Source: a virus (taxonomy: Duplodnaviria; Caudoviricetes). Taken from it: 64,000 bases of DNA. Positions 1-64,000 of the stretch are shown here, in pieces. The notes beneath the pieces were generated by a model. The model worked only from the letters and a program-made list of their open reading frames with translations, was not told the origin of the DNA and ran no database searches. Position 1 is the first letter of the stretch. Every line of letters begins with the position of its first letter. The stretch spans positions 1,333 through 65,332 of the IMG/VR virus record IMGVR_UViG_3300021368_000010. The stretch is one strand, 5' to 3'. A program made the translations under genes and the position numbers.

Positions 1-537
1 TTTGACTGAGTTCATATACGAACCCATTCCGCCAGGAAGAGGAGATTTAAACGAACCAGGGTTAGCCCTATAAGCTTGCTTAAAGTCTTTCTTGCTGGAG
101 TAAGTGCTGCCCGCCTTTGCGCCAACAGAACCAGGCAATGCTTCAGTCAAGTCCGTCTCAGTTTCGTAGCCTTCTTGATAGCCTTCTTCTGAAACTTCTT
201 CTTGACTGACATAGGCTTCCTCCTTTTGAGTTTTTGCTTTGCGTTTTGCTGCTGCTTTTGCTTTTAATCGCTCTTTAGCAGCATCCTGTTCTCCTTTAGG
301 AATGGAGAACATGTTACGATCGGTCTTTAGTTTTTCATCGGGTTTGTCATACCCCTCATTAGCAACATCAGGACCGTCCTTTACATCATCTTTTCTACGC
401 TTTTTGTCACACTTAGAACAATCACAGTCCTCACCATGATTCTTCTTTACATCTCCAGAACCTTCAATGATTTCATTCTTTTTAGGATTGATTTTAACTT
501 TAGTTTTTCTTTCGGATAATTGACTGAAACTTAACAT
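1..537 (-). CDS. Partial (3' end outside window) K/E-rich hypothetical protein, probable internal head protein
   Basis: Not in ORF track. ATG at 537-535 overlaps the upstream TGA (TGATG); frame is open to base 1: MLSFSQLSERKTKVKINPKK... Confidence 0.75.
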   Translation of the reverse strand, partial: MLSFSQLSERKTKVKINPKKNEIIEGSGDVKKNHGEDCDCSKCDKKRRKDDVKDGPDVANEGYDKPDEKLKTDRNMFSIPKGEQDAAKERLKAKAAAKRKAKTQKEEAYVSQEEVSEEGYQEGYETETDLTEALPGSVGAKAGSTYSSKKDFKQAYRANPGSFKSPLPGGMGSYMNSVK

Positions 538-2258
538 CACTCTTCCTCCTTTTTCATTCTTTCTTTTGCTCTGCGCTTACCAACACCTTTGTAAATGTTA
601 GATGCTTGTTTTGCTTTCTTAGATGCTCTCTCTTTATCTCCGGAAAGTGCTGCCTTTCTTCTTTCCTCATCTGCCTTTTGAGAAGCAGTGAGTGCCAGGT
701 CAGCAGAGATCTCATCAATCTGACCAACTTCTTCTTTCTTCATCGCTTCCTTTTCTTTACGGAGAGCAACAGAACTTTTTCTCTTTGGCATGTTAGGGTA
801 ATAAGTTTTACCTACCTCTGCTTTCTTTACAACCTCACCGGTCTTAGCATCTCGGTGCATACCCTCTTTTTCTTCTTTCTTATACTGAGGGTGGTCGTCG
901 AGTTTCATTCCACGCTTTTTCTCAAGGCGTGCTTTGCGTTCTGCAGTTTTATCATCACGAACACCTTCAACTACATTCTCAATCTCAGTAAGAGTAAAGA
1001 GACCTGACTCATAGAGATGTGCGATTTGATCATAATCTTCACCAAGACGCTTAGCGAGTTTATCACTGCCACCAGATACTGCACGAGCAGTCTTACCAAC
1101 TGCCCTCTTCAGACCGCTACCAATTCTCGAAAGCAAACCAGGCTTCTTCGCCTTAGGTGCTTCACTTTCCCCGCCACCAGACGATGCACTGCTGCTTCCA
1201 CCGCCAGAACTACTACCTTTTGTACCTCTTGTAGATGCCAAGAGAGCATCTAACTTACCACCAGTTCCGTCGTCAGAACTCTTCTTCTCTTTTGCAGCAG
1301 GTTTAGATTCGCCCTTGGGTGCTTCCTTCTTACCAGGAGCACCTTCTTTGCCACGCTTGTAACCAGCAGAGAAACTCTTCTTAAGGGAAGAACCGCCACG
1401 CTGAGCAGCACCAACTGCATAACCAGCACCCTTAGCAGCACCCTTGACCGCTGCCTTAGCAGCAGGTTTTACCATCTTCATGCCAGCAGCAGCACCTGCC
1501 TTAACTCTCTTACCTGCTTCTTTAGCAGCACCCTTCATGCGAGCAGTACGGGAAGGACCTGCTTTCTTTGCTGCTTCCTTCGATTGCTTTACAGCAGAAT
1601 CATAATACTTGTCACTTGCTTCCGAAATTGCATCTGCCATTGCTTGAACAGATTCTTTCTTATATCCGCTCTTCTTAACTTTGCCACCCTTAGATTTTTT
1701 AGGCATTCCCGTAAGAGGATTATTACCCATTGCCATACCAACAAGCCCGCCGAGGAGTTCATCGAGTTGCTCAACTTCCTCATCCAGAAGTTCTACTTCC
1801 TCAAGTGCCTCTGCAATCTCAAGCAGATCTTCATCATCCTCAGCAAGGTCAACAATTGCTTCCATCATGGTATCGATGAGTTCCTCGTCAGTCATCTCAT
1901 CGATCTCTTCCAGACCTTCGATCTCGTCTTCGCTAAAATAAAATGCTTCTTTGACACAGTTGTCAACTGTCTTACCGCCTTTCTTTTTAGTACCGGCAAG
2001 TTTATATCCCTTCCAACATGCCTTACCGTCTAAACCCTTTTCTTTGCCTTCTTCAACTTCCTCAACTTCTTCCTTCTTCATCGCTTTGGCGATTGCCTTG
2101 CGACGATTTGCCAGATACTTATCATTGGGATCATTCTTTTTCCCATCATTATCAATATCCCCATCTTCTTTTCCAACAGGGTCTAGTTCTGGTTTCCTTT
2201 TACCTTCATATACCTGTCTGAGAGCATCAGACATATCAGGAAGTTCGTTGAGATTCAT
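537..2258 (-). CDS. Low-complexity acidic/basic protein, probable internal head (virion) protein
   Basis: 573 aa with alternating D/E-rich and K/A/G-rich blocks and a CWKGY...NCVK module; ATAAATA late promoter just upstream. Confidence 0.7.
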   Translation of the reverse strand: MNLNELPDMSDALRQVYEGKRKPELDPVGKEDGDIDNDGKKNDPNDKYLANRRKAIAKAMKKEEVEEVEEGKEKGLDGKACWKGYKLAGTKKKGGKTVDNCVKEAFYFSEDEIEGLEEIDEMTDEELIDTMMEAIVDLAEDDEDLLEIAEALEEVELLDEEVEQLDELLGGLVGMAMGNNPLTGMPKKSKGGKVKKSGYKKESVQAMADAISEASDKYYDSAVKQSKEAAKKAGPSRTARMKGAAKEAGKRVKAGAAAGMKMVKPAAKAAVKGAAKGAGYAVGAAQRGGSSLKKSFSAGYKRGKEGAPGKKEAPKGESKPAAKEKKSSDDGTGGKLDALLASTRGTKGSSSGGGSSSASSGGGESEAPKAKKPGLLSRIGSGLKRAVGKTARAVSGGSDKLAKRLGEDYDQIAHLYESGLFTLTEIENVVEGVRDDKTAERKARLEKKRGMKLDDHPQYKKEEKEGMHRDAKTGEVVKKAEVGKTYYPNMPKRKSSVALRKEKEAMKKEEVGQIDEISADLALTASQKADEERRKAALSGDKERASKKAKQASNIYKGVGKRRAKERMKKEEE

Positions 2259-2262
2259 TTTA

Positions 2263-3420
2263 CTAAGCGTCCTTTTCCTTTTTATTTATCTTACGAAGAA
2301 ACTCACCTGGAGTTAATCGTCTAACATAATCTCTAAGTTCATCAGTACCAACTTGTCCAGCAGGTGTCCAGTCAAAATATTTTAAATTGTTAATTTCAAC
2401 CAAATCCTTCAACCAAGTGCGGAAGATATTATCATGCTCATCAATACTGATGACATAATTACTGCCGCGACTGACAACCTTACTAATAATTCCGGTGTTA
2501 GCATTCTCAACAAAGGTTCCTTCATTGAAAATTTCACCGGCAAAGTATGCCTCACGAAGACCTTGAATGTCTAATTTAGGAGCAATCTCATGTACAGCAT
2601 ATGATGCCTCAGCAAAATCATCAAATGATTCTTGGACATTCATTGCTTGGCGAAGAGTGAGGAATACTTCTTCTTGATCTTTCTTACTTAATGCTTTTGG
2701 CATACCTTGCTTAAAGGTATCAAAGTCACCTTCTGCTGCTGCCTTTCTCATCTTGGATGCAGACATACCTTCCACACCATCAGAGTCAGGGTCTCTATCA
2801 CCTGCCGATGTTACTTTGATGTTATCGAATGTATATAACTTTCCGTTGTATTTTGATGCAAGTGAATTGAACTCGCTAACACGGTCACCTCCCACAACAA
2901 TATTAACGCTGCTATACCCGTCATTATCGAGAGCGGTAAGAACATCAAAGATGGTACGCATATCGTCAGACGAAGTAATTGCATTCGCGTGATCGGGATA
3001 TGCCATCCGCATAAAACGAACCTTAGTGCTCGGGTCGAGGGGATTCTTCTTAGGATCCTGCGACCTTGAGGGGTATATTCGATACTCTCCTCCATTTGAT
3101 TTTGCCTCTCTTGCTACTTTTGCAAGAAGTTTTTCATGCCCGACAGTAGGGGGATTAAATCTTCCAAATGTAATAGATATTGTGCCTTGATCGACCTTGC
3201 CTTCGCCGCTTGAAGTTTCTTCTCCTCCACTTTGCTGTGCTCCAGTATCTAAATCTTTCGGGTCAATCTTTACAAGTTTCCCATCCTTTGACATATGGGT
3301 TACGTTTCCTCTTACATCGGCGTACCGACCGTAACCAATATGTTTAAGTTGTAATTTTTCTGCTTCTTTAGAAGCATGTGATTTTTCGGCTTCAGTTAGG
3401 AAAGCACTAAAACTTTTCAT
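2263..3420 (-). CDS. Cytidylyltransferase-family (HxGH) nucleotidyltransferase
   Basis: FGRFNPPTVGHEKL, VVGGDR and MSASKMR motifs; conserved cyanomyovirus gene. Confidence 0.85.
   Translation of the reverse strand: MKSFSAFLTEAEKSHASKEAEKLQLKHIGYGRYADVRGNVTHMSKDGKLVKIDPKDLDTGAQQSGGEETSSGEGKVDQGTISITFGRFNPPTVGHEKLLAKVAREAKSNGGEYRIYPSRSQDPKKNPLDPSTKVRFMRMAYPDHANAITSSDDMRTIFDVLTALDNDGYSSVNIVVGGDRVSEFNSLASKYNGKLYTFDNIKVTSAGDRDPDSDGVEGMSASKMRKAAAEGDFDTFKQGMPKALSKKDQEEVFLTLRQAMNVQESFDDFAEASYAVHEIAPKLDIQGLREAYFAGEIFNEGTFVENANTGIISKVVSRGSNYVISIDEHDNIFRTWLKDLVEINNLKYFDWTPAGQVGTDELRDYVRRLTPGEFLRKINKKEKDA
2283..2289 (-). promoter_or_regulatory. T4-type late promoter (ATAAATA)
   Basis: tatttat on plus strand, 24 nt upstream of the ATG at 2258. 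Confidence 0.6.
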
Positions 3421-3421
3421 T

Positions 3422-4330
3422 CTACCAATTTTTACTAAGATTAAAGTTTGCTTTACTAAAAGTCAGTCGATCTACGATTTTATATGGATTATCTGAGATT
3501 ATTACGAATCCTTCGTGTGAGGATGGTTTACCATCGATGAAACATTCAACATTCCCATTTGTAACAATCGCATCAAGTAGACGCTGTTTCAGTTGGAAGA
3601 TTTTATGCCACACCATGAAGGTCTGAACATTAACCTCTTGCTTATATTTAGCATCCATTGCACTATGCATTACACCAGGACTTGGAATGCTGCCAGCACG
3701 AATAAATTTATTGACAAAAGTCCTCAAATACAATCTAGTACACTTATCTTTGGATACCTTACACTGGGGAATCAGTGCAAGAATTTCAGCAACTAGTTTG
3801 GGAGCAAACCATTTACCAACAACAGCATCAGTAGTGTCAATGAAATGAGTTCCTAGTGCAGACAGAAGTTTGACTCCAACCTTACCTTCAGCAGTAGGAG
3901 AAATCTCCGTATAGGAAGTATGGGGTGCTACAATAATATCGCTACGAATAGGAGAATCAAAACGATAGGTAACGGTATTGGGAGTATATGACCTGCCGCC
4001 ACCAATGCCAATAAAGTCAGCTTGAGTAATACCAGGAGTATGGGGAAGATGACGTAAACACATACGAAGGATATCAGCAACGCGACCAGTATGGTTTTTA
4101 TCGATATCTTCATTGGTATAATTGATCAGAACTTTCTTTTTATTGAATACCGACTTGGTGCCGACAAAGAACTTACCGTTCTCTGGATTGGTGCCAAACA
4201 CAATAGCAGGAGCACCGTCCCACTTAACACTGACCTTACGGCACAGAAGCATCTCTTTGACAGCAGCAAGTGCTGCCCGACGACCATCGAAGATAGAATC
4301 TTCTGGATGCTCAAGGTGTTTGTTAGGCAT
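3422..4330 (-). CDS. Conserved phage protein (DUF6267-like) with ligase-like KxDG motif
   Basis: Likely start MPNKHLEHPED at 4330, downstream of a TATAAT box; SVKWDGAPA, HEGFV and KIVDR motifs. Confidence 0.7.
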   Translation of the reverse strand: MPNKHLEHPEDSIFDGRRAALAAVKEMLLCRKVSVKWDGAPAIVFGTNPENGKFFVGTKSVFNKKKVLINYTNEDIDKNHTGRVADILRMCLRHLPHTPGITQADFIGIGGGRSYTPNTVTYRFDSPIRSDIIVAPHTSYTEISPTAEGKVGVKLLSALGTHFIDTTDAVVGKWFAPKLVAEILALIPQCKVSKDKCTRLYLRTFVNKFIRAGSIPSPGVMHSAMDAKYKQEVNVQTFMVWHKIFQLKQRLLDAIVTNGNVECFIDGKPSSHEGFVIISDNPYKIVDRLTFSKANFNLSKNW

Positions 4331-4351
4331 GTCCCTCGTGTCTATACCATT

Positions 4352-4396
4352 ATTATAGCATGTCAAAGTTGAATCGCACATGAGTGTGTACCAGTT
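4352..4396 (-). promoter_or_regulatory. Early/middle-type promoter, TGCTATAAT with upstream AACTGGTA box
   Basis: attata 4352-4357 and taccagtt 4389-4396 on plus strand. Confidence 0.55.
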
Positions 4397-5691
4397 TATA
4401 AACCGTCCTTCATAATCTTTTTGAACTCGGGGGTGATGCCAGCAAAAAACTGCGGCATGGCAGTAAAGGATCCCTTATATCTTAATTCAATATCAAGAAT
4501 TGGAGTCTTTCCTTTATACAAAGTAAAGAAAACTTTGGCAGCATTTCTTGCAAAGGTTTTCTTCTTATCAAGTTCCATTCTAGCAGGTTGTTTTGACAAC
4601 TTTGCCATGGCAATCATGACACTATGAATATCAACCATATTAGCATTGCCAATATTTGGGTTTAAGTTAGTGTCAACAGTACCAACACCTTCAGTCAAAT
4701 AAAATGCAAAGTCTGCTTCCTTCCAGGTATTCAACTCATCCAAAAGATTTACTTTGAGAACTCTTGTCAGCAAAGCATCAGCGAGTTTATTACTAACAGT
4801 AGGATTATTCATGATGTCAAGAAATCCCTTGTATAAAGGATTTAATTTTTCACCTTTACTTTGCAACTTATCATTTACAAAATTTCTAAAACTGAGTTGA
4901 GATGGAGATGCACCTGCCTTTTTAATCAAACCATCTCTGGATAGTTCAGTTTCTCCTTTTAAATTAATCAGTGCAATCTTTTCTGTCTTATTTCCCTTCT
5001 GCCTTTCAACTTTCATATCCCATAACTTCTTTGCATCCCCCTTATTATTAGGATTCAATCTTGCAATATCAGTATTTGCAACAGCGACATTCTCAAGAGG
5101 ACCTCCTTTCTGACATGCTTCTTTAATTACACCGGCAAAAAATTTAATTCGATGATCATCTAATTTCTGTCTAACACTTTTAAGTTCCGGTCCCTCAATG
5201 AATTTAGAGAACGCATTGTTAATAAGAGTTGGACTTGGTGCTGACACACTAGGTTTCTTTTTCAAAGAAATGCCAACATATCTTTTAGGCGGATAAAACA
5301 AAATGACATCGGAGGAGTTGTAGTCCGCCATGCCATATGCTTTGATCTTAAATTTTTCTACATCTTGATGCCACTTATTACCGGTCAAATATACTTTTGC
5401 TGGGGCACCACGACTAACAGATTTTCTAGTTCCAAGAACAGCAGAAATTGCTGCTGCCATATCAGCATAAACTTTTTTCTTTGCTGCTTCATTAGGAATT
5501 TGAATGGCAGCAATCATTCCTCTTTTAGTAGCATTTCCTGCCGCATCAAGAACACCCGAACCTTCCAAGTTACTCAATATCTTTTCATAAAGACTATCAA
5601 ATACCTCTGGATTTCTCTTAGCACTTTCTAATTCATTTGTGTTAAGAAAAGAACATCCTGCATAAAGTCCTTCTGAGGGTTCGTATGCCAT
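4396..5691 (-). CDS. Hypothetical protein, possible PD-(D/E)XK nuclease fold
   Basis: 431 aa ORF; SSDVIL...GISLKKK motif; CTAAATA upstream. Confidence 0.6.
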   Translation of the reverse strand: MAYEPSEGLYAGCSFLNTNELESAKRNPEVFDSLYEKILSNLEGSGVLDAAGNATKRGMIAAIQIPNEAAKKKVYADMAAAISAVLGTRKSVSRGAPAKVYLTGNKWHQDVEKFKIKAYGMADYNSSDVILFYPPKRYVGISLKKKPSVSAPSPTLINNAFSKFIEGPELKSVRQKLDDHRIKFFAGVIKEACQKGGPLENVAVANTDIARLNPNNKGDAKKLWDMKVERQKGNKTEKIALINLKGETELSRDGLIKKAGASPSQLSFRNFVNDKLQSKGEKLNPLYKGFLDIMNNPTVSNKLADALLTRVLKVNLLDELNTWKEADFAFYLTEGVGTVDTNLNPNIGNANMVDIHSVMIAMAKLSKQPARMELDKKKTFARNAAKVFFTLYKGKTPILDIELRYKGSFTAMPQFFAGITPEFKKIMKDGL

Positions 5692-5696
5692 TCTAG

Positions 5697-5897
5697 TTAA
5701 TCTGGTTTAACACTATTTAGATAATCATTCTGCTCTTCATAGACTTTCCTTTGTCCTGACCAAATTTTATATCCCTCAACGATATCGGGCAGTAACCATT
5801 GGTCCACCCTATAGCAATACTTCCAGTTAACCGGTTGAATACAATTCATCACGACAACTTGGAAGAATGCTATAAGATGAATCAATAAGGTCTTCAT
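5697..5897 (-). CDS. Small hypothetical protein
   Basis: 66 aa; tightly packed, ATGA overlap with the upstream gene. Confidence 0.6.
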   Translation of the reverse strand: MKTLLIHLIAFFQVVVMNCIQPVNWKYCYRVDQWLLPDIVEGYKIWSGQRKVYEEQNDYLNSVKPD

Positions 5898-6043
5898 TTA
5901 TGACTCAATCCTTTATTATATCCAGTCATGTAGATACGAAATGCAAGTTGTTCAATATCATCGTAGATTTCTTCAAGTTCTTTCTTAAGTTCATCACTTT
6001 GCACATTAAGAATGCGCTCTTCCGGTTCAAGATTTCCAATCAT
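5894..6043 (-). CDS. Small hypothetical protein (49 aa, MIGNLEPEE...)
   Basis: Not in ORF track; ATGA overlaps at both ends fill the gap exactly. Confidence 0.65.
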   Translation of the reverse strand: MIGNLEPEERILNVQSDELKKELEEIYDDIEQLAFRIYMTGYNKGLSHK

Positions 6044-6348
6044 GATTTTTTCTCCTGGTCGCTTCTTTCTAACTGGGCGTGATGGGCGAGTCGTTCGGGG
6101 TCGTCATTTACTGAAGGTTCAAAAGGTGTGCGTGAAAGATTCTTAATTACAATGAATGCATCTTTATTGTACTTGCGTGTTCCTTTTGGTGACTGCCACT
6201 TTTTATTGTAGACTTCACCAACATCAATACCAGAGACTGCAGTGCCAGCAATCTCTACAACAATATTATCTCCATGTTCCCACTCAAGTTGTTCAATAGA
6301 ATCCAAAAGAGTGGAAAACATATCATCTCCCGTTCCCGAAATCGTCAC
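6040..6348 (-). CDS. Conserved cyanophage hypothetical protein
   Basis: 102 aa; GTGA overlap with the mazG stop. Confidence 0.65.
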   Translation of the reverse strand: MTISGTGDDMFSTLLDSIEQLEWEHGDNIVVEIAGTAVSGIDVGEVYNKKWQSPKGTRKYNKDAFIVIKNLSRTPFEPSVNDDPERLAHHAQLERSDQEKKS

Positions 6349-6746
6349 AGATCACCTTCCTTCCGATTCTCAGAATAATACACATCAAAAGCACCATCAG
6401 GATATCGTGCTGCAAGTTTCTCAACATTCATCTTAAGGACTTCATCCAAAGAAATATTGAGACCCATACATGCTTGGGCAACATACCACATGATGTCACC
6501 AAGTTCACGCTTCAGGTGGAAGAGATTATCTTCCGATGGTTCTTTACCTTGGAAAACAATCTTCTTTACAACTTCAGTAAACTCACCTGCTTCGGCAGAC
6601 ATACCTACAGCAGCAGTAAGCAGTCGCTGGGTAGGAAAATCTTTGTTTTTGAGGTACTCAAGACGCTCAAAGAATACACTTTCCTCTTTACTTTCTTGCG
6701 AGGTGACGGCATCTACAAACTCCAAATACTTGTTAGGATCAATCAT
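6345..6746 (-). CDS. mazG: MazG-like nucleoside triphosphate pyrophosphohydrolase
   Basis: EAGEFTEVVKK...KRELGDIMWY motif. Confidence 0.92.
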   Translation of the reverse strand: MIDPNKYLEFVDAVTSQESKEESVFFERLEYLKNKDFPTQRLLTAAVGMSAEAGEFTEVVKKIVFQGKEPSEDNLFHLKRELGDIMWYVAQACMGLNISLDEVLKMNVEKLAARYPDGAFDVYYSENRKEGDL

Positions 6747-8124
6747 ACTTTAAATCTTGAAATGTTTTCTTACTAGTGAATTTTTGCACAAGGTCAATTG
6801 ACTGCTCTTGGGTTCCTTGACCTGAATCTTGGAGACCTTCTTGAGCAGACTCCTCTACATCATACAGCTTCATCTTCGCTCTGTCAATACCTATACAGAA
6901 CCTTTTGTTCATTGTCGGATCGTTATAACGATTCTTCAATTGCTTAACCATGATCTGATTCATACCCTCAAGCTCTTCCGTGCTAATAAGGGCAAACATA
7001 AGATCAGCAGTAGCAGGAAGACCGAAGGATTCTGAAGTGTCAGTAAGGTCAACATCAGAGCTACCATAACCTGCACGAGTGGTCTGCGTAGCAGAAACGA
7101 TAGGCACTCCACACTCACAAGCAAAACCCCTAAGTTCCTCAGCGATTGCTTTGACATATGTGTAGGAGTTGACAATGCTGCCTTTATATCTTTGGGACGC
7201 ACAGATATTAAGGTAATCAATAAAGATAATATCGGGTCTAATGCTCCGCTTAAGAGCAAGATCACTAACAAGAGATTTAAAGTGACCGACATGTGCAGAA
7301 GCAGTTGGATATTCTTTAATTATAAGAGTACCCTGAGTTTTCTTACTCAATGTTTGGATTTTCTTATCAAACATTGCCTTAGGAAGATCTGCTAATTTTT
7401 GGATTGGGATGTTGAGAAGATTAGCGTCAATGCGTTCAGCGATCTTCTCTTCTGCCATTTCCAGTGTGATATAAAGGACGTTCTTGCCTTGAAGGAGTGT
7501 CGCAGCGGCGCAGTGACACATAAACAAAGACTTGCCCACACCAGTACCAGCGAGTGCGATGTTAAGACTTTTGTTAGAAAGACCACCCTTCGTAATCTTA
7601 TTGAAGAATGATAAGTCGAATGGGATCTTATTTTCCTTTTTGTGGTAGAACTCGTACCTTGCTTCTGCGTCAGAGACATAATCGTGACCTACATGTTGAT
7701 CGAATGAAACACCTAACGCTTCAGAAAGTATCTGCGGAATAGCACCTTTATCTTTCTGGGAATCTTGCCCGTCAGCAATCTTGACAGATTCCATAAGAGA
7801 TAAGTAGATCGCACGCTCTTGACACCACTTTTCTGTAGTATCAATGAGCCAGTCAAAGTCTGCGGAATCATCGGAAAGGACATTCAAAACCTCCAGGATT
7901 TCAGCATAATCATTTTCATTGATATCAGTTCTTTCCTGACATTCTATACCAATTGCATTAAGAGATGGTAGCGTTTCATACTGAGTGACATACTCATGAA
8001 TTTCCAAAAAGATAATCTTATGAGTACGAGTTTGAAAATAATCAGACTTAATGAAAGGTATGACCTTGCGAGTATACTTCTCATTAAATACCAAATTATT
8101 GAGAATTGTTACTTCTAGGTTCAT
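6739..8124 (-). CDS. g41: DNA primase-helicase subunit gp41
   Basis: LAGTGVGKS Walker A, IFIDYLNI, ATQTTR, QLKNRY. Confidence 0.96.
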   Translation of the reverse strand: MNLEVTILNNLVFNEKYTRKVIPFIKSDYFQTRTHKIIFLEIHEYVTQYETLPSLNAIGIECQERTDINENDYAEILEVLNVLSDDSADFDWLIDTTEKWCQERAIYLSLMESVKIADGQDSQKDKGAIPQILSEALGVSFDQHVGHDYVSDAEARYEFYHKKENKIPFDLSFFNKITKGGLSNKSLNIALAGTGVGKSLFMCHCAAATLLQGKNVLYITLEMAEEKIAERIDANLLNIPIQKLADLPKAMFDKKIQTLSKKTQGTLIIKEYPTASAHVGHFKSLVSDLALKRSIRPDIIFIDYLNICASQRYKGSIVNSYTYVKAIAEELRGFACECGVPIVSATQTTRAGYGSSDVDLTDTSESFGLPATADLMFALISTEELEGMNQIMVKQLKNRYNDPTMNKRFCIGIDRAKMKLYDVEESAQEGLQDSGQGTQEQSIDLVQKFTSKKTFQDLKYD

Positions 8125-8687
8125 AGGTAGTGCAGATAAGATCCAACAATATATTTTTCAGACGATATTGGAGATCTTCCAGCATGTCTGTATTGCCATG
8201 TTGCAGGGAACAAGAGTATTCTACCACACTTTGAGGCAACTTGGTGATTAAAGATTGGAAATTCAGTATGTCCACCGACATTTACTGTGTTCAAATAAAT
8301 GAACATCACTAAAAATCTACGAGCAGACTCATGATCTTGCACATCAACATGATCCTTGAATTGATCATGTCCATTATTCTGATACATTTTCATACGGAAT
8401 TCTTCGTATGCATATTTTGCAGGGAAGTCCGGTCCAACTTTTAGTTGTGAAATATATTTATCTACAACACCATCCAATGCATTTAGAATGGTCTCTTGAT
8501 GATCCATCCATAAAGGATCTTTGTCCTCGTACTTTTTAGAAATATTTAATTCTCTGAAGGACGGTCGCTGTTCTCTATCAACATATACGCTGTCGGATTT
8601 AGAAAACGATTCAATGATAGATTTACATACAGATTCATCAAGAATGTTATCATAGGTCTTTATATAATCAGTAAGTTTAGTTGCCAT
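8121..8687 (-). CDS. 2OG-Fe(II) oxygenase
   Basis: HVD...YLN...GGHTEF...[11 protein letters not shown]; likely start MATKL at 8687. Confidence 0.88.
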
Positions 8688-9687
8688 AACTGAACTCCAG
8701 TCGGGCAGCTTTGTCCAATTCATTCATTATTTCGGGGGTGAAATACTTCTCCGGATCAGCGAGAATAGACTTAGGGTAAAAAGTAGATTCACCAATAACG
8801 ATACGATTCCCCCGCTTGGTAAAGACTCCGTATTTCTCACCCAGTTCCAGTAAGCCGTAATACCTGTCCAGTCCACGGTCGTAATAAAGACGTGTTTCAA
8901 CTTCGCTATTCTCCTTTGTTAGACGAGACTTCTGTGCTTTGCATTTGATGATGTTACCGACAACCTCAGTTCCATCCTTCTCCTTCTTCTTGGACAAATA
9001 GATGATAGTAGAAGATGCATACTTCAGACCTGAACCGCCACCCATTTCTTTGGTAGGAACATAGGAACCAATGACATCATAGGTATGGTTAGTGACCATC
9101 ATTGGAACATTTGCCTTACCCAATTTTAGTGTGAGTACACGAAATGCACCTTTAATGAGTTGACTCTTAGTCATGTCACGAACCTGTTTGTCAGCAGCAA
9201 CATCTGCAATCTCCTTCTCAGTGGAGAGCATACCCAGAGAGTCCAGGACAAACATCAGAGGTTTACGATCAGCAACATCCTGTTCCATATACTTGTCCAA
9301 GATACGACAAGACTGAGTTCGGAATTGTTCAATGGTAGCAACAGGAACGATCATCATACGATCGGATGCGATACCACGGTCCTCAATCATCTGCTTTGAG
9401 ATAGCAGACTCAGACTCAAAATAGATCACCCCAGCATCGGGATTAGATTCAAGAAAATGCTGGACAATCCCAAGGCAGTAAAAAGTCTTGCCAGTAGAAG
9501 ACTCGCCAGCGATAGCCGTGATCTTGTTTGCAGGGATTCCACCGTAGATTGAACCGCTAACCAAAGCATTGAAAATATAGCTACCAGTATCAATGAAACC
9601 AGAAGTGTCTCCTGCTGCGACACCATCGCTGACAAGTCCTGCATATTCATTACCAATCTCCTTTGCTACATCCTGTAAAAAATTCAC
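8677..9687 (-). CDS. uvsX: RecA-like recombinase UvsX
   Basis: [25 protein letters not shown]; GTG start. Confidence 0.96.
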
Positions 9688-9842
9688 TCTTTAACCTCCA
9701 ATAATGATGTGATGTAATTGGAGCGTTTCATGGCACGCTCAAACCATTGCGCTTCTTTTATGTCACTGAAAATCTTTTCTTCTCTAGGTGAAAACCCAAA
9801 TGCGTTTTGATATGTGACAATATACTTTGTAGTTTTGTTCAT
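9684..9842 (-). CDS. Small hypothetical protein (52 aa, [16 protein letters not shown]...)
   Basis: Not in ORF track; ATGA/GTGA overlaps with g43 and uvsX. Confidence 0.65.
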
Positions 9843-12337
9843 CCAAATAAAAATTCTAGATTTGCGACCTTTTCAGTTTGCCAACCAATTGTGTCCATAA
9901 TCACCTTAATGGGGTCCAAGAAACTCTTGGAGAATTGTAAGTCATAGTCCACATGTTTGTCAAGCCCAAGTTCTTTGGGGAATGTTGCCAGATAACTGAT
10001 AACATTCTCACCAATTTTATTGGGAGTTTTAAGATACACAAACTTAATCTTTTCACCATCCTGAATCAATGGATACTTGTGAGTGAGTTTGTTCTTCTTG
10101 TTATGAAAGTTGTAAAGCAATGCGCCTCTCACATGAATGGGTGTGCCTTTACTATAGATAGTCGCTGGGTTCGACCACTTATTTATTCCATTACACCCGC
10201 GAGGAAAAGAAACATCTTCAACCGGTAACGAAGAGAATTTATCTCTAAAGTCAGAGATGAATTTCTGTGCAGATTCTTCGTCCAGATTCATGATAACTGT
10301 CATACACTCCTTAATTGCGGTGCGACATGCACTAGGAGTAGAGGACTTAACTGCCTCCAGACCCATGATCTTGAGTTTAGGTTTCTCATAACGAACACCC
10401 TCACTATCCCAGACATTGAGAATGTAGCGTTTCTTAGCAGTCCAGATGCCTTTGTTAGCGATGTTCTCTCTCTTCATGAACATCTTCTGTTCATAGGCAC
10501 CGACATAATCTGCTAGTTCCTTGTACGATTTGTCGATGAATGGTTCGATTCGATCCTTACACGCTGCATTGAGAAAACTGACGATCCTCTCTTGAGGAAC
10601 ATCTTGTACATCAAATACTGAACGAACAAGTAGATCAAGACAGATATAGATGCTGTCAGTATCACTGGCGATAACATAGTCGTGATTCTCCGTTTTGAGT
10701 AGTTTGTTTAGGTAACTATTTACTTTTCCTTCGATCCAACGAATCGAGACTTGACCCGAGAGAGTGATCGCCTCAGCATTTGCCAGATTGTAATATCTGA
10801 AGTATTGGTTTCCGATGGCACCATAGGCAGAGTTGAGTTGGATCTTTCTTGCCATTTGGATGTTGTTGAACTTTGAGATATCCTTTTGAAGTGCCAAGGT
10901 CTCTGATGTTGTCTTGGCATGTTCCAAGGACTGCTTAGAGGCAAGCATCCTTTTTTTATAAATGGTTCGTTCATCGTAGATCTTCTGCATCATTTCAGGA
11001 AGGAATCCATGAATGTCCTTACGATACTGAGCACCGTTAGCACATACACAATACTCCCCATCAATATCTAGCGTTTCCTCAAGGATTCGATCAACCGTTG
11101 CTCTGGGATGTCTCGCCTCAATGAGGGTCTCTGGCGAGATATTGTACTGCATAATAAGGTGAGGGTAGAGACTATTAAGGTCAAAACTAACAACCCAATC
11201 ATACTTTCCCGGAACCGGTTCCTTGACATAAGCACCTGCATACTTTTCATCTTTCTTTGCTCCTTTCTTAGGCGGAACTACAACTTTTCTATCTGTAAGA
11301 TAGTTATAGATCATGGTGTCCCACATACGGACCTGACTATACACATCCTCAAAGTTGACCTTAGCATCGTAACTCATTGTGATAGCAAGTTCAAGAAGTT
11401 TCATCTTATCTTCCAACTTGTCAATGAGTTCAACGTCTTGAATATTATACTCTACGAACTTTTGCCAGTCTCGGGTATAAAAATCTTTGAAGTTCTCGTA
11501 TTCAGAGTGATCAACTTTTCTCTGCCCGAGTTCGACGAAAGCGATATGGTCAAGTCGGTAAGACTCTTGATTTGTGTATGTAAATTTACGATATAGATCG
11601 AAATAGTCAAGAATATTAATACCAGAGATATCGTAAGCAATATTACGGCGTCCCTGTACATAGACTTCTCTTTCATTTGCTCTGCCCCAAGGTGACAATG
11701 ACTTCATCCATTTCTCACCGAGAACACGATTGACTCGACGAGCAATATAAGGAACATCATACAGGTTGATATTCCAACCAGTCAGAATATCAGGAGTATT
11801 TTGTGCCCACCAACCTAGAAAATGATTTAGCATCTCATTTTCAGTCCAAAAAATATTTGCTTTAACTCCCTTAGGAACATCAAATTCACGAGTTGCCCAA
11901 ACATAATACTGTTTGCTGACCATATCTTTGATAGTAATGGTCAGCATTTCTTCTGCTGCCTCATCGACATTAGGGAAACCGTTCTCACACTGGACTTCAA
12001 TATCCAGTGCAAAGATTTTCATCTGAGGAATGCTGTATTCAACTTCATTAGGAAACTCCCGACGAATATATTGATATACAAATCTCTCATATCCATGAAC
12101 CTCAAATCCTTCTACACCATCATATTGAGTGATAAATTCTCTCGCCTTCCTAGCAGTTTCAAACTTCAAGGGTTTAACATTACGACCATCAAGGGTTTTA
12201 AACTCCTCTTCTTTGTTTGAAAGAACATAAAGAGTTGGAGAATAATGAGTACGAAACGACACAGGTTGTCCATCCTCATATCCTCGATACAGAATCGTAT
12301 CGCCAGCAAGTTGAATGTTGGTATAGAATGAACTCAT
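9839..12337 (-). CDS. g43: DNA polymerase gp43 (family B)
   Basis: DIEV exonuclease motif, SFDLNSLYP, KIQLNSAYG, ASDTDS, KKRY. Confidence 0.98.
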   Translation of the reverse strand: MSSFYTNIQLAGDTILYRGYEDGQPVSFRTHYSPTLYVLSNKEEEFKTLDGRNVKPLKFETARKAREFITQYDGVEGFEVHGYERFVYQYIRREFPNEVEYSIPQMKIFALDIEVQCENGFPNVDEAAEEMLTITIKDMVSKQYYVWATREFDVPKGVKANIFWTENEMLNHFLGWWAQNTPDILTGWNINLYDVPYIARRVNRVLGEKWMKSLSPWGRANEREVYVQGRRNIAYDISGINILDYFDLYRKFTYTNQESYRLDHIAFVELGQRKVDHSEYENFKDFYTRDWQKFVEYNIQDVELIDKLEDKMKLLELAITMSYDAKVNFEDVYSQVRMWDTMIYNYLTDRKVVVPPKKGAKKDEKYAGAYVKEPVPGKYDWVVSFDLNSLYPHLIMQYNISPETLIEARHPRATVDRILEETLDIDGEYCVCANGAQYRKDIHGFLPEMMQKIYDERTIYKKRMLASKQSLEHAKTTSETLALQKDISKFNNIQMARKIQLNSAYGAIGNQYFRYYNLANAEAITLSGQVSIRWIEGKVNSYLNKLLKTENHDYVIASDTDSIYICLDLLVRSVFDVQDVPQERIVSFLNAACKDRIEPFIDKSYKELADYVGAYEQKMFMKRENIANKGIWTAKKRYILNVWDSEGVRYEKPKLKIMGLEAVKSSTPSACRTAIKECMTVIMNLDEESAQKFISDFRDKFSSLPVEDVSFPRGCNGINKWSNPATIYSKGTPIHVRGALLYNFHNKKNKLTHKYPLIQDGEKIKFVYLKTPNKIGENVISYLATFPKELGLDKHVDYDLQFSKSFLDPIKVIMDTIGWQTEKVANLEFLFG

Positions 12338-12579
12338 GCCTTGGTATAGGTCTCCAGCAGTTTAGGACTTGGATCCAGTATAGTAAAAATCACTTCAGAA
12401 GTCAAGAACAAATCTCTCTGCTGGGTGAAATCAGGAAAAGGTTTAATCTCATCCTCACTGATCACAGTATAACAGTTGCCGATGAATAAACTTGGTTCCT
12501 CATCCAGTTGTTCCACTGTCCCGATCAGATACTCCGGGCGATCCTTCAATAGAATTAACTTCACCTGTGAATCTTCCAT
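12334..12579 (-). CDS. Small hypothetical protein (possible Sm-like fold)
   Basis: 81 aa; coupled to g43 by ATGA. Confidence 0.7.
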   Translation of the reverse strand: MEDSQVKLILLKDRPEYLIGTVEQLDEEPSLFIGNCYTVISEDEIKPFPDFTQQRDLFLTSEVIFTILDPSPKLLETYTKA

Positions 12580-12931
12580 TTGCTTTCTCCACTAATTCGT
12601 TGTACTTGTCAATAATTTCCGGATATGTTTCATAAATGGTAAGAACATCTTCCGGTTTCACCATCAAATCTTTTTTGGAAGCAAATGGTGCCCATGGTCT
12701 CATGTCAATATCTGGTTCAATTTCCTTAAACTCATCAACGAAACTTTCTGTACCAGTTGTATCATCAGTTTCAATATCAAGAGGAAATTGATCTTCATCT
12801 AAAATTGCAAGGTTGTAAGGATTTTTCAACTGAAATGCAATTACCTTATCAGGATATTCTTTTGTAGAAACTTCAAACAGATCGCAGATGATGTCTTCAC
12901 CGTTTTTTAGTCTTGCGATTCTTACGCTCAT
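12500..12931 (-). CDS. Hypothetical protein (possible Sm-like fold)
   Basis: GGAGGA RBS before MSVRIARLKNGEDII; RPWAP motif. Confidence 0.75.
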   Translation of the reverse strand: MSVRIARLKNGEDIICDLFEVSTKEYPDKVIAFQLKNPYNLAILDEDQFPLDIETDDTTGTESFVDEFKEIEPDIDMRPWAPFASKKDLMVKPEDVLTIYETYPEIIDKYNELVEKANGRFTGEVNSIEGSPGVSDRDSGTTG

Positions 12932-13127
12932 AATTCCTCCTCTCAATTTCTAATACAGATTGCTTGATAATGTCTTTAAGGATTTTAAATTCTTCGACAT
13001 TTTTTTCTACAGAGATAGGTCTGACATACCTAAGAAGTTCATCAGTGTATGATGTTGGCACTTCTACAGTAACTAGATCCGTCTCGCCATCATAATTATT
13101 CGGTTTTAGATTTACATAAACATTCAT
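12897..13127 (-). CDS. Hypothetical protein
   Basis: GAGG RBS before MNVYVNL. Confidence 0.65.
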   Translation of the reverse strand: MNVYVNLKPNNYDGETDLVTVEVPTSYTDELLRYVRPISVEKNVEEFKILKDIIKQSVLEIERRNYERKNRKTKKR

Positions 13128-13141
13128 GGTGTACCTCAAAC

Positions 13142-13170
13142 AAAAAAGAGACCCCCAGGGGAGGTCTCTT
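13142..13170 (-). terminator. Rho-independent terminator after pstS
   Basis: Minus strand AAGAGACCTCC-CCT-GGGGGTCTCTT, the 3' arm running into a T tract. Confidence 0.8.
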
Positions 13171-13194
13171 CTGTTGTATTATTATATATACAAC

Positions 13195-14175
13195 TTATTT
13201 GAGTGTGTCAACAGCAGCGAGTGCTTTCTGACGAAGTGACTCAGGAAGAGGAACATAACCAAGGGAGTCTGCCTTCTGTTGCTGAGTAGGTGTCAGCATC
13301 CAGCGAAGCATATCCTTCACATTATCATTCTTCTCATACTCAGGGTATGCCAGAATCCAAGTCAAGGAGACGATAGGATAAGCATTGGCACCAGCAGGGT
13401 TAGCATCAGCACCACGAAGTTGATCGTCAAGAACGATCTCACCAAGACCAGCAGAAGCAGTCTCAGCAGAAGCGGTGACATAATTACCTGCCTTGTTTTG
13501 AATGGCGACCTGTTGAAGATCGCCCTTCACATAACCATAGTTTACATAACCAATAGAACCAGGGGTGTTGGTGATACTAGCAGCAACACCGCTGTTACCC
13601 TTAGATCCAACGCCAACAGGCCACTTCACAGACTTACCTGTGCCGACTGTCTTCTTCCACTCAGGAGAGAATGCCGACAGGGAATTCGTGAATCCCTTCG
13701 TAGTGCCGCTGCCATCGGATCGATGGACGGTAGCAATACGCTTATCAGCACAACCGAAGTAAGACCAGTTGTCAATCTTACCGAGGAAAACATCTGCCAG
13801 ATCGGTTTGGGTCATCTTGACTTCACAACCAGGATAGTTATAAGTCGGGACGATCGCACCGCCCGTCATAGGAATGTGAACCATTCCCTCAGCAGGTTGT
13901 TTCTTATCACTCACAGCACCATCGCTGGCACCAAAGTCAACGGTCTTTGCTTTGAACTGACGGACGCCAGCTCCACTACCAACTGCTTGATAGTTGACTT
14001 GGTTTCCAGTCTTATTAGCAAGATCTACTAACATGTTGTTATACAACATTGCGGGGAAAGAAGCACCGGCACCATTAAGGGTGTAGGTCTCCTTTGCTTT
14101 CTCAGAGGTGGACCCGCAGGCGACCACCAGGGGTGCTGCCACTAGGGCAGCAGCGATTGCTTTGAGTTTCATCAA
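13195..14175 (-). CDS. pstS: Phosphate ABC transporter substrate-binding lipoprotein PstS
   Basis: Lipobox LVVAC; GAGASFP, GSGAG, DFGASD, HRSDGSGTT motifs. Confidence 0.97.
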   Translation of the reverse strand: MMKLKAIAAALVAAPLVVACGSTSEKAKETYTLNGAGASFPAMLYNNMLVDLANKTGNQVNYQAVGSGAGVRQFKAKTVDFGASDGAVSDKKQPAEGMVHIPMTGGAIVPTYNYPGCEVKMTQTDLADVFLGKIDNWSYFGCADKRIATVHRSDGSGTTKGFTNSLSAFSPEWKKTVGTGKSVKWPVGVGSKGNSGVAASITNTPGSIGYVNYGYVKGDLQQVAIQNKAGNYVTASAETASAGLGEIVLDDQLRGADANPAGANAYPIVSLTWILAYPEYEKNDNVKDMLRWMLTPTQQQKADSLGYVPLPESLRQKALAAVDTLK

Positions 14176-14183
14176 TCAGTACC

Positions 14184-14543
14184 TCAGAACTTGTACTTGG
14201 TTCCGAGTTCAACTTTCCAGTCACGAGTATCATCTTCTTGGAAGAGATTCTCAAACTTACCATAAGCAGCGAGTTGATCGGTGATTTTAACTTTGCTACC
14301 TACTTCCAAAGCGTAGAAGGTTTCAGCATCACCAGCATCGGGGACAGAGCGACCGATACCACCTTCGATGTAAGGTGTGAAACTACCAAGTTTGGTTTCA
14401 TATCCAACGCGACCCTGATGGACTTGCTTGGAGAAGTCCTCGTCAGTGCCCTTAAACTCATGCTTAGATTCGACATAAGGACCAGCGAAAGCAGGTGTCG
14501 CCAGTGCAGAAAGTGCCAGTGCGGCAAGTGCAATTGTTTTCAT
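14184..14543 (-). CDS. Small outer-membrane beta-barrel-like protein (DUF680-like) upstream of pstS
   Basis: Signal peptide MKTIALAAL...AFA, amphipathic beta pattern, C-terminal KYKF. Confidence 0.75.
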   Translation of the reverse strand: MKTIALAALALSALATPAFAGPYVESKHEFKGTDEDFSKQVHQGRVGYETKLGSFTPYIEGGIGRSVPDAGDAETFYALEVGSKVKITDQLAAYGKFENLFQEDDTRDWKVELGTKYKF

Positions 14544-14593
14544 TTTTTTTATGTGTGAAGTATACTTAGGTGCCCACGCATGAGCACCCATGT

Positions 14594-14638
14594 AATATAG
14601 CATACTTCTGCCCAAAATTGGGTTATGGGTAATTTAAG
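14594..14638 (-). promoter_or_regulatory. Pho-box-like repeats plus extended -10
   Basis: Minus strand CTTAAATT-acc-CATAACCC-aat-TTTGGGCA (11-bp period), then TGcTATATT. Confidence 0.55.
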
Positions 14639-15089
14639 ATTTTGAATCGATCTCGTATACCTTGAGTTTCTGGTGATCTGGGATAATTTTCTTTAACTCG
14701 ATTGTCAGCATTCCATTATTAAATGCCACTTCACCAATCTCAACATCATCCGACAAGTTGAAACCTCTAGCGAAGCTACGAGTGGAAATACCTCTGTGCA
14801 TGTATTCCTCTTCCCCTTTACTCTTCGCTGTCTTAGACCTGATTAGGAGGACGTTCGATTCTGTAGAGACTTCAATCTCGTCCTTCGACCAACCAGCAAG
14901 TGCTACTTCAATCCTCCATTTGATATTCGATTCCTGTACAAGATTGTATGGGGGATATGATTCGTTTGCTGTGCCCATTCCATAAGAATGCAGCCTGTAA
15001 AACATGTCGTCTAGTCCAACGCTGTATTTTTCTGCAGCGTCTACGATGGCACCAAGATCTTTCGTGCCGAACTTTCTAAGTCCTGTCAT
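14634..15089 (-). CDS. hsp20: Small heat shock protein Hsp20
   Basis: SYPPYN, EVALAGW, HRGISTRSF, NGMLTI; start MTGLRK with AAGGAG RBS. Confidence 0.95.
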   Translation of the reverse strand: MTGLRKFGTKDLGAIVDAAEKYSVGLDDMFYRLHSYGMGTANESYPPYNLVQESNIKWRIEVALAGWSKDEIEVSTESNVLLIRSKTAKSKGEEEYMHRGISTRSFARGFNLSDDVEIGEVAFNNGMLTIELKKIIPDHQKLKVYEIDSKS

Positions 15090-15096
15090 TTGTATG

Positions 15097-15180
15097 CTCC
15101 TTAAATAAGCGAGTTTTATTGTGTGGTCCCCGAAGGCAACCTGGCGTTGAAGGGGTTCGGTAACGAACCAAACCTCCAAC
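15097..15180 (-). promoter_or_regulatory. Structured 5' leader of hsp20, ROSE-like thermometer candidate
   Basis: Three hairpins; the last is CUCGCUU-AUUU-AAGGAG and occludes the SD. Confidence 0.55.
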
Positions 15181-15239
15181 GGTTTTATTTAGTAACACTA
15201 CAGCACAGTTTATGGTACGGTTACTACTAAATAAGACCG
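15180..15239. promoter_or_regulatory. Back-to-back divergent late promoters (CTAAATA) in a 15-bp inverted repeat
   Basis: cggttttatttagta (15180-15194) and tactaaataagaccg (15225-15239), 14/15 match. Confidence 0.65.
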
Positions 15240-15287
15240 AAAATTATAATTTGCCTATATACAATACACCCATACGAATGGAATAAA

Positions 15288-15776
15288 ATGAAACTATTTC
15301 TTCCTCTCGTTATGATTTTAGTGGCAACTCCTGCATATGCAGACATGACTACAAGGATGTCTTCCAGTGTTCAGCTTACTGTAGATTCTCCATCTGTAAC
15401 AACGAACCGTTTGGCGTCATCTTATAGCGTAAGCGGTAATAATATTACTCCATCTACTGTAGGTGGACTTGGTTCACTTACTTCTGGTAGTGCAGTTGGT
15501 TATACTCCCACTGCATATGGTCTGACTACAGACGGAGATGCGTATTCCTTTACAGAGTCCTTTATCGAAGGTGATGCTGTAGGAACTTCTCAGACTGCTC
15601 TTACTACTGGTCAAATCGATCAACCTGTTCTCTACGGCAACTCCACCAGCTTTATTGGCGGTACTGCAGGCAATCTTGCTGGTAGTATCGATACTGCTGG
15701 CAGCATTTCAGTCACTGCAGGGGGAGCTGGTACAAGTGCTACGGGACAATTCGTTTCGGAGATCACCGTTCGATAA
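15288..15776 (+). CDS. Secreted/virion hypothetical protein
   Basis: Signal-peptide-like N-terminus ending PAYA; S/T/G-rich. Confidence 0.75.
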   Translation: MKLFLPLVMILVATPAYADMTTRMSSSVQLTVDSPSVTTNRLASSYSVSGNNITPSTVGGLGSLTSGSAVGYTPTAYGLTTDGDAYSFTESFIEGDAVGTSQTALTTGQIDQPVLYGNSTSFIGGTAGNLAGSIDTAGSISVTAGGAGTSATGQFVSEITVR

Positions 15777-15788
15777 GCGAGGTTAGCG

Positions 15789-16226
15789 ATGTTTAAATAT
15801 ATACTTGGTGCCGTTTCTATTATTTTAGTGGCACCATTTTCTTCTTTAGCAGTTCCTGTTGTTCCGAACTTCACTCAAGGATCTTTAACCAGCCGAACAG
15901 AAACAACTAGTAAAGTTGTTGAAACTATCAACTCAATGGATTATCAAACAGGTTGGCAATATTCAGTAACTGGTAAGAATATCAAAACAGATTCACCATT
16001 GTCTCCTAATGAGACAGTAACAACTACACAATCTATTAATGGAGTGAACTCAACATGGACAGGTTTGAGCGCGAACGACAGACCATCCTGGCAACTGGTA
16101 TCGCCGGGAGCAGCGTTTCAATTCACAGAGACCTACAGCGGTCCAGGTCTGAGCAACCAAACAATCATCAACCGAGAAACAACCGTAGAATCGGTTACAG
16201 ATACTACAAGTATATTCCAGCAGTAA
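15789..16226 (+). CDS. Secreted/virion hypothetical protein
   Basis: GAGG RBS; signal peptide then VPVVPNFTQGS. Confidence 0.75.
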   Translation: MFKYILGAVSIILVAPFSSLAVPVVPNFTQGSLTSRTETTSKVVETINSMDYQTGWQYSVTGKNIKTDSPLSPNETVTTTQSINGVNSTWTGLSANDRPSWQLVSPGAAFQFTETYSGPGLSNQTIINRETTVESVTDTTSIFQQ

Positions 16227-17095
16227 TTTTAAGTGCGTTACTTCCTTCGCAAGCACTGGCAGAAACTATTGGTGGTGTTTCTGCTACTGCGAGTCCTGTC
16301 GCCAATAGTTCTGGCAGTGTCACTAATCAAGCCATCCAGGTTCTTCAAGGTCCCTACATCACCAACACCTATGGTGGAGGAATCCAATGTCAAGGTCCTA
16401 CGCTAAACTTTACCCCATTCATAACTGGTTCAGTATCGGCACAAAAACCATATGAACCATTTTTCAATGATCCTGTATACGATGTCACTGATAATTTCGG
16501 TGCCTTTGATGCTGACGGCAGACCAATTGGAGATGGAGTTTTAGATAATCCAGGAGATGTTCTTTTCTTCAAACGCACAAGAACAGGACAAAAGGATAGT
16601 TACAATTTAAGTGCTGGATTTTCTGCTACATGGTCCAGACCTTTAGATAAGAAATTACAAGATCAATGTAAGCAGGCAGCATCAGCAAACATCGATATGA
16701 TGGAGCAACTAACTGCCAATAAGAGACTTGACTTTGAGATCGCCAGACTTAAAAATTGTGGAGAATTATTAAAGGCTGGAATTAGATTTGCACCCGGTAC
16801 AAGATATGCTGCTATTTGTGCAGATGTACAGGTGCTTGGTAAAAACTTTATCGCACCACACCGCCACTCTATCCCTTCTTCTTCCTCGGAAAAACAGAAC
16901 GGAGAGTCCGAACAGCAGAGCTCAACTGACGCTGCTCTTCTTGGCGCTCCTTTACGCTCAAGACTGGGGGTTTCTTACCCCTTAAAGAGGCAATCTTCTT
17001 CACCACTTTCTTCGTCGCAGGTTTCACCACTCTTAACAAAAGATCAGCAAAGGGTTTTGCAAGCAGTGCCGAAGTCGTTGCCACAACAGCAATAG
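16055..17095 (+). CDS. Secreted hypothetical protein; true start uncertain
   Basis: Signal-like segment YKYIPAVILSALLPSQALA begins ~50 codons after the only ATG; Cys-containing C-terminal domain. Confidence 0.7.
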   Translation: MDRFERERQTILATGIAGSSVSIHRDLQRSRSEQPNNHQPRNNRRIGYRYYKYIPAVILSALLPSQALAETIGGVSATASPVANSSGSVTNQAIQVLQGPYITNTYGGGIQCQGPTLNFTPFITGSVSAQKPYEPFFNDPVYDVTDNFGAFDADGRPIGDGVLDNPGDVLFFKRTRTGQKDSYNLSAGFSATWSRPLDKKLQDQCKQAASANIDMMEQLTANKRLDFEIARLKNCGELLKAGIRFAPGTRYAAICADVQVLGKNFIAPHRHSIPSSSSEKQNGESEQQSSTDAALLGAPLRSRLGVSYPLKRQSSSPLSSSQVSPLLTKDQQRVLQAVPKSLPQQQ

Positions 17096-17669
17096 ATGCT
17101 GTAGTTGTAACCTTTCCAGCATTAGGAATGTTACCAATAATTTGATCGGGAATAGTCAGTTGTTCTGTCACCATCAAACATTCCTTTCCAACTAACTCAT
17201 AACCCGTAATTTTTTCATTACCCTGTAGGATTTTTCCTACAGGGTTTTTTAATTGCTGTTCTCTAGTAGGACATTCAATAATTGCAGACTGTATCTGAGG
17301 TGCTTTAGGTGCAGAAACTTCGGGAGTAGGTGGAGTAGGTTTTTCTGGAGACTGAGATTTTACTTTGGGTACAGGTGTTGGTAAATTTTGATTGGGTTCA
17401 AAGTTAATAGGATTGAATGATGGCGTTTGTCCATCACAAAGAACTAGAGTTCCTTTTGGATCATCCTCTAACAACTGTGTATTTTTTGGATTCCTTTCCT
17501 TGTTTGCTTCTACACATCCAGGAATATTGACAATAGGAACTCCTATCTGTTCAGTTACAGGAACAGATGGAGGAATTGCTTGGGGTGGTGATAATAACCA
17601 GGAAGGTGTTTGAGGAATATTGATATCTCTCACATTAAGATCGCTAATACTAATATCCTTAATTTCCAT
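16869..17669 (-). CDS. Proline-rich membrane-anchored hypothetical protein
   Basis: 266 aa; PGCVEA/LCDG Cys pair; hydrophobic segment followed by a basic tail. Confidence 0.75.
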   Translation of the reverse strand: MEIKDISISDLNVRDINIPQTPSWLLSPPQAIPPSVPVTEQIGVPIVNIPGCVEANKERNPKNTQLLEDDPKGTLVLCDGQTPSFNPINFEPNQNLPTPVPKVKSQSPEKPTPPTPEVSAPKAPQIQSAIIECPTREQQLKNPVGKILQGNEKITGYELVGKECLMVTEQLTIPDQIIGNIPNAGKVTTTASIAVVATTSALLAKPFADLLLRVVKPATKKVVKKIASLRGKKPPVLSVKERQEEQRQLSSAVRTLRSVFPRKKKG

Positions 17670-17782
17670 TATTCTTTAAAGAATTCAATAATTGCTGACC
17701 AGGCAGAATGAAAAGCAACATAGAGAAAAAACTGATCTGTGGCATCTTTTTTCGCTTGCTTTCTATATGTAGACTGTGCCAT
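17669..17782 (-). CDS. 37-aa microprotein (MAQSTYRKQAKK...)
   Basis: Not in ORF track; TAATG coupling to the next gene; TAAATA upstream. Confidence 0.6.
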   Translation of the reverse strand: MAQSTYRKQAKKDATDQFFLYVAFHSAWSAIIEFFKE

Positions 17783-17855
17783 AGTTAAATTGCAGTTAAT
17801 GCTATTTAACGATTCTCACCAACTTTTAATTAAGTATTACCTTATTAAAAGAAAG

Positions 17856-18500
17856 TCAACAATCGTTAAATACAGATCCAACTTGCGAACCTAATTCAGA
17901 TCCCAATTTCTGACCCAGTAACAATGCCCATCCGCCTGCTAACCATCCCACATAAGGGATGCTAGAGAGGGCAGGAGCAGCGACACCAGCAGCGATGGCA
18001 CTACCTGCTGTTGCACCTTGTGACCGTGCTCCAGCGTCCGCCACGATGCACTCTACTTCTTTTGCAGACTTTCCCTCAGAGTCCACTGCAGCGCCTCCTA
18101 GGTTGCGTGTGCCTTGACGAGTGTACTGATCACGGCGATACTCAGTTCGCCTCTCAGATCCTCCTCCAAAAAATCCTCTCTTTTCTTTATCAAGATCAAG
18201 TGATCTTTCTGATTCTAATACTTTCGGATCATCTGAACGATACTCAATCGTATATCCATCCTTTCCTGCTTGGATTTTATACGATGAATATGGTCCCCGA
18301 GGAATATTAATTACAGGAGGTTCCTGTATCTTTGCAGTAGGTCTCAATACATATCCCAACAATCCAATATGTGCTAGGGCAAATGCAGAACCTACTGCAA
18401 TAGCAATAGTTTTCATAGGAACCTCTTTCTTCTTTACAGGTTCGGGATAATAATCTCCAGGTTGTTCTGGAGATTCATCCTTATGCCAAGGTGTTTTCAT
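17856..18500 (-). CDS. Membrane protein with C-terminal glycine-zipper-like segment
   Basis: N-terminal TM segment; GATAGSAIAAG...GWLAGGW...GSELGSQVG. Confidence 0.75.
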   Translation of the reverse strand: MKTPWHKDESPEQPGDYYPEPVKKKEVPMKTIAIAVGSAFALAHIGLLGYVLRPTAKIQEPPVINIPRGPYSSYKIQAGKDGYTIEYRSDDPKVLESERSLDLDKEKRGFFGGGSERRTEYRRDQYTRQGTRNLGGAAVDSEGKSAKEVECIVADAGARSQGATAGSAIAAGVAAPALSSIPYVGWLAGGWALLLGQKLGSELGSQVGSVFNDC

Positions 18501-18502
18501 GG

Positions 18503-18736
18503 TCAGAAGGGGATAGCAGGACCAGTTGTTGTAGGTACTTTGGGAATTTCTGGCAGAGAACTATCAAGAAGACCGGGAAGTGAGTCGGTGATTGCACCAG
18601 TTACAAGTCCAGTAAGTCTTTCTTGTGCTTCAGATTTCCATGTATCCATGTTTACATAAACATAAACCCCACTCCCGATGACTGCCAGTGAGGTCAGTCC
18701 CGAGAGCAGGGCAACAGCGTTAATCAGTTTTTGCAT
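18503..18736 (-). CDS. Small single-TM protein
   Basis: 77 aa, hydrophobic N-terminus. Confidence 0.7.
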   Translation of the reverse strand: MQKLINAVALLSGLTSLAVIGSGVYVYVNMDTWKSEAQERLTGLVTGAITDSLPGLLDSSLPEIPKVPTTTGPAIPF

Positions 18737-19004
18737 CTTTTTTCTCTAGAGTAGGTGCTTTATTTTCCTCGTCTTTCTTTTTACTAGCAACAACCCCGAA
18801 GGTAGCTAAAGTCCCAGTAAAAACGCTGGCGATGAAAGTTGGATCGATATTTTTCTGAGGAATACCAGGAACAGTTACATAATTAAGAGTCAGAATCGCT
18901 GCTGACCACCCAAGAATAATAACTCGGACGAGAGTTGATACACCCTCATCCGCCCACTCAAATTTATTCTGCTTGGCTTCCTCTTTCTTTGGATTAGAGT
19001 CCAT
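18720..19004 (-). CDS. Small two-TM membrane protein
   Basis: 94 aa, two hydrophobic segments, charged termini; CTAAATA upstream. Confidence 0.75.
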   Translation of the reverse strand: MDSNPKKEEAKQNKFEWADEGVSTLVRVIILGWSAAILTLNYVTVPGIPQKNIDPTFIASVFTGTLATFGVVASKKKDEENKAPTLEKKDAKTD

Positions 19005-19028
19005 AGTTAAAGAGCAAGGCTCTTCTAT

Positions 19029-19457
19029 TTAGCTTTCAGAAGTTTGACGCTTCTTTCCAATATTATATTTGGATTCTAAAATCCATTCAGTCTTTTCTTT
19101 ATAAGCAATGACTTTGATCTGACTCAGGGGGGCGGCATCTTTAACAGAATCCTCTTTAACAATCTCTACCAATCCCCAGTCAGACAGGAGTTTAATAATA
19201 CGATTGCGTCTTTGTACATCATTCTCAGACAGGTTTGCTTTCTTTCCATCTAGTGCAAACAGTTCTTTAAAATGTACAATGTAATACTGACCTTTCTTAT
19301 GTAAGATATGACAAGATTGAAATAACTTTCGCTCTTTTCTGGAAGCAACTCCAATACGAGTAAGAGTTTCACGCACCTTAAGGAAATCATCAGGTTCCTT
19401 TAGATTCACTTCTACCATGTCTGCTTTCGTCCACTGAACTTCCTTAAGTTCTTTCAT
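19029..19457 (-). CDS. regA: Translational repressor RegA
   Basis: DDFLKVRETLTRIG, QSCHILHK, YIVHFKELF. Confidence 0.96.
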   Translation of the reverse strand: MKELKEVQWTKADMVEVNLKEPDDFLKVRETLTRIGVASRKERKLFQSCHILHKKGQYYIVHFKELFALDGKKANLSENDVQRRNRIIKLLSDWGLVEIVKEDSVKDAAPLSQIKVIAYKEKTEWILESKYNIGKKRQTSES

Positions 19458-19858
19458 CGGTTTTTACCCCCTTTATTCAATTTATCTCTAATGATCTCGA
19501 TTTGATCTGAGGTAAGAATCCTGAGTGCTTGCATTGCTTTCTCGGTCGAATAACCATAGAACTCTTTGACAAGTTCAATATCCTTCACCTTTTCTTTTTT
19601 ACCCCAAGGAGAAAATCTCTTACGGGGTCTCACGATATTTATAAAAAATTCATACTGCAGTTTTTTATCAAGATTCGGATACCGATTCATTTCATTCGCA
19701 TACATGATAGTGTCCATGTGTTGCGACATACATTTATTAATTACATAAGGAGGGTAATTCTTTTCCCAACCAGGATCATCTGTATCCAACAAATCTTTTT
19801 TAGTTTGATTGATACTGTTCAGATAATCCTTGAGGGGATACCTTTCATCATACGACAT
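19454..19858 (-). CDS. g62: Clamp loader small subunit gp62
   Basis: YPPYVIN, ANEMN, RKRFSPW; synteny with regA. Confidence 0.93.
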   Translation of the reverse strand: MSYDERYPLKDYLNSINQTKKDLLDTDDPGWEKNYPPYVINKCMSQHMDTIMYANEMNRYPNLDKKLQYEFFINIVRPRKRFSPWGKKEKVKDIELVKEFYGYSTEKAMQALRILTSDQIEIIRDKLNKGGKNR

Positions 19859-20684
19859 AATTTAAGAGTAGAAGTTCTTTGCGGGACTGTTGTTCTTGCA
19901 TGTATTCACCGACCGATCTCATGGTGTAAGTATGATCATACTCATAGGGAGTCCATCCCAGAAATCGATCTTTGATCAACTGCGAAGAGTTGTAAGATAC
20001 TAGTTGATGACCAATGTGTCGATCACAGTCCAGAGCAAACTTATCGTGATCAAATCCTTTGTGCATATTACCTTTCTTGCCATAGAGATTAGATCCGATC
20101 TCATACGGGGGATCAAGATAAGTAAAGACTTTCTTATCGTCGGTCAGTAACTTTTCGTATGACAGATTAGTGATCTTCCAGTTCTTGATAAGTTGTTGAT
20201 AGTAGGGGAGTTTGTTAATTCCTCGCATACTAAAGTTTGAGTCTGACGCCTGTTTGCTGAAGGAACTGGACTCAGTGAGACCAGAAAAAGAGCACTTGTT
20301 AACAATATAGAAACTGACAGCACGAGCCGTAGCATCACATTTTCTGGGTTCGTGAGAGAGATACTCTTTAGATTCCAAGAAAAGAACTTTCGCGGAAGCG
20401 GGGTCAGGGTGCCTTTGTTTAAGTTGGACGAGTTGGGACCTAACTTCATTAGCATTCTCCTGCAATTCACGCCAGAAATTGTAAAGGGGTTCGTAGAGAT
20501 CGTTCACCCAAATATCAAGATGAGGATGACACTGAGAAATATATAGTGCAACAGAACCTCCACCAAGAAAAGGTTCGCGAAACTCTGTGTAGTCGGGATA
20601 AAAGAGAGGAAAATATTGTGCCATCTTTTTAGTAGCACGAGACTTTCCTCCAGGATAACGAAGAGGAGTTTTTAGTGCGGTCAT
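19848..20684 (-). CDS. dam: DNA adenine methyltransferase (Dam-like)
   Basis: LRYPGGKS, EPFLGGGSV, YLDPPY. Confidence 0.93.
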   Translation of the reverse strand: MTALKTPLRYPGGKSRATKKMAQYFPLFYPDYTEFREPFLGGGSVALYISQCHPHLDIWVNDLYEPLYNFWRELQENANEVRSQLVQLKQRHPDPASAKVLFLESKEYLSHEPRKCDATARAVSFYIVNKCSFSGLTESSSFSKQASDSNFSMRGINKLPYYQQLIKNWKITNLSYEKLLTDDKKVFTYLDPPYEIGSNLYGKKGNMHKGFDHDKFALDCDRHIGHQLVSYNSSQLIKDRFLGWTPYEYDHTYTMRSVGEYMQEQQSRKELLLLNYVV

Positions 20685-20971
20685 ACAATCAATTGCTTGG
20701 TGGGGGTAATGATGGTTCCAAACATATTAGAATACTGTTCAATAACGGCAGGTTGTGCATCAGTAATAAAGATCACTGCCAACTTCTCTACAGTAATACT
20801 ATTTACTGCAGGATCCTGAAGTGGTGCCCATGGTGCAAACCCAAGTTGATTTTCTGCAGCAGTAGGAATTGCAACAATAGGATTTCTGATGACAATGTTA
20901 TCAACATTATCTTCAACAATTTCTGCGATGACATTCTCACCGCTCATAAAACGAATGTACTTAATGCTCAT
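20681..20971 (-). CDS. Hypothetical protein (possible Sm-like fold)
   Basis: YIRFMSGENVIAEI...FAPWAPL. Confidence 0.75.
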   Translation of the reverse strand: MSIKYIRFMSGENVIAEIVEDNVDNIVIRNPIVAIPTAAENQLGFAPWAPLQDPAVNSITVEKLAVIFITDAQPAVIEQYSNMFGTIITPTKQLIV

Positions 20972-21360
20972 GATGATTTTCTAAGTTGATTTGAGGTTTT
21001 TGCTTTGTGGCAATCATAGCATAACAATTGACACTTGTTAATTTCATTCCAAAAGTTTTTACTCAATTTTTTTGAGCACATACTGCGTTTTGGATTCCAT
21101 TCCTTTTCTATAGGATTTATATGATCTAATTCAAGTCGTTCTTTACTACCACACTTAATACATCCTTCAGAACCATCTCTTTCTTCCAAGAATTTAATTA
21201 CCGTGGCAAAATTTTCAGTATATCTTTCTTTGAGGAGATGTTTATCTCTCTGATAATACTCTCGTTTTTTCTGCTTAACTTCTGGAAGTTGGTTGCGGGC
21301 ATTCTTCTTTGCCTTTGCTTCGGGAGAGAGTCTTTGATACTCTGCCTTATGATCCCTCAT
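20968..21360 (-). CDS. HNH endonuclease
   Basis: CxxC...LELDHINP...CQLLCYDCH. Confidence 0.85.
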   Translation of the reverse strand: MRDHKAEYQRLSPEAKAKKNARNQLPEVKQKKREYYQRDKHLLKERYTENFATVIKFLEERDGSEGCIKCGSKERLELDHINPIEKEWNPKRSMCSKKLSKNFWNEINKCQLLCYDCHKAKTSNQLRKSS

Positions 21361-22298
21361 TTGAAATTACACTCCAACATTAATTGAGTGAGACAGGCAA
21401 GGAGATTGATCTCCTGATCTACCACAAAGGCAGACTTGTATTGATACTCTGCAATGATAAGAACTGCAGCAGCAACAGAAGGACCATCCATCACACCAGA
21501 TAGATTGTCATAGAGTTTCCTCATGATTGAGGTAGGATCAGCATCAAGATTCTGAGTGACCCATTTCTTTACATCATTGAACTTCTTGTTCTTCAGACTC
21601 TCGACAAGAGAATCGATGTTTGCATCACCTAACGCCGCCAGAATGCCAGTGTCGATAGACCCTGTGCTTGCATATCGCTGGAGTTCGTTGAGGGTGCGTC
21701 GGAAATCTGGGAAATATTTTTGGACGACATTCGCCACAACTCGATCAGAGAAGGGGATCTCCTCGCGCTTGAGGATATCCCTACATCGATCGAAGAAAGA
21801 CGCTGCCAACTCTTGCTTAGTGCTTCCACGAACATTAAACTCTACGACCGTCGTCCTACTATGTAGGGGTTCAATAATTTTGTTTTTGAAATTACAAGTG
21901 AATATGAACCGACAGTTTTTTTGGAACTCTTCGATACTGGCACGAAGGAGTAGTTGAACATCCGGCGTTGTGTTATCTGCTTCATCAATGATAAGAACTT
22001 TGTGCTTACTAGAAGAAGTGAGAGACACAGTAGAGGCAAAGTTCTTTGCCTGATTGCGTACAGTGTCCAGGAATCGACCTTCATCAGATCCATTGATAAC
22101 ATAGTAGTCTGCTCCCAGTTCTTTACAGAGTGCTTTAGCGATAGTAGTCTTACCAACACCAGCAGTTCCAGAAAGCAAGAGATTAGGAATCTCGCCTTGC
22201 TCAAGGAAACTCTGGAAGGTTTTCTTCACAGATTCAGGAAGGATGCACTCGTCTACAGTTTGAGGACGGTACTTCTCTACCCAGAGAAAATCATTCAT
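21357..22298 (-). CDS. g44: Clamp loader large subunit gp44
   Basis: WVEKYRP, GTAGVGKTT, IIDEAD, LHSR. Confidence 0.96.
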   Translation of the reverse strand: MNDFLWVEKYRPQTVDECILPESVKKTFQSFLEQGEIPNLLLSGTAGVGKTTIAKALCKELGADYYVINGSDEGRFLDTVRNQAKNFASTVSLTSSSKHKVLIIDEADNTTPDVQLLLRASIEEFQKNCRFIFTCNFKNKIIEPLHSRTTVVEFNVRGSTKQELAASFFDRCRDILKREEIPFSDRVVANVVQKYFPDFRRTLNELQRYASTGSIDTGILAALGDANIDSLVESLKNKKFNDVKKWVTQNLDADPTSIMRKLYDNLSGVMDGPSVAAAVLIIAEYQYKSAFVVDQEINLLACLTQLMLECNFK

Positions 22299-22300
22299 AA

Positions 22301-22828
22301 TCAAATCCAATCAGGTTTACGCTCAGGATTGCGTTTATAGTTTTCCTTCACCCATGGTTTAGATGCAATATACATCTTGTATGCAGTGAAGGTGTCGATG
22401 CTATTGTCATGTTTGAACTCATCCGGCATCGCTCTCACAAAAGGCGTAGGATGCTTCCCAGAGCGTCCCTGAGGGTCCGCAAAGGGAAAGATGGAGTCTG
22501 CATAGGCAAGAGTGTGCAAACAAGAATGAACCTTGCCATAGCGATGGGTATACTCTGAGCACAGAGCAATACCATGACTAATTAACCATCTCCAATTCAT
22601 CACAAATGAATTTGCCCAGATGGTGCAAGGATGGTTTCTAAACGCACCCTTATCAGTCTTATATGAGTTGCCATCTTTATTTGGCAGTTCACCAAACCCA
22701 TGACCCCATTTGTCAGACGCTACGATGGCAAGCATCTGACAGCACTCTAATGGCATTTTGACAATATGTTTGTCAGGAAGAACTTGAGCAGACTTCCAGG
22801 GACTGGGATCGGTAACAAAGATGTTCAT
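22301..22828 (-). CDS. Pyrimidine-dimer DNA glycosylase (DenV-related family)
   Basis: MNIF...DKHIVKMPLE, NHPCTIW, EYTHRYGKVH. Confidence 0.75.
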   Translation of the reverse strand: MNIFVTDPSPWKSAQVLPDKHIVKMPLECCQMLAIVASDKWGHGFGELPNKDGNSYKTDKGAFRNHPCTIWANSFVMNWRWLISHGIALCSEYTHRYGKVHSCLHTLAYADSIFPFADPQGRSGKHPTPFVRAMPDEFKHDNSIDTFTAYKMYIASKPWVKENYKRNPERKPDWI

Positions 22829-23160
22829 TCTAAAGGTCTGATGAATTGGTTAGCAACCATGTCTTGTGATTGCATTATATCATACATGTATCTTACAGCC
22901 GATTCAGGAACTGTATGATTTCCACATGTAAAAACATCACAAACTGCCATACATTTATCTGGCCAGGTGTGAATACTAATATGACTTTCGGCAAGAAGAG
23001 CAATAGCAGTCACACCAAACGGTTCAAATTTATGTGATGTTACATCTAGCAAAGTTGCCTGTGCCATAATTGCTGAGTTGACCAACATGTCTCTGATGAA
23101 TGACTCATCATCACACAATGAAAATGGACAACCCTTTAGAGTGAATAAGATATGCTTCAA
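22825..23160 (-). CDS. speD: S-adenosylmethionine decarboxylase proenzyme
   Basis: LLAESHISIHTWP, DVFTCG. Confidence 0.95.
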   Translation of the reverse strand: MKHILFTLKGCPFSLCDDESFIRDMLVNSAIMAQATLLDVTSHKFEPFGVTAIALLAESHISIHTWPDKCMAVCDVFTCGNHTVPESAVRYMYDIMQSQDMVANQFIRPLE

Positions 23161-23810
23161 GGTTCCAAGGCAATGAAGTATTTGATGCCTTCACCTTCAA
23201 ACAGTGCAACATTATGCTTACTAATCGAAACTCTGTAATCGCCAGCAAGAAGTTTCAGATTCTCAACCTTAAAGCAATAACAGAACTGTTCTTCAGAATG
23301 CCCCACTTCAACTGAGTAACTGTTAGAAGTTTCATTCTTTTTATCAGTAACTGTCAGATGCATAGTGCCACCATCACTGAATAGACAAAGATCTGGAAGT
23401 TGATAGATATTAGCTGCCAATCCAAGTTGTTTCAAAACACTTGCTTCAAGACGGAAACTCACATCCTTAGAAGGGATATTAATTTCTTTCTCGGGAGGTT
23501 GTACAATTACATCAGGATCTGCATAGAAAAACCGAGTCTTTGACTTGCCACGCTCATCACTTACGGTTACATAATTTGTTTGAGTGGTGTCAATCTTCGG
23601 TCGATTAAACAGAGAAAGACCGCCAAGGAATACACCCAGATCGTAAATGCTGATCTGCGAATCAAACTGTTCTTCGACCTCAGCAATGGCAAGAATGTTT
23701 TTATTGACACTGAGAGTAGAAATTCGATTGCCCGGTTTAATAACAATCGACTTGTTGATAGAACAGAAGTTCTTAAGGACATCAATTGTTTGGGGGGAAA
23801 TTACGGTCAT
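23157..23810 (-). CDS. g45: Sliding clamp gp45
   Basis: LKNFCSIN, IYDL..FL, KVENLK, YFIALE. Confidence 0.94.
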   Translation of the reverse strand: MTVISPQTIDVLKNFCSINKSIVIKPGNRISTLSVNKNILAIAEVEEQFDSQISIYDLGVFLGGLSLFNRPKIDTTQTNYVTVSDERGKSKTRFFYADPDVIVQPPEKEINIPSKDVSFRLEASVLKQLGLAANIYQLPDLCLFSDGGTMHLTVTDKKNETSNSYSVEVGHSEEQFCYCFKVENLKLLAGDYRVSISKHNVALFEGEGIKYFIALEP

Positions 23811-24082
23811 TGAGGGTACTCTTCACGGTTTGCAGATTGGTCGCTGAAATAAAGAAGGAGAAGACCGTAGTGCAAAATCTTGATAATGTCACGACGGGCA
23901 GTTCCCTTCTTATCATATCGGGATGCATACTTCAGGATGTTGCTCCTACAGAATGCTTCAGCATCTCCACAGGCATCAATCAAATCTAGCGTCTGAATTT
24001 TGTCAGTTGCATAGTGCTGATTGTATGTGCCAATAATATAGTCACGGAGCTCCGTTAGGAGCTCCTCTTCATTATACTTCAT
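23807..24082 (-). CDS. Conserved hypothetical protein (DUF3310-like)
   Basis: YNQHY...AFCRSNILKYASRYDKKG. Confidence 0.75.
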   Translation of the reverse strand: MKYNEEELLTELRDYIIGTYNQHYATDKIQTLDLIDACGDAEAFCRSNILKYASRYDKKGTARRDIIKILHYGLLLLYFSDQSANREEYPQ

Positions 24083-25161
24083 TGATCATTCAGAAGGTCA
24101 TGGTTTTCAGTATTGTACTCGGAATCCTCTCCTGCGTCAACCTTTGTATAAAGATCCAGGAAGGATTGCTTAGTGTCATCATCAAAACGATTGACACACT
24201 TAGTGATAGCGTCCAGACGGTCACCAAAGATGCTGTATGCCTGAACAATATGAACCAGACGACGGGTGGTGATGACCTCATCAACTCCACCGTCGAAGAA
24301 AGTTTTGCGGATTACACCTGCCCACTTGACAAGGTTATCAGCAAACTCTTGATCACATCCTACATTCAAAAGAATCTTTGTCTCTACAGTAGCGGTAGGA
24401 TAATCTTGCTCGAAGGTGATTGGGAAACGCTCAAGGAATGCCTCATTGAGAATGTTAGTTCCAACAAAGCGACCGTCATCGCTGCCTTTGCCTTTAGTAT
24501 TTGCAGTTGCAATAACATTGAATCCATCAGTAGGTTTTACATATTTGCCAATTTTCTTAAGGAACACTCCCTTGCCCTCAAGAACAGATTGCAAACATAG
24601 GATCTTGTTAGAAGCAAGATCGATCTCGTCTAGAAGAAGTACAGCTCCCCTCTCCAGAGCTTCGATGACAGGACCATTGTGCCAAACAGTGTCACCATCG
24701 ACAAGACGGAAACCGCCAATAAGATCATCTTCGTCCGTTTCGATGGTGATGTTGACACGAATCAACTCTCGTTTCGCTGCAGCACAAGCTTGCTCAACGG
24801 ACATGGTTTTACCATTGCCAGAAAGACCTGTGATAAAGATCGGATAGAACTGACGAGACTGTACAACCTTGCGTACAGATGAAAAATTACCACACTGGAC
24901 GTAGGAATCATCTTTATCTGGGATATAGTTTGCGGATGAAGTGGCGGAGGGTGCTTCATATGCCTGCTGAATTTCTTGAGCAGTCAGATTCCACTTACCC
25001 CTACCAGATTTATAAGACTCAAGGCGTTTGCAAACAGTAGCATAAGATACTCCCATGGAAGATGCCACATTCCGAACTTGATTGATGTCAACTTCAGAAC
25101 CATACTGTTCGGTCAGAGCGTTGACCAGATCTGTGGTAGTGACTTCAGATTTGCGGGGCAT
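24079..25161 (-). CDS. cobS: CobS/MoxR-type AAA+ ATPase
   Basis: GLSGNGKT, LLLDEIDL, ATANTKG, AFLERF. Confidence 0.9.
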   Translation of the reverse strand: MPRKSEVTTTDLVNALTEQYGSEVDINQVRNVASSMGVSYATVCKRLESYKSGRGKWNLTAQEIQQAYEAPSATSSANYIPDKDDSYVQCGNFSSVRKVVQSRQFYPIFITGLSGNGKTMSVEQACAAAKRELIRVNITIETDEDDLIGGFRLVDGDTVWHNGPVIEALERGAVLLLDEIDLASNKILCLQSVLEGKGVFLKKIGKYVKPTDGFNVIATANTKGKGSDDGRFVGTNILNEAFLERFPITFEQDYPTATVETKILLNVGCDQEFADNLVKWAGVIRKTFFDGGVDEVITTRRLVHIVQAYSIFGDRLDAITKCVNRFDDDTKQSFLDLYTKVDAGEDSEYNTENHDLLNDQ

Positions 25162-25175
25162 TGGTCCTCTCTTGA

Positions 25176-25229
25176 TTACCTTGTAATTATAGCAGAAAAC
25201 CCTCCCAAATGGGAGGGTCTAGGACAGTT
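25176..25229 (-). promoter_or_regulatory. Early/middle-type promoter with AACTGTCC box, internal hairpin and TGCTATAAT
   Basis: 23-nt identity with 27371-27393; hairpin accctccc-aaat-gggagggt. Confidence 0.65.
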
Positions 25230-25241
25230 ATTTAGGTGTCC

Positions 25242-27359
25242 TCACGCAATCTGTTCGATGAATGCATTGAGGATAGTTTTGTTTGCCATTTTAGATCCCA
25301 TATGTTTCTTGAAAGCACGAGCAAGTTCTGCCTTAGTTGCAACTTCATTTTTCTGCTTAACCTCAATATCCTTAGATGCAGCAGACATATTCTGACTTGG
25401 AATAAAGAATGCTTCTGTATACCCAACCTTTCCCTTTACAGAAGCAAAGCGTTCTTTCTTCCATTGCTTATCTGCTGCAGTAAATTCATCGAAGTCAGTA
25501 TACTCCCGAATGACTCTAGACGCTTCTGCTTTTGTGCAAATACGAATACCAATCCAATTGTAATCAGTGACTTCTCGCATAAAGGATACAATTTCCTTAG
25601 TAGTATGATATGGAGAGCTATGGATTCGACGAGAATAACCAGTTACAGGATCACGAAGAATAAAAACTTTGTGCTTTTGGTGGCACAAGTATGAAACAGA
25701 CTGATGTTCTTCTCCAGTTCGATAATTGCTGTAAGTTGTCACAAAGGAAAGAGGATTCGCTTCTCCATCAGTAAGACAAATAACATTCACCTTAGTAACT
25801 TTCTCAACTCGCTTAATCTTATCTACAATAGACCGAGCACACATAACTGCTTCTCCAAGAGGAGTTCCGCCAAGACTGTATTCGGAGCAAGAACTAATAC
25901 GATATCCTCCCATTGCAAATGCTTGCAGATAAACCATCTGCATAGACTTTTCCAGAGAGCGTGCATTTTGACGAGAAGAGAAAAACTCCAGCAATCTAAA
26001 CTCTCCACTGATACACAGATCATTATCTTTACTGAGATCATCAGTGACATTGGTTCGATATCCGCTTTGGAATCCATAAACTCGGAAAGGAATACCGGAC
26101 TTCTTACAGAACCAAATAAGATTGTAAGTTTGTTTCAGAGTATCCAATAACTGGTGCTGCATAGATCCAGACCAATCAAGAAACATCACTAGACCGTGAT
26201 TCTTACCTTCAGGAATGATAGTAACTTTCTTGAAGATGTCATCGTTGTACTTGTAAGTATGCAGTTTATTAGTGTCAAGAACACCGGTTCTAGCAGTTGC
26301 AGCACGACGATATTCGTCTGCAGACTTCTTCATTTCAAATTGCTTACACAAATAACTGACAGTCTTTTTAGTATCTTTTTTGAAAGTAGTATAGTGATCA
26401 ATACCATACTCAATATTATTCATTCTATACTCAATCTGATCTGGGGAATCGCCTTCTCTGTTATAAAAATGATTGTACAGCTTGTTTTGAATCTCATTAA
26501 AAGGAACAATATACCTGTCAACATCAATGTCAGGAAGTGAAAGGTAAACCCATTCTTTCGCATCATCATCTACAAGAGTTTCTAGTGCCTCTTGCAAAGC
26601 AGCATCAGTGATTGATTCGGTTTCATCTTTGCCACCCAAATCATTCATAAAATCATGATCATATGAAGGAGTATCTAGATCAGCAGCATCATTTTCTTGC
26701 TCACGACTCTCTGCTTCTTCAAGCATTTCTTCATGGGTCATACCTTGATCAGGAGTAACCTCAATCGTGTCACCACTCTGACTTCCAGATTGATTCTGAT
26801 TGGGAGGTATTTCTAGTTCTTTCTCCTCTTGTTTTTGATTTGCATAGTACCACAGTTCCCTAGCAAGATCTATTACATCATCAAAAGTTTGAGTATTGGT
26901 AGCACGATTCACCCAGACCATTTCCTCTTTAGAAAAAGGAGTGTTGGGGTTACCTTTGAAGTATAAATTAATCCGATCAATCAAAGACAGGTTCTCAGGA
27001 TCTTCACCCTTAACTCCAAAGAAGTCACGATCCCAAAGTTCTTTATAACCTTCATAGAAGGACTTACGGAGACCCGGATAGGTACGCTTCATCATGCGTT
27101 CGATACGAGCATCTTCTAAGACATTCAGGAACGACTTAGAGACGCCAGGAACATCAGCGTTGGGGGTATACAGCGCATGACCTACTTCATGACCTACAAG
27201 AAGGTCATAGACGGTATCGCTAGAGTTTTTCCAAATAGGAAGAATTAGGATTCGCTTCTCCACATCAAAGCAAGCAGTGCTAACTTTGCGGTGTTCAACA
27301 GTCAGGTTTTCCGTAGCAAGCAGTTTGGCAAGAGTGCCTTTGACTTCCTGAGTGTTCAT
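25242..27359 (-). CDS. CobT-like VWA protein with N-terminal metallopeptidase motif
   Basis: GHEVGHAL, NVLEDARIE, MIDAS DWSGSM, GGTPL, LTDGE; GGAGG RBS before MNTQEV. Confidence 0.88.
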   Translation of the reverse strand: MNTQEVKGTLAKLLATENLTVEHRKVSTACFDVEKRILILPIWKNSSDTVYDLLVGHEVGHALYTPNADVPGVSKSFLNVLEDARIERMMKRTYPGLRKSFYEGYKELWDRDFFGVKGEDPENLSLIDRINLYFKGNPNTPFSKEEMVWVNRATNTQTFDDVIDLARELWYYANQKQEEKELEIPPNQNQSGSQSGDTIEVTPDQGMTHEEMLEEAESREQENDAADLDTPSYDHDFMNDLGGKDETESITDAALQEALETLVDDDAKEWVYLSLPDIDVDRYIVPFNEIQNKLYNHFYNREGDSPDQIEYRMNNIEYGIDHYTTFKKDTKKTVSYLCKQFEMKKSADEYRRAATARTGVLDTNKLHTYKYNDDIFKKVTIIPEGKNHGLVMFLDWSGSMQHQLLDTLKQTYNLIWFCKKSGIPFRVYGFQSGYRTNVTDDLSKDNDLCISGEFRLLEFFSSRQNARSLEKSMQMVYLQAFAMGGYRISSCSEYSLGGTPLGEAVMCARSIVDKIKRVEKVTKVNVICLTDGEANPLSFVTTYSNYRTGEEHQSVSYLCHQKHKVFILRDPVTGYSRRIHSSPYHTTKEIVSFMREVTDYNWIGIRICTKAEASRVIREYTDFDEFTAADKQWKKERFASVKGKVGYTEAFFIPSQNMSAASKDIEVKQKNEVATKAELARAFKKHMGSKMANKTILNAFIEQIA

Positions 27360-27370
27360 GCGTCCTCCGT

Positions 27371-27424
27371 TTACCTTGTAATTATAGCAGAAAGTCCATC
27401 CCCTGTGCAAGAGGATGGACAGTT
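27371..27424 (-). promoter_or_regulatory. Early/middle-type promoter (TTGCAC-18-TATAAT) with AACTGTCC box
   Basis: Same architecture and spacing as 25176-25229. Confidence 0.65.
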
Positions 27425-27426
27425 AC

Positions 27427-27666
27427 TCAAGTGAACATACCCATATCACTCATGTACTTAAGTGTTTCCTTTAGTGTGCCACGGTGATCTAGACCAATAG
27501 CAATCTGAGGATACTCTGCTTCACTACCAAACTCAGCACGAAACTGTCTGTCACTAAAGTCAGCACCAAGAATAAACTCTTTTACTTCTTGACCACATGC
27601 TTCAAGAACCATGACTGCTCGTTCACATTCTTGACTACCATTGCCATAAACAAGTGCTTGTATCAT
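27427..27666 (-). CDS. Glutaredoxin-like protein
   Basis: YGNGSQEC...FG..AEYPQI thioredoxin-fold pattern with a single active-site Cys. Confidence 0.65.
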   Translation of the reverse strand: MIQALVYGNGSQECERAVMVLEACGQEVKEFILGADFSDRQFRAEFGSEAEYPQIAIGLDHRGTLKETLKYMSDMGMFT

Positions 27667-27848
27667 TTTTGTTCGTGATTAAATTCAATTACGATTTTTT
27701 CGTGTTTGGTAGTTCTATCAGAAACATAGTAATGTTTTGCTTCACCACCTAAGATCTTACACACATTATCTAGTTGTGTTTTCACAGCAAATTTTCTAAA
27801 ATCATCATCAATTCCTGCTCTCTGTTGAGGTTGATTGAAATCATTCAT
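27663..27848 (-). CDS. Small hypothetical protein
   Basis: 61 aa, ATGA-coupled. Confidence 0.6.
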   Translation of the reverse strand: MNDFNQPQQRAGIDDDFRKFAVKTQLDNVCKILGGEAKHYYVSDRTTKHEKIVIEFNHEQK

Positions 27849-28075
27849 AAGTCAAGTTCAAGTTGCAATTTGCGTTCTTCTTCTATTCTATTATGCTCTG
27901 CCCACATTTCAGCAACCATATCTACTGTTGGTGGTGTTTGGTATACAGGTGATGGTTGTGATTTCCATTTATCAATTTCTTCTTGGGTAGGTACTTTGAT
28001 TGTGAAGGCCATACCTTCTTCCTCAAATTCCTTGTTCATCTTTTCGTAAGTTTCGGGTGTAATTTTTTCAGTCAC
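27845..28075 (-). CDS. Hypothetical protein
   Basis: GGAGG RBS before GTG start (MTEKITPETY). Confidence 0.6.
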   Translation of the reverse strand: MTEKITPETYEKMNKEFEEEGMAFTIKVPTQEEIDKWKSQPSPVYQTPPTVDMVAEMWAEHNRIEEERKLQLELDL

Positions 28076-28382
28076 GTTGCCTCCAATCGTCAGGTTTGTC
28101 TCTTTGGAACCAGTCTCTAATATCATCTGCACTATCAAACCCCGTTCTGTAATTGGATGGGTCGGGGTCACCTAATCCCATCCTATTCATAAAATCATCC
28201 ATAGAACCCTCTTGGATGTCTTGTGCTGCTTGGCGTCGTGCTTGCTGTAACCAGTCCCTAGCAGTTGTATGAGCTTTGGCAAGTTTCTCTGCCCAGATCA
28301 TATCTTCTAGTTTTACTTCTTCTTTGTTAGCGATCTTTTTACAGATGAACTCCAGTCGGAGTCTGTATTGAGTAGATAGCAT
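28068..28382 (-). CDS. Conserved cyano/cyanophage hypothetical protein
   Basis: MLSTQYRLRLE...DWF..DKPDDWRQRD. Confidence 0.75.
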   Translation of the reverse strand: MLSTQYRLRLEFICKKIANKEEVKLEDMIWAEKLAKAHTTARDWLQQARRQAAQDIQEGSMDDFMNRMGLGDPDPSNYRTGFDSADDIRDWFQRDKPDDWRQRD

Positions 28383-28385
28383 ATG

Positions 28386-28589
28386 TCAGTCCTTTGCTTT
28401 ATTGATCCAATGCTCAAGTTCGTTCACTCTCACAAGTTCAGCATGTGCTGCTTCCGACCGGTCATGGAGAATATCTAAGATATCATCGATGATCTCGTTA
28501 TTAACAACGTAGTCATCAAGATACTTATCCAATGCTTCTTTTAGGTATCTTTTACGATGCCACTCAGGTGAATATGGTTTGTAGTTCAT
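28386..28589 (-). CDS. Small hypothetical protein
   Basis: YKPYSPEWHRKRYL; CTAAATA upstream. Confidence 0.7.
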   Translation of the reverse strand: MNYKPYSPEWHRKRYLKEALDKYLDDYVVNNEIIDDILDILHDRSEAAHAELVRVNELEHWINKAKD

Positions 28590-28612
28590 GATAAAACCGG
28601 GAGTAAAATTAT

Positions 28613-30334
28613 TTAGCTGTCGTCAGACATGTGTGAGAAGTCATTGATCTTCTCAAACTTAATAGTCCGAAGAAACTTATCAACGAGAATCTCGCCCTTG
28701 TGTGAAATAACAAACACATTGGTATCATTTCCAAGGTTGCGAAGAATCTGAAGCAGTTCACCAGTACCAGAAGTATCTAGTGAACTATCAAACACTTCAT
28801 CCAAAATCAAAAGGTTGGTAGCGACACTGTTCTTCATGCGAGCAATTTCTCTCCATGTAAACAAAAGTGCCAGGTCAATCTTTTGTTTCTCCCCTTCCGA
28901 AAAAGAGGCATAGGAGAAATCATCTCGGAAGCGACTCTTAATAACTTCATTGAACTCTTCGTCAAGAGTAAAGTTAACGAAGAAATCCATTGATTGGAGA
29001 TACTTATTAATCAGTTGATTAAATACAGGAATATATTTTTTAATGATCTGACTTTTGATACCAGAGTCTTTCAACAATCTAGAGACAACTTCATACTCAT
29101 CTAAAGTCTTGCTCACATTTGCACAATCATTTTTAGTTTGATCGTACTCTTTTTGAATTGCAAAAAGAGTTTCTTCTTCGATATCAATATTTGGTGTACT
29201 GGATTGTAGTTTAGAAATCTCATCTTGGATGCGAAGATTTTCAAACTCAAGTCGAACATAGTCTCGATCAATCGTACTTAAATCACTTCTAAGTTCTTTC
29301 AACTTCATAGACTGTTCTGAGATTGCAGACACAATTGCTGATGCCTGGTCAATATCAGTATTGAATTGCACAATCTCCTCAGCAACAATTTTGCCACGAC
29401 CAGTTTTATTTCCGATCATCGCAAATTTGAAGTCTTTGTCAATATGTTGTTGACATGTAGGACACTCATCATGTTCTTTATAGAACTTGAGTTCTTTGGA
29501 AATCAATTTTAATTCAGACTTTTTATCTGCTTGTCCTTGGCGAAGTGACGATACAGTCTTCATGGCAGAATCATAGTCTCCCATGGAAGACTCAACATTC
29601 TTTATAGCATTCTCTACATTAGATTTTTGCGTAGTCACATCTTGCATGAGAGTGACATTCTCAGCATACTTCTTTCTCTTTTCTTCTACACGAACTGTGT
29701 TAGTATCTTTCAAAGTTTGCAAGAGTTTTTCTTGTGCTGATACTCGCTCTCCATTAAATTTGAGAAGGTGATCACAATCGCTACTTTGAGATTGAGATTC
29801 TCGAATGCGATCCTTCAGCAGAGAATTCATCGACGAGAAGATATTGATGTCGAGTAGATCTTCGATAACTTCTCGTCTGTGATGTGCGGCAAGTTGCATG
29901 AAGGGCACAAAAGTTGACGATCCGAGTATAACGACTTGAGTGAAGCTTTTGAAATTGAGTTTGAGCACTGATTGCTCCAGATACTTCTGGGTGTCTTTCG
30001 CAGCAGCGTCCTGATCGACCAGTTTATGGTTTCGATAAACTTCAAATACATTTGGTTTAATTCCTCTGAATACACGATATTCGTCTTTGCCAATTGAAAA
30101 ACGAACTTCTACTTTAGTCTCTTTTTCGTTGATACTGTTAACCAATTGAGGTTTATTAATCTTTCTAAATGGTTTGTTAAACAGCACAAAACATAAAGCA
30201 TCCAACAGAGTGGACTTACCTGCCCCATTGGATCCTACAATAAGATTAGATGGGGAATCACAGAGATTGATTTCAGTCCATTGGTCACCAGTAGATAAAA
30301 AATTCTTCCAACGAATCGATTCAAAAATAATCAT
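28613..30334 (-). CDS. g46: Recombination endonuclease subunit gp46 (SbcC/Rad50-like)
   Basis: GSNGAGKST, CPTC hook, FSEGEK, LDEVFD, ISH. Confidence 0.96.
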   Translation of the reverse strand: MIIFESIRWKNFLSTGDQWTEINLCDSPSNLIVGSNGAGKSTLLDALCFVLFNKPFRKINKPQLVNSINEKETKVEVRFSIGKDEYRVFRGIKPNVFEVYRNHKLVDQDAAAKDTQKYLEQSVLKLNFKSFTQVVILGSSTFVPFMQLAAHHRREVIEDLLDINIFSSMNSLLKDRIRESQSQSSDCDHLLKFNGERVSAQEKLLQTLKDTNTVRVEEKRKKYAENVTLMQDVTTQKSNVENAIKNVESSMGDYDSAMKTVSSLRQGQADKKSELKLISKELKFYKEHDECPTCQQHIDKDFKFAMIGNKTGRGKIVAEEIVQFNTDIDQASAIVSAISEQSMKLKELRSDLSTIDRDYVRLEFENLRIQDEISKLQSSTPNIDIEEETLFAIQKEYDQTKNDCANVSKTLDEYEVVSRLLKDSGIKSQIIKKYIPVFNQLINKYLQSMDFFVNFTLDEEFNEVIKSRFRDDFSYASFSEGEKQKIDLALLFTWREIARMKNSVATNLLILDEVFDSSLDTSGTGELLQILRNLGNDTNVFVISHKGEILVDKFLRTIKFEKINDFSHMSDDS

Positions 30335-30585
30335 AAGGGAGGGACAACAAAGTCATTAGGAGAGATTATGGTGTACTTGTATCCATAACTTTTACAATTC
30401 ATAGCAACGATCTCAGGTTCTACTTCAAGAATTTCTAAGACATCTGGATAGTCATCTGCCATTAATAATTCATGATATCTAAGTGCGTCATCTTTTTCGT
30501 CAAAACATTGGACAATCTTTTGACCGTCAAATGCATCTGCTACTGCATAAACACCACCGCTTTTCTTTTCTGTTAAGATAAACAT
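30331..30585 (-). CDS. Hypothetical protein between g47 and g46
   Basis: 84 aa, coupled at both ends. Confidence 0.7.
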   Translation of the reverse strand: MFILTEKKSGGVYAVADAFDGQKIVQCFDEKDDALRYHELLMADDYPDVLEILEVEPEIVAMNCKSYGYKYTIISPNDFVVPPL

Positions 30586-31616
30586 TAGAGTTCCAACGCT
30601 TCTGTGTACAATGACCTCATTACTGATTTGATATTTGATTTATCAACTTTTAGATCTATTTCATCTATGTAGTTATCTAGTAAGGTCATTGTATCTTCGG
30701 TTTCCAGTACCGAAGATCCTTCCGCTTCAGAACTAAGATCTTCAATAATTTTAAGATCTCCAAGGGACATTTCCTGCATTTGTTTGATGTTATGATCAAA
30801 CTTGGCGTAGTCTCCCTTGTCTTCAACAATCAGTTTGACGAAGGTTCCTTCCAGTTCTCTAGAATCTGGTAGAACAATTCCGTCATTATAATACAACTTA
30901 TGAAAAATGTCAAAGGGATTCCTGTAGAAAGTAGTCCTAAGAGTGTCCGTGTCGAACACATGGAATCCTCTTTTACATCCATAATCATTCCAATATAATT
31001 GATACGGGTTTCCGAGATATGTCACATTATCCTTTTTGGATTTCATATGATAGTGACCACTGAATACCTTCTTGAACTTTTTGAACATTGCTTTGTCCAT
31101 GCCGTTCAACATTACATGACCAGGGTGAGCTTCAAAACCGTTAAGCTCAAGATGCCCCATGCAGACAGAAGAATTACTTTCTGCAACAGCATTGAGGGAT
31201 CGCTCTCTATTTTCGTCACATATCCAAGGCAAAAGAAGAATAGGAAGACTATCAAAGCTAACGGTAGTAGGTACATCGTAGACTCTGATGTTGTCGTATT
31301 CTCCAAGTAACTCACTTGGGGCGTTAATTCGTAGAGTGTTCTTGTAGTAGATATCATGATTACCTACAAGCATATGCATTTGAACATTTCTCTCAGCGAG
31401 AGGTGCAAACCACATCTGTTTCGCAGAGTCAAGCGACATGAAGTTGATAGATCTACGCTTATCAAAGGTATCTCCCAATGCAATGACCGTAGTTATTTTA
31501 TGAGCATCAATAAAAGGAAGAACTACTTCACCATAAAATTTCTTATAATGATTAAGGAAACACTGATTATCGTTACGAACTCCAAAGTGCTGGTCAGTAA
31601 TCAGAAGTATCTTCAT
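30585..31616 (-). CDS. g47: Recombination endonuclease subunit gp47 (Mre11-like)
   Basis: TDQHFG, LGDTFD, GNHD, SGHYH. Confidence 0.96.
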   Translation of the reverse strand: MKILLITDQHFGVRNDNQCFLNHYKKFYGEVVLPFIDAHKITTVIALGDTFDKRRSINFMSLDSAKQMWFAPLAERNVQMHMLVGNHDIYYKNTLRINAPSELLGEYDNIRVYDVPTTVSFDSLPILLLPWICDENRERSLNAVAESNSSVCMGHLELNGFEAHPGHVMLNGMDKAMFKKFKKVFSGHYHMKSKKDNVTYLGNPYQLYWNDYGCKRGFHVFDTDTLRTTFYRNPFDIFHKLYYNDGIVLPDSRELEGTFVKLIVEDKGDYAKFDHNIKQMQEMSLGDLKIIEDLSSEAEGSSVLETEDTMTLLDNYIDEIDLKVDKSNIKSVMRSLYTEALEL

Positions 31617-32137
31617 CGTTTAGAGTTCATTTCAATACGAGACTTGATATGATTATAACCGGAATCTGTCTCTCCGTCAACTGTGAAGACATGATCGTAA
31701 CCTGATTTCTCAATAATCTTATCCTTAATTTCCATCTGACGCTTTTCTTTTTGAATCCTTCTTAGGAAGGCATAAAAAGCAATCTGCGTAAAATATGCAA
31801 ATGGGTTCTTAGATTTTTCAGGTTTGAAATTGGCAATATACTGAATGCAGTTTTCAATTGCATCACAAACCATATCATCCTTATACATGTAGTTGATGAA
31901 GTTTGGTTTGAATGACAAGTGTGTTGCAATCTTATGAAAACATGATCCTAGATATTCATAACATCGAACAAACTCTTTCGACGTCCTTCTATCTGGATGG
32001 TTCCTATAATATTTAATAGTTACCTTATAGTTCTCGTGTTCTAATACTTCTTTACCGTGACGAAAATAATCCCGGAGTTTGATTACATTAGAAAGAAACT
32101 CTTGATTGTCAATATAATGTTGTTTTTGTTTTTTCAT
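31613..32137 (-). CDS. g55: Late transcription sigma factor gp55
   Basis: HYIDN, KIATHLS.KPNFINY, NPFAYFTQI...FLRRI. Confidence 0.93.
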   Translation of the reverse strand: MKKQKQHYIDNQEFLSNVIKLRDYFRHGKEVLEHENYKVTIKYYRNHPDRRTSKEFVRCYEYLGSCFHKIATHLSFKPNFINYMYKDDMVCDAIENCIQYIANFKPEKSKNPFAYFTQIAFYAFLRRIQKEKRQMEIKDKIIEKSGYDHVFTVDGETDSGYNHIKSRIEMNSKR

Positions 32138-32163
32138 GCAGAAGGTTCCTTCTCTATGTTCCT

Positions 32164-32204
32164 ATTATAACACACTTGACAAGTTTGTCAAACTCTAGTA
32201 GAAT
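32164..32204. promoter_or_regulatory. Overlapping bidirectional sigma70-type promoters
   Basis: Minus TTGACA-16-TATAAT; plus TTGACA-17-TAGAAT; both -35 boxes lie in the palindrome ttgaca-agtt-tgtcaa. Confidence 0.75.
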
Positions 32205-32237
32205 AACCATGTAAGGGTTCAAGAAAACTATAGCTTA

Positions 32238-32675
32238 TTAATGATAATGACCAGGATCTTTATAGATCTTTTCTAGGAGAGTTCTGTATTGATCAATCTT
32301 TCCACGATACCCTTCGGTTCGTTCGGGATCGGTATGAGTGTCTGGTTTTGAATCATCATCGTCATCATCAGCAATAAAAGACTGATACATGAAGATAACT
32401 TCTTTACTCATCGATGCGACAGCAACAATATCTTTTTCGCGAAGAATAAAGAACTCTTCGTCAGACATTTGCATCCATTTTGAAAAACCAATTCCTTTAG
32501 CGACTTTATTTTCACTAATCTCTTTGGTGATGATTTGCAGTTGCACAGGATCTTGAATAAAGACTAAACTTTCTCCGTCATCATCTGTAAGGACTGCTCT
32601 CCCTAATACTTCTTCGCCATTAACTAGTTTGAAAATGCCGAAGAATTCTTCGTCGTGTTTTGCGTAATTAATCAT
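32238..32675 (-). CDS. Conserved hypothetical protein (possible Sm-like fold)
   Basis: IFKLVNGEEVLG; usual position between uvsW and g55. Confidence 0.75.
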   Translation of the reverse strand: MINYAKHDEEFFGIFKLVNGEEVLGRAVLTDDDGESLVFIQDPVQLQIITKEISENKVAKGIGFSKWMQMSDEEFFILREKDIVAVASMSKEVIFMYQSFIADDDDDDSKPDTHTDPERTEGYRGKIDQYRTLLEKIYKDPGHYH

Positions 32676-34143
32676 AAGCTTTTACTTTGACATCTATGAT
32701 CTCATAATTAAATTTTTCTTCGTTATATACTTTTACTCTCTCCATCAGATGATTCAGTGTGTAATTATTACCTCTGTCAGTGGAGATATCGTCTGCAATA
32801 TCATATAATGTTGCTTGTGATTTATTTTCACCTTTCCTCAGAACACGACCTATAGATTGAAGGTTCCTCACTCGGGACTTAGAAGGACTAGCGAAAATAA
32901 CATTGTGTAAGTTTTTTATATTAATTCCTGTAGAGAAAGTTCCATAAGAAGCGATAATAATTGTATCGCTAGATTGCTCTGTTAACAATCTAATATCTTC
33001 TCTATCATCTACATCAACTCCACCATGCACAAAATGCACTGAACGAGTTGTATAACTATTTATCAGTTCGTAAAGAGGTACTCCATGACGATCTACATAG
33101 TTGAAAAGGATAAGAGTGTTGCCCTTTAAATCACATGCAAGATTACGGATAAATTTATTGCGACCTTCATGCTCAATAAGATATCCGATTTCATCTTGAT
33201 ACCCTTCAAATAATTTTTCTTCGTGCTTGAGCAACACAATCTTAACTTTTAATTTAGCAACATGTCCTGCCTTCATTAATTGGTTGGTCTTTGTAACTTG
33301 AGAACATCTCCCAAAAACTCCTTCCAAAATCAATTGATTGACATTTGCTCCGTCTAATGTTCCAGTAAACCCTATTCTGTACTTGCACTCATGCAACTTA
33401 GACATCAAAGAAGTAAGAGATTTAGCTTTGAATTGGTGCGCCTCGTCACCGATGATGACATCAAACCTGTCAAACCACTTTCGAGGTTCCTTGTAGATAG
33501 ATTGCCAAGTGGTAATTACCACCTGATGATGCGTGTATTTTTCTTGCCCCGCGTATATTTTATGGCAATTTTCGGAGCACATCCAACCATATTCCTCAAA
33601 GTCTTTATACATCTGCTCGACAAGAGAGGTAGTAGGAACGACAATTAATACATTTCTATCAACATTTACATGAAATCTAACTAATGCATAAATCATTAAC
33701 GACTTGCCTGATGCTGTCGGTGATAACAGCAATCGTCTGTTATGCTTTAGTGCCTCGTATATTGCTTTATACTGATAATCCCGAACCTTCAGAGCAGGAG
33801 GTAACCCTAGAGACTTTACAAAACCTACAACAGATTCTGGAGTCACAAATCCATTCTCCTCCATAGGATGACCAAAGAATTTACATTCTTCAATCTTATA
33901 TTGATACCCTCGCTCATCTGCCCAATCTAAAAGATATTCAATGAGACCACAATATATCTCTCCTGTTGCTGGAGAATAAAGATGGATCTTCCCATCCCAT
34001 CCCTTATAGCGACGGGTCTTCTGCATAAATTTTGCCGACTCCACCTCAAAGGTAAAAAAGTCGGCAAGTTCATAATTGATGTGAGGTTCTGCTTCAACCT
34101 TTAAATAAACCTCATTCTTTTTGCGAATAACAAGATCAACCAT
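32668..34143 (-). CDS. uvsW: DNA helicase UvsW
   Basis: SPTASGKS, GDEAH, TGT, QSIGRVLR. Confidence 0.96.
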   Translation of the reverse strand: MVDLVIRKKNEVYLKVEAEPHINYELADFFTFEVESAKFMQKTRRYKGWDGKIHLYSPATGEIYCGLIEYLLDWADERGYQYKIEECKFFGHPMEENGFVTPESVVGFVKSLGLPPALKVRDYQYKAIYEALKHNRRLLLSPTASGKSLMIYALVRFHVNVDRNVLIVVPTTSLVEQMYKDFEEYGWMCSENCHKIYAGQEKYTHHQVVITTWQSIYKEPRKWFDRFDVIIGDEAHQFKAKSLTSLMSKLHECKYRIGFTGTLDGANVNQLILEGVFGRCSQVTKTNQLMKAGHVAKLKVKIVLLKHEEKLFEGYQDEIGYLIEHEGRNKFIRNLACDLKGNTLILFNYVDRHGVPLYELINSYTTRSVHFVHGGVDVDDREDIRLLTEQSSDTIIIASYGTFSTGINIKNLHNVIFASPSKSRVRNLQSIGRVLRKGENKSQATLYDIADDISTDRGNNYTLNHLMERVKVYNEEKFNYEIIDVKVKAYD

Positions 34144-34145
34144 AC

Positions 34146-34574
34146 TCAAAAACCAGCATTAAATTTCTTCCATTCGATAGCATTTTTAATGTGATATGTG
34201 CGGTTGTTTATCATCCGCAAAACACTATCTAAAAAGAAGAGCACCTGTTCTATGTAGTCCACTTTGTATTGGACCTTTTGAACATCCTCATCTGCTTCAA
34301 TGAACATAAGGATTTCTTCTTTTGTCGTAAGTTTAAGGTCGAACGGAATCTCTTTATACACAGAAGAAGGTGCCTTACCTTTGTAGTACAACCATTTTTC
34401 TTTCAAAAGTCTTTTGAGTTCTAATTCGCGATCTTTCTTCATTAGAGTATATGTATTGTGATACTCCATGTATTTCATATGAAGTTGAGGAATTTTTATA
34501 GAGTCCTCATCATGCAATGTTTCGTGAAGAACCGAATCAGTTTTCCACATCTCTTGAAGGTTTTCTAGATTCAT
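34146..34574 (-). CDS. uvsY: Recombination mediator UvsY
   Basis: IPQLHMKY, WLYYKGKA, IKNAIEW. Confidence 0.93.
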   Translation of the reverse strand: MNLENLQEMWKTDSVLHETLHDEDSIKIPQLHMKYMEYHNTYTLMKKDRELELKRLLKEKWLYYKGKAPSSVYKEIPFDLKLTTKEEILMFIEADEDVQKVQYKVDYIEQVLFFLDSVLRMINNRTYHIKNAIEWKKFNAGF

Positions 34575-34695
34575 AACGATACTTAAGTGCTTGTAAATGC
34601 CATGCTTGTGATAAACTCTTGGGTCCTTCCTTTAAAAGTTTTCTTTCTTCAGGAGTGATAACCCAATACTCTAAAATTTCTTGTTTCCAATTCAT
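34537..34695 (-). CDS. Small hypothetical protein (52 aa, MNWKQEILE...)
   Basis: Not in ORF track; ATGA overlap with the g3 stop; GPKSLSQAW motif. Confidence 0.6.
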   Translation of the reverse strand: MNWKQEILEYWVITPEERKLLKEGPKSLSQAWHLQALKYRYESRKPSRDVEN

Positions 34696-35240
34696 AAGCG
34701 TTCTGCCGAATTGACCTTTCTGAATTCGTAATACAAATATTTAAAAGTTACCTGGGCAGTAATAAATTCATTGTCCCCTCCAGTTACATCAAAAGGTAAT
34801 GTACTGAGACTGATTGGATACATGTCTCTGAATACTACATCAAAATTATTTAGATTATTGTTATTTAAAACTTGTAAGGTTGCTGCAGAAACCGATGGTC
34901 TACCTTCTCCAGGATATTCTGCTCTCCATTTAGCAGCATCTCTTTGACTAATACCACCACTGATTGCTCTCATCCAATTATGGATTTCCATATAGTTTTC
35001 TAGATTTTCATCTACAATAAATTCTACCGTAAAATCATCAAATCTAGCATTGCCCTCTACAGGTAATGGAACATGACCTCTATAATAAACTTCGGCAGTT
35101 CCAACATTAAAAGTAGGAATTGCTGCACGCTGACAAAGATACGAAACCTTTTTGGATTTCTCTAAGATCAAGACAAATCCAATCGGTGACAAATAATTGT
35201 TAGAACTTAATTGTCTTTCGTACCACTTACTTACAGCCAT
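34692..35240 (-). CDS. g3: Tail completion/sheath stabiliser gp3
   Basis: NYLSPIGF, FIVDENLENYMEIHNW, YPISLS; synteny. Confidence 0.9.
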   Translation of the reverse strand: MAVSKWYERQLSSNNYLSPIGFVLILEKSKKVSYLCQRAAIPTFNVGTAEVYYRGHVPLPVEGNARFDDFTVEFIVDENLENYMEIHNWMRAISGGISQRDAAKWRAEYPGEGRPSVSAATLQVLNNNNLNNFDVVFRDMYPISLSTLPFDVTGGDNEFITAQVTFKYLYYEFRKVNSAERL

Positions 35241-35244
35241 TTTG

Positions 35245-35856
35245 TTATGCGTTAATGTTTTCTATCCATGATGTAGAAATAAATTTCTCACCAGACAAAG
35301 GGGGAAGACCTCTATGAGTATGAGTAAAAGTTGCTGGCCAAATCAATACCTGACCTTTAACTGGTTTATACCTTTTATGCTGATATAGAAATTCGGTTTC
35401 TCCACCTTCCTCAACAGTATTTAGGTACATCATGGTTGCCATCAATCGCCGGTTAGTACCCAGAGAACCATTTTCTGCGTGCCATGCATGAAATCCTTCA
35501 CCCGGCATAGTTCTCTGAACATTTAAATATGCCTGCTGATACCTGTAATTCAACAAAGTTTCATATTCATTTACATAATGCTGTAGGCATTCTCCTACGA
35601 TTAAATTATATTCCTGCACATACTTATACCCGCACTGATGATCCAACATGAAATCCTCAGTTGCCAAACACTTGTCCTTTCTAAAATGTGCCTTTCTTTC
35701 TCCAGAGACACCGCTGGGAGTGAATATTCCAACTCGCTTAAAAGTAGCACCACATTTGTCTTGGTATTTCCAATACTCAATTAAAGGTTGTGTGTCATAA
35801 TCAGTATTGAAGATACCGACAAAATTTTCAAATTTAAAATCGATAATTCTTGACAT
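35245..35856 (-). CDS. 2OG-Fe(II) oxygenase
   Basis: FHAWHAE, YLN..EEGGETEF, WPATFTHTHRG. Confidence 0.88.
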   Translation of the reverse strand: MSRIIDFKFENFVGIFNTDYDTQPLIEYWKYQDKCGATFKRVGIFTPSGVSGERKAHFRKDKCLATEDFMLDHQCGYKYVQEYNLIVGECLQHYVNEYETLLNYRYQQAYLNVQRTMPGEGFHAWHAENGSLGTNRRLMATMMYLNTVEEGGETEFLYQHKRYKPVKGQVLIWPATFTHTHRGLPPLSGEKFISTSWIENINA

Positions 35857-35870
35857 AGTAATACAATAGT

Positions 35871-35915
35871 AAAAAATGGGGTCCGAAGACCCCAGCACTT
35901 CCTTCACACGGACAT
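35871..35915 (-). ncRNA. Candidate ~40-nt small RNA (GUGUGAAGGAAGUG plus terminator hairpin)
   Basis: Lies between two terminators; TATAAT at 35916-35921; GGGGUC-UUCG-GACCCC-AUUUUUU. Confidence 0.5.
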
Positions 35916-35928
35916 ATTATATATGCAT

Positions 35929-35954
35929 AAAAAAAGAGACCCCGTAGGGTCTCT
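35929..35954 (-). terminator. Rho-independent terminator after g23
   Basis: AGAGACCC...GGGTCTCT hairpin followed by a T tract on the minus strand. Confidence 0.88.
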
Positions 35955-35974
35955 GTGAAGTATGTGAACCAATA

Positions 35975-37354
35975 TCACATGAGGTTTGCAACCTGGACTC
36001 TTCTGTAGTAGCGGTTGCTGTTTGCAGTCAGAGCACCGGAACCTTGGGTCAGACCTTGAGCGAAGGGGTTCGAGACCATGCCGTAGCGAGTCTTGAAGCC
36101 GATCTTGGGCTGGAAGGTGTTGGGGTTGATTGCACGAACCTGCTGGAGAGGTACATAGGGGCAATAGAACAGACCTGCGTCATAGGGGCTAGTACCCTTA
36201 TAACCTGCAACATAGAAGTGCTTATCAGCAATGTTTGCAGAGTAGGGGTCAACATAGACCTTGATGCGACCGTTGAGAGTACCAACCATGGTGCTGGAGG
36301 TGTCGTCAACGCCGGTCAGGGAGTTGTTACCAGACAGAGCAGGGGTGTAATCGAGAACACCAGCCATACCCAGTGCAGAAGCAACGTCAGCAGAGCAGAT
36401 CAGGATGTTGCCCTTGCCGCGACGAGTTTGCTGACCGATAGCGTTAGCATCTCTTTCGATCTGGAACAGAAGTCCTTTGAACTTCTCAACAGACCAACGA
36501 CCATTGGAGTCAACGTCCAGGTCGAAGATACCAGCGTTAGCAGTGTTGTTCTGAGCACCAGCAACAGCGTTGGTGTAGATGGTACGAACAACTTCTCTGT
36601 TGATTTCAGCGAGGATCTCAGTAGAGAGGATGTTGCTCAGTTCCTGCTCAGCATCCAGACCATGGATTGCCTTGAGGTCTTGTGCCATCTCGATGCTGTA
36701 CTCAGCCTTCAGGGCACGAGCACGAGCGGTTACAGTGACCTTCTCGATCGAGAAGCCCATTTCACGGAACTCGCTTCCAGAGGTAGCGTCGTCCAGACCT
36801 TCAACAGTTGCAGTGGTCATGCCGGTAGCATCGCCTGCCTGCTCGTAGGTGCCGGGGGAACCATCGTTCAGAACACCGGGGTTGTTGCCCTCAGCGTCGT
36901 TGTTAGCAGAGCTAGAAGCACCAGGATCGTAGGAGGTGCCAGCACCACCAGAGAAACCTGCGTTAGGCTCGTTGAAGAATGCCTCGTCATAACCGCCAGC
37001 AGCGGGGTTACGCTCGCTACCATAGTTGGTACGCATTGCGAAGATCAGTCCAGTAGGACCAGTCATCGGTTGAACGCCAGCGATATCGTAAGCGATCAGT
37101 TGGGGCATAGAGCGTCTGATCAGGGAGATCAGAACGGGGTCGAAACCAGCGACAGGACCAGTAGCGGTATCGCCACCAGTGTAACCGGTTGTTTGAAGTG
37201 TTTCGTTAAGGATACCTGCCTCTTCGGTCAGGGCCTTCTCTTGGTTTTCGAGGAGTTGTGCGACTACGCCTTTCTTGTAGGAATCTCCGATCTCCGGCAG
37301 AGCGTCGTGTTCCAGAACGGGTGCCCACTTTTCCTGGAGTTGCTTAAAGGACAT
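35975..37354 (-). CDS. g23: Major capsid protein gp23
   Basis: GFDPVLISLIRR, GVQPMTGPTGLIFAMR, KAEYSIE, FYCPYVPL, GFKTRYG. Confidence 0.99.
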   Translation of the reverse strand: MSFKQLQEKWAPVLEHDALPEIGDSYKKGVVAQLLENQEKALTEEAGILNETLQTTGYTGGDTATGPVAGFDPVLISLIRRSMPQLIAYDIAGVQPMTGPTGLIFAMRTNYGSERNPAAGGYDEAFFNEPNAGFSGGAGTSYDPGASSSANNDAEGNNPGVLNDGSPGTYEQAGDATGMTTATVEGLDDATSGSEFREMGFSIEKVTVTARARALKAEYSIEMAQDLKAIHGLDAEQELSNILSTEILAEINREVVRTIYTNAVAGAQNNTANAGIFDLDVDSNGRWSVEKFKGLLFQIERDANAIGQQTRRGKGNILICSADVASALGMAGVLDYTPALSGNNSLTGVDDTSSTMVGTLNGRIKVYVDPYSANIADKHFYVAGYKGTSPYDAGLFYCPYVPLQQVRAINPNTFQPKIGFKTRYGMVSNPFAQGLTQGSGALTANSNRYYRRVQVANLM

Positions 37355-37391
37355 TTTATGTTCTCCGAGTTAAAGTAGTTAGGGTTTACAA

Positions 37392-38450
37392 TTATTTGGA
37401 CCAGCGAGCGATAGCATCGACATACTTCGACATCGTGCCGCTTGCTGTACTTTCGATAAGGGGTTCTGTTGCTTCTTCGGTGGGGTCACTTACAGATTCT
37501 GTAAGTTCAGCCTTCCTAGTGAAGTATGATTCCTTAATCGTTTCGACCTTATTTCTAAAGTCTTCTTCAGTTTCAAACTCAACACCCTCTGCCAGAGAAG
37601 CAAGCTTCTCCTTCTGTGTCTCTGCGAGACCAACAGCGCATTCGTTCACAATTTCCATTTTGACAAATTCGCCAACACGCTTATTCAAAGCGATATTAGC
37701 GTCGATTTGCTCGTTGAGTTTAGCTTCCATTTCATCAATTTCACCTGCCATTCCATCTAGCAGGTTGAACTTCTCTTCGGGAACACTGAAATTGTGCTCC
37801 ATGAAAAGACCTTTTAGGCCGTTGAAGAAAGACTCTGCCATCTCAGTCTTAATACCGTGCTCGATCTGGAGAGCATTCTCTTTCATCCAGGACTCGGCGG
37901 CATAAGTGAGGTAATCGTCTACCTTCTCGGCCAAACTTGTTTGAATCTTTTCGACTTCTTCCGTCAGAGTAGATTCAAATGCCTCTTGCAATGCTGCAAC
38001 TTCAGCATTGACTTTTGCGGTGACAGCAGCTTCAAAAATGGTTACTGCTTTTTGTCTGAACTCTTCTGAGAGATCTTCACCTGCGACAAGAGCGTCAACA
38101 TCTTCAGTAAAGTCGTACTCGGTTTCAGCGAGGACTTCTTCTTCGCCATCTTGCTCTACCTCATCGAAAATTTTGGAAGATAATGCACCGGGCATTGCAG
38201 AAGATGCGTTGGAGGACTTGGTTCCAAGAGACTTACTGCCTTCTTTACCTACTGAACCAGCTGCCGATGCACCAGCATTTTTAGTGCCAGCGGCACCTTC
38301 CATGCTATCAGTGTTAACATCGATAACTTTCTTTGCACCACCTTTAGAGGTGTCGATTCTTTCGCCAGGCTTTGCGTTCTTGGTAACAGCGTTAGAGCCT
38401 TCGTCCACTTGTTCCATTGAATCTAACTCTTTATCGAGGGTCTCAGACAT
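37392..38450 (-). CDS. g22: Prohead core scaffold gp22
   Basis: LSEEFRQKAVTIFEAAV, KVDDYL, IKESYF; synteny. Confidence 0.93.
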   Translation of the reverse strand: MSETLDKELDSMEQVDEGSNAVTKNAKPGERIDTSKGGAKKVIDVNTDSMEGAAGTKNAGASAAGSVGKEGSKSLGTKSSNASSAMPGALSSKIFDEVEQDGEEEVLAETEYDFTEDVDALVAGEDLSEEFRQKAVTIFEAAVTAKVNAEVAALQEAFESTLTEEVEKIQTSLAEKVDDYLTYAAESWMKENALQIEHGIKTEMAESFFNGLKGLFMEHNFSVPEEKFNLLDGMAGEIDEMEAKLNEQIDANIALNKRVGEFVKMEIVNECAVGLAETQKEKLASLAEGVEFETEEDFRNKVETIKESYFTRKAELTESVSDPTEEATEPLIESTASGTMSKYVDAIARWSK

Positions 38451-38487
38451 TTGAATATTCTCCGTAATGTTTTGCTCTGTCTATGTT

Positions 38488-38495
38488 TATTTATA
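38488..38495 (-). promoter_or_regulatory. Late promoter TATAAATA for g22
   Basis: TATAAATAAACATAGA, identical 16-mer to the first g19 promoter. Confidence 0.8.
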
Positions 38496-38497
38496 AA

Positions 38498-39142
38498 TCA
38501 TAAACTCTTCAAAAACTTAGCGAACGCGGAAACTTTGCGTTCTTGTAAGTTAATGAGAGTCGCTTCATCAATTTCAGTTTTAATTTGAGCAACCGCAGAT
38601 TCTCTAAGAATCCCGTTCTCCCAAACCCATTCTTTTCCTTCCATAATTCCATCGACAAAAGCATCAGGAGCAGAAGGATCTGCTACAATATCAGCAGCTG
38701 TGGCAAGCATAAAATCATCTGCAACCATGCTGCAGTTTTCTTTCTTAATGATGGAACCCATGCCTCGGGAAGATACACCTAAACGAACACCCTCATCGAG
38801 GAGGTTCTTAGCAATCTTACCCATGGGGGTATCAAGTAACTTTGCTTTACCAACAAAGTTAGTTCCATCTTCAGAAAGGGAAACGATCTTATGCGACACT
38901 CTATCAAGATTGATAGAAGGTCCGTCAGGATGACCTAATTCTCCAAGAGCACGCCCCTTTTGAATATAGTTCTCATCGTATTTAGCAACTTCACGCGCCA
39001 AAGTTTTCATAGGATACATTCTGCCATTGCGGTTCTTAAGTTCCGCTTGCAGGAAGATACCTTCAATGAAGTAATTTTTCTTGCCTTCTTTCTCTTCACA
39101 GAGAAAATCGACGGTTGTAATTTCTTCAGCTATCAGTCTCAT
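38498..39142 (-). CDS. g21: Prohead protease gp21
   Basis: MRLIAEE start; NRNGRMY, LGELGHP, GVSSRGMGS, DIVADPSAPDA. Confidence 0.96.
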   Translation of the reverse strand: MRLIAEEITTVDFLCEEKEGKKNYFIEGIFLQAELKNRNGRMYPMKTLAREVAKYDENYIQKGRALGELGHPDGPSINLDRVSHKIVSLSEDGTNFVGKAKLLDTPMGKIAKNLLDEGVRLGVSSRGMGSIIKKENCSMVADDFMLATAADIVADPSAPDAFVDGIMEGKEWVWENGILRESAVAQIKTEIDEATLINLQERKVSAFAKFLKSL

Positions 39143-39449
39143 CGGTTTGTTCCTCAGGTTCTTCGGTTTCTTGTTCTGCTTCGGGGGGTTCATGAGGTTG
39201 CCTCTCATCAACTTCTACATCACTGTATTCAGTATCCGTACCATCAGGCATGGAACCTTCAATTTCATCCGCAGCAGATTGTGCGGTATCGTCCAATTCA
39301 AATCCCATTGTTTTTGCAAAGTCAATTTTCCTTTGCTGAACAGCATCATATGCAATAGTATTTAACGCAGTTTGCACTGAATCTATTGCTCCCGCTTTAT
39401 CATCACCAAAAATTTGTTTGACGATTTGTTGTGAAATCTCGCTTGGCAT
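39126..39449 (-). CDS. Acidic prohead core protein (gp67/gp68 position)
   Basis: Between g20 and g21; TATAAATA at 39469-39476. Confidence 0.7.
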   Translation of the reverse strand: MPSEISQQIVKQIFGDDKAGAIDSVQTALNTIAYDAVQQRKIDFAKTMGFELDDTAQSAADEIEGSMPDGTDTEYSDVEVDERQPHEPPEAEQETEEPEEQTDETDS

Positions 39450-39481
39450 AATATACTCCGAATAATAATATTTATATCTAT

Positions 39482-41086
39482 TTAGATTTCGCCTCGTTTG
39501 GCGTCACCGGCATCGGGTTGCGGTTGTGCTGATTGCGGTTGTCCTCCGCCTGCAGGTGCTCCCGCCCCAGCATCCATAGCAGGATCCATTGCTTCCGCTG
39601 GATCAAGAATAAGACCTGCATCCATTTCAGACTTAATTTGTTTGTCAATTTCTTTAATCTCAGTTTCGGTTTGCTTAAGAACCTGACGGCGCATATAATC
39701 AATAGAGAAATATTTGCCAACATAAGGATCCATTGCCGCAACTTGATTCATTCTTTCGTTACGGATTTCAATTTCTTTCAGTTCGGTGAAATAGTTATCA
39801 GCGATATAATCAAACTGAATATGCTCCTTCATTTCATCCCATTCTTCCAATGAGATAACTCCTTTCAGAATAAGTTGAGTCTTCAGAAGATCTGTAAACA
39901 ATTCGGAGAAACGCTTACGGAGACGAGCAACAAACTTCTGAAATTTAACTTCGTCGCGAGTAATCTCTGCTGCACGACCAATATTAAAAGTCGTCTCAGT
40001 TTCTAAACGAGAAGAAGGAACATTTAGTGCTTTGTACAGTTTCTTTTGGAAATACTTAACATCCTCTAGTTCGCCAAGATTCTGTCCACCGGGAAGTGTA
40101 GAGATTTCTGTACCTCTGCCGCCTTCACGACGAGGTAACCAGAAGTCTTCCAACATAGACATAAACTTTTTATCGTCCTTAATTTCACCAGTGTTCGCAT
40201 CATAAACCATCTTGTTACGATAACGACTCATAACTTCACGAAGGTATTGTTCCGCTTTATTCTTAGGGAGATTACCAACATCAATGTAAAAGATACGACG
40301 CTCAGGTGCTCTACTCAAACGGTAGATAACCAAAGAGTCCTCAATCATTCTCAATTGATTGACTGCTTTAATCGCCTTATGCAGGTGACTAAGCGTCATG
40401 TTTTTGTTTAGATCTTGAATGCCTGAATGGCAGTAACAAACAGAATCAGTAGTAATTTTCATACCCTGATTAGTAGAGTTCTTCAGACCTTTGGGATTAT
40501 AAAGAAAATACTCTGCTGCTTTTTGAGTTAATTGAGTATTCAAATCTACACCCTGCAATTCATTAGGGCGTCTTTGCTGGTACTCAGTTACTTTACGGAT
40601 CTTACGGGGATCAATATATCTAAGTTCTACTAGTCCTGCAGCAGGGTCTTTCGGATCGATAATCTTATGATAGAATAATCTTCCATCTACATACCAACGA
40701 CGAAAGATTTCATAAGAACGATTTTCAAAATCTAAAAGACGAAGAATCTCATGAAACTCGTCACGAATAAGTTTTTTAATTTTATCAGATTGCTTTAAGT
40801 TAGATAGTTCTACCTCAACAGGCACATCATCAAAATTGCCGCAAATTGTTTCGTTTACAATATCATCTACGGCACTATCGCATTCTGGTTGTAAAACCAT
40901 CTCTCTATAACGAGAGATTAATTCGTATTCATTACGAAGAGTTCCATCAAAATCAACAGAATAACCATAGTATCCGCCACCTACAATAGGTTGCGAACCA
41001 TCCATAGAATCTTTTTGAACAAAAGAAGGACCTTTAGGTCTCTTTTTTGCTCTCTCTAGTGAAAATCCAAATAGCTGTTGAGACAT
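39482..41086 (-). CDS. g20: Portal protein gp20
   Basis: YRLSRAPERRIFYIDVGNLPK, EDFWLPRREGGRGTEI. Confidence 0.98.
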   Translation of the reverse strand: MSQQLFGFSLERAKKRPKGPSFVQKDSMDGSQPIVGGGYYGYSVDFDGTLRNEYELISRYREMVLQPECDSAVDDIVNETICGNFDDVPVEVELSNLKQSDKIKKLIRDEFHEILRLLDFENRSYEIFRRWYVDGRLFYHKIIDPKDPAAGLVELRYIDPRKIRKVTEYQQRRPNELQGVDLNTQLTQKAAEYFLYNPKGLKNSTNQGMKITTDSVCYCHSGIQDLNKNMTLSHLHKAIKAVNQLRMIEDSLVIYRLSRAPERRIFYIDVGNLPKNKAEQYLREVMSRYRNKMVYDANTGEIKDDKKFMSMLEDFWLPRREGGRGTEISTLPGGQNLGELEDVKYFQKKLYKALNVPSSRLETETTFNIGRAAEITRDEVKFQKFVARLRKRFSELFTDLLKTQLILKGVISLEEWDEMKEHIQFDYIADNYFTELKEIEIRNERMNQVAAMDPYVGKYFSIDYMRRQVLKQTETEIKEIDKQIKSEMDAGLILDPAEAMDPAMDAGAGAPAGGGQPQSAQPQPDAGDAKRGEI

Positions 41087-41127
41087 TACATCAATTAATT
41101 TTTCCTATACTGTATTTATCGACTTTG

Positions 41128-41706
41128 TTAACTGGGGTTTGAACGCTTAGTTACTTCAAAATAAGTGTAGTCCCATTGAACCGATATTTCCATGATCTGA
41201 TCATTTGCTGCCATATCCAATTCTTGTCCCTGAATAGTAGTTGGGTAACAATGAAATAAAGTAATTTCATGTACTGATTTATTGCCCTGCTGATTCCGAT
41301 CTAATACTTTTATTTTAATGGGTCTGTTTTTATAAACTTGATCACCTGTGGAATTATCTCCATGATATCCAGTCTCTGCTGGTAGGTTATAATTAATCCA
41401 ATCATATAGTGCCATTTTAGTAGAGAATTCTTTATCTACATAAAAACTACAAGTCCACGGTTCAAATGCTCTTTCTCCCGGAACTTTCATAGCTCTTCCG
41501 GCATAATAATATTCCATAGTTGTCATTGTTACACCAGGAAGGTTTGTTGCCTTTGCGGCATATGTGACCCATTCTTGAAGATCTCCCGTTTCATGCATAG
41601 TGGCATCTGGAATATCAATTCTTAATTCAAAAAAGTTAGGTCTTGCAAATCCTTTATCTGAAAATTTTGATCTAAATTCATTTAAAGTAGTTGGTGCAGT
41701 TGCCAT
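41128..41706 (-). CDS. g19: Tail tube protein gp19 paralogue 3 (most diverged)
   Basis: FARPNFF, ATNLPG, GRAMKVPGERAFEPW, CYPTTI...LD. Confidence 0.8.
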   Translation of the reverse strand: MATAPTTLNEFRSKFSDKGFARPNFFELRIDIPDATMHETGDLQEWVTYAAKATNLPGVTMTTMEYYYAGRAMKVPGERAFEPWTCSFYVDKEFSTKMALYDWINYNLPAETGYHGDNSTGDQVYKNRPIKIKVLDRNQQGNKSVHEITLFHCYPTTIQGQELDMAANDQIMEISVQWDYTYFEVTKRSNPS

Positions 41707-41730
41707 TCGATTTACCTATAAATCTCGGTC

Positions 41731-41761
41731 AAAAAAATAAGGTCTCGTATGAGACCTTATT
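41731..41761 (-). terminator. Terminator-like hairpin between g19 paralogues 2 and 3
   Basis: AATAAGGTCTC-ATAC-GAGACCTTATT followed by TTTTT. Confidence 0.75.
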
Positions 41762-41791
41762 CAATTTAATTATATTTATGCTACTAAGGCA

Positions 41792-42418
41792 TCAATCTGG
41801 TGCTTGATCAGGATCAACATCCTTACTACTGCCCTTATTGGTTTTTGCTTGTTCTCTGTCCTTACCTTGAGTGACAAACTGAACTTGGAATTCAACTGTA
41901 AATTCTTGAACAGCGTCGTTATTACCCCAGTCAAGATCAACTGCAGATACTGAGGAAGGCCAAATATCATACAACTTATAAGATCTAAGAATCTGATATT
42001 CTTCTCCTTCCTTTACAACTCTATTCAGAAGACTGCAAACTGCATTTCCAAATAACTTCTCGTCTGATTTTGTCGAGAAGTTATACTCGTTTCCTTGAAT
42101 GAGAGAAACCCATTTTTCAAAAATATTTCTAGCAACTTGCTTTTGATCATTCATGAAAGTAACAGTCCATGGTTCATAGGTTCTGTCACCTGCAATTTTA
42201 AGAGTTCTTCCTCTAAAAGGAACCTCAACATTACCTTGAGTGTAAGAAGGAATCTGTGCAGCTCTAGCAAGATACTTAACAGTATTCTCTCTCTTTGTTT
42301 GACTTACTCCAATTTTAGGTGGAAATCCCATCTCGATCTCGAAGAGGTTATTTCTAGTGAATCCTCCCCAGTTTGTAGAGGCCATTGACCCCTTAAATTC
42401 GTCTAATGAAAATGCCAT
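41792..42418 (-). CDS. g19: Tail tube protein gp19 paralogue 2
   Basis: RNNLFE, RAAQIP, EVPFRGRTLKIAGDRTYEPW, WPSSVSAVDL, EFTVEFQ; TATAAATA at 42454-42461. Confidence 0.9.
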   Translation of the reverse strand: MAFSLDEFKGSMASTNWGGFTRNNLFEIEMGFPPKIGVSQTKRENTVKYLARAAQIPSYTQGNVEVPFRGRTLKIAGDRTYEPWTVTFMNDQKQVARNIFEKWVSLIQGNEYNFSTKSDEKLFGNAVCSLLNRVVKEGEEYQILRSYKLYDIWPSSVSAVDLDWGNNDAVQEFTVEFQVQFVTQGKDREQAKTNKGSSKDVDPDQAPD

Positions 42419-42484
42419 TTGTTTTTATCCCCGCGTTGGTATGCTTTAAAAATTATTTATAAAAAGGTGATTTTTCAGACCCTA

Positions 42485-43135
42485 TCAGTCCTCTCCAGCG
42501 CCGTTAGGAATGGTGACACCATCAACATTCTTACCGCCAGCGGTTCCAGCAGAACCTTCATCGATTGTCCAATATGCATATTGCATTTCTACAGTGAATT
42601 CTGTAATTGAATCATTAGCATTTGCATCAAGATCGATTGCGGAAATATTGGTGGGATATGCATGATGAAATTTATAGGTTTTAATTTTTTGCTTACCATT
42701 GTCATTGGTGTTGTTACCAAACTTAGACAAGAGGTGAACATACATCGGTTGATGATATTTAAATCCTTTGAAGTTGGATCTGTTCTTGGATGCGTTATTC
42801 ATCGCATTAATCCAGGACTCAAATGACTTGCGGATACCCTGCTTAGTATCGTTCATAACAGTGATAGTCCAGGGCTCATAAGTTCTATCTCCAGGAATCT
42901 TATATGTTCTTCCTTGGAAAGGAACTTCAATAACACCTACGGTTGACGCAGGCATTTGTGCTGCACGAATAAAGAACTTGGCATTCTTTTGCGTGTCCGC
43001 ACCCTTTTCGATGTTACCACCCTCGGTTAAGTCATTTGCCTTAGGAAAGGTAATCTCGCAAGTGAACAGGTTAGACCTTGCAAACTCCTTACCGGCAATG
43101 CCGCTCCTGAAGTCGTCGATCGTATGATTTGCCAT
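42485..43135 (-). CDS. g19: Tail tube protein gp19 paralogue 1
   Basis: ARSNLF, RAAQMPAS, EVPFQGR..KIPGDRTYEPW, YPTNISAIDL, EFTVEMQY; TATAAATA at 43180-43187. Confidence 0.92.
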   Translation of the reverse strand: MANHTIDDFRSGIAGKEFARSNLFTCEITFPKANDLTEGGNIEKGADTQKNAKFFIRAAQMPASTVGVIEVPFQGRTYKIPGDRTYEPWTITVMNDTKQGIRKSFESWINAMNNASKNRSNFKGFKYHQPMYVHLLSKFGNNTNDNGKQKIKTYKFHHAYPTNISAIDLDANANDSITEFTVEMQYAYWTIDEGSAGTAGGKNVDGVTIPNGAGED

Positions 43136-43192
43136 GGATAACTATCTCCTATCTAAAACGAGGTGTCTGTCTCTATGTTTATTTATACAAAT

Positions 43193-43223
43193 AAAAAATT
43201 TGGGGACCTTTCGGTCCCCAAAT
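43193..43223 (-). terminator. Terminator after g18
   Basis: ATTTGGGGACC-GAAA-GGTCCCCAAAT followed by TTTTT. Confidence 0.85.
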
Positions 43224-43245
43224 GATATTAGGTTATGGTTCCGTA

Positions 43246-45513
43246 TCAGCTAACGACTTCGGAGAAGGAAACGCCGGAGCGTGTTGCAACGAAGGTTAGT
43301 GTGATGAAGTTAATTGTGCGTGTCGGCTTGACATAGATGTCAGCAGCAAACTCGTTACGATCAACAGCATCCGGAGGGTTGTTGGACTCATCGCACTTGA
43401 CGAGGAAGTCGGTAACGCCTCTTCTACCTTGAACATCAGTCATGTAAGGTTCAACAACATTCAAGAAGGATGCTCTTGTACCTGCATCGTTCTGTTCAAA
43501 CAGAATGTTCTTAGAAGCAGTCTCGATGAATGCCTCAATAGTGATGAACAGACGGCGAACATTGATACGATCAAATGCAGACTGGAATACCAGCGCAGTC
43601 TTATCACCATAAAGAACGGTTCCTTGACCAGGGAAGGTAACGATCGGGTTGATTCTGTTAGAATACAGAAGATCGCGCTGAGACTTGTTAGGTGTGAATG
43701 CCAGTTTGATGGTGTTCAGGAGAACGCCACGGTTGAAACCAGCGGGAGAGAACCAAGGCTCGAACTGAACTTCTGTTCTCAGTGTCAGACCTGCGGTGTC
43801 AGCGTTGCAGGGGATGTAACGATACTTATCGTTGTACTTATCATAGATGTACTTGTAAGAAGAGTCAATTACAAGATAAGAAGAAGATGTAACACCCTTC
43901 ATGAAATCAACGATGTTCTCGGCAATGGTCTGAGGATCGGTGTAACCGATGATGTCACCACGGCGAGGCGAGATGAATGCCATGCAATCCTTACGAAGTT
44001 CTACCAGGTTGGTGAGAATCGTAACCTTACCAAGAGCATCTGCAGCAGTGTTGCCCAGAGGACCTGCGGGAAGGAAGTTGATGGCAACAGACTCACGATC
44101 AGTAACGAGATCGTAGGAGGCGCTGAGATCAAGGTTGTCGATGTCATATACAGTACCACTTACGGTGTAAGTTGCACCACTTCCAAGGCGATAGTAGTAA
44201 ACAGAGTTGTTAGCAGTACCAATCGCAGTTGCTCCAGTAGGATATCCCATACCACCTGCAGCAGAACGAATCAGGTTGAACTGACGATCTTCTGCAGTCT
44301 TACCGAAGTCACCATCAGATGAAGTGCCAGTAGCAGCAAATACATCAGTCTCGTGCTCACCCCAATAGATGTAATTGGAACGCTGCTTAATTACTTCAGG
44401 ATAGTAGTTGTTTTCACCAACAGATGTCTTACCGTCAGATGCTTTGGAAACACCAACATAACGCTCAAGAAGAGTTCCAGGAGTTCCGGTGATTTTACCG
44501 TCAACATCGATAATGAGAATATTCAGTTCGTCATTGCGACCACCCTTGGTAGAAGCATAGAGAGATGTTCCAGGACGGGAAGCAACCTCGCCCCACTTAC
44601 CACCGGGGACATACTCACGCTCAGGATACTCATCTCTTACAGAGGTGATTGCCACACTTAAAGCAGTTCCGGAGGTGCTGTCATCGATGCTATCTGCTGC
44701 AGCAAATTCAATGCTGTCCTTATTAAGACCGATATAAACACGACGCTCAATGCCATTGATTTGAGCAGTGTTGGTTCCTTGAGTGATAACTTGGTCATCA
44801 GCAAGAATACCAGTAACACCACCAGAAGGCAACGCGATTTCCAGTTTCTTGTTAGCAGAATCCCAAGCGAGAACATTTACTGTTTCGTCAGAACCGCCAA
44901 TGGAAATAGTTGTGGTAGCACCAGGAGTAAAAGAACCAATCAGAGTGTCAACGGTTAATACAATGCTGTACTTAAATACTTTACCGCTAGCACCAGATGT
45001 TGCAGTGATTGCATGGTCAGCATCGAATTGATACTCATCGCCCGATCCAGGAGCGGGAAGAACAGCAATTTGATCAGGACCTGCGTCAGTTACGAAAACG
45101 CCGAGAGAATTTCCTTGAGTACCGGGAGTTCTTGCTGCCCACTTCCAAGAATTAACTGCTTCTTCAAAAGTTCCTTCGTAGTTAAGGAGGTTTTTGATCT
45201 TGGGTGCGGAACCGCCACCGACATCATCGACTGCGTTTGCCAGTCCAGAGTTGTCGCAACGAACAACCTTCATAATTCCACCATACTGGAGGAATTGAAC
45301 TACAGTAAACCAATACTCGTAGTTGTAATCGTTCGGGGGTCCAAAAATGGCTTCAAATTGTACTTCTGAATCGATGTCTACAATTTCTTCTACAGGACCT
45401 TGCTCAAAGGGACCTACAAAGAAACCGACATTAGTTGCTGGTAATCTTGCGCTAGTAGTCAGATCCTTTTCAATAATCTGAATACCAGGCGATAACATAC
45501 GGGCTGCGGGCAT
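43246..45513 (-). CDS. g18: Tail sheath protein gp18
   Basis: LSPGIQIIEKDL, WFSPAGFNRG, RINVRRLF, KPTRTINFI; TATAAATA at 45558-45565. Confidence 0.97.
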   Translation of the reverse strand: MPAARMLSPGIQIIEKDLTTSARLPATNVGFFVGPFEQGPVEEIVDIDSEVQFEAIFGPPNDYNYEYWFTVVQFLQYGGIMKVVRCDNSGLANAVDDVGGGSAPKIKNLLNYEGTFEEAVNSWKWAARTPGTQGNSLGVFVTDAGPDQIAVLPAPGSGDEYQFDADHAITATSGASGKVFKYSIVLTVDTLIGSFTPGATTTISIGGSDETVNVLAWDSANKKLEIALPSGGVTGILADDQVITQGTNTAQINGIERRVYIGLNKDSIEFAAADSIDDSTSGTALSVAITSVRDEYPEREYVPGGKWGEVASRPGTSLYASTKGGRNDELNILIIDVDGKITGTPGTLLERYVGVSKASDGKTSVGENNYYPEVIKQRSNYIYWGEHETDVFAATGTSSDGDFGKTAEDRQFNLIRSAAGGMGYPTGATAIGTANNSVYYYRLGSGATYTVSGTVYDIDNLDLSASYDLVTDRESVAINFLPAGPLGNTAADALGKVTILTNLVELRKDCMAFISPRRGDIIGYTDPQTIAENIVDFMKGVTSSSYLVIDSSYKYIYDKYNDKYRYIPCNADTAGLTLRTEVQFEPWFSPAGFNRGVLLNTIKLAFTPNKSQRDLLYSNRINPIVTFPGQGTVLYGDKTALVFQSAFDRINVRRLFITIEAFIETASKNILFEQNDAGTRASFLNVVEPYMTDVQGRRGVTDFLVKCDESNNPPDAVDRNEFAADIYVKPTRTINFITLTFVATRSGVSFSEVVS

Positions 45514-45576
45514 GGTTTATACTCCTAAAGAAAAATCCGGTTATCGGTGTCTAAGATTATTTATATTTTTGAAACC

Positions 45577-47226
45577 TTACCTAAACTCCCACATATAGGA
45601 CTTATCACCATATTCCGCGATCTCCCATCGTTCCCCCTGAGCATCAATTATATGGTCATCATCTAATCCGTCACTGATAAATCCAAACGGTGCCATGTCT
45701 TGTTCAATGGATTCTCTTTGATCTGCATAGATTCGAGCACGAACATCATTGTCATGCATCTCTTTAAAATAATCTTGCATTGCCATCCAGGCAAAAATAA
45801 CAAGACACATGGCAAGGTCATCATTACATCCATCTTCTGCCGCAAATGATTGACCTTTTACAATAAATGTAGTTAATTCTGCAATTGTGTCATAGTCATG
45901 CAATAACAATTTATCTTCTTCTAGGAGTGCTTTTAAATTAGAACACCCAACCTGCTTTACTGCGGTGGACATCTTAACACCCAGTTGAGTCTTCTTACCA
46001 GAGAATCCTTGACCAAGTTGTTGACCTGCCCTACCCCTCATTGCACACATTAAAAGATTTTCATACTCCAGATCGAACTGGATTATGTCGGCCACTTGCC
46101 CTCCAATGTCATTAACTTCGCACAACACATATGCATTATTATAATTCTTTGCAACATCAATGATGATATTAGGGAATATGATAGGTTTAATTTCGTTGTT
46201 TCTATATCTAGCAACGACTTTATATGGCACTGTTGTAGTGTCCATAACCATAAATGCAGAGTAGTCATTAGATAATCCTCTAGCAACATCGACAGTTATA
46301 ATATAGTTATGCTCCGGCACTGCTTTATCATATATTGCCAATCCATTCTTCTGCACCAAAGGATCATGATATGGCATAGTCCTCAATTTACTGGGACTAA
46401 TTAAGGTGTCAACAGAACCAAGGAATTCACACTCAAACTCAACTCGGAACTGCTGCTCAGATGTATTTTTAATCGTTTGTTCTTTCCATGCAGCATCTCT
46501 ACCAGGAACCTCTGACCAATGCACTTCCGTAGGGACATATTCATTAGACCCTCTTTCAGAATCATGCCAAAGTTTATAAAACATATTCATCCCGTGAGGG
46601 GTAGAGATAATGATAACCTTTGTTGATTTACCAGAAGAAATAGTAGGATAGACAGAACTAAAGAATTGATCAGCAACATGATTCGGAACGAACGCGAATT
46701 CGTCCAAGAAAATAACATTAAAAGACATACCCCGGACAGCAGAAGCCGAAGTAGATGCAGCAAGGATTTTACTTCCGTTTTCCAATTCCAAGGATCCTCT
46801 GTTCCACTGGAGGATTCCTTGCTGTAACCATTTGGGAAGATTTTCATAACTCAGTTGCAATCTTTGTAGCATTTCGCGAGCAGTTGCTGCTTTGTTTGCA
46901 AGAATTGCTACATTAACATTGTCATTAAAAAGAACATACCACAACAGATAGGAAGTCACAATCGTAGACTTACCTGACTGTCGGGGCAGTTTTGCAATAT
47001 TAAATCTATTATCATGGAACTTCTGCACCATCTCCTCTTGGAAATAATACATGTCAAAGGGTATTAAACCTTTGTCCAAAGAAACGATTTTAATATAATT
47101 GCGAATAAAATAAACAGGGTCCTCAGAACATCTAAGGACCTCTTGAACTTGCTCAGGAGTAAATTCCTGAGCAGTATTTGCTTTTTTTAAATTAGGATTA
47201 CCTAAGTATTGATCGTGATTACTCAT
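45577..47226 (-). CDS. g17: Terminase large subunit gp17
   Basis: PRQSGKST, FLDEFAF, ISTPHG, DVARG, NDDLAM. Confidence 0.97.
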   Translation of the reverse strand: MSNHDQYLGNPNLKKANTAQEFTPEQVQEVLRCSEDPVYFIRNYIKIVSLDKGLIPFDMYYFQEEMVQKFHDNRFNIAKLPRQSGKSTIVTSYLLWYVLFNDNVNVAILANKAATAREMLQRLQLSYENLPKWLQQGILQWNRGSLELENGSKILAASTSASAVRGMSFNVIFLDEFAFVPNHVADQFFSSVYPTISSGKSTKVIIISTPHGMNMFYKLWHDSERGSNEYVPTEVHWSEVPGRDAAWKEQTIKNTSEQQFRVEFECEFLGSVDTLISPSKLRTMPYHDPLVQKNGLAIYDKAVPEHNYIITVDVARGLSNDYSAFMVMDTTTVPYKVVARYRNNEIKPIIFPNIIIDVAKNYNNAYVLCEVNDIGGQVADIIQFDLEYENLLMCAMRGRAGQQLGQGFSGKKTQLGVKMSTAVKQVGCSNLKALLEEDKLLLHDYDTIAELTTFIVKGQSFAAEDGCNDDLAMCLVIFAWMAMQDYFKEMHDNDVRARIYADQRESIEQDMAPFGFISDGLDDDHIIDAQGERWEIAEYGDKSYMWEFR

Positions 47227-47546
47227 TCCACATGCACAGTACCAATCATGCCCGCACCTTTATGAGGGCCACACCAATATGTATAATCTCCAGCGTCGGT
47301 GAATGTCACATCAAACTCTTCGCCAGGAAGCATAGCAAGTGCCTCATGACTTAACTCTGGATGATCTTCCACAACAACATTGTGAGGAGGAAGCATGTTA
47401 TTAACGAAATGAACTGATTCTCCAGCAGCGATTGTAATTTCTGCAGGATCAAATACTAGGTTTCCATTGGATCCCATTTGAACATCTACTGCCCATACCG
47501 GAGCAGCAAAGAAAATTGATGCAATTAATGCGAATAAAAATTTCAT
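47223..47546 (-). CDS. petE: Plastocyanin
   Basis: Signal peptide; HN, YWCGPHKGAGM copper ligands. Confidence 0.96.
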   Translation of the reverse strand: MKFLFALIASIFFAAPVWAVDVQMGSNGNLVFDPAEITIAAGESVHFVNNMLPPHNVVVEDHPELSHEALAMLPGEEFDVTFTDAGDYTYWCGPHKGAGMIGTVHVE

Positions 47547-48001
47547 ACTAGTGTTCCTTTTTCTCTACGAATTTCTCTAAGTTCTTCAAAGTTTTTTTGT
47601 TTGGTGCCACCATCATATGCCCAGGCATATCCCTCTTCAATCATTTGTTCGTTGAGGGACACATCTCCGTCCCCAATGTATAACCAACCAAGAAGACGGC
47701 CATACTTGCCGACGCCACCAATAAGTTCAGTCCTAATAACAAGGTCATCATCACCAGAAATGGCACCTTCGAGTTTTTCTTTGAGCCAGTTTGTTGCTTC
47801 AATACCTAACTCCTTTTCTTCCAGGTCTCTGGTTCTCTTCTCGGTGGTATCCACTACAGCGACTCTCACCCTTTCTTTTTTATAGAGATCAAATCCTAGA
47901 TCGATAGTTACATCGATAGTGTCACCATCAAGAACTCTATTTATTTCGATCACTCGAAAGTTGTAACAACTCTTCCGACTCGGGGGTGTCATCGCTCCCA
48001 T
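47543..48001 (-). CDS. Thermonuclease (SNase)-family endonuclease
   Basis: VLDGDTIDV, KYGRLLG, NEQMIEEGYA. Confidence 0.8.
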   Translation of the reverse strand: MGAMTPPSRKSCYNFRVIEINRVLDGDTIDVTIDLGFDLYKKERVRVAVVDTTEKRTRDLEEKELGIEATNWLKEKLEGAISGDDDLVIRTELIGGVGKYGRLLGWLYIGDGDVSLNEQMIEEGYAWAYDGGTKQKNFEELREIRREKGTLV

Positions 48002-48140
48002 TTTCTTCTAACTCCTTGAATGCTAGGTTCATAATGGTATATATGTAATAACCAACACCTACCAAAAGGATAACGAGACACCAAATGATACTCCAAGTCA
48101 CACCAGTAGGATCTTCTATAGGGCGCAAAAATAAATTCAA
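47937..48140 (-). CDS. Small single-TM protein
   Basis: 67 aa, WSIIWCLVILLVGVGYYIY. Confidence 0.6.
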   Translation of the reverse strand: MNLFLRPIEDPTGVTWSIIWCLVILLVGVGYYIYTIMNLAFKELEENGSDDTPESEELLQLSSDRNK

Positions 48141-48279
48141 GGGTTGTGCGGATCTATACCAAGACTATCTAGGTAATCAATCCACCATTGAGGATCTTTT
48201 CGTTTCCATTTCGGGACATCCTTTCCTTGAAGCGAATAGTATTCGCTAATCGCTTCATCGATAGTCTGTGCGATCTCCA
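48137..48279 (-). CDS. Small hypothetical protein
   Basis: Probable TTG start (LEIAQTIDEAI) after GGAA-rich stretch; PQWWIDYL. Confidence 0.5.
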
Positions 48280-48464
48280 AATTCCTCTTCTTCTTCATCA
48301 ACATCCGCATACGGGTTCTCCAAATAGGGTCCTCGTTTTCGTAAAGGTTCTTTTCTGACATAATCCTGTTCAGCATTAACGGCTTCAATCCAAACAGCAA
48401 GTTTCATCACTAGAAAAATGATGATGAGAGGTGTAAAACACCCAACTAAAATTACGGGGTTCAT
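48255..48464 (-). CDS. Small single-TM protein
   Basis: 69 aa, hydrophobic N-terminus, acidic tail. Confidence 0.65.
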   Translation of the reverse strand: MNPVILVGCFTPLIIIFLVMKLAVWIEAVNAEQDYVRKEPLRKRGPYLENPYADVDEEEEEFGDRTDYR

Positions 48465-48619
48465 TTGTGACTCCTAGAGAAAGGTTCCCAGTGCTCCCAT
48501 CCATATTTATGGACAAAATGCATTCCTAAGATGGGAACAAACACAAGAAAAAACCCCATGACGCCAAGGCACCAAGGGGTCTGCATTGTGTGTCTTATAA
48601 ACAATTGAATGTGGTGCAT
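48461..48619 (-). CDS. 52-aa membrane microprotein (...HKYGWEHWEPF...)
   Basis: Not in ORF track; ATGA-coupled to the next gene; one TM helix. Confidence 0.65.
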   Translation of the reverse strand: MHHIQLFIRHTMQTPWCLGVMGFFLVFVPILGMHFVHKYGWEHWEPFSRSHK

Positions 48620-48621
48620 CT

Positions 48622-48705
48622 CTACTTTCTGTATCTAATTGGCCATGTTAGTTCCATAGCAGAAATAAGCAACAAAATAAAAGCAAATACAAACAATGTG
48701 CTCAT
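48622..48705 (-). CDS. 27-aa hydrophobic microprotein
   Basis: MSTLFVFAFILLLISAMELTWPIRYRK; ATGA overlap with the zwf stop. Confidence 0.55.
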   Translation of the reverse strand: MSTLFVFAFILLLISAMELTWPIRYRK

Positions 48706-50048
48706 GCTGGATAATCCCAATCGATTGCCATTTGATGGGTTTTATGTTGTGGTCCCCATGTATTTTCCATATAGATGTAAGGTACAGTTCTGATCTGACA
48801 TTGATCGCCTACACATAGTAGATCATCAACAATTCTCCATGATTCCATAACTTCCTCTGCATGAACGAAGTGTGATTGATCTCCATTGATTGCATCATAA
48901 AGAAGTTTTTCATAACCATCAACTGCTCTTTCCTGAGGATACTCATGGGTGAGAGTGGCAAGTTCAAGATCATTATTTAAACCGGGAGACTTAATGTCCA
49001 TCCGAATATCAAGATGGGGATTAGGTTGTACACGAATAACGATGCGATCATTAATCTCTCCTTCATACAATTTTAGCGGTGGAGCTTTGAGTTTAATGAC
49101 TACTTCTACACAACCATAAGGCATCTTCTTGCCTGTCATGACATTAAAAGGAACTCCCTCCCAACGCCAGTTATCGACGAATAAAGTACCAGCAAAATAG
49201 GTAGGAGTATTACTGTTAGGATCAACGCCCTCTTCATCTTTGTACCCATGGTATTGTCCGAGAATAATGGATGGTGACATTCTAGTGGCAGCTAAGACTT
49301 TTGTCTTCTCTCTTCTGACTTCTTTTGCTGACATTCGTGAAGGGGGTTCCATTGCAATTAAAGCAAGAACCTGGAGAACATGATTCTGTAGCATGTCTCG
49401 AACTGCTCCAGCAGTTTCATAATACTGAGCACGACCTTCGCATCCGATAGTTTCAGTTGCAAAGATCTGAACCTCTTCTATATATTCCCTGTTCCAAAGA
49501 GGTTCCAGTAGAATATTGCTAAAGCGGGTGGCAAGGATATTATTAACAGTATCTTTGCCGAGATAATGATCAATCCGATAAACCTGTTTTTCGCGTAGAT
49601 GTCTAGCAACCAAAGTTGATAGATGATCAGCAGATTTATAATCGTGCCCAAAGGGTTTTTCAATAACAACACGCGATGTTTCTGAGTCATCTAAACAACC
49701 TGCCTCCTTTAGATTAGTGATTGCATCTCCATATCTTTCTGGTGGAACCGAAAGAAAATAAGTCATATCATCAATGTATGCTGGGAGATTCCTAAGACTA
49801 TCTACATTCTCCAGATCAGCACATTGATAATCTAAATTCTGCAAGAAATCATCTGGATAGTCGCCAAGAGATTCTTTCCATTGATTTACTGTAGGTTCTC
49901 TCCTAGCACTACCTACAATTAAAAAATTATCTGGCAGAAGTTCTTTCTGCCAGAGTTTATAGAGTGCTGGGATCAATTTCTTTTTACAGAGATCTCCAGT
50001 TGCACCGAAGATCACAATACCTTTAGTGAGCGGTTCCATTTCCATCAT
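48702..50048 (-). CDS. zwf: Glucose-6-phosphate dehydrogenase
   Basis: IFGATGDL, EKPFG, RIDHYLGK, RDMLQNH; start at 50048/50045/50039. Confidence 0.97.
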   Translation of the reverse strand: MMEMEPLTKGIVIFGATGDLCKKKLIPALYKLWQKELLPDNFLIVGSARREPTVNQWKESLGDYPDDFLQNLDYQCADLENVDSLRNLPAYIDDMTYFLSVPPERYGDAITNLKEAGCLDDSETSRVVIEKPFGHDYKSADHLSTLVARHLREKQVYRIDHYLGKDTVNNILATRFSNILLEPLWNREYIEEVQIFATETIGCEGRAQYYETAGAVRDMLQNHVLQVLALIAMEPPSRMSAKEVRREKTKVLAATRMSPSIILGQYHGYKDEEGVDPNSNTPTYFAGTLFVDNWRWEGVPFNVMTGKKMPYGCVEVVIKLKAPPLKLYEGEINDRIVIRVQPNPHLDIRMDIKSPGLNNDLELATLTHEYPQERAVDGYEKLLYDAINGDQSHFVHAEEVMESWRIVDDLLCVGDQCQIRTVPYIYMENTWGPQHKTHQMAIDWDYPA

Positions 50049-50154
50049 ACTTGTCTGTTTCGTAATAGTTATTTTCACCTTTTCGTATCCCGAAATATAT
50101 CGTGGCCAATACAAATGGTACTGATATCCAGAGGAGTGCATTGCCTAAAGTCAT
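50023..50154 (-). CDS. ndhP: NDH-1 subunit NdhP-like microprotein (43 aa)
   Basis: MTLGNALLWISVPFVLATIYFGIRKGENNYYETDKYDGNGTAH: TM helix plus NdhP-type Y-x-T-D-x-Y-x-G-N-G-[ST]-A-H tail; ATGA-coupled. Confidence 0.85.
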   Translation of the reverse strand: MTLGNALLWISVPFVLATIYFGIRKGENNYYETDKYDGNGTAH

Positions 50155-50624
50155 TTGAAAAATACCTTAAATCCAAAAGATGTTCTGCCACCTTTAATAT
50201 TTCTAATACTAGTTATGTGTTCAGCATAAACTTTAAAGTCATCACCATATTCTACGCCTAATGATGCCAATGGTCCGTCAAACCTATCATTACTATCAAA
50301 ATCAGAATTGTTAATGCTGATCCCAGAGTAAAGAGTAGCGGCACCAGCTGGGGCGAGAAACTTGACACCTGCATGATTGACTCCCGGATGATCGTTGCAT
50401 TGCATTGGTGATGAAAGATGTTCAGCAAACAATCTTACATGTTTATGAATATCATATTCAATACCAAAAGAACCCATTGGTTCTTCAAATTTTAATTGAT
50501 CGTTGTTATCCCATGGATCTGCATTGATAGAAACATAGGTTCTAACTGATTCTGGTGTGATCCATCCAGCGACTGCGGTCACAGCGGTTGCCGCAACACT
50601 ATAATTACCAAGACAAATACTCAT
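50151..50624 (-). CDS. Hypothetical beta-rich protein with internal duplication
   Basis: GSFGIEY...RLFAEHLSS / ASLGVEY...KVYAEHITS. Confidence 0.65.
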   Translation of the reverse strand: MSICLGNYSVAATAVTAVAGWITPESVRTYVSINADPWDNNDQLKFEEPMGSFGIEYDIHKHVRLFAEHLSSPMQCNDHPGVNHAGVKFLAPAGAATLYSGISINNSDFDSNDRFDGPLASLGVEYGDDFKVYAEHITSIRNIKGGRTSFGFKVFFK

Positions 50625-51643
50625 CTTACGTCATGTCCTCCAAACATTGCTCGCATTCCGTTCAGAACCTTGGCAGCGAAAGCACCAAGACGGCGCGACT
50701 CAAAACGAGACCACAACGCACTGCTGATGACAGGAGCGGGTACACCAAGGTCCACAGCAGCGTGAACAGTCCAACGACCCTCACCAGAGTCTGATACTCC
50801 CCCATCGAACTTGCTAAGCTCTCTATCGCGGCGTAATACATCAGCGGTAAGATCAAGTAACCAACTGCCAACAACGCTACCGCGACGCCATAACTCAGCC
50901 ACCTCAGCAACATCAATGTCATATTGATAATCCCTTGGATTTTCCATCGGGGCAACTTCAGCATCACCTTCCTTGACATATTGAGAACCTGCATTTGCTT
51001 CATGTAGAATGTTAAAACCTTCGGCATATGCTTGCATGATTCCATACTCAATGCCGTTATGAACCATCTTTACAAAGTGACCTGCTCCAGGTGGTCCACA
51101 ATGTAACCAACCATACTCGGCACTTGTTTCATAACTGAGGGGGTCTGTACGAGAGGCAGATCCAATACCTGGTGAGAGTGCTCTAAAGATAGGAGCGCAG
51201 ACGGATACTGCAGTAGTTGTACCACCAACCATAAGACAGTATCCGCGCTCCAGACCATAAACACCACCACTAGTACCACAGTCAATATATTGGATGCCAA
51301 GTTTAGACAACCTTTCTGCCCTGCGTCTAGAGTCTTTAAAATTGGAATTGCCATGATCAATAATAATGTCACCTTCACTACAAAGTTGTAATAACTCATT
51401 GAGTGTCTCCTCTACTAATTCTGCAGGAATAACGAGTTGAAAGATGCCAGGATTGCCACCTTCCTTAACTACTTGAACAAGGCTTTCCAGATTAGTGGCA
51501 ACTCCACTGACATAACCCTTTTCAAACGCTTCTTCAGCTTTTGCATAATTCCTCCTGTAACCCCATACTTCAATGTTTTGTTTCATCATACGGCGGGACA
51601 TACCCTCGCCCATACGACCTAATCCGATTAATCCCACTTTCAT
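50621..51643 (-). CDS. gnd: 6-phosphogluconate dehydrogenase (short form)
   Basis: GLIGLGRMG, IDHGNS, GTSGG, GAGHFVKMVHNGIEYG, FGGH. Confidence 0.97.
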   Translation of the reverse strand: MKVGLIGLGRMGEGMSRRMMKQNIEVWGYRRNYAKAEEAFEKGYVSGVATNLESLVQVVKEGGNPGIFQLVIPAELVEETLNELLQLCSEGDIIIDHGNSNFKDSRRRAERLSKLGIQYIDCGTSGGVYGLERGYCLMVGGTTTAVSVCAPIFRALSPGIGSASRTDPLSYETSAEYGWLHCGPPGAGHFVKMVHNGIEYGIMQAYAEGFNILHEANAGSQYVKEGDAEVAPMENPRDYQYDIDVAEVAELWRRGSVVGSWLLDLTADVLRRDRELSKFDGGVSDSGEGRWTVHAAVDLGVPAPVISSALWSRFESRRLGAFAAKVLNGMRAMFGGHDVR

Positions 51644-51822
51644 TCCCAAGTCCTCCTAGCGATTGCCGATGCGGATCGGCGTTTTAATTCTGATGACAGA
51701 GATTCATACTCTCTGTACATACGATCTCCAACCGTGTACTTGCCCATTTTCTCTTCAACCGCTTCGATGATTAGTTTGTAATCTTCTTGGGTGAGAATGT
51801 TGTACTTAGTTTCTTTACTCAT
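51640..51822 (-). CDS. Small hypothetical protein
   Basis: 60 aa, tightly packed. Confidence 0.6.
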   Translation of the reverse strand: MSKETKYNILTQEDYKLIIEAVEEKMGKYTVGDRMYREYESLSSELKRRSASAIARRTWE

Positions 51823-52003
51823 TGTTTTTGAATAGTTGTTCTACTTGTTTACGAGCGTCCGACATTTTTTTATTTTCACGCTCGGCATGTTTGTAACCAT
51901 ATTTTCCATGGAATATAGCGTGACCTTGACAAAACATGGTCACACCAAAGATCAAGGCAAGAATAATGCCTATCCATTCAATTATAAGTGTATGTTCAGC
52001 CAT
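51815..52003 (-). CDS. Small single-TM protein
   Basis: 62 aa; TM then QGHAIFHGKYGYKH. Confidence 0.65.
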   Translation of the reverse strand: MAEHTLIIEWIGIILALIFGVTMFCQGHAIFHGKYGYKHAERENKKMSDARKQVEQLFKNNE

Positions 52004-52206
52004 GGGAATATCGGATCGATTACTCCAATGAGTCTAAGCAGACCCTCAGCAAAAAGTGCAAGAACAACCCAACCAACACACATACTGATAATTGAAGCAT
52101 TGCGATTGTGCTTTCGTATGGCAGCATCGATTAACTCCTGACACTCTTCATGTGTTATGTAGTTGGGTGGCGGATCTATCTTTTTGAATCTGTGTCCAAT
52201 TGCCAT
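51982..52206 (-). CDS. Small membrane protein of cyanobacterial type
   Basis: ECQELIDAAIRKHNRNASIIS then a TM helix. Confidence 0.7.
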   Translation of the reverse strand: MAIGHRFKKIDPPPNYITHEECQELIDAAIRKHNRNASIISMCVGWVVLALFAEGLLRLIGVIDPIFPWLNIHL

Positions 52207-52709
52207 TAAAAAATTACCTCCATTGCTTTTTCAAGTTCATGGACATGCTGTAGTTCATCATTTAAGATCTCTAGGATCTTATCGTCAGGACCATTCTCTG
52301 CAAGATACTTGGCATATGTTGTAGCGGCATGAACCTCTACTTCATAAGACAAATGGTATGCATTGCGAGGAGATACCCAATAATAAAATACATTGATCCA
52401 ATAATAGACAAGAACGAGGTGTTTGGCAACAAAGCGATCGATAAAATAAGCATTACCGCCCCGACTTTCCATATATTCCAGATGTGATGTTTCATTAATT
52501 GATTGCTCGAAGTGTTGAATCATGAGATCTATGTGCTCAGGACCACGAAGTCCCATGCTCTCTCTAAAATGTAACACGCTCAAAAACGCAAAATAGGGTG
52601 CCCGAGCAATCTCCTCAAGCACCCAAAATCTTTGATAGTCCCGACCATTATATAAGAAGTCGAGTATGGCAATGGTCCAATTAAGTACCAGGCAATTTAC
52701 GCTCTCCAT
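52206..52709 (-). CDS. ptoX: Plastoquinol terminal oxidase (PTOX)
   Basis: RFWVLEEIARAPYFAF, NETSH, EVHA, DELQH di-iron motifs. Confidence 0.93.
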   Translation of the reverse strand: MESVNCLVLNWTIAILDFLYNGRDYQRFWVLEEIARAPYFAFLSVLHFRESMGLRGPEHIDLMIQHFEQSINETSHLEYMESRGGNAYFIDRFVAKHLVLVYYWINVFYYWVSPRNAYHLSYEVEVHAATTYAKYLAENGPDDKILEILNDELQHVHELEKAMEVIF

Positions 52710-52956
52710 CTTGAGGAAATTCTTTGTCTAACCTATCTAGGCGATCAGCCCATGTTACACCCCCTTCAGTTCCTTTACAGGGGTTAATACAGTCAGCATC
52801 TCCTAACTTATTGCAAACCAAACCTGCCAAATCTAGTTCGCTTCCTTTGTTGCCAGTACCAGACCAGATATGTTGTCCGTTGATCCAGACTGCCCCACAT
52901 CTTTTACACTCTTTTCTCTCAAGTGCTAAGTCTGAAAATTCTCTACCGCTTTCCAT
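52681..52956 (-). CDS. Small Cys-rich hypothetical protein
   Basis: CKRCGAVWINGQH...LAGLVC...CINPC. Confidence 0.7.
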   Translation of the reverse strand: MESGREFSDLALERKECKRCGAVWINGQHIWSGTGNKGSELDLAGLVCNKLGDADCINPCKGTEGGVTWADRLDRLDKEFPQDGERKLPGT

Positions 52957-53158
52957 AGGTCTGATAGTGCTCCGTAAAGGTAGTTGGTTTAATTCCGAGT
53001 TGCTTTTCCAATTTTCTTCTCAGGAAGTAAGATCGGATAATAACCCAGTGCCAACGGATATCAATCTCAATGAACTGGATAAAACGCATCAAATCATTCA
53101 TTCCAAGATATGCTATGAAACAGATGATGATGGTAGCAGTCAAATAAAATGAGACCAT
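52943..53158 (-). CDS. Small membrane protein
   Basis: Start MVSFYL downstream of a sigma70 promoter. Confidence 0.6.
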   Translation of the reverse strand: MVSFYLTATIIICFIAYLGMNDLMRFIQFIEIDIRWHWVIIRSYFLRRKLEKQLGIKPTTFTEHYQTYGKR

Positions 53159-53181
53159 ACGAGTATCACGCTGATACAAAG

Positions 53182-53237
53182 ATTATAGGACTATTTACCA
53201 GATTTGTCAGTTACAAGTTATTACAATGTGTAATAAC
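53182..53237 (-). promoter_or_regulatory. Sigma70-type promoter (CTGACA-17-TATAAT) with adjacent HLR1-like direct repeat and palindrome
   Basis: attata 53182-53187, tgtcag 53205-53210, GTTACAAG-tt-ATTACAAT 53210-53227. Confidence 0.65.
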
Positions 53238-53238
53238 C

Positions 53239-53697
53239 TTAACAATTCCATGCTCGTAAACTTTTATTGATCCTGCTATCAGGATCTCTAGAAGTCTTAC
53301 TAGATGTACGCTTTGCTTTCATACCCTTCATTCTAGCGCAGAAGGATGCCCTTCTGGGATTTCCAACTTTCTTGCTTGGTGCTTTAAGGTCAGATCCAGG
53401 ATTTTCTCTTTCGTAAGACTTCCGTCCCTTTTCGTTGAGTCCTCCTTCTTTATTTTTTCCTGCCTTTCTTGTCCAGGCTGCTGCTTTTTCGTCAATATAA
53501 TAACCCTTTTCAGTTAAAACTCTAATCATTGCACGACCAATCGTCTCGTCAATGATACCCGAATGCTTTGCAGCATCTTTCATTTCCTTTTTAGAAGCAT
53601 CCTTTACAGTATACTTCTCCCACATAGACGGTCCATAACCGCATTGCTTTTTGGTTTCTCTCTTTTTGCACAACCGGCAATATCTTTCTTCAGACAT
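53239..53697 (-). CDS. Basic hypothetical protein (DUF6321-like), probable virion protein
   Basis: AAWTRKAGKN..GGLN.KGR...RRASFCARM...SLRAWNC. Confidence 0.75.
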   Translation of the reverse strand: MSEERYCRLCKKRETKKQCGYGPSMWEKYTVKDASKKEMKDAAKHSGIIDETIGRAMIRVLTEKGYYIDEKAAAWTRKAGKNKEGGLNEKGRKSYERENPGSDLKAPSKKVGNPRRASFCARMKGMKAKRTSSKTSRDPDSRINKSLRAWNC

Positions 53698-53866
53698 TTT
53701 TTTCTATGGATTGTCTTATACTATTTAACACTTTTTTGCAATCCCTCGAAGTTGATTGTAGTTGACTAATACCTCGTTTAACCTTCCTTCTAAGGACTGA
53801 AGGATGCTCTGGAACAGGGAGTTCTTCGGGATTGATTCTTGAAAAGATGTTATCAAAGTCTTTCAT
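53690..53866 (-). CDS. Small hypothetical protein (58 aa)
   Basis: Not in ORF track; fills the gap with overlaps at both ends. Confidence 0.4.
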   Translation of the reverse strand: MKDFDNIFSRINPEELPVPEHPSVLRRKVKRGISQLQSTSRDCKKVLNSIRQSIEKNV

Positions 53867-54110
53867 TTCCCCACAATTCCATGAGTTGTTTATATGTAGG
53901 ACCCATCTTTAATTGTTCTTTTGTTGCCATCTTATTTGCAGTGGCATACATTACAGACTTGGCGCGATTTCCGTATAACTTTTGCCACCGTTTGTATCCC
54001 TTTTTCATTCCTTTAACATACCTTTCGGCAGTCTTATTCACAGGTCCAGCAACATGAGTGCCGAACCCCTTTGGACCAACGACGGTTTCTCTCTTACGCC
54101 GCTTTGCCAT
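53853..54110 (-). CDS. Small basic hypothetical protein
   Basis: VKGMKK...YG..AKSVMYATANKMA. Confidence 0.7.
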   Translation of the reverse strand: MAKRRKRETVVGPKGFGTHVAGPVNKTAERYVKGMKKGYKRWQKLYGNRAKSVMYATANKMATKEQLKMGPTYKQLMELWGNERL

Positions 54111-54111
54111 A

Positions 54112-54648
54112 TCAACCTTCGATTTGCACTTCGTTGATATACATGGTCATGCCATTCGTGCTATCACCCTTTGCCTGAATCTTAATGCTGTTTCTAGCAA
54201 ATGCAGTGCCAGTAAATGCAGCAAGTGCAGATGCATCAGCATCAATAGTAATAGCACCAGTTACAGGATTAACAGCAGTAACTTCTTTATGGGAGAAGTT
54301 ATAACCAGAAACAGTAGCACCAGAGATAGTTACATAATCACCAACAACAATATTAGTTTGTTGGTTGGGAGTATCTAATGTTAATACACAAGGATTAGCA
54401 GCAGTTGCACCTGAAATCTTTGCTGCTTTTGGTTTTGCAAGTTTGAATACTTCAGCACCATTGACGGGCATATGCACCACCATATCCGTCGTTACATCAG
54501 GAGCACCACCCCATGCAAAGTGATTGCTATGTGCATCAGCATTGATAAATCTGTAGTATCCAGTTTTCACTGTATATGCATTAGTAGTTTGAGCAGTGTC
54601 ACTATTATCAGTGAGACTACCTAAATCTTGGACGGGGATGGTTGCCAT
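54112..54648 (-). CDS. Hypothetical virion structural protein
   Basis: 178 aa, beta-rich; ATAAATA upstream. Confidence 0.7.
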   Translation of the reverse strand: MATIPVQDLGSLTDNSDTAQTTNAYTVKTGYYRFINADAHSNHFAWGGAPDVTTDMVVHMPVNGAEVFKLAKPKAAKISGATAANPCVLTLDTPNQQTNIVVGDYVTISGATVSGYNFSHKEVTAVNPVTGAITIDADASALAAFTGTAFARNSIKIQAKGDSTNGMTMYINEVQIEG

Positions 54649-54657
54649 GACACTCAG

Positions 54658-55086
54658 TTATACTTCTTCTGTATTATTTATCTCCTTTTGTTTCTTTAGC
54701 ATCTTTTGCAATTCCGCTGTACTGCCAACAAACATCGTGTTATTAACAGTAGACGGTCCAGTCTTCTTTTCTTCGGCATCAAGATCCTTCATCTTTTTTT
54801 GTAGATCTATCAACTTATCTGCAGTGTCTGCTACATTTTTAATAAGTTGACCTGCAACTTCATAAGCACGAGGATGATCTGACGCTCGTGCCACATCAAG
54901 TATGCCATCTACTGCCTCCTGCCCTTTCATTACTAAGTTGTGAAGTTGAGCACGAGTAGTCTCATAGTCCTGCTTCACATCAGGAGTTTCTGTTTTTTTG
55001 AGTTCCGGTTTCACTTTTTCGACATGCTTCTGGAGTTCAGAAGGTTCTGCTCCAAAAACTTCATTTAATCCATCAAATGCACTCAT
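54658..55086 (-). CDS. g16: Terminase small subunit gp16
   Basis: DYETTR, HPRAYEV, FVGSTAELQK. Confidence 0.94.
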   Translation of the reverse strand: MSAFDGLNEVFGAEPSELQKHVEKVKPELKKTETPDVKQDYETTRAQLHNLVMKGQEAVDGILDVARASDHPRAYEVAGQLIKNVADTADKLIDLQKKMKDLDAEEKKTGPSTVNNTMFVGSTAELQKMLKKQKEINNTEEV

Positions 55087-55871
55087 GTGATCTCCTCATC
55101 TTCTCCGGTTACGGGGTTGCGTTTCTTATTGTCCATAAACTCTGAAGTCATTTCACTGAATCCAAAATCATCATCAGCGTCTGCTGTGAGCGGATCGGGT
55201 TCGACAATATAACGCATTTGTCTTGGTGCATTGACTGTATCTGTAGAACCATACATGTCGGTAATAACCTTTTTGATGACCTTGCCCTCGGTAACAGGAC
55301 CATAAAGATAGGTTTTTACTGTAAATGCTAATGTATAAATGATCGCTCTTCGCTGAGAAAAATCCCCAACATAGTCATCTTCGTATTGAATATCGTTCAA
55401 TATAACAGGAACATCTTTAACCTCGTTCATATCAGGAAGAAGTTTAACTGATAAATTATAATGAGGTTGAAAAAATGGCAGAATCTGTTCGATGATCTGC
55501 AATCCATCTTCTTGATTCTTAGAAATGATTGCTAACTCAAATCCCAAATTATATGGGACCGGCATAAACACATTTTTATTTGTCGTGCTAGTGCTAGCAA
55601 TAGTTACCTTTTGAGTGGGAGATAATTTTCTCTGCGTGTCATATGAAATATTGTTGATTTCAAAAGAAATTCTGGGTAGAGTAATTGATACCCTTTTGTT
55701 TGTAGGATCCGAAGTGCCCTCTAGACGAGCAAGAAATTTTTGCTTTGGTCCATATGCCAAGGGAACTTTCATTACCTCGTCCCCTCTCCTTAGTTCAATG
55801 TTATTGAACAGAGTTCCGAAAGCAACAACAGTCTTTCTAAAAATCTCGTGATATGAATAAGTTCCTAACAT
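55083..55871 (-). CDS. g15: Tail sheath stabiliser gp15
   Basis: AFGTLFN, VPLAYGPKQKF, LPRISFE, IEQILPFFQP. Confidence 0.95.
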   Translation of the reverse strand: MLGTYSYHEIFRKTVVAFGTLFNNIELRRGDEVMKVPLAYGPKQKFLARLEGTSDPTNKRVSITLPRISFEINNISYDTQRKLSPTQKVTIASTSTTNKNVFMPVPYNLGFELAIISKNQEDGLQIIEQILPFFQPHYNLSVKLLPDMNEVKDVPVILNDIQYEDDYVGDFSQRRAIIYTLAFTVKTYLYGPVTEGKVIKKVITDMYGSTDTVNAPRQMRYIVEPDPLTADADDDFGFSEMTSEFMDNKKRNPVTGEDEEIT

Positions 55872-55873
55872 AG

Positions 55874-57055
55874 TCAGATTGTAGTGTCGTTAGTAGATCC
55901 AATTGTGCCGAAAGGATTAACCTCTGTAAAGTCGAGAATGTCGTCATCCTCGGTTTCATAAGTATAGTTCTGATCGACAACCGTACTAGATGTGTTGGTA
56001 TTATTTAGGGTGTTGTACGATTCAGGAGACCAAAGAGCACCTGATGTAAGACCCTTTATGGTTTCACCAGTGTTAAAGGTTCCGGTGCGATTGATGACTT
56101 GGAGTTCTCTTGTAGAACTATTCCAGGACTTAACTTCTGCTCTAGAGTCTTTAGGCGAATAATCAATTGTGACCGTAGGTGCGGCAGTATAACCAGAACC
56201 TGCCTCTGTAATAGTTATACCAGTTACAATGCCTGCAGAAGATACGACAGCAGTTCCTGTAGCAGTTGTTCCTCCTGCTGGAGCAGCGGAGAAAGTAACT
56301 GTAGGTGGCAATGCAGAATTGTAATACTCACCACCATCTGTAACTGTGATTGCGTTTACCGCCCCAGAATCAATCGTTGAAGTCGCTGCGGCGCGATAAA
56401 GGTCCCCAACAATCTCCTCACCGACGCTAAAGTCGCCAGAGCCGCCAGCATCCATAACCAACTTGATAGAATTGGCGAAGGCAGTTTCGATAGCGTCGAT
56501 TTCTGCAACACCAGTGTCGAGTTGCTCGTCGCTGTACTCGAAGAGTTCACATTGACACTCCCAGACATATCCTTTACCTAACTGATAGAACGGACGCTCA
56601 ACCTCAACAAACTTAATCTCAAAGAGATGTTTGGTGATGGGGAACCAAATTAAATCTCCCTCATTCGGGCGACCTTCTACATTCAACTCTGCATTATCAT
56701 CTACCTTTTCTTCAAATTTCTTACGAGAGAAAATGAATGTTGTTTTATCTTCAACGCGAATACCAAATTTAGTAAGAAGTTCTCCTTGACCTTCCCACCC
56801 TTCTACATTGTTTACATATGATCTAACTTCTAATGCCTGTGTGAATGTGCTATTTTCAACTTCATTGAGAATAGTGTCGCGGTTGACATAAGTTCTAGGG
56901 AGATAATAAATATCTTGACCATAGATTTCAATACTTTCTACGATCAAATTCTCCATAAACATCTGTTCCTGTGAAGACCCATTAATATTGAGTCTACAAG
57001 AACTTGTGTAATCTGATTTTACGCAATCGCTAGGAGTGGGATTAGTGTATGCCAT
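55874..57055 (-). CDS. g14: Neck protein gp14
   Basis: ESIEIYG.DIYYLPR, RPNEGDLIW, FYQLG, CELFEYS, NPFG. Confidence 0.93.
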   Translation of the reverse strand: MAYTNPTPSDCVKSDYTSSCRLNINGSSQEQMFMENLIVESIEIYGQDIYYLPRTYVNRDTILNEVENSTFTQALEVRSYVNNVEGWEGQGELLTKFGIRVEDKTTFIFSRKKFEEKVDDNAELNVEGRPNEGDLIWFPITKHLFEIKFVEVERPFYQLGKGYVWECQCELFEYSDEQLDTGVAEIDAIETAFANSIKLVMDAGGSGDFSVGEEIVGDLYRAAATSTIDSGAVNAITVTDGGEYYNSALPPTVTFSAAPAGGTTATGTAVVSSAGIVTGITITEAGSGYTAAPTVTIDYSPKDSRAEVKSWNSSTRELQVINRTGTFNTGETIKGLTSGALWSPESYNTLNNTNTSSTVVDQNYTYETEDDDILDFTEVNPFGTIGSTNDTTI

Positions 57056-57056
57056 A

Positions 57057-57863
57057 TCAGCCGATTAAATCCATTGGGGGTAACTCGTATGTTTCTCTGA
57101 CCTGTTTTTCTAGTTCCTCTTTTCTTTTGTTTGCATCTTCTAGAATTTGACGACCATTTAATTTCACTCCACCGAGCATTTCGATGCCATCATATTTACT
57201 TAGGTTGCGTCCCCACTGCTGCATGAATAATGCCTCAACATAATCTTTCATCCAGTTATCATTGTACATACTAGTATATGTTTCAGGATCCTGACGCAAT
57301 GTTAAGTCAACTAAAATGAAATCACCTGCTTGCAGATCATCCCAATCCATATCCATATACAATCTATCTTGATGTTCGTTCCACTTTACTCTTCTACTTG
57401 CTTGAGAATTGGTAACAAAATCTAAAGTCTCAAGATATTGAGATGTCATGAAGTAATGTAAAATATGACCATGGGTCATCGCATAGATGTCATTCAAAAA
57501 GATTTGATATTTGATATTAAAAATATTACCAGGAACGATACTAGAGGCACCAATCTGAGTATATACATTGTTAATACCCAAAACCCCATCGGGCAGAGAA
57601 ACATAGTTGTTATTCTCATACCAATTAGTTGCACCTACCTGAGTGCTACTCATAGCAACAGTTTTAATAGCATCAGTAACTTCAATTTTCATGAAGGTTT
57701 GATAACTGCCGCTATAATGATACTCTTGATAATAATCAATTGCTTCTTCGATGAGATCATCCAATTGCTCATCGCAAACATTGATGTCAATCGCCGGATA
57801 ACCTAACCGGCGAAGAGCATACATTTTTATCTCGGTTTTACTTGCAGGGCGTGTTGCTGACAT
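57057..57863 (-). CDS. g13: Neck protein gp13
   Basis: LRRLGYPAIDINV, QWGRNLSKY..I.MLGG. Confidence 0.94.
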   Translation of the reverse strand: MSATRPASKTEIKMYALRRLGYPAIDINVCDEQLDDLIEEAIDYYQEYHYSGSYQTFMKIEVTDAIKTVAMSSTQVGATNWYENNNYVSLPDGVLGINNVYTQIGASSIVPGNIFNIKYQIFLNDIYAMTHGHILHYFMTSQYLETLDFVTNSQASRRVKWNEHQDRLYMDMDWDDLQAGDFILVDLTLRQDPETYTSMYNDNWMKDYVEALFMQQWGRNLSKYDGIEMLGGVKLNGRQILEDANKRKEELEKQVRETYELPPMDLIG

Positions 57864-57869
57864 GAGTTA

Positions 57870-60800
57870 TCAAGAGAAAGAATTGACAGTCAAAGTAGTA
57901 ACATCATTAGCACTGACGACTTCTCCAACCTTGAAGAATCCGCCAACATTATCAACAGTGATTTGATTAGTACCAAGAGCAGTAATAACACCAGTTGTGC
58001 CACTGGTTGCACCAGTCACAGTAGCACCAACTTCCATTGTTGTAATATCAGAAAGTGCAAATGTTGCATCAGTGAATACTGTGGAAAGATCAATGGTTGC
58101 ATCGCTCGTAAAGATAGTTGCAACATTGAAGGTTAGATCTGCAGCGCCACCGCCGCCAAGATCTGCATCGGAAATTGTGATTGTATCAGAGGCAGCATGA
58201 CCAGTACCAGGTTCGGTAACCGTAACTGTTGCAGCACCAGAACCATCAACAACAACACTGAATGCAGAACTTGTTCCAGAACCAGTGGTGGTGAATGTAC
58301 TAACACCATAAGTTCCTGCAGTTCTCAGTGCATCTGCTGCACCAATAGTATCAACGGTCTCAATACCAGTTTCATTAGGATGGACAATGGTAACAGTATT
58401 ACCAATTGCATAACCAGAACCTGCAGTTCTTACAGTAACGCCAGTAACGCTACCGCCAGAAGCAGTAATATTAACTGTTAAGTTAGAACCATCACCACCA
58501 GTAGTAGCAAGACTACTACCAGTTGTATACTGAGTACCAGCAACCAGAGCACCGAAGTTGAAGGTTGCAACACCACCCAGGTTGGGGTTGGTAAGAGTGA
58601 TTGTATCTGTGATCAGATAATCACTACCGCCCGCATTGACGGCAACTGCAGTAATAGCACCAGCACTGACTGTAGTATCAACTGTCAGTCCAGTACCAGT
58701 GCCGCCAGTAGTAGAAACAGCAGTTCCTGCAGTGAAACCGCCGAGACCGCCAGAAGTTACATTACCAGCAGTTACGACTGCACCAGGTGTAGGATCACCA
58801 GACAGGTTCAGAGTCAGAGTGGTAGTAGTTGCAAGATTATTGAGCATTGCCTGAAGTTGAGCAAATGCACTGTCTAACTTATCCTGAACTCTTGCCTCGG
58901 TGTAATAGAGGTTAGTTCCCTCAGATAGATCAGTTGTAGACTTAGCAGTAAATCCTGCATCAACTCTTGCATCAGCACGAGCATCTGTGTAGTACAGATT
59001 GGTGCCCTCAGACAGATCCGAAGTAGATGCAGCGGCAATCTTAGTATCGAAGGATGCCTCAGCACGAGCATCTGTGTAGTATAGATTTGTAGAACCTTCA
59101 CTCAGAGCATCGGTATCAGCAGCAGCGATACGGGCATCTGCTCTAGCATCTGTGTAGTACAGGTTCGTAGAACCCTCAGACAAAGCATCAGTATCTGCAG
59201 CAGCAATACGAGCATCTGCACGAGCATCAGTGTAATAGAGGTTTGTTCCTTCTGTTAGATCACCAGTGTCCTTAGTGGCAAGACTTGTGTCAAAGCGACC
59301 TTCTGTATAGAAGATATTAGTAGTACCTTCTGTGATGTCATCTGTAGTCTTAGTTGCAAGTTGAGTATCCCATCTTGCAGTGGTGTAGTAGAGGTTTGTA
59401 CCTTCTGTTAGATCAGTTGTAGTTGCTGCTGCAATTCGAGCATCTGCGCGAGCATCGGTATAGTACAGATTTGTACCTTCTGTCAAATCAGCAGTAGTCT
59501 TACCTGCAAGACTTGTGTCAAAGCGACCTTCGGTATAGAAGATATTTGTAGAACCTTCTGTGATATTATCAGTATCGATATCTGCTTGAGTAACACTCAA
59601 TTCACCACCAACACTCAATTCAATGCCAGTGCCGTAGGTAAAGTGTGAGCGGGTGCGTGCAGCAGTAGTAAAGAGATTCGTAGAACCCTCAGTTACATTA
59701 TCGGTATCAATATCTGCCTGTGTGACGCTCAGTTCGCCGTTGCCACTGAGTTCGACACCTGTACCATAAGTAAAGTGTGTACGGGTCCTAGCAGCGGTTG
59801 TAAAGAGGTTTGTAGATCCTTCAGTTACATTATCAGTATCAATGTCTACCTGCGTTACAGAGAGCGTATAAGTGCCCGCTACATCATCATATACCTTAGT
59901 GATACCAGTGCTTGCAACAAACAGTGCATCGATTCTGTCATCAACCCGCTCATTGGTGAAGTACAGGTTAGCAGAACCCTCAGACAGTGCGTCAGTATCA
60001 TGGTTGCTGATGTCAGAAGTTTGACCAGTTACATTACCAATAACGCCACCATTTGCGGTGATTGCTCCAGTAAATGTAGAAGTTCCGGTTACACCTAAAG
60101 TGCTAGACAGAGTTGTAGCACCAGTGACTCCAAGTGTTCCACCAACGGTTGCATTAACAGTTACATCCAAATCTGCACTTGCAGTTACATCACCAGTGAC
60201 ACCTAAAGTGGAACTTAATGTAGTAGCACCAGTAACTCCAAGCGTGCTGCTAAGAGTTGTAGCACCTGTGACTCCAAGAGTGCTACCCAGAGTTGTTGCA
60301 CCATCAGCATTCAGTGTGCTTGCGGTAGAAACAGCACCTGTTGTGCCATTTACAGTGAAGTTATTTGTGTCAACTGCGATGCCACCATTGGCATTCAGGA
60401 GACCTGTAAGTGTGCTTACACCCGTTACTCCAAGTGTTCCACCAACCGTTGCGTTAGCGGTAACAGTACCAGTAACCATTGTAATTTCATTGCTAGCAAA
60501 GTCACCGCTAGAATCACGAACAACAATCGAAGATGGTGTTGAAGTAGTATGTGTTGTCATGCCGTCCAACAGGTCAGCATTCAAGTTAGTGACCTTAGTT
60601 GTAGAAGCAACTACAAACGGTGCAGATCCAGTAGCAACATTAGATGTGATCTGACCATCAATAGTCAGGGTGCCATCAATGTTGGCATTGGCATCAACAT
60701 CGAGAGATGTACCAGAAGAAGTAAGGTTGAGACTACCAGCACGAAGAGGAGCATCTGTACCAGAAATAATTTCACTATTATTTGTTGTATTAGTTAAGAA

Positions 60801-63800
60801 AGTATATCTCAGGGACGATCTGTCGAATCCAAAGAAGCCAGTTTTAGCACTGCTGTCGTAATAACGGAATTCAACACCGCGATCCTTAGCATCATTAGAG
60901 ACTGGTGCTGTGTCACCACCCAAAGTAATAATAGGGTCATCGAGAGTTGTGACCGTAGAATTGACAGTAGTCGTTGTTCCATTAACCGTGAGGTCTCCTG
61001 CAATCGTTACACCTGCATTCGTTGTAGAGAGTTGAAGAGTATTATCGTAGTATAAATCTACCGATCCATTTGCTGCAGCAACAATACTTTCCTCACCAGA
61101 AATTGCTTGGATTCTTACATGATTTCCACTTGCTCCACGAATATACAGAGAACCAGTATTATTATCCAGATATGTATGTATACCATCATGAGAAAGGGTA
61201 AAGTCATCTCCAGTACCTACAGCAATTACATCGCTGTCCTCAACCTGAAGGGATCCTGCAACCAATCTGCCATAGAGATCAGCACTTCCTGCAGAAACAT
61301 CGACAGTAAAAGTATCTCTACTATTAGCATTATCCCAGACATGGAAGTCACCACCAACCCATGCATTCTTGGTTGCTCTAAAACCGCCATCGGTCGAAAG
61401 AGAAACAGAGTTATCGCTAAAGGTAGATGCATCAGAAGTGTTAGTGATCGAAACACGACCACTGAATCCAGTATTACCAGACTGTGTTGTGCTACCAGTG
61501 ATCTCAAAGTCACCATAGACACGCATGTCTCCACCGACAGCTAAATTCTGACCAATAGCAGCACCACCAGTGATACGAACTGCACCATCAGCAGCATAGA
61601 GTCCAGTTAAAGTCTGACCAGTTGCATTAGTGACAGAAGTAACACCAGTTACACCTAAAGTATCATCAACGGTGGTGGCACCCTCAACATTTAATGTGCC
61701 TTGAATATCAGTATTACCGTTGTCTGCATCAACACCAAACTTTTCAACAGCAGATCCATTTCTGATGGAGAAGACTTCATTAGCAGCATCAACAATTAAA
61801 GAATCGTTGATAGTTGTCTGACCTTGGACAACCAATGTACCATCAGTTGCAACATTGCCAGAGGAAGAAGCAACAGTAAACTTGTCAGTGGTGCCACTTC
61901 TAACTGCAAAGTCTGCATCAACATCAACAGTGCCGTTGATTTCGGTATTACCAGTTACGACGAGTGTGCCACCCAAAGTGGTATTACTATCAACATTCAG
62001 AGTGCTATTTAATTCTGTGTGACCATCAGCAGTCAGAGTTCCTTCAATGTTAGTATTACCAGTTACATTGTCAACAAAGAACTTGTCGGTTGTACCATTT
62101 CTAACAGCGAAGTCTGCATCAACATCTAAAGTTCCATCAATGTTTGTATTACCACTGACATACAAAGTGTCGTCAATAGTTGTAGCACCCTCAACATTCA
62201 GAGTTCCCTGAATATCAGTATTGCCATTGTCGGTATCAACAGTAAACTTATTGACATTTGAATTAGTCTGAATTGCAAATGTCTTATTATCTGCATTGAT
62301 AGTTACATTATCTTGGAATGTAGCAGCACCATCAACATTTAAAGTGCTATCAAAATCAACAGCGTTAGTAACATTAAGAGTGTTGGTAATAGTTGTAGCG
62401 TCATCGACATCGAGCGTTCCTGCGATGACTGTGTTGCCATTGTCCGAATCAACTGTGAAAGCATCTGTACCATTTTGTGCCTCAATAGTGAAGAGCAGAT
62501 TGTCTCCATTGATAGTTACATTGCTTTGGAATGTAGCATCACCATCAACATTGATGCTGCTATCAAAGTCTGCAGACTGATTAACTGTAAGATTATCAGT
62601 AAATGTCGCATCAGAATTGACAGTCAGAACATCAGTGTTTGCATTACCCAGAGTAATCTGAGAACCATTAACGGTTAAATCTCTGTCAAGCAGAGTATCA
62701 CCATAAACTGATAAGAGACCTTCAGTTGCAGAACCTGCACCAGAACGACCAATGGTTGTGTTGCCAGTATCACCGATTACTTGGAACTCGATATCATTAC
62801 CGCTGTTCAGTTTACCAATGAACAGACCCTCGCCAGATTGCCTTGCACCAATATGAAGAGATCTTCTAATACCTGCACCACCAAAGACCTTCAGGTTTGC
62901 ATTGGTGTGAGAAGCATAAGAAGGAATCAGTTCTTGCTGAGAACCTGCTTGCAGTTTCTTACGGACCTTCAAGGAGTTCTGTTCGTTGAACACCTCAGTC
63001 GTAGTTTCTTTCTGAACAATCAGACCATTGATATAAATGTCTGAATTGTAAAGAACATCACCTTCGATATATCCGCCACCATCAAATCGGAATGAACCGT
63101 AGTCGTTAGACTGAACTTGCCATGCATTGTCAGTGCCAGTTGCTGCAACAGTTGGTTCGTCGGTATCTTCTAAGTGAACATGTCCAGCAATATTCACATT
63201 GCTATTTGCATCGAGATCACCAGCAATCTGAGTATTACCGTTAGAAGCGGTAACATTGAACATGTTGGTGTTGACATTTAAGTTATTGGTGATGTCAACA
63301 ACACCATAGAAAGATGCATTACCCGTTGTGCTTTGCAGTTCGACACGAGTTGTGCCAGAACCATTGTTCAGCTGCAGGACCTTGGATGCTCCCTGAATAA
63401 CAATATTATCGTCATGGAGAGTAGTGCCATGAACAGTCAGGTTAGTATCGATATCAACACTACCGCCAACATTGACCGAACCAGTAATGCCAGTGCCTCC
63501 AGCAACAACCAAGTCACCCGTTGTATTGGTTGTAGATGCTGTTCCACTCTCTAACTTAAGGTTGCCTGCAACAATACCTGAAGCAGTACCTGCGAAGGTC
63601 TCAGAAGTGTTTGTGGCAGCATGTAAGAATGTATATCCTCCTTCATGTCCAGCAAGGTCGGTATAGTTAGTATCCCAACCATAGAAACCAACTCTTGCTT
63701 GACTATCGTAATAATTAAACTCTACACCACGGTCAAGATTGTCATCGGTAGAGGGTGCAGTGTCGCCACCAAGAGTGAGGACAACATCATCTACTGTCAT

Positions 63801-64000
63801 TGTTGTCGAGTTGACAGTTGTTGTTACACCATCAACTTGGAGATCACCCCAAACGCGAACCAATCCAGTGGTAGCACGATCATCGCCAGGGTCAAGATTC
63901 ATCGTCGCATCAGTTGTGGCGATGTAGTTTGCTTGGAATCTTGAGTTTTCTACATGGACTTTACCAGTTGCAGCAGAGGCATCAATATCGACAACATCTT
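57870..64000 (-). CDS. Giant tail fibre/structural protein (5' end outside window)
   Basis: Frame stays open from 63902 to the window end; G/T/N/D-rich beta repeats; sits upstream of g13. Confidence 0.85.
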   Translation of the reverse strand, partial: DVVDIDASAATGKVHVENSRFQANYIATTDATMNLDPGDDRATTGLVRVWGDLQVDGVTTTVNSTTMTVDDVVLTLGGDTAPSTDDNLDRGVEFNYYDSQARVGFYGWDTNYTDLAGHEGGYTFLHAATNTSETFAGTASGIVAGNLKLESGTASTTNTTGDLVVAGGTGITGSVNVGGSVDIDTNLTVHGTTLHDDNIVIQGASKVLQLNNGSGTTRVELQSTTGNASFYGVVDITNNLNVNTNMFNVTASNGNTQIAGDLDANSNVNIAGHVHLEDTDEPTVAATGTDNAWQVQSNDYGSFRFDGGGYIEGDVLYNSDIYINGLIVQKETTTEVFNEQNSLKVRKKLQAGSQQELIPSYASHTNANLKVFGGAGIRRSLHIGARQSGEGLFIGKLNSGNDIEFQVIGDTGNTTIGRSGAGSATEGLLSVYGDTLLDRDLTVNGSQITLGNANTDVLTVNSDATFTDNLTVNQSADFDSSINVDGDATFQSNVTINGDNLLFTIEAQNGTDAFTVDSDNGNTVIAGTLDVDDATTITNTLNVTNAVDFDSTLNVDGAATFQDNVTINADNKTFAIQTNSNVNKFTVDTDNGNTDIQGTLNVEGATTIDDTLYVSGNTNIDGTLDVDADFAVRNGTTDKFFVDNVTGNTNIEGTLTADGHTELNSTLNVDSNTTLGGTLVVTGNTEINGTVDVDADFAVRSGTTDKFTVASSSGNVATDGTLVVQGQTTINDSLIVDAANEVFSIRNGSAVEKFGVDADNGNTDIQGTLNVEGATTVDDTLGVTGVTSVTNATGQTLTGLYAADGAVRITGGAAIGQNLAVGGDMRVYGDFEITGSTTQSGNTGFSGRVSITNTSDASTFSDNSVSLSTDGGFRATKNAWVGGDFHVWDNANSRDTFTVDVSAGSADLYGRLVAGSLQVEDSDVIAVGTGDDFTLSHDGIHTYLDNNTGSLYIRGASGNHVRIQAISGEESIVAAANGSVDLYYDNTLQLSTTNAGVTIAGDLTVNGTTTTVNSTVTTLDDPIITLGGDTAPVSNDAKDRGVEFRYYDSSAKTGFFGFDRSSLRYTFLTNTTNNSEIISGTDAPLRAGSLNLTSSGTSLDVDANANIDGTLTIDGQITSNVATGSAPFVVASTTKVTNLNADLLDGMTTHTTSTPSSIVVRDSSGDFASNEITMVTGTVTANATVGGTLGVTGVSTLTGLLNANGGIAVDTNNFTVNGTTGAVSTASTLNADGATTLGSTLGVTGATTLSSTLGVTGATTLSSTLGVTGDVTASADLDVTVNATVGGTLGVTGATTLSSTLGVTGTSTFTGAITANGGVIGNVTGQTSDISNHDTDALSEGSANLYFTNERVDDRIDALFVASTGITKVYDDVAGTYTLSVTQVDIDTDNVTEGSTNLFTTAARTRTHFTYGTGVELSGNGELSVTQADIDTDNVTEGSTNLFTTAARTRSHFTYGTGIELSVGGELSVTQADIDTDNITEGSTNIFYTEGRFDTSLAGKTTADLTEGTNLYYTDARADARIAAATTTDLTEGTNLYYTTARWDTQLATKTTDDITEGTTNIFYTEGRFDTSLATKDTGDLTEGTNLYYTDARADARIAAADTDALSEGSTNLYYTDARADARIAAADTDALSEGSTNLYYTDARAEASFDTKIAAASTSDLSEGTNLYYTDARADARVDAGFTAKSTTDLSEGTNLYYTEARVQDKLDSAFAQLQAMLNNLATTTTLTLNLSGDPTPGAVVTAGNVTSGGLGGFTAGTAVSTTGGTGTGLTVDTTVSAGAITAVAVNAGGSDYLITDTITLTNPNLGGVATFNFGALVAGTQYTTGSSLATTGGDGSNLTVNITASGGSVTGVTVRTAGSGYAIGNTVTIVHPNETGIETVDTIGAADALRTAGTYGVSTFTTTGSGTSSAFSVVVDGSGAATVTVTEPGTGHAASDTITISDADLGGGGAADLTFNVATIFTSDATIDLSTVFTDATFALSDITTMEVGATVTGATSGTTGVITALGTNQITVDNVGGFFKVGEVVSANDVTTLTVNSFS
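58880..60000 (-). repeat. About 12 copies of a coding TxDLxEG(S)TNLYYTxAR repeat (mostly 25-30 aa units)
   Basis: Counted in the translation; DNA copies are degenerate at synonymous sites. Confidence 0.9.
60050..60460 (-). repeat. 12-aa GVTGATTLSSTL-type coding repeats
   Basis: Tandem 36-nt units visible in the translation. Confidence 0.85.

Follow-up and report, generated by a model that had tools for sequence, protein, structure and literature searches.

What is specified by the short intergenic unit that lies between the major head protein gene g23 and a 2OG-Fe(II) oxygenase gene in a cyanophage genome? The locus was found in 64,000 nucleotides of the IMG/VR record IMGVR_UViG_3300021368_000010, the whole of which we refer to as the window. 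The original prediction had taken the unit for a phage small RNA that is nearly complementary to the host small RNA Yfr1 and may act as its decoy. We find that its 5' segment is an exact complement of a host tRNA, tRNA-Val(CAC). The explanation that we favor, at just short of an even chance, is that the unit specifies a single-copy small RNA of ∼40–45 nt whose 5' seed pairs with this tRNA and removes it from translation.

The unit lies on the window's minus strand, together with g23 and the oxygenase gene, and its layout is the one that had been predicted, with the g23 terminator, a TATAAT box, a motif and a second terminator in succession. Upstream of the element is g23 (35975..37354; PHROG phrog_138 major head protein, E 1.3e-179), followed by a first terminator identified in the terminator scan, which comprises the hairpin AGAGACCC-TACG-GGGTCTCT and a T-run (35928..35954, stem at 35954-35935). 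A TATAAT box at 35916..35921, which may serve the small RNA as its −10 element, is located 4 nt upstream of the conserved seed CCGTGTGAAGGAAGTG (35896..35911), within which lies the invariant core GTGTGAAGGAAG (35909-35898). The seed is predicted to be single-stranded, being unpaired in the predicted fold except for two weak pairs. The second terminator (35871..35894), also from the terminator scan, consists of the hairpin TGGGGTC-TTCG-GACCCCA (35894-35877) and six T residues (35876-35871), and this GC hairpin with its T6 probably has two roles, ending transcription intrinsically and giving the small RNA its 3' structural module. Model R1 matches at 35868-35911 with 52.4 bits (E 2.5e-10), and the exact 16-mer of the seed occurs once in the window. 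The oxygenase gene (35245..35856, with its ATG at 35856; PHROG phrog_61, E 1.3e-45) is downstream and outside the RNA.

We rejected as an ORF one GTG-started frame that reaches 35907 in frame with the oxygenase gene; it runs into stops in phage S-BM1, in agreement with the earlier description of a ∼40-nt unit that has no ORF. A promoter-like box (here a consensus match), an intrinsic terminator and no ORF are together what is expected of a trans-acting base-pairing small RNA. Among 24 public runs listed, 20 of them recorded as RNA, with shares of 0.06–0.09, we examined four (X4, X5, X9 and X10); their contigs cover only 35974-36600, inside g23, and are uninformative on the element either way.

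The motif and hairpin recur in other phages, as the original prediction led one to expect. The exact 16-mer is present in at least 120 IMG/VR contigs. Four of the 120 contigs listed were dropped by eye, one being a tRNA-Val(cac) gene and three being GC-rich coding-like contexts, and in the 116 listed loci that were kept a perfect hairpin follows the motif by 0–13 nt in 109 (by 0–4 nt in 103) and a T-rich tail is present in 92. As many as 71 distinct hairpin sequences are found among these 116 loci. In a gapless, unfitted alignment of 15 sequences, a set chosen for one hairpin geometry, all 7 of 7 stem pairs are changed on both sides and 100% of cells are paired. The alignment of 71 model matches from 90 sources, which is fitted to the model, has 99.6% of cells paired and 138 changed on both sides, a level attained by 0 of 500 shuffles. 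A conserved unpaired seed beside a hairpin that varies in sequence and conserves its pairing is a second attribute of small RNAs. One copy is found in each of the complete genomes of S-BM1, S-H25, S-RIM12, Syn9 (between gp134 and gp135, at about 119.42 kb), Syn19, S-SM1, S-SM2 and S-CAM8.

Within the seed, positions 1–2 and 15–16 vary among members in the right context (T15 is A in the G561 element) and GTGTGAAGGAAG is kept. The S-RIM12 element has A13 replaced by G, giving the variant AAGGAGGT, which still allows a G-U pair with U28 of the tRNA considered below. Among elements found without fixing two A residues that turn out to be diagnostic, nine have the exact core and one is the A13→G variant; core invariance is measured on only about ten independently found elements, because most scans of the collection fixed the core. 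Other matches in the reference phages that carry one mismatch or are devoid of the two A residues are all in coding-like context with no hairpin. A set of g23 flanks (≤1.5 kb), taken in order to have an unbiased sample, has the motif (≤3 mismatches) at 3 of 80 IMG/VR g23 loci, many of these 80 records being short fragments or distant T4-like phages, and model R1 gives two full-length matches and otherwise terminator-only matches in the 33 of them that are at least 9.5 kb long. The element is absent from S-PM2, S-RSM4 and S-SSM7, which are three of eight reference Synechococcus myoviruses, and from the complete IMG/VR genome G558; it is therefore dispensable. Collectively these data support a discrete non-coding unit of ∼40–45 nt that is conserved across cyanophage genera, and even if our tRNA reading is wrong, few non-coding sequences of these phages are as conserved as the element. 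A literature search found no earlier description of it within the collection searched.

The seed is positioned where RNA 5' ends are predicted. In 91 of 114 listed loci the motif is preceded at 3–9 nt, mostly 6–8 nt, by the end of a −10-like or TAAATA box, compared with 106 of 2400 random control positions (4.4%), and 24 of those 91 loci also carry TTGACA at −35. The site itself differs among phages, being after g23, before an oxygenase gene or in tRNA clusters, and in many relatives the element comes directly past the g23 stop codon. Phage tRNAs on the same strand lie within 300 nt of the motif in 27 of 120 listed loci. In some of these the motif begins 1–2 nt past a tRNA 3' end without a promoter, and in others it is located between a promoter and tRNA-Gly(tcc), with the tRNA 24–32 nt downstream. 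Three routes of biogenesis, each in different cyanomyoviruses, could yield the RNA: its own promoter and intrinsic terminator, as in the window; the 5' leader of a phage tRNA cluster, which would be freed by RNase P; or the 3' trailer of a phage tRNA, which would be ended by a terminator.

A promoter box and stem-loop between genes, found at different sites in different phages, would also be expected of a purely cis-acting cassette made up of a tandem terminator and promoter, in which the conserved string is a recombination or transcription-start signal and no trans-acting RNA exists. We consider such a cassette very unlikely given that the motif also occurs right after tRNA 3' ends that have no promoter, that one copy per genome cannot drive exchange within a genome, and that the exact match to a host tRNA would be left unaccounted for. 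The mobile promoter-stem-loop cassettes of T4-type phages occur in many copies per genome flanking variable genes, unlike the element, which is present once in each of the eight complete genomes.

Which RNA could the seed pair with? The original prediction had described the phage sequence as a near-complement of the Yfr1 motif with two bulged A residues, and this we confirm. Host Yfr1, which we located in cyanobacterial genomes by means of Rfam RF01116, carries ACTCCTCACAC, and the predicted duplex of this stretch with the seed has 12 bp interrupted by two 1-nt bulges (−15.1 kcal/mol, net gain ∼−12). The near-complementarity is above chance because the exact 16-mer is conserved. By itself the resemblance would count for little: ungapped 11-mer complements of Yfr1 with ≤2 mismatches number 12 in the window and 16.25 are expected from shuffles, so there is no excess of these. 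Instead of an exact complement of the Yfr1 motif ACUCCUCACAC the phage carries GTGTGAAGGAAGT; host Yfr2 copies carry GTGTGAGGAGT or GTGAGGAG.

The phage RNA could accordingly be imagined to imitate the 5' motif of Yfr2 and titrate Yfr1/Yfr10, thereby relieving or rewiring the Yfr1 regulon of porins and metabolic genes. Since ACTCCTCACAC lies in a single-stranded stretch of host Yfr1, a pairing of −15 kcal/mol with this accessible motif is feasible. The resemblance to Yfr2 (Cyano-1, RF01701) is close. The Cyano-1 model finds 1–5 copies in 5 of 5 host-family genomes, and ten host Yfr2/Cyano-1 copies start with (GT)GTGAGGAG(T/G)G, which is the seed minus the two A residues. Both RNAs have a conserved single-stranded motif at the 5' end, GTGTGAGGAGTG in Yfr2 being again the phage seed minus two A, and in the host this motif is likewise a few nt past a −10 box. 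Yfr2 is described as binding Yfr1 and Yfr10 via its 5' motif (PMC6778093), and thus acts by pairing with another small stable RNA, which is what we envisage for the phage RNA. Unlike Yfr2, the phage RNA is without the Yfr2 body with its GGAAACA-type loops, and its two extra A residues shift the perfect partner from Yfr1 to tRNA-Val(CAC). Rfam at gathering scores gave no match in the whole window and hence no Cyano-1 (RF01701), tRNA or T-box; at E ≤10 it gave six weak matches in 35700-36100, none of them to Yfr, Cyano or T-box families, and it gave no match in 12 related phage loci.

The core GTGTGAAGGAAG is perfectly complementary to nucleotides 27–38 of host tRNA-Val(CAC), which comprise the anticodon loop and the 5' strand of the anticodon stem, and the full seed in the window is antisense to nucleotides 25–40. 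Host genomes were reached with a pstS bait that returned three loci, two of them cyanobacterial, which served as the entry to the phylum. At all 14 loci checked, and then at five of five more, the 16-mer lies antisense within tRNA-Val(cac). It occurs once each in 64 of 401 cyanobacterial genomes and, within the picocyanobacterial family, in 86 of 151 genomes, where a reversed control gave none; these 86 divide into 79 of the 85 genomes of ≥2.1 Mb and 7 of the 66 smaller ones. In five complete genomes of Synechococcus size (2.3–2.5 Mb) the 12-mer core, sought on both strands, is found solely at tRNA-Val(CAC). Within the phages themselves no second site exists on either strand at ≤2 mismatches in S-BM1 or S-H25, and the sole extra match at this threshold in S-RIM12 lies antisense to the tRNA-Val(tac) gene that this phage itself carries.

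The calculated duplex of seed and tRNA has −29.9 kcal/mol and a net cofold gain of −21, with tRNA tertiary structure and base modifications ignored, and is stronger than the duplex with Yfr1 (−15.1). Tertiary structure and modifications of a tRNA can block invasion of its anticodon stem. We considered two other origins for the match. An attP-like site in a tRNA gene was rejected by inference, as the identity covers 12–16 bp of the anticodon arm and falls short of the tRNA 3' end, and as these are lytic T4-like phages. A mimic of the anticodon arm on the opposite strand was rejected because no conservation is seen at the positions needed to complete the stem (−1 T in 89, −2 T in 61 and −3 C in 25 of 116 listed loci).

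The distribution of the element bears on the choice between the two partners. Five of 8 reference myoviruses of Synechococcus have a genuine element, as against none of 6 Prochlorococcus myoviruses (Fisher p 0.031), and with three relatives that were found via the element the figures become 8 of 11 versus 0 of 6 (p 0.009), this host association being drawn from 17 phylogenetically related phage genomes and from host genomes sorted on size and GC. Five small genomes (1.8–2.0 Mb, with ∼40% GC across the loci read) carry tRNA-Val genes with gac and tac anticodons and none with cac. Yfr1 is nevertheless present in 5 of 5 of the small, Prochlorococcus-size genomes that are without tRNA-Val(CAC), yet none of the six Prochlorococcus myoviruses carries the element. 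Moreover, both extra A residues are kept in all genuine elements found, with the single A13→G exception, whereas a bulged base needs no invariance; no A-less form in proper context is found among the 17 phage genomes; and with the two A residues the perfect partner is tRNA-Val(CAC) and not Yfr1. We therefore regard titration of Yfr1 as unlikely. What survives of the proposed decoy is a conserved non-coding unit that resembles the Yfr2 5' motif, while Yfr1 as its target finds no support. Judged from base complementarity, the element hints at tampering with host decoding rather than with Yfr1.

The same complementarity could serve the phage in a different manner, with the abundant host tRNA-Val(CAC) as a cofactor that shields phage RNA 5' ends from the 5'-end-dependent RNases E/J or, bound beside the hairpin, tunes termination and read-through into the gene downstream. 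Invariably, the seed occupies the very 5' terminus of the predicted RNA, and at two loci (L013 and L122) a Shine-Dalgarno sequence and an ORF come after it in place of the hairpin. In the window no late-promoter box is found between the T-run and the oxygenase ATG, and the oxygenase gene, having no such box of its own, may depend on read-through. This role for the tRNA nonetheless seems to us quite improbable. In 92 of 116 listed loci a hairpin and T-rich tail come right after the seed, so that there is usually no message to protect, a late-promoter box then often serves the next gene, and the downstream gene varies among phages.

The core also contains AAGGA, and the seed might be read as a Shine-Dalgarno-like 5' element (AAGGAAG, or AAGGAGG in S-RIM12 with its AAGGAGGT variant) that binds the 30S anti-Shine-Dalgarno sequence in the manner of 5' stabilisers, or as a site for an RNA-binding protein such as the phage RegA homologue or a host protein; in either case a specific RNA partner would be unnecessary. 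The 5'-end position suits this idea, and the window encodes a regA-like translation repressor at 19029-19457. However, the GTGTG part, which is outside any Shine-Dalgarno sequence, is equally invariant, the consensus retains a mismatch to the anti-Shine-Dalgarno sequence by having AAGGAAG and not AAGGAGG, and the exact 12–16 nt match to one tRNA is left unaccounted for. We give such a ribosome or protein site little credence, about as much as the cofactor role.

Under the explanation that we prefer, pairing with tRNA-Val(CAC), the small RNA would present a 12–16 nt single-stranded seed at its extreme 5' end, backed by a stable 3' hairpin. The seed would first contact the 7-nt anticodon loop and then pair with nucleotides 27–31, displacing the 3' strand of the anticodon stem. 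The resulting duplex could disable the tRNA either by masking the anticodon or by being exposed to a double-strand RNase.

Several known systems share parts of this scheme. The tRNA cluster of T4 encodes small stable RNAs (species 1 and 2, or bands C and D) that are co-transcribed and processed with tRNAs, and the element is similarly in a same-strand tRNA cluster in 27 of 120 listed loci; the likeness is one of genomic setting, and unlike the T4 species the cyanophage RNA would be much shorter and also stand-alone. The E. coli 3'ETS-leuZ is a sponge derived from a tRNA precursor and AgvB is a prophage anti-sRNA, and both bind Hfq-dependent small RNAs. Like these two, one of tRNA-precursor origin and the other phage-encoded, the element would pair with a stable RNA and not with an mRNA, but the perfect partner of the phage seed is the anticodon arm of a mature tRNA. 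T-box leaders are also RNA elements that base-pair with an anticodon beside a terminator. They pair over 3–4 nt via a specifier loop and have a conserved antiterminator, unlike the phage seed, whose pairing would extend over 12–16 nt and take in one strand of the anticodon stem, in a unit of only ∼45 nt that has no Rfam match. Nor is the element a tRNA or tRNA-like gene, as it is antisense to merely 16 nt of a tRNA and no cloverleaf match is found in the window. We know of no case in which a small RNA from a bacterium or phage acts as an antisense to a mature tRNA. If our explanation is correct, the element would supply the first known natural example, add a new layer to the contest over tRNAs between phage and host, and extend the targets of bacterial small RNAs by a new class.

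Loss of tRNA-Val(CAC) would be expected to handicap GUG decoding. A tRNA-Val(UAC) of their own is encoded by many of these phages. Cyanomyoviruses kill a large share of oceanic Synechococcus, and Syn9, which carries the element, is a genetically tractable model phage. We propose, with slightly more reserve than the preferred explanation above, that marine Synechococcus myoviruses possess an 'anti-tRNA', a ∼45-nt RNA that disables the sole GUG-dedicated tRNA while the phage brings tRNA-Val(UAC); if true, this would amount to a codon-selective host shut-off through RNA-RNA pairing. Recent work reports that tRNA supply decides whether Syn9 can infect a Synechococcus strain (PMC11726456). Because tRNA-Val(UAC) can in principle read GUG, loss of tRNA-Val(CAC) does not have to be a severe handicap. 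Of the 8 reference genomes with the element, 7 encode a phage tRNA-Val(tac), and within Synechococcus phages alone this tRNA gives no separation, at 7 of 8 with the element versus 2 of 3 without it. GTG accounts for 135 of 1337 Val codons in the ORFs of the window (0 of 27 in g23) and for 150 of 319 in eight host-family loci, where ORF calling was rough, making GUG the commonest Val codon in the sampled host-family loci and the rarest in this phage. With a GC content of 41%, rarity of GTG is expected in this phage anyway.

The candidate small-RNA gene lies among genes that are all on the minus strand, in a 118-nt spacer between the g23 major head protein gene (35975-37354, minus) and a 2OG-Fe(II) oxygenase gene (35245-35856, minus). 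Read on this strand, the spacer opens with the terminator of g23 (stem 35954-35935, then a T-run), which is followed by TATAAT (35921-35916), four bases later by the motif CCGTGTGAAGGAAGTG (35911-35896), then by the hairpin TGGGGTC-TTCG-GACCCCA (35894-35877) and directly 3' of it by six T (35876-35871). The sequence of the unit as described in the original prediction proved exact, all parts being found on the minus strand of the spacer. Rfam returned no family across the whole window at gathering scores and nothing relevant around the element at E ≤10. The window covers 64 kb of a 65-kb IMG/VR contig from a T4-like cyanomyovirus and includes pstS, hsp20, petE, zwf, gnd, PTOX, mazG and a regA-like gene; its closest named relative is Synechococcus phage S-BM1.

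The element is conserved as a unit and is no accident of this locus. Motif and hairpin, which the original prediction had proposed to seek in other cyanophages, are indeed present in S-BM1, S-H25 and S-RIM12 and, by an exact-match scan for the 16-mer, in at least 120 IMG/VR stretches. The three named phages belong to three genera and share the same arrangement directly 5' of the oxygenase gene, namely a promoter-like box, 5-7 nt, CCGTGTGAAGGA(A/G)GT(G/C), a hairpin of differing sequence and a T-run; two of the three have an additional small ORF between g23 and the element. Four of the 120 listed stretches were removed by eye (L056, which is a tRNA-Val(cac) gene, and L075, L097 and L110, which have GC-rich, coding-like contexts). 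Among the 116 listed loci that were kept, a perfect hairpin follows the motif within 0-13 nt in 109 (0-4 nt in 103 of those); these hairpins usually have 8-9 stem pairs and a 4-nt loop. A T-rich tail is present at 92 of the 116 loci, and 71 distinct hairpin sequences occur. All cells pair in a gapless 15-sequence MAFFT alignment, with both-sided changes at 7/7 stem pairs; the pairing is partly due to selection, since the sequences were picked for one hairpin geometry. A covariance model made from this alignment gave full-length matches in 71 of 90 sources at E ≤1e-5 and matched the window at 35868-35911 with 52.4 bits. In the covariance-model alignment, which is fitted to the model, 99.6% of cells pair and 138 cells carry both-sided changes, with 0/500 shuffles as high. 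S-BM1, S-H25, S-RIM12, Syn9, Syn19, S-SM1, S-SM2 and S-CAM8 each have a single site. In at least nine contigs (L276, L290, L328, L308, L316, L320, L305, L327 and L393) the simple hairpin is replaced by a conserved stretch of ~45 nt 3' of the seed, of the type ...GGGGTTCCGTGCCTGTGAAGGGAAACCTGAGGCTGGGTAA..., which holds a second GTGAAGG, has no match in Rfam and is followed by a tRNA where this was looked at (L276); these contigs may carry a longer form of the RNA.

Additional scans that fixed only positions 3-16 or only positions 1-14 of the seed yielded 79 and 63 new loci, of which 48 and 37, respectively, passed a permissive hairpin rule; these figures are not a strict tally of genuine members. 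In members with full context (a promoter box or tRNA upstream, a hairpin, then a T-run or tRNA downstream) positions 1-2 are TT, AA, AG, AC, TC, TG, AT, GC or CT, and positions 15-16 are TA, TC, TT, AC, AG or CA. Since both ends vary, the kept part is the 12-mer core GTGTGAAGGAAG. These scans presupposed the core, and its invariance was therefore judged from change-tolerant searches, in which nine elements (S-BM1, S-H25, Syn9, Syn19, S-SM1, S-SM2, S-CAM8 and the IMG/VR genomes G544 and G561) carry it exactly and one, that of S-RIM12, has A13 changed to G.

By its surroundings, the motif sits at a predicted RNA 5' end. TAAATA is the core of the T4-type late promoter, and either this box or a -10-like hexamer ends 3-9 nt (mostly 6-8) 5' of the motif in 91 of the 114 listed loci with enough upstream sequence, compared with 106 of 2400 random positions of the same loci. 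The hexamer is found at 69 loci and TAAATA at 24, and 24 of the 91 have TTGACA at -35 as well. At 27 of the 120 listed loci, phage tRNA genes lie on the same strand within 300 nt, in two arrangements: either tRNA-Thr(tgt) or tRNA-Asn(gtt) comes first and the motif begins 1-2 nt beyond its 3' end, or a full sigma-70-type promoter is followed by the motif, a hairpin without T-run and, 24-32 nt on, tRNA-Gly(tcc). With promoter-linked and tRNA-linked arrangements both present, three routes could lead to one and the same product, a hairpin preceded by a 5' seed. Judging from the anatomy, the routes would be transcription start and termination, cutting of a tRNA leader by RNase P, and tRNA 3' processing followed by termination. 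A constant 5' sequence might also serve as an SD-like or protein-binding element, which we think improbable.

At many related loci (e.g. L011, L031, L047 and L066) the -10 box shares bases with the upstream stop codon, often that of g23 (...ATGTGA), giving TGATATAAT. In such phages the element doubles as the g23 terminator, and the most abundant late mRNA would carry it in its 3' UTR. That the whole unit is purely a terminator-promoter cassette acting in cis is the least probable of the readings considered here, and a very unlikely one. In most relatives the T-run is followed by a CTAAATA-type late-promoter box ahead of the next gene; in the window no such box precedes the oxygenase ATG (35857-35876, minus), and therefore that gene may depend on read-through of two terminators.

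Cyanobacterial genomes, reached via a pstS bait, were screened for the motif. Of 401 genomes sampled from the phylum, 64 contain the exact 16-mer, each once, and at 14/14 of the cyanobacterial loci inspected it runs antisense to the tRNA-Val(cac) anticodon arm. Within the host family (genomes of 1.0-3.9 Mb) it is found in 86/151 genomes and its reversed control in 0/151; by size, 79 of 85 genomes of at least 2.1 Mb have it versus 7 of 66 smaller ones. Five complete genomes (2.3-2.5 Mb; 58% GC in the loci read) contain no second site for the core on either strand, and their tRNA-Val(CAC) is identical in four, the fifth differing at one D-loop base and having one extra 3' base (ARAGORN call). 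When the 72-nt tRNA is numbered by its cloverleaf, the core is complementary to nucleotides 27-38, that is, the anticodon-stem 5' strand and the whole loop; the partners of seed positions 15-16 are nucleotides 26 and 25, and those of positions 1-2 are 39 and 40. By our own estimate the chance that a random 12-mer matches some tRNA at some register is roughly 1e-4. The A13-to-G variant still pairs, by G-U with U28. Against twelve distinct phage tRNA-Val(tac) sequences the core gives -7.3 to -15.6 kcal/mol, versus -20.8 for a cac arm. As a separate observation, the sole other near-match to the seed in S-RIM12 (14307-14322, minus; 2 mismatches) is the antisense of that phage's own tRNA-Val(tac) anticodon arm, with which its seed variant would pair with one G-U at position 34.

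The reading that we consider most likely, and hold tentatively on sequence grounds, is that the unit encodes a phage small RNA whose 5' seed would bind tRNA-Val(CAC) and take it out of use. The same complementarity would also suit a cofactor role, in which the tRNA protects or regulates phage RNAs, a possibility we rate as unlikely.

The original prediction saw in the unit a sponge of the host sRNA Yfr1 (RF01116), which in host-family genomes carries ACTCCTCACAC between two hairpins. The near-complementarity with two bulged A on which it relied does hold, as 12 bp pair. The computed duplex is stronger with tRNA-Val(CAC), at -29.9 kcal/mol (net -21; tRNA tertiary structure and modifications ignored), than with Yfr1, at -15.1 kcal/mol (net about -12 after unfolding). 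Yfr2 (Cyano-1), the host partner of Yfr1 with 1-5 copies per host genome, starts with (GT)GTGAGGAG(T/G)G without the extra A, so the phage seed resembles a Yfr2 5' motif into which two A have been inserted. No A-less or A-replaced seed was found in proper context in 17 phage genomes with a gapped pattern in which either A could be missing or exchanged. The distribution of element and hosts separates the two readings. Genuine elements occur in five of eight reference Synechococcus myoviruses (S-PM2, S-RSM4 and S-SSM7 have none) versus none of the six Prochlorococcus myoviruses searched (P-SSM2, P-SSM4, P-HM1, P-HM2, P-RSM4 and P-SSM7; Fisher p 0.031), or 8/11 versus 0/6 (p 0.009) once the three relatives found through the element are added. 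In five small host-family genomes (1.8-2.0 Mb; loci read at 40% GC) tRNA-Val occurs with the anticodons gac and tac but not cac, yet Yfr1 is present in 5/5; 'Synechococcus-like' and 'Prochlorococcus-like' as host labels are inferred from size and GC only. We thus regard a sponge of Yfr1 or Yfr10 as doubtful, and continue to favor sequestration of tRNA-Val(CAC).

GTG is scarce among valine codons in the window ORFs (135/1337) and in g23 (0/27), in line with the phage's 41% GC, and makes up 150/319 in eight host-family loci (66-68% GC; ORFs crudely called). Of the 17 phage genomes, 9 encode a tRNA-Val(tac), 7/8 with the element versus 2/9 without, with no contrast among Synechococcus phages alone. 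Syn9 has six tRNAs, and tRNA supply plays a role in its infection of Synechococcus, according to PMC11726456. In the main texts of the openly available papers searched, we found no account of the element and none of a phage small RNA directed against a tRNA, and the 20 matches to the motif strings were all unrelated primers; in PMC7368042, phage or virus terms occur only in the reference list (one match).

Several further features were observed. The window has two 2OG-Fe(II) oxygenase paralogues (8121-8723 and 35245-35856, both minus), four ORFs matching the tail-tube PHROG phrog_45 (41128-43135 and 34692-35240, minus) and an HNH endonuclease ORF (20968-21360) amid clamp-loader genes. The abiF RNA motif accompanies AbiF-type abortive-infection genes in bacteria. 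Within cyanophage tRNA clusters it (RF03085, gathering score 37) is matched in contigs L393 (5398-5434, minus; 46.6 bits) and L272 (3583-3619, minus; 46.5 bits), and the phage copy might be a decoy. A tRNA-Sec model match in cyanophage contig L308 (2220-2305, plus) barely attains the gathering score (47.4 versus 47) and may be a long-arm tRNA instead of a true selenocysteine tRNA. The wcaG RNA family, already known from marine phage sequences, has strong matches in cyanophage contigs L308 (5338-5436, 97 bits) and L264 (7968-8061, 91 bits).

Follow-up and report, generated by a model that had tools for sequence, protein, structure and literature searches.

In T4-type phages, the tail tube is regarded as a homopolymer of a single conserved core protein, encoded by g19, itself a conserved core gene of T4-like phages. 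The contractile tail of T4 contains several paralogous tube-fold proteins, among them gp19, which forms the tube, the gp54 and gp48 initiators at the baseplate, and the gp3 terminator; the minor paralogs are dispersed over the baseplate and neck modules, are far diverged from gp19, and are larger (matched chains of 176–321 residues). In cultured T4-like cyanomyoviruses (Syn19, S-SM1, P-RSM4/S-TIM4, and S-H25), a single g19 lies between g18 and g20 behind a terminator and an NTAAATA box. Outside phages, the tube fold is found in contractile injection and type VI systems, and for Afp1/Afp5/Afp7, Pvc1/Pvc5/Pvc7, and multiple Hcp proteins the idea is that one paralog supplies the bulk of the tube and the others single initiating rings. 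In the available part of the report on the jumbo myovirus RaK2, the tube protein is not identified (PMC3622015).

We analyzed a 64,000-nt stretch of DNA (hereafter the window) that corresponds to positions 1,333–65,332 of IMGVR_UViG_3300021368_000010, a metagenome-derived contig whose record is 35% complete. As the original prediction held, three intact gp19-family ORFs lie between g18 and g20, all on the minus strand, and their coordinates and family assignments agree (Table 1); we refer to them as copies 1, 2, and 3 and collectively as the trio. The window gene order is g17, g18, copy 1, copy 2, copy 3, g20, a DUF7216 gene, g21, g22, and g23. The T4 core genes g13–g23, gp3, uvsY/W/X, gp41–47, and gp55 are present, as are the cyanophage auxiliary genes petE, PTOX, a phosphate-transporter subunit, Hsp20, mazG, speD, and a cobS-like gene, together with two dehydrogenase genes, one of which matches 6-phosphogluconate dehydrogenase. 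Among cultured phages, the nearest matches infect Synechococcus and Prochlorococcus, and the portal is 84–93% identical to those of 80 related loci on cyanomyovirus contigs. The source is a T4-like cyanomyovirus with a Kyanoviridae-type genome, which both the core gene order and the auxiliary metabolic genes fit. The trio shares family, fold, g18–g20 placement, and upstream terminator and NTAAATA box with the single-copy g19 of the cultured phages, to which copy 2 is 46–49% identical (49% being its best identity to any cultured cyanophage g19), but comprises three genes where those loci have one.

Table 1 Features of the trio locus and the gp3-type gene, in window coordinates
Feature	Coordinates	Strand	Remarks
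g18 tail sheath gene, 755 aa	43246..45513	-	upstream neighbor of trio; Pfam Phage_sheath_1C 59.1 bits, Phage_sheath_1 37.4 bits
GC-rich hairpin and T-run after g18, terminator-like	43198..43223	-	terminator scan: 11 pairs, 6 GC
TATAAATA box upstream of copy 1	43180..43187	-	exact match; putative promoter
g19 copy 1 (A), 216 aa	42485..43135	-	probable derived paralog; PF06841 40.2 bits
TATAAATA box upstream of copy 2	42454..42461	-	exact match; putative promoter
g19 copy 2 (B), 208 aa	41792..42418	-	probable counterpart of ordinary single-copy g19; PF06841 36.3 bits
ATAAATA box (cATAAATA) between copies 2 and 3, upstream of hairpin	41773..41779	-	read from sequence
Hairpin (41736-41761) and T-run directly upstream of copy 3	41731..41761	-	terminator scan; also inverted repeat I1
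g19 copy 3 (C), 192 aa	41128..41706	-	most diverged paralog; PF06841 35.6 bits
ATAAATA box upstream of g20	41113..41119	-	read from sequence
g20 portal gene, 534 aa	39482..41086	-	downstream neighbor of trio; Pfam Portal_T4 621 bits
gp3-type tube terminator gene, 182 aa	34692..35240	-	fourth tube-fold gene of window; phrog_45 E 3.6e-49

All three copies score above the PF06841 gathering threshold of 28.2 bits, match the phrog_45 'tail tube' family (E values of 6e-59, 7e-55, and 9e-45 for copies 1, 2, and 3), and are the only three PF06841 matches in the full 65,332-base record. The best sequence match in the PDB is T4 gp19 in each case (E values of 1.4e-15, 3.7e-17, and 3.8e-8); copy 3 additionally matches T4 gp3 (0.011), T4 gp54 (0.21), and a KP1 baseplate subunit (0.0096) weakly. 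AF2 models of copies 1 and 3 (pLDDT of 81.2 and 85.3) find the KP1 and T4 tail tubes as top fold matches (E values of 1e-12 to 4e-14, TM to target of 0.81–0.86) and align with T4 tube, baseplate-tube, and portal-neck-tail chains (5w5f, 5iv5, and 9mkb). AFP, PVC, AlgoCIS, Anabaena CIS, and Hcp chains share the fold with these models at much lower similarity (TM to query of 0.4–0.57), and these nonphage systems have another gene context than the trio. Judged by sequence and modeled fold, the three proteins are members of the T4 gp19 tail-tube family and are predicted to polymerize into a virion tube. They are strongly diverged (pairwise identities of 39% for copies 1 and 2, 31% for copies 1 and 3, and 23% for copies 2 and 3), and a repeat search around the array found no DNA-level repeat linking them. 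The original prediction also named three motifs common to the copies; the alignment confirms R-x-N-x-F and GR..K..G[DE]R.[YF]EPW in each, and the third, given as P...[DE]LD, is in fact P-x6-[DE]-L-D. Copy 2 carries the canonical motif VEVPFRGR.LKIAGDRT, and copy 1 ends in a disordered, acidic and Gly-rich C-terminal tail. Copy 3 matches only three representatives at E≤1e-30 among 1.84 billion, and a close-relative search of viral contigs with copy 3 alone returned no match; alignment-based searches did find relatives.

The original prediction that a single g19 is typical was borne out by 56 portal-related loci, in which one g19 is directly flanked by g18 and g20 ORFs, and by tblastn searches of 50,697 phage records, in which all 170 listed rows show one place at the g19 locus. 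Four of the 170 rows, from two phages (S-SRM01 and S-H25), report a second place elsewhere in the record, which is probably a gp3-type gene; a tandem arrangement was rejected for both, since in each record (one per phage) a single g19 lies between the portal and either sheath or terminase. The same trio is found, in the same order, in 10 other uncultured marine contigs from two collections (L011, L022, L027, L086, L101, L102, L104, L105, L107, and L108), which represent approximately seven distinct sequence types in two sublineages. Three more contigs (L004, L032, and L106) break off inside the array, and none of the trio contigs, all of which are partial, retains just two complete copies. In all of them, the ORF of each copy is intact. 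The trio is thus neither a one-off nor an assembly artifact. A possibility raised at the outset, that multiple g19 genes at this position are common and already accounted for, holds only in part: the trio does recur in uncultured relatives, but it was found in none of the cultured cyanophage records examined, and a search of the main texts of openly accessible articles returned no description of multiple g19 genes in cyanomyoviruses.

Phylogenetic analysis favors orthology of the copies, position by position, across trios. On a 48-row tree, whose groups were named after a first tree had been seen, the labels (copies 1, 2, and 3, canonical, and gp3) require four changes, the fewest possible for five groups. 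Copy 2 sequences form a clade (82/80) that joins canonical single-copy g19 at 93/92, and copy 3 sequences occupy one side of a branch with support of 76/27. Copy 1 groups with the first copies of other trios in another tree (84/79), and constraining copy 1 sequences together gives a tree 0.37 lnL above the free tree (p-AU of 0.58). An independent triplication in the sublineage of the window is 14.9 lnL worse, which is not formally rejected (p-AU of 0.073). In what we term type II trios, the trees of the three copies are congruent. These relationships favor copy 2 as the probable counterpart of ordinary g19, with copies 1 and 3 as older, more derived paralogs. Assignment of the copies as gp3 tube terminators was rejected, as gp3-type genes, including that of the window, form a separate 100/100 clade apart from all g19 copies, and copy 3 is nearer to gp19 than to gp3; because the window harbors this separate gp3 gene, the extra copies do not represent the ordinary terminator relocated. 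Assignment as gp54/gp48 initiators was likewise rejected, given that a weak match occurs in copy 3 alone and that all three proteins are gp19-sized and encoded at the g19 locus, although the trio copies may be functionally equivalent to gp54/gp48. In contrast to the minor tube-fold paralogs of T4, the trio proteins all fall within the gp19 Pfam model and size range, are encoded in tandem at the g19 locus, and occur in addition to a separate gp3.

The regulatory layout of the array is also conserved. Across 11 loci, the order is terminator, TATAAATA, copy 1, copy 2, an NTAAATA box followed by a GC hairpin and T-run, copy 3, and g20. The g18 terminator and the TATAAATA box before copy 1, which we take to be the T4-type late-promoter consensus, are present in the other trio loci wherever the upstream stretch is readable. 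The claim that each copy has its own (T)ATAAATA holds, in that copies 1 and 2 are preceded by TATAAATA and copy 3 by cATAAATA; in the window as a whole, TATAAATA occurs six times, always on the minus strand, which is not a significant excess (3.2 expected; 11 of 100 shuffles reach six). The TATAAATA box before copy 2 is a feature of type I trios (the window, L101, and L102) and is absent from the short spacer between copies 1 and 2 in type II trios, where a strong Shine-Dalgarno-like sequence is found on copy 2 and not on copy 1. A ribosome-binding site is mostly absent at copy 3. The NTAAATA box, hairpin, and T-run before copy 3 are found in 11 of 11 trio loci, and a hairpin between g19 and g20 is absent in seven of seven single-copy loci read. 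The scan lists the copy 3 hairpin on the plus strand because its stem is palindromic; the T-run is read on the minus strand. This hairpin and T-run, situated between the box of copy 3 and its start codon, had been overlooked in the original description. The NTAAATAAAGTATA context of the ATAAATA box before g20 recurs in the other trio loci. A search of sequencing runs found no RNA run containing the stretch; a single run matched, with a 0.06 share of its words.

Divergence of the three copies, and of the tube terminator gp3, far outpaces that of head genes. When portals are approximately 89–90% identical, the median identity of single-copy g19 is 83% over 231 pairs, whereas copy 2 is 55% identical to single-copy g19 at similar portal divergence (88 pairs), and window copy 2 is 45–48% identical to copy 2 of type II trios. 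Between the window and the trio locus L022, gp3 is 51% identical and g23 95% identical; at single-copy loci, gp3 is 81–84% identical at g23 identities of 85–96%. The dN/dS analysis suggested along with the original prediction reveals purifying selection at long range, which counts against decay: ratios for the copies are 0.16–0.47 wherever dS can be estimated, and true values are lower, as dS is near saturation. In the closest contig pair (L011 and L022), the ratios are 0.47, 1.26, and 1.12 for copies 1, 2, and 3, so that copies 2 and 3 are near 1, with differences that are few and patchy; such patches occur in the portal gene of this pair as well. The fast divergence is compatible with pressure from envelope passage or from tail-sensing defenses.

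The reading that we favor, at a probability of roughly 40%, is that the three g19 genes derive from an old triplication inherited as a unit and encode one heterotypic tail tube, with copy 3 contributed at low dose. According to this proposal, g19 was triplicated long ago and the trio has since been passed on as a unit in a sublineage of uncultured marine T4-like cyanomyoviruses; all three proteins would be made late and would be subunits of the same tube. Copies 1 and 2 would be driven by the strong TATAAATA box that follows the g18 terminator and would make up the greater part of the tube, with the two proteins either mixed within rings or forming separate kinds of ring that stack. Copy 3, located behind the conserved hairpin and T-run and mostly lacking a ribosome-binding site, would be made at low dose, as read from consensus-type signals alone, and may form one or a few specialized rings at a tube end; the box before the hairpin could equally give copy 3 a separate transcript with a stabilizing 5′ hairpin. 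Sharing of the work among copies would relax or shift the constraints on each, and we propose that the three copies and gp3 diverge fast for this reason. The originally predicted heteromeric or segmented tube gains indirect support from inheritance of the trio as a unit, the intact copies, dN/dS below 0.5, the conserved regulatory layout, and the accelerated divergence shared by gp3. A bulk tube built from two or three g19 proteins, as mixed hexamers or an ordered stack, that has co-evolved with gp3 and whose divergence is host-driven is a possibility that we hold tentatively; it would amount to a naturally heteromeric tube in a T4-type phage.

Copy 2 might instead form the approximately 20-ring tube alone, with copies 1 and 3 each supplying a single hexameric end ring like gp54, gp48, or gp3 and perhaps taking over from a tube-fold gene that ordinary cyanomyoviruses carry in the baseplate module. 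In favor of this arrangement, copy 2 appears to be the counterpart of canonical g19 and has kept its motifs, and its ribosome-binding site is the strongest in type II trios; several tube-fold proteins serve as single rings in T4-type tails, baseplate and neck tube-fold chains of T4 are also among the matches of the copy 1 and copy 3 models, and the weak matches of copy 3 include gp3 and gp54. Moreover, four complete single-copy cyanomyovirus genomes each harbor three tube-fold genes, namely g19, gp3, and a third near the genome start with an open frame of 263–296 aa (the one read is a 264-aa phrog_45 ORF). We consider this arrangement somewhat less likely than the one that we favor. The position of ordinary g19, immediately after the g18 terminator and an exact TATAAATA, is taken by copy 1, whose predicted cotranscription ahead of copy 2 in type II trios would be odd for a protein present in six copies; copy 2 no longer shows much of the conservation that marks a homomeric bulk subunit (55% versus 83%), and with gp3 still there, the terminator is not missing.

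Two further explanations are less likely. In one, hosts drive the divergence of bulk subunits that can stand in for one another and whose use varies with virion or host, or of extra copies that act as decoys against tube-sensing defense. The unusually fast divergence of all copies, copy 2 included, is in its favor, as is the existence in other bacteria of defense systems triggered by tail-tube proteins. Populations of the cyanophage S-TIM4 evolved on a Synechococcus host acquired mutations in tail-tube components, according to the available part of that study (PMC6224464), which points in the same direction. However, no invertible segment or other switch was found around the array, the single late transcription context suggests that the copies should be made together, and the distinct, position-specific sequences conserved across two sublineages and never reduced to two are unlike interchangeable copies. 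We regard this explanation as improbable, and the original suggestion of alternative virion types from one genome finds no backing in a switch of this kind or in a trio contig with only two complete copies. The other explanation, that the extra copies are functionless, either as decaying duplicates or as a mixed-strain assembly artifact, draws on the metagenomic origin of the window and on the closest contig pair, in which copies 2 and 3 have dN/dS close to 1. It is very hard to reconcile with 10 other contigs, drawn from two collections, that share the order and the spacers, with copies that at 23–39% identity are not collapsed strain variants, and with ORFs that are intact in all contigs at long-range dN/dS of 0.16–0.47, and we give it almost no weight.

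A widespread lineage of uncultured marine cyanophages has retained three diverged g19 genes together, with a tube and terminator that evolve several-fold faster than capsid and portal, and annotation or copy counting in metagenomes that is based on g19 or on gene order will mislabel the trio genes. The fast evolution of the tube may reflect selection by hosts on a virion component that is usually considered shielded from it. If the three proteins co-assemble in one heterotypic tube, the trio would show a route from a homomeric to a heteromeric helical machine and would provide a natural system in which to study the constraints that ring–ring, tube–sheath, and tube–terminator contacts place on tube evolution.

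The trio proteins also differ from their single-copy relatives in charge. Single-copy g19 proteins are acidic in 12 of 12 cases (pI of 4.5–5.4), whereas the pI of trio copies spans 4.6–9.3; copy 3 is basic in nine of 10 trios and acidic in the window, with no consistent complementary pattern among copies. Finally, g18, g19, and g20 have equal GC3 in 56 ordinary loci, and in the window the GC3 and codon usage of copy 1 resemble those of g18 and g22, and those of copy 3 resemble gp3, a pattern that is not uniform across trios and that we take as a weak hint of an abundant copy 1.

Three tandem g19 tail-tube genes, referred to as copies 1, 2, and 3 (A, B, and C), lie between the genes for the tail sheath (g18) and portal (g20) and are intact, which confirms the original prediction on this point. 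Their products score 40.2, 36.3, and 35.6 bits, respectively, against the T4 gp19 family PF06841 (gathering score, 28.2 bits), all match the "tail tube" family phrog_45, and each finds its top sequence match among solved structures in T4 gp19 (E = 1.4e-15, 3.7e-17, and 3.8e-8). By fold, the AlphaFold2 models of A (pLDDT 81.2) and C (pLDDT 85.3) are matched best by the tube proteins in the tails of two phages, KP1 (of Klebsiella) and T4. Pairwise protein identity is 39% for A–B, 31% for A–C, and 23% for B–C, and no DNA-level repeat common to the g19 copies was found. The sequence motifs listed originally are all present, the third being better written as P-x6-[DE]-L-D.

Coordinates of features in the window and, where indicated, in related loci
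Feature	Location	Strand	Remarks
g18, tail sheath	43246-45513	minus	755 aa; flanks trio
g19 copy 1 (A)	42485-43135	minus	216 aa
g19 copy 2 (B)	41792-42418	minus	208 aa
g19 copy 3 (C)	41128-41706	minus	192 aa
C-terminal tail end, copy 1	42485-42560	minus	
C-terminal tail end, copy 2	41792-41870	minus	
g20, T4-type portal	39482-41086	minus	534 aa; flanks trio
gp3-type tube terminator	34692-35240	minus	phrog_45, E 3.6e-49; fourth phrog_45 member in window
Third tube-fold gene of genome G001	G001:C1:5731-6324 (locus L179 436-1230)		264-aa ORF; phrog_45
Copy 1–copy 2 spacer unit	L102 3218-3296		
2,010-aa structural protein gene	57870-63902	minus	upstream of g13
Auxiliary block, g16–g17	47223-53700	minus	
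157-aa ORF	50151-50624		between two dehydrogenase genes
HNH endonuclease-like gene	20968-21360	minus	phrog_10212, phrog_4234
Gap in minus-strand coding	15180-16870		~1.7 kb
ORF in gap	15288-15776	plus	
ORF in gap	16055-17095	plus	

A single g19 is the usual state at this locus, and the original expectation to that effect is borne out. Among 80 viral contigs collected by portal similarity (84–93% identity), 76 have a g19 match, with one place in 71, three tandem places in three (L011, L022, and L027), and two places in two, namely L004, truncated where its contig ends, and L082, where a distant gene of gp3 type accounts for the second match; L032, counted among the 71, begins inside a copy-3-type gene. 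The single g19 is directly flanked by g18 and g20 ORFs in 56 loci. Searches of 50,697 phage records by tblastn gave one place at the g19 locus in 170/170 matches listed, among which the best identities to A, B, and C are 46%, 49%, and 31%. For S-SRM01 and S-H25, each reported to have a second place, the one record read per phage carries one annotated tail-tube gene adjoining the portal gene, and in a DNA search with the whole L022 trio, cultured phages match part of the middle copy only.

The three-copy array recurs in uncultured phages. With an alignment of copy-3-type proteins as query, we recovered one more trio from viral contigs (L086) and seven three-copy loci from metagenome contigs (L101, L102, L104, L105, L107, L108, and L109; L109 and L011 are one contig), together with L106, in which the array is cut. 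Besides the window, complete trios are thus present in 10 contigs of ~7 distinct sequence types (L104 is nearly identical to L027, and L107 and L108 match L086), and three more contigs are truncated within the array. Every g19 copy in every trio contig is an intact ORF, and none of the contigs found has exactly two complete g19 copies.

Trio-encoded tube proteins diverge rapidly. At equal portal divergence (~89–90% identity), ordinary g19 products are 83% identical to one another (median, 231 pairs), and identity falls to 55% between copy 2 and ordinary g19 (88 pairs). Window copy 2 shares 45–48% identity with copy 2 of the second of two trio sublineages (types I and II, see below), and between the window and L102, both type I, the sheath is 80% identical and copies 1, 2, and 3 are 61%, 60%, and ~39% identical. 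Since g19 is conserved more than g18 in ordinary phages (0.83 versus 0.74), this order is reversed in the window–L102 pair. Conservation ranks copy 2 > copy 1 > copy 3 and peaks in the central β-hairpins and the P-x6-DLD/ND loop; two loops are nearly unconstrained. Long-range dN/dS values of 0.16–0.47, with dS near saturation, indicate that all copies are under purifying selection. Copies 1 and 2 of type I (window, L101, L102, and L004) carry disordered, acidic or Gly-rich C-terminal tails of ~20–35 residues (pLDDT <60 in the model of A), which are absent from type II copies and from copy 3.

A maximum-likelihood tree of 48 tube proteins, rooted with gp3-type proteins and with groups named after a first tree had been seen, resolves type I (window, L101, L102, and L004) and type II (L011, L022, L027, L086, L104, and L105), each a supported clade at each array position. 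Copies 2 of both types form a joint clade (82/80) that joins ordinary single-copy g19 (93/92), and copy 3 forms one side of a branch (76/27). Constraining copy 1 together gives a tree 0.37 lnL above the free tree (p-AU 0.58), forcing all type I copies into one clade, as expected from independent triplication, costs 14.9 lnL (p-AU 0.073), and the minimum of four changes suffices for the five labels. The label changes and constraint tests favor, short of formal proof, orthology by array position and a triplication that is old and occurred once. The major capsid proteins of trio contigs are 96.5%, 95.3%, and 94.6% identical to that of the window and those of single-copy contigs ≤92.2%, a kinship that fits vertical inheritance of the trio within one sublineage; the nearest (98.3%) is from L024, a contig cut at the portal gene.

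The trio loci have a common regulatory layout, in which boxes and hairpins are putative late promoters and terminators, judged by the consensus of T4. In every locus readable there, a GC hairpin with T-run and then a perfect TATAAATA separate the g18 stop from copy 1. The copy 1–copy 2 spacer is short, with a second TATAAATA in type I and none in type II. Between copies 2 and 3, an NTAAATA box and a GC hairpin with T-run occur in that order in all 11 loci. Copy 3 lacks a recognizable ribosome-binding site in most loci and is followed by NTAAATAAAGTATA and g20; the g19–g20 gap of the seven single-copy loci read has a box only, with no hairpin. The L102 spacer harbors a full hairpin and TATAAATA unit like that upstream of ordinary g19, which looks like a remnant of a duplicated upstream region; the same spacer in the window and L101 has the box alone.

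The phrog_45 membership of the gp3-type gene indicates that an ordinary tube terminator is also present beside the trio. In a comparison of the window, L022, L024, L028, L067, and L082, gp3 identity is 51% between the window and L022 (g23, 95%) and 75% between the window and L024, the contig cut at the portal gene (g23, 98%); for three single-copy loci it is 81–84% (g23, 85–96%). The terminator thus shares the rapid divergence of the trio contigs, far exceeding its divergence in single-copy ones, and it seems to coevolve with the tube copies. Four complete single-copy cyanomyovirus genomes (G001, G002, G003, and G005) have three tube-fold genes each; besides g19 and gp3, an open frame of 263–296 aa lies close to the start of the genome, well away from g19. 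The one of these four read, from G001, has no PDB sequence match and is probably a baseplate tube initiator.

T4 employs four tube-fold proteins, of which gp54, gp48, and gp3 are single-ring adaptors. The simplest account of the trio is that all three copies would be parts of one tail tube, because they are kept together, intact, position-specifically conserved, in one late context, and covarying with the terminator. Our favored reading, tentatively held at a probability of about 0.4, is that copies 1 and 2 would build the bulk of the tube and copy 3 would form a low-dose specialized ring. A close rival, possible though less probable, borrows from T4: copy 2 alone would make the bulk, with copies 1 and 3 as single-ring adaptors like gp54, gp48, and gp3. 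Alternative virion types from one genome, as originally suggested, or decoys are improbable, since no switch was found and position-specific conservation of the copies fits them poorly.

That the extra copies are decaying or the array is an assembly artifact is very unlikely; complete trios in 10 further contigs, no two-copy contig, and intact ORFs throughout rule out an artifact and, with the dN/dS values, argue against the decay that the original prediction had allowed for. Fast divergence, together with the tail-tube mutations reported for S-TIM4 in the course of host adaptation (PMC6224464), keeps host pressure on the tube a live idea.

Several tube-fold proteins per phage are a known theme from T4; what is new is that T4-like cyanomyoviruses can have the core gene g19 triplicated in place, conserved in two uncultured sublineages under a common regulatory layout and with the entire set of tube proteins diverging markedly faster. 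The concern that multicopy g19 is already common and explained holds insofar as the trio recurs; the array was not found in any cultured phage record or in the literature searched, and a full-text search turned up no account of a cyanomyovirus with more than one g19.

The window, nearly the full length of a viral metagenome record of 65,332 bases with an estimated completeness of 35%, is a typical T4-like cyanomyovirus. Its late module comprises g13–g17, g18, three g19, g20, a DUF7216 gene, g21, g22, and g23, followed downstream by genes for a 2OG-Fe(II) oxygenase, the gp3-type protein, uvsY, uvsW, gp55, gp47/46, gp45/44/62-like proteins, regA, gp43, uvsX, and gp41. Auxiliary genes include petE, PTOX, two dehydrogenase genes, a phosphate-transporter subunit, Hsp20, mazG, and speD; no tRNA genes were found in the window. 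The minus strand is tightly packed except for a gap without minus-strand ORFs of at least 60 aa, in which two plus-strand ORFs have no Pfam match. The block between g16 and g17 encodes plastocyanin, an endonuclease, PTOX, and two dehydrogenases (phrog_4941 and phrog_1319, the latter also matching 6-phosphogluconate dehydrogenase), between which a 157-aa ORF has no PHROG or Pfam match. The HNH gene, between clamp-loader and DNA methyltransferase genes, may encode a homing endonuclease. Finally, the 2,010-aa structural protein is internally repetitive, as nine stretches match phrog_697.
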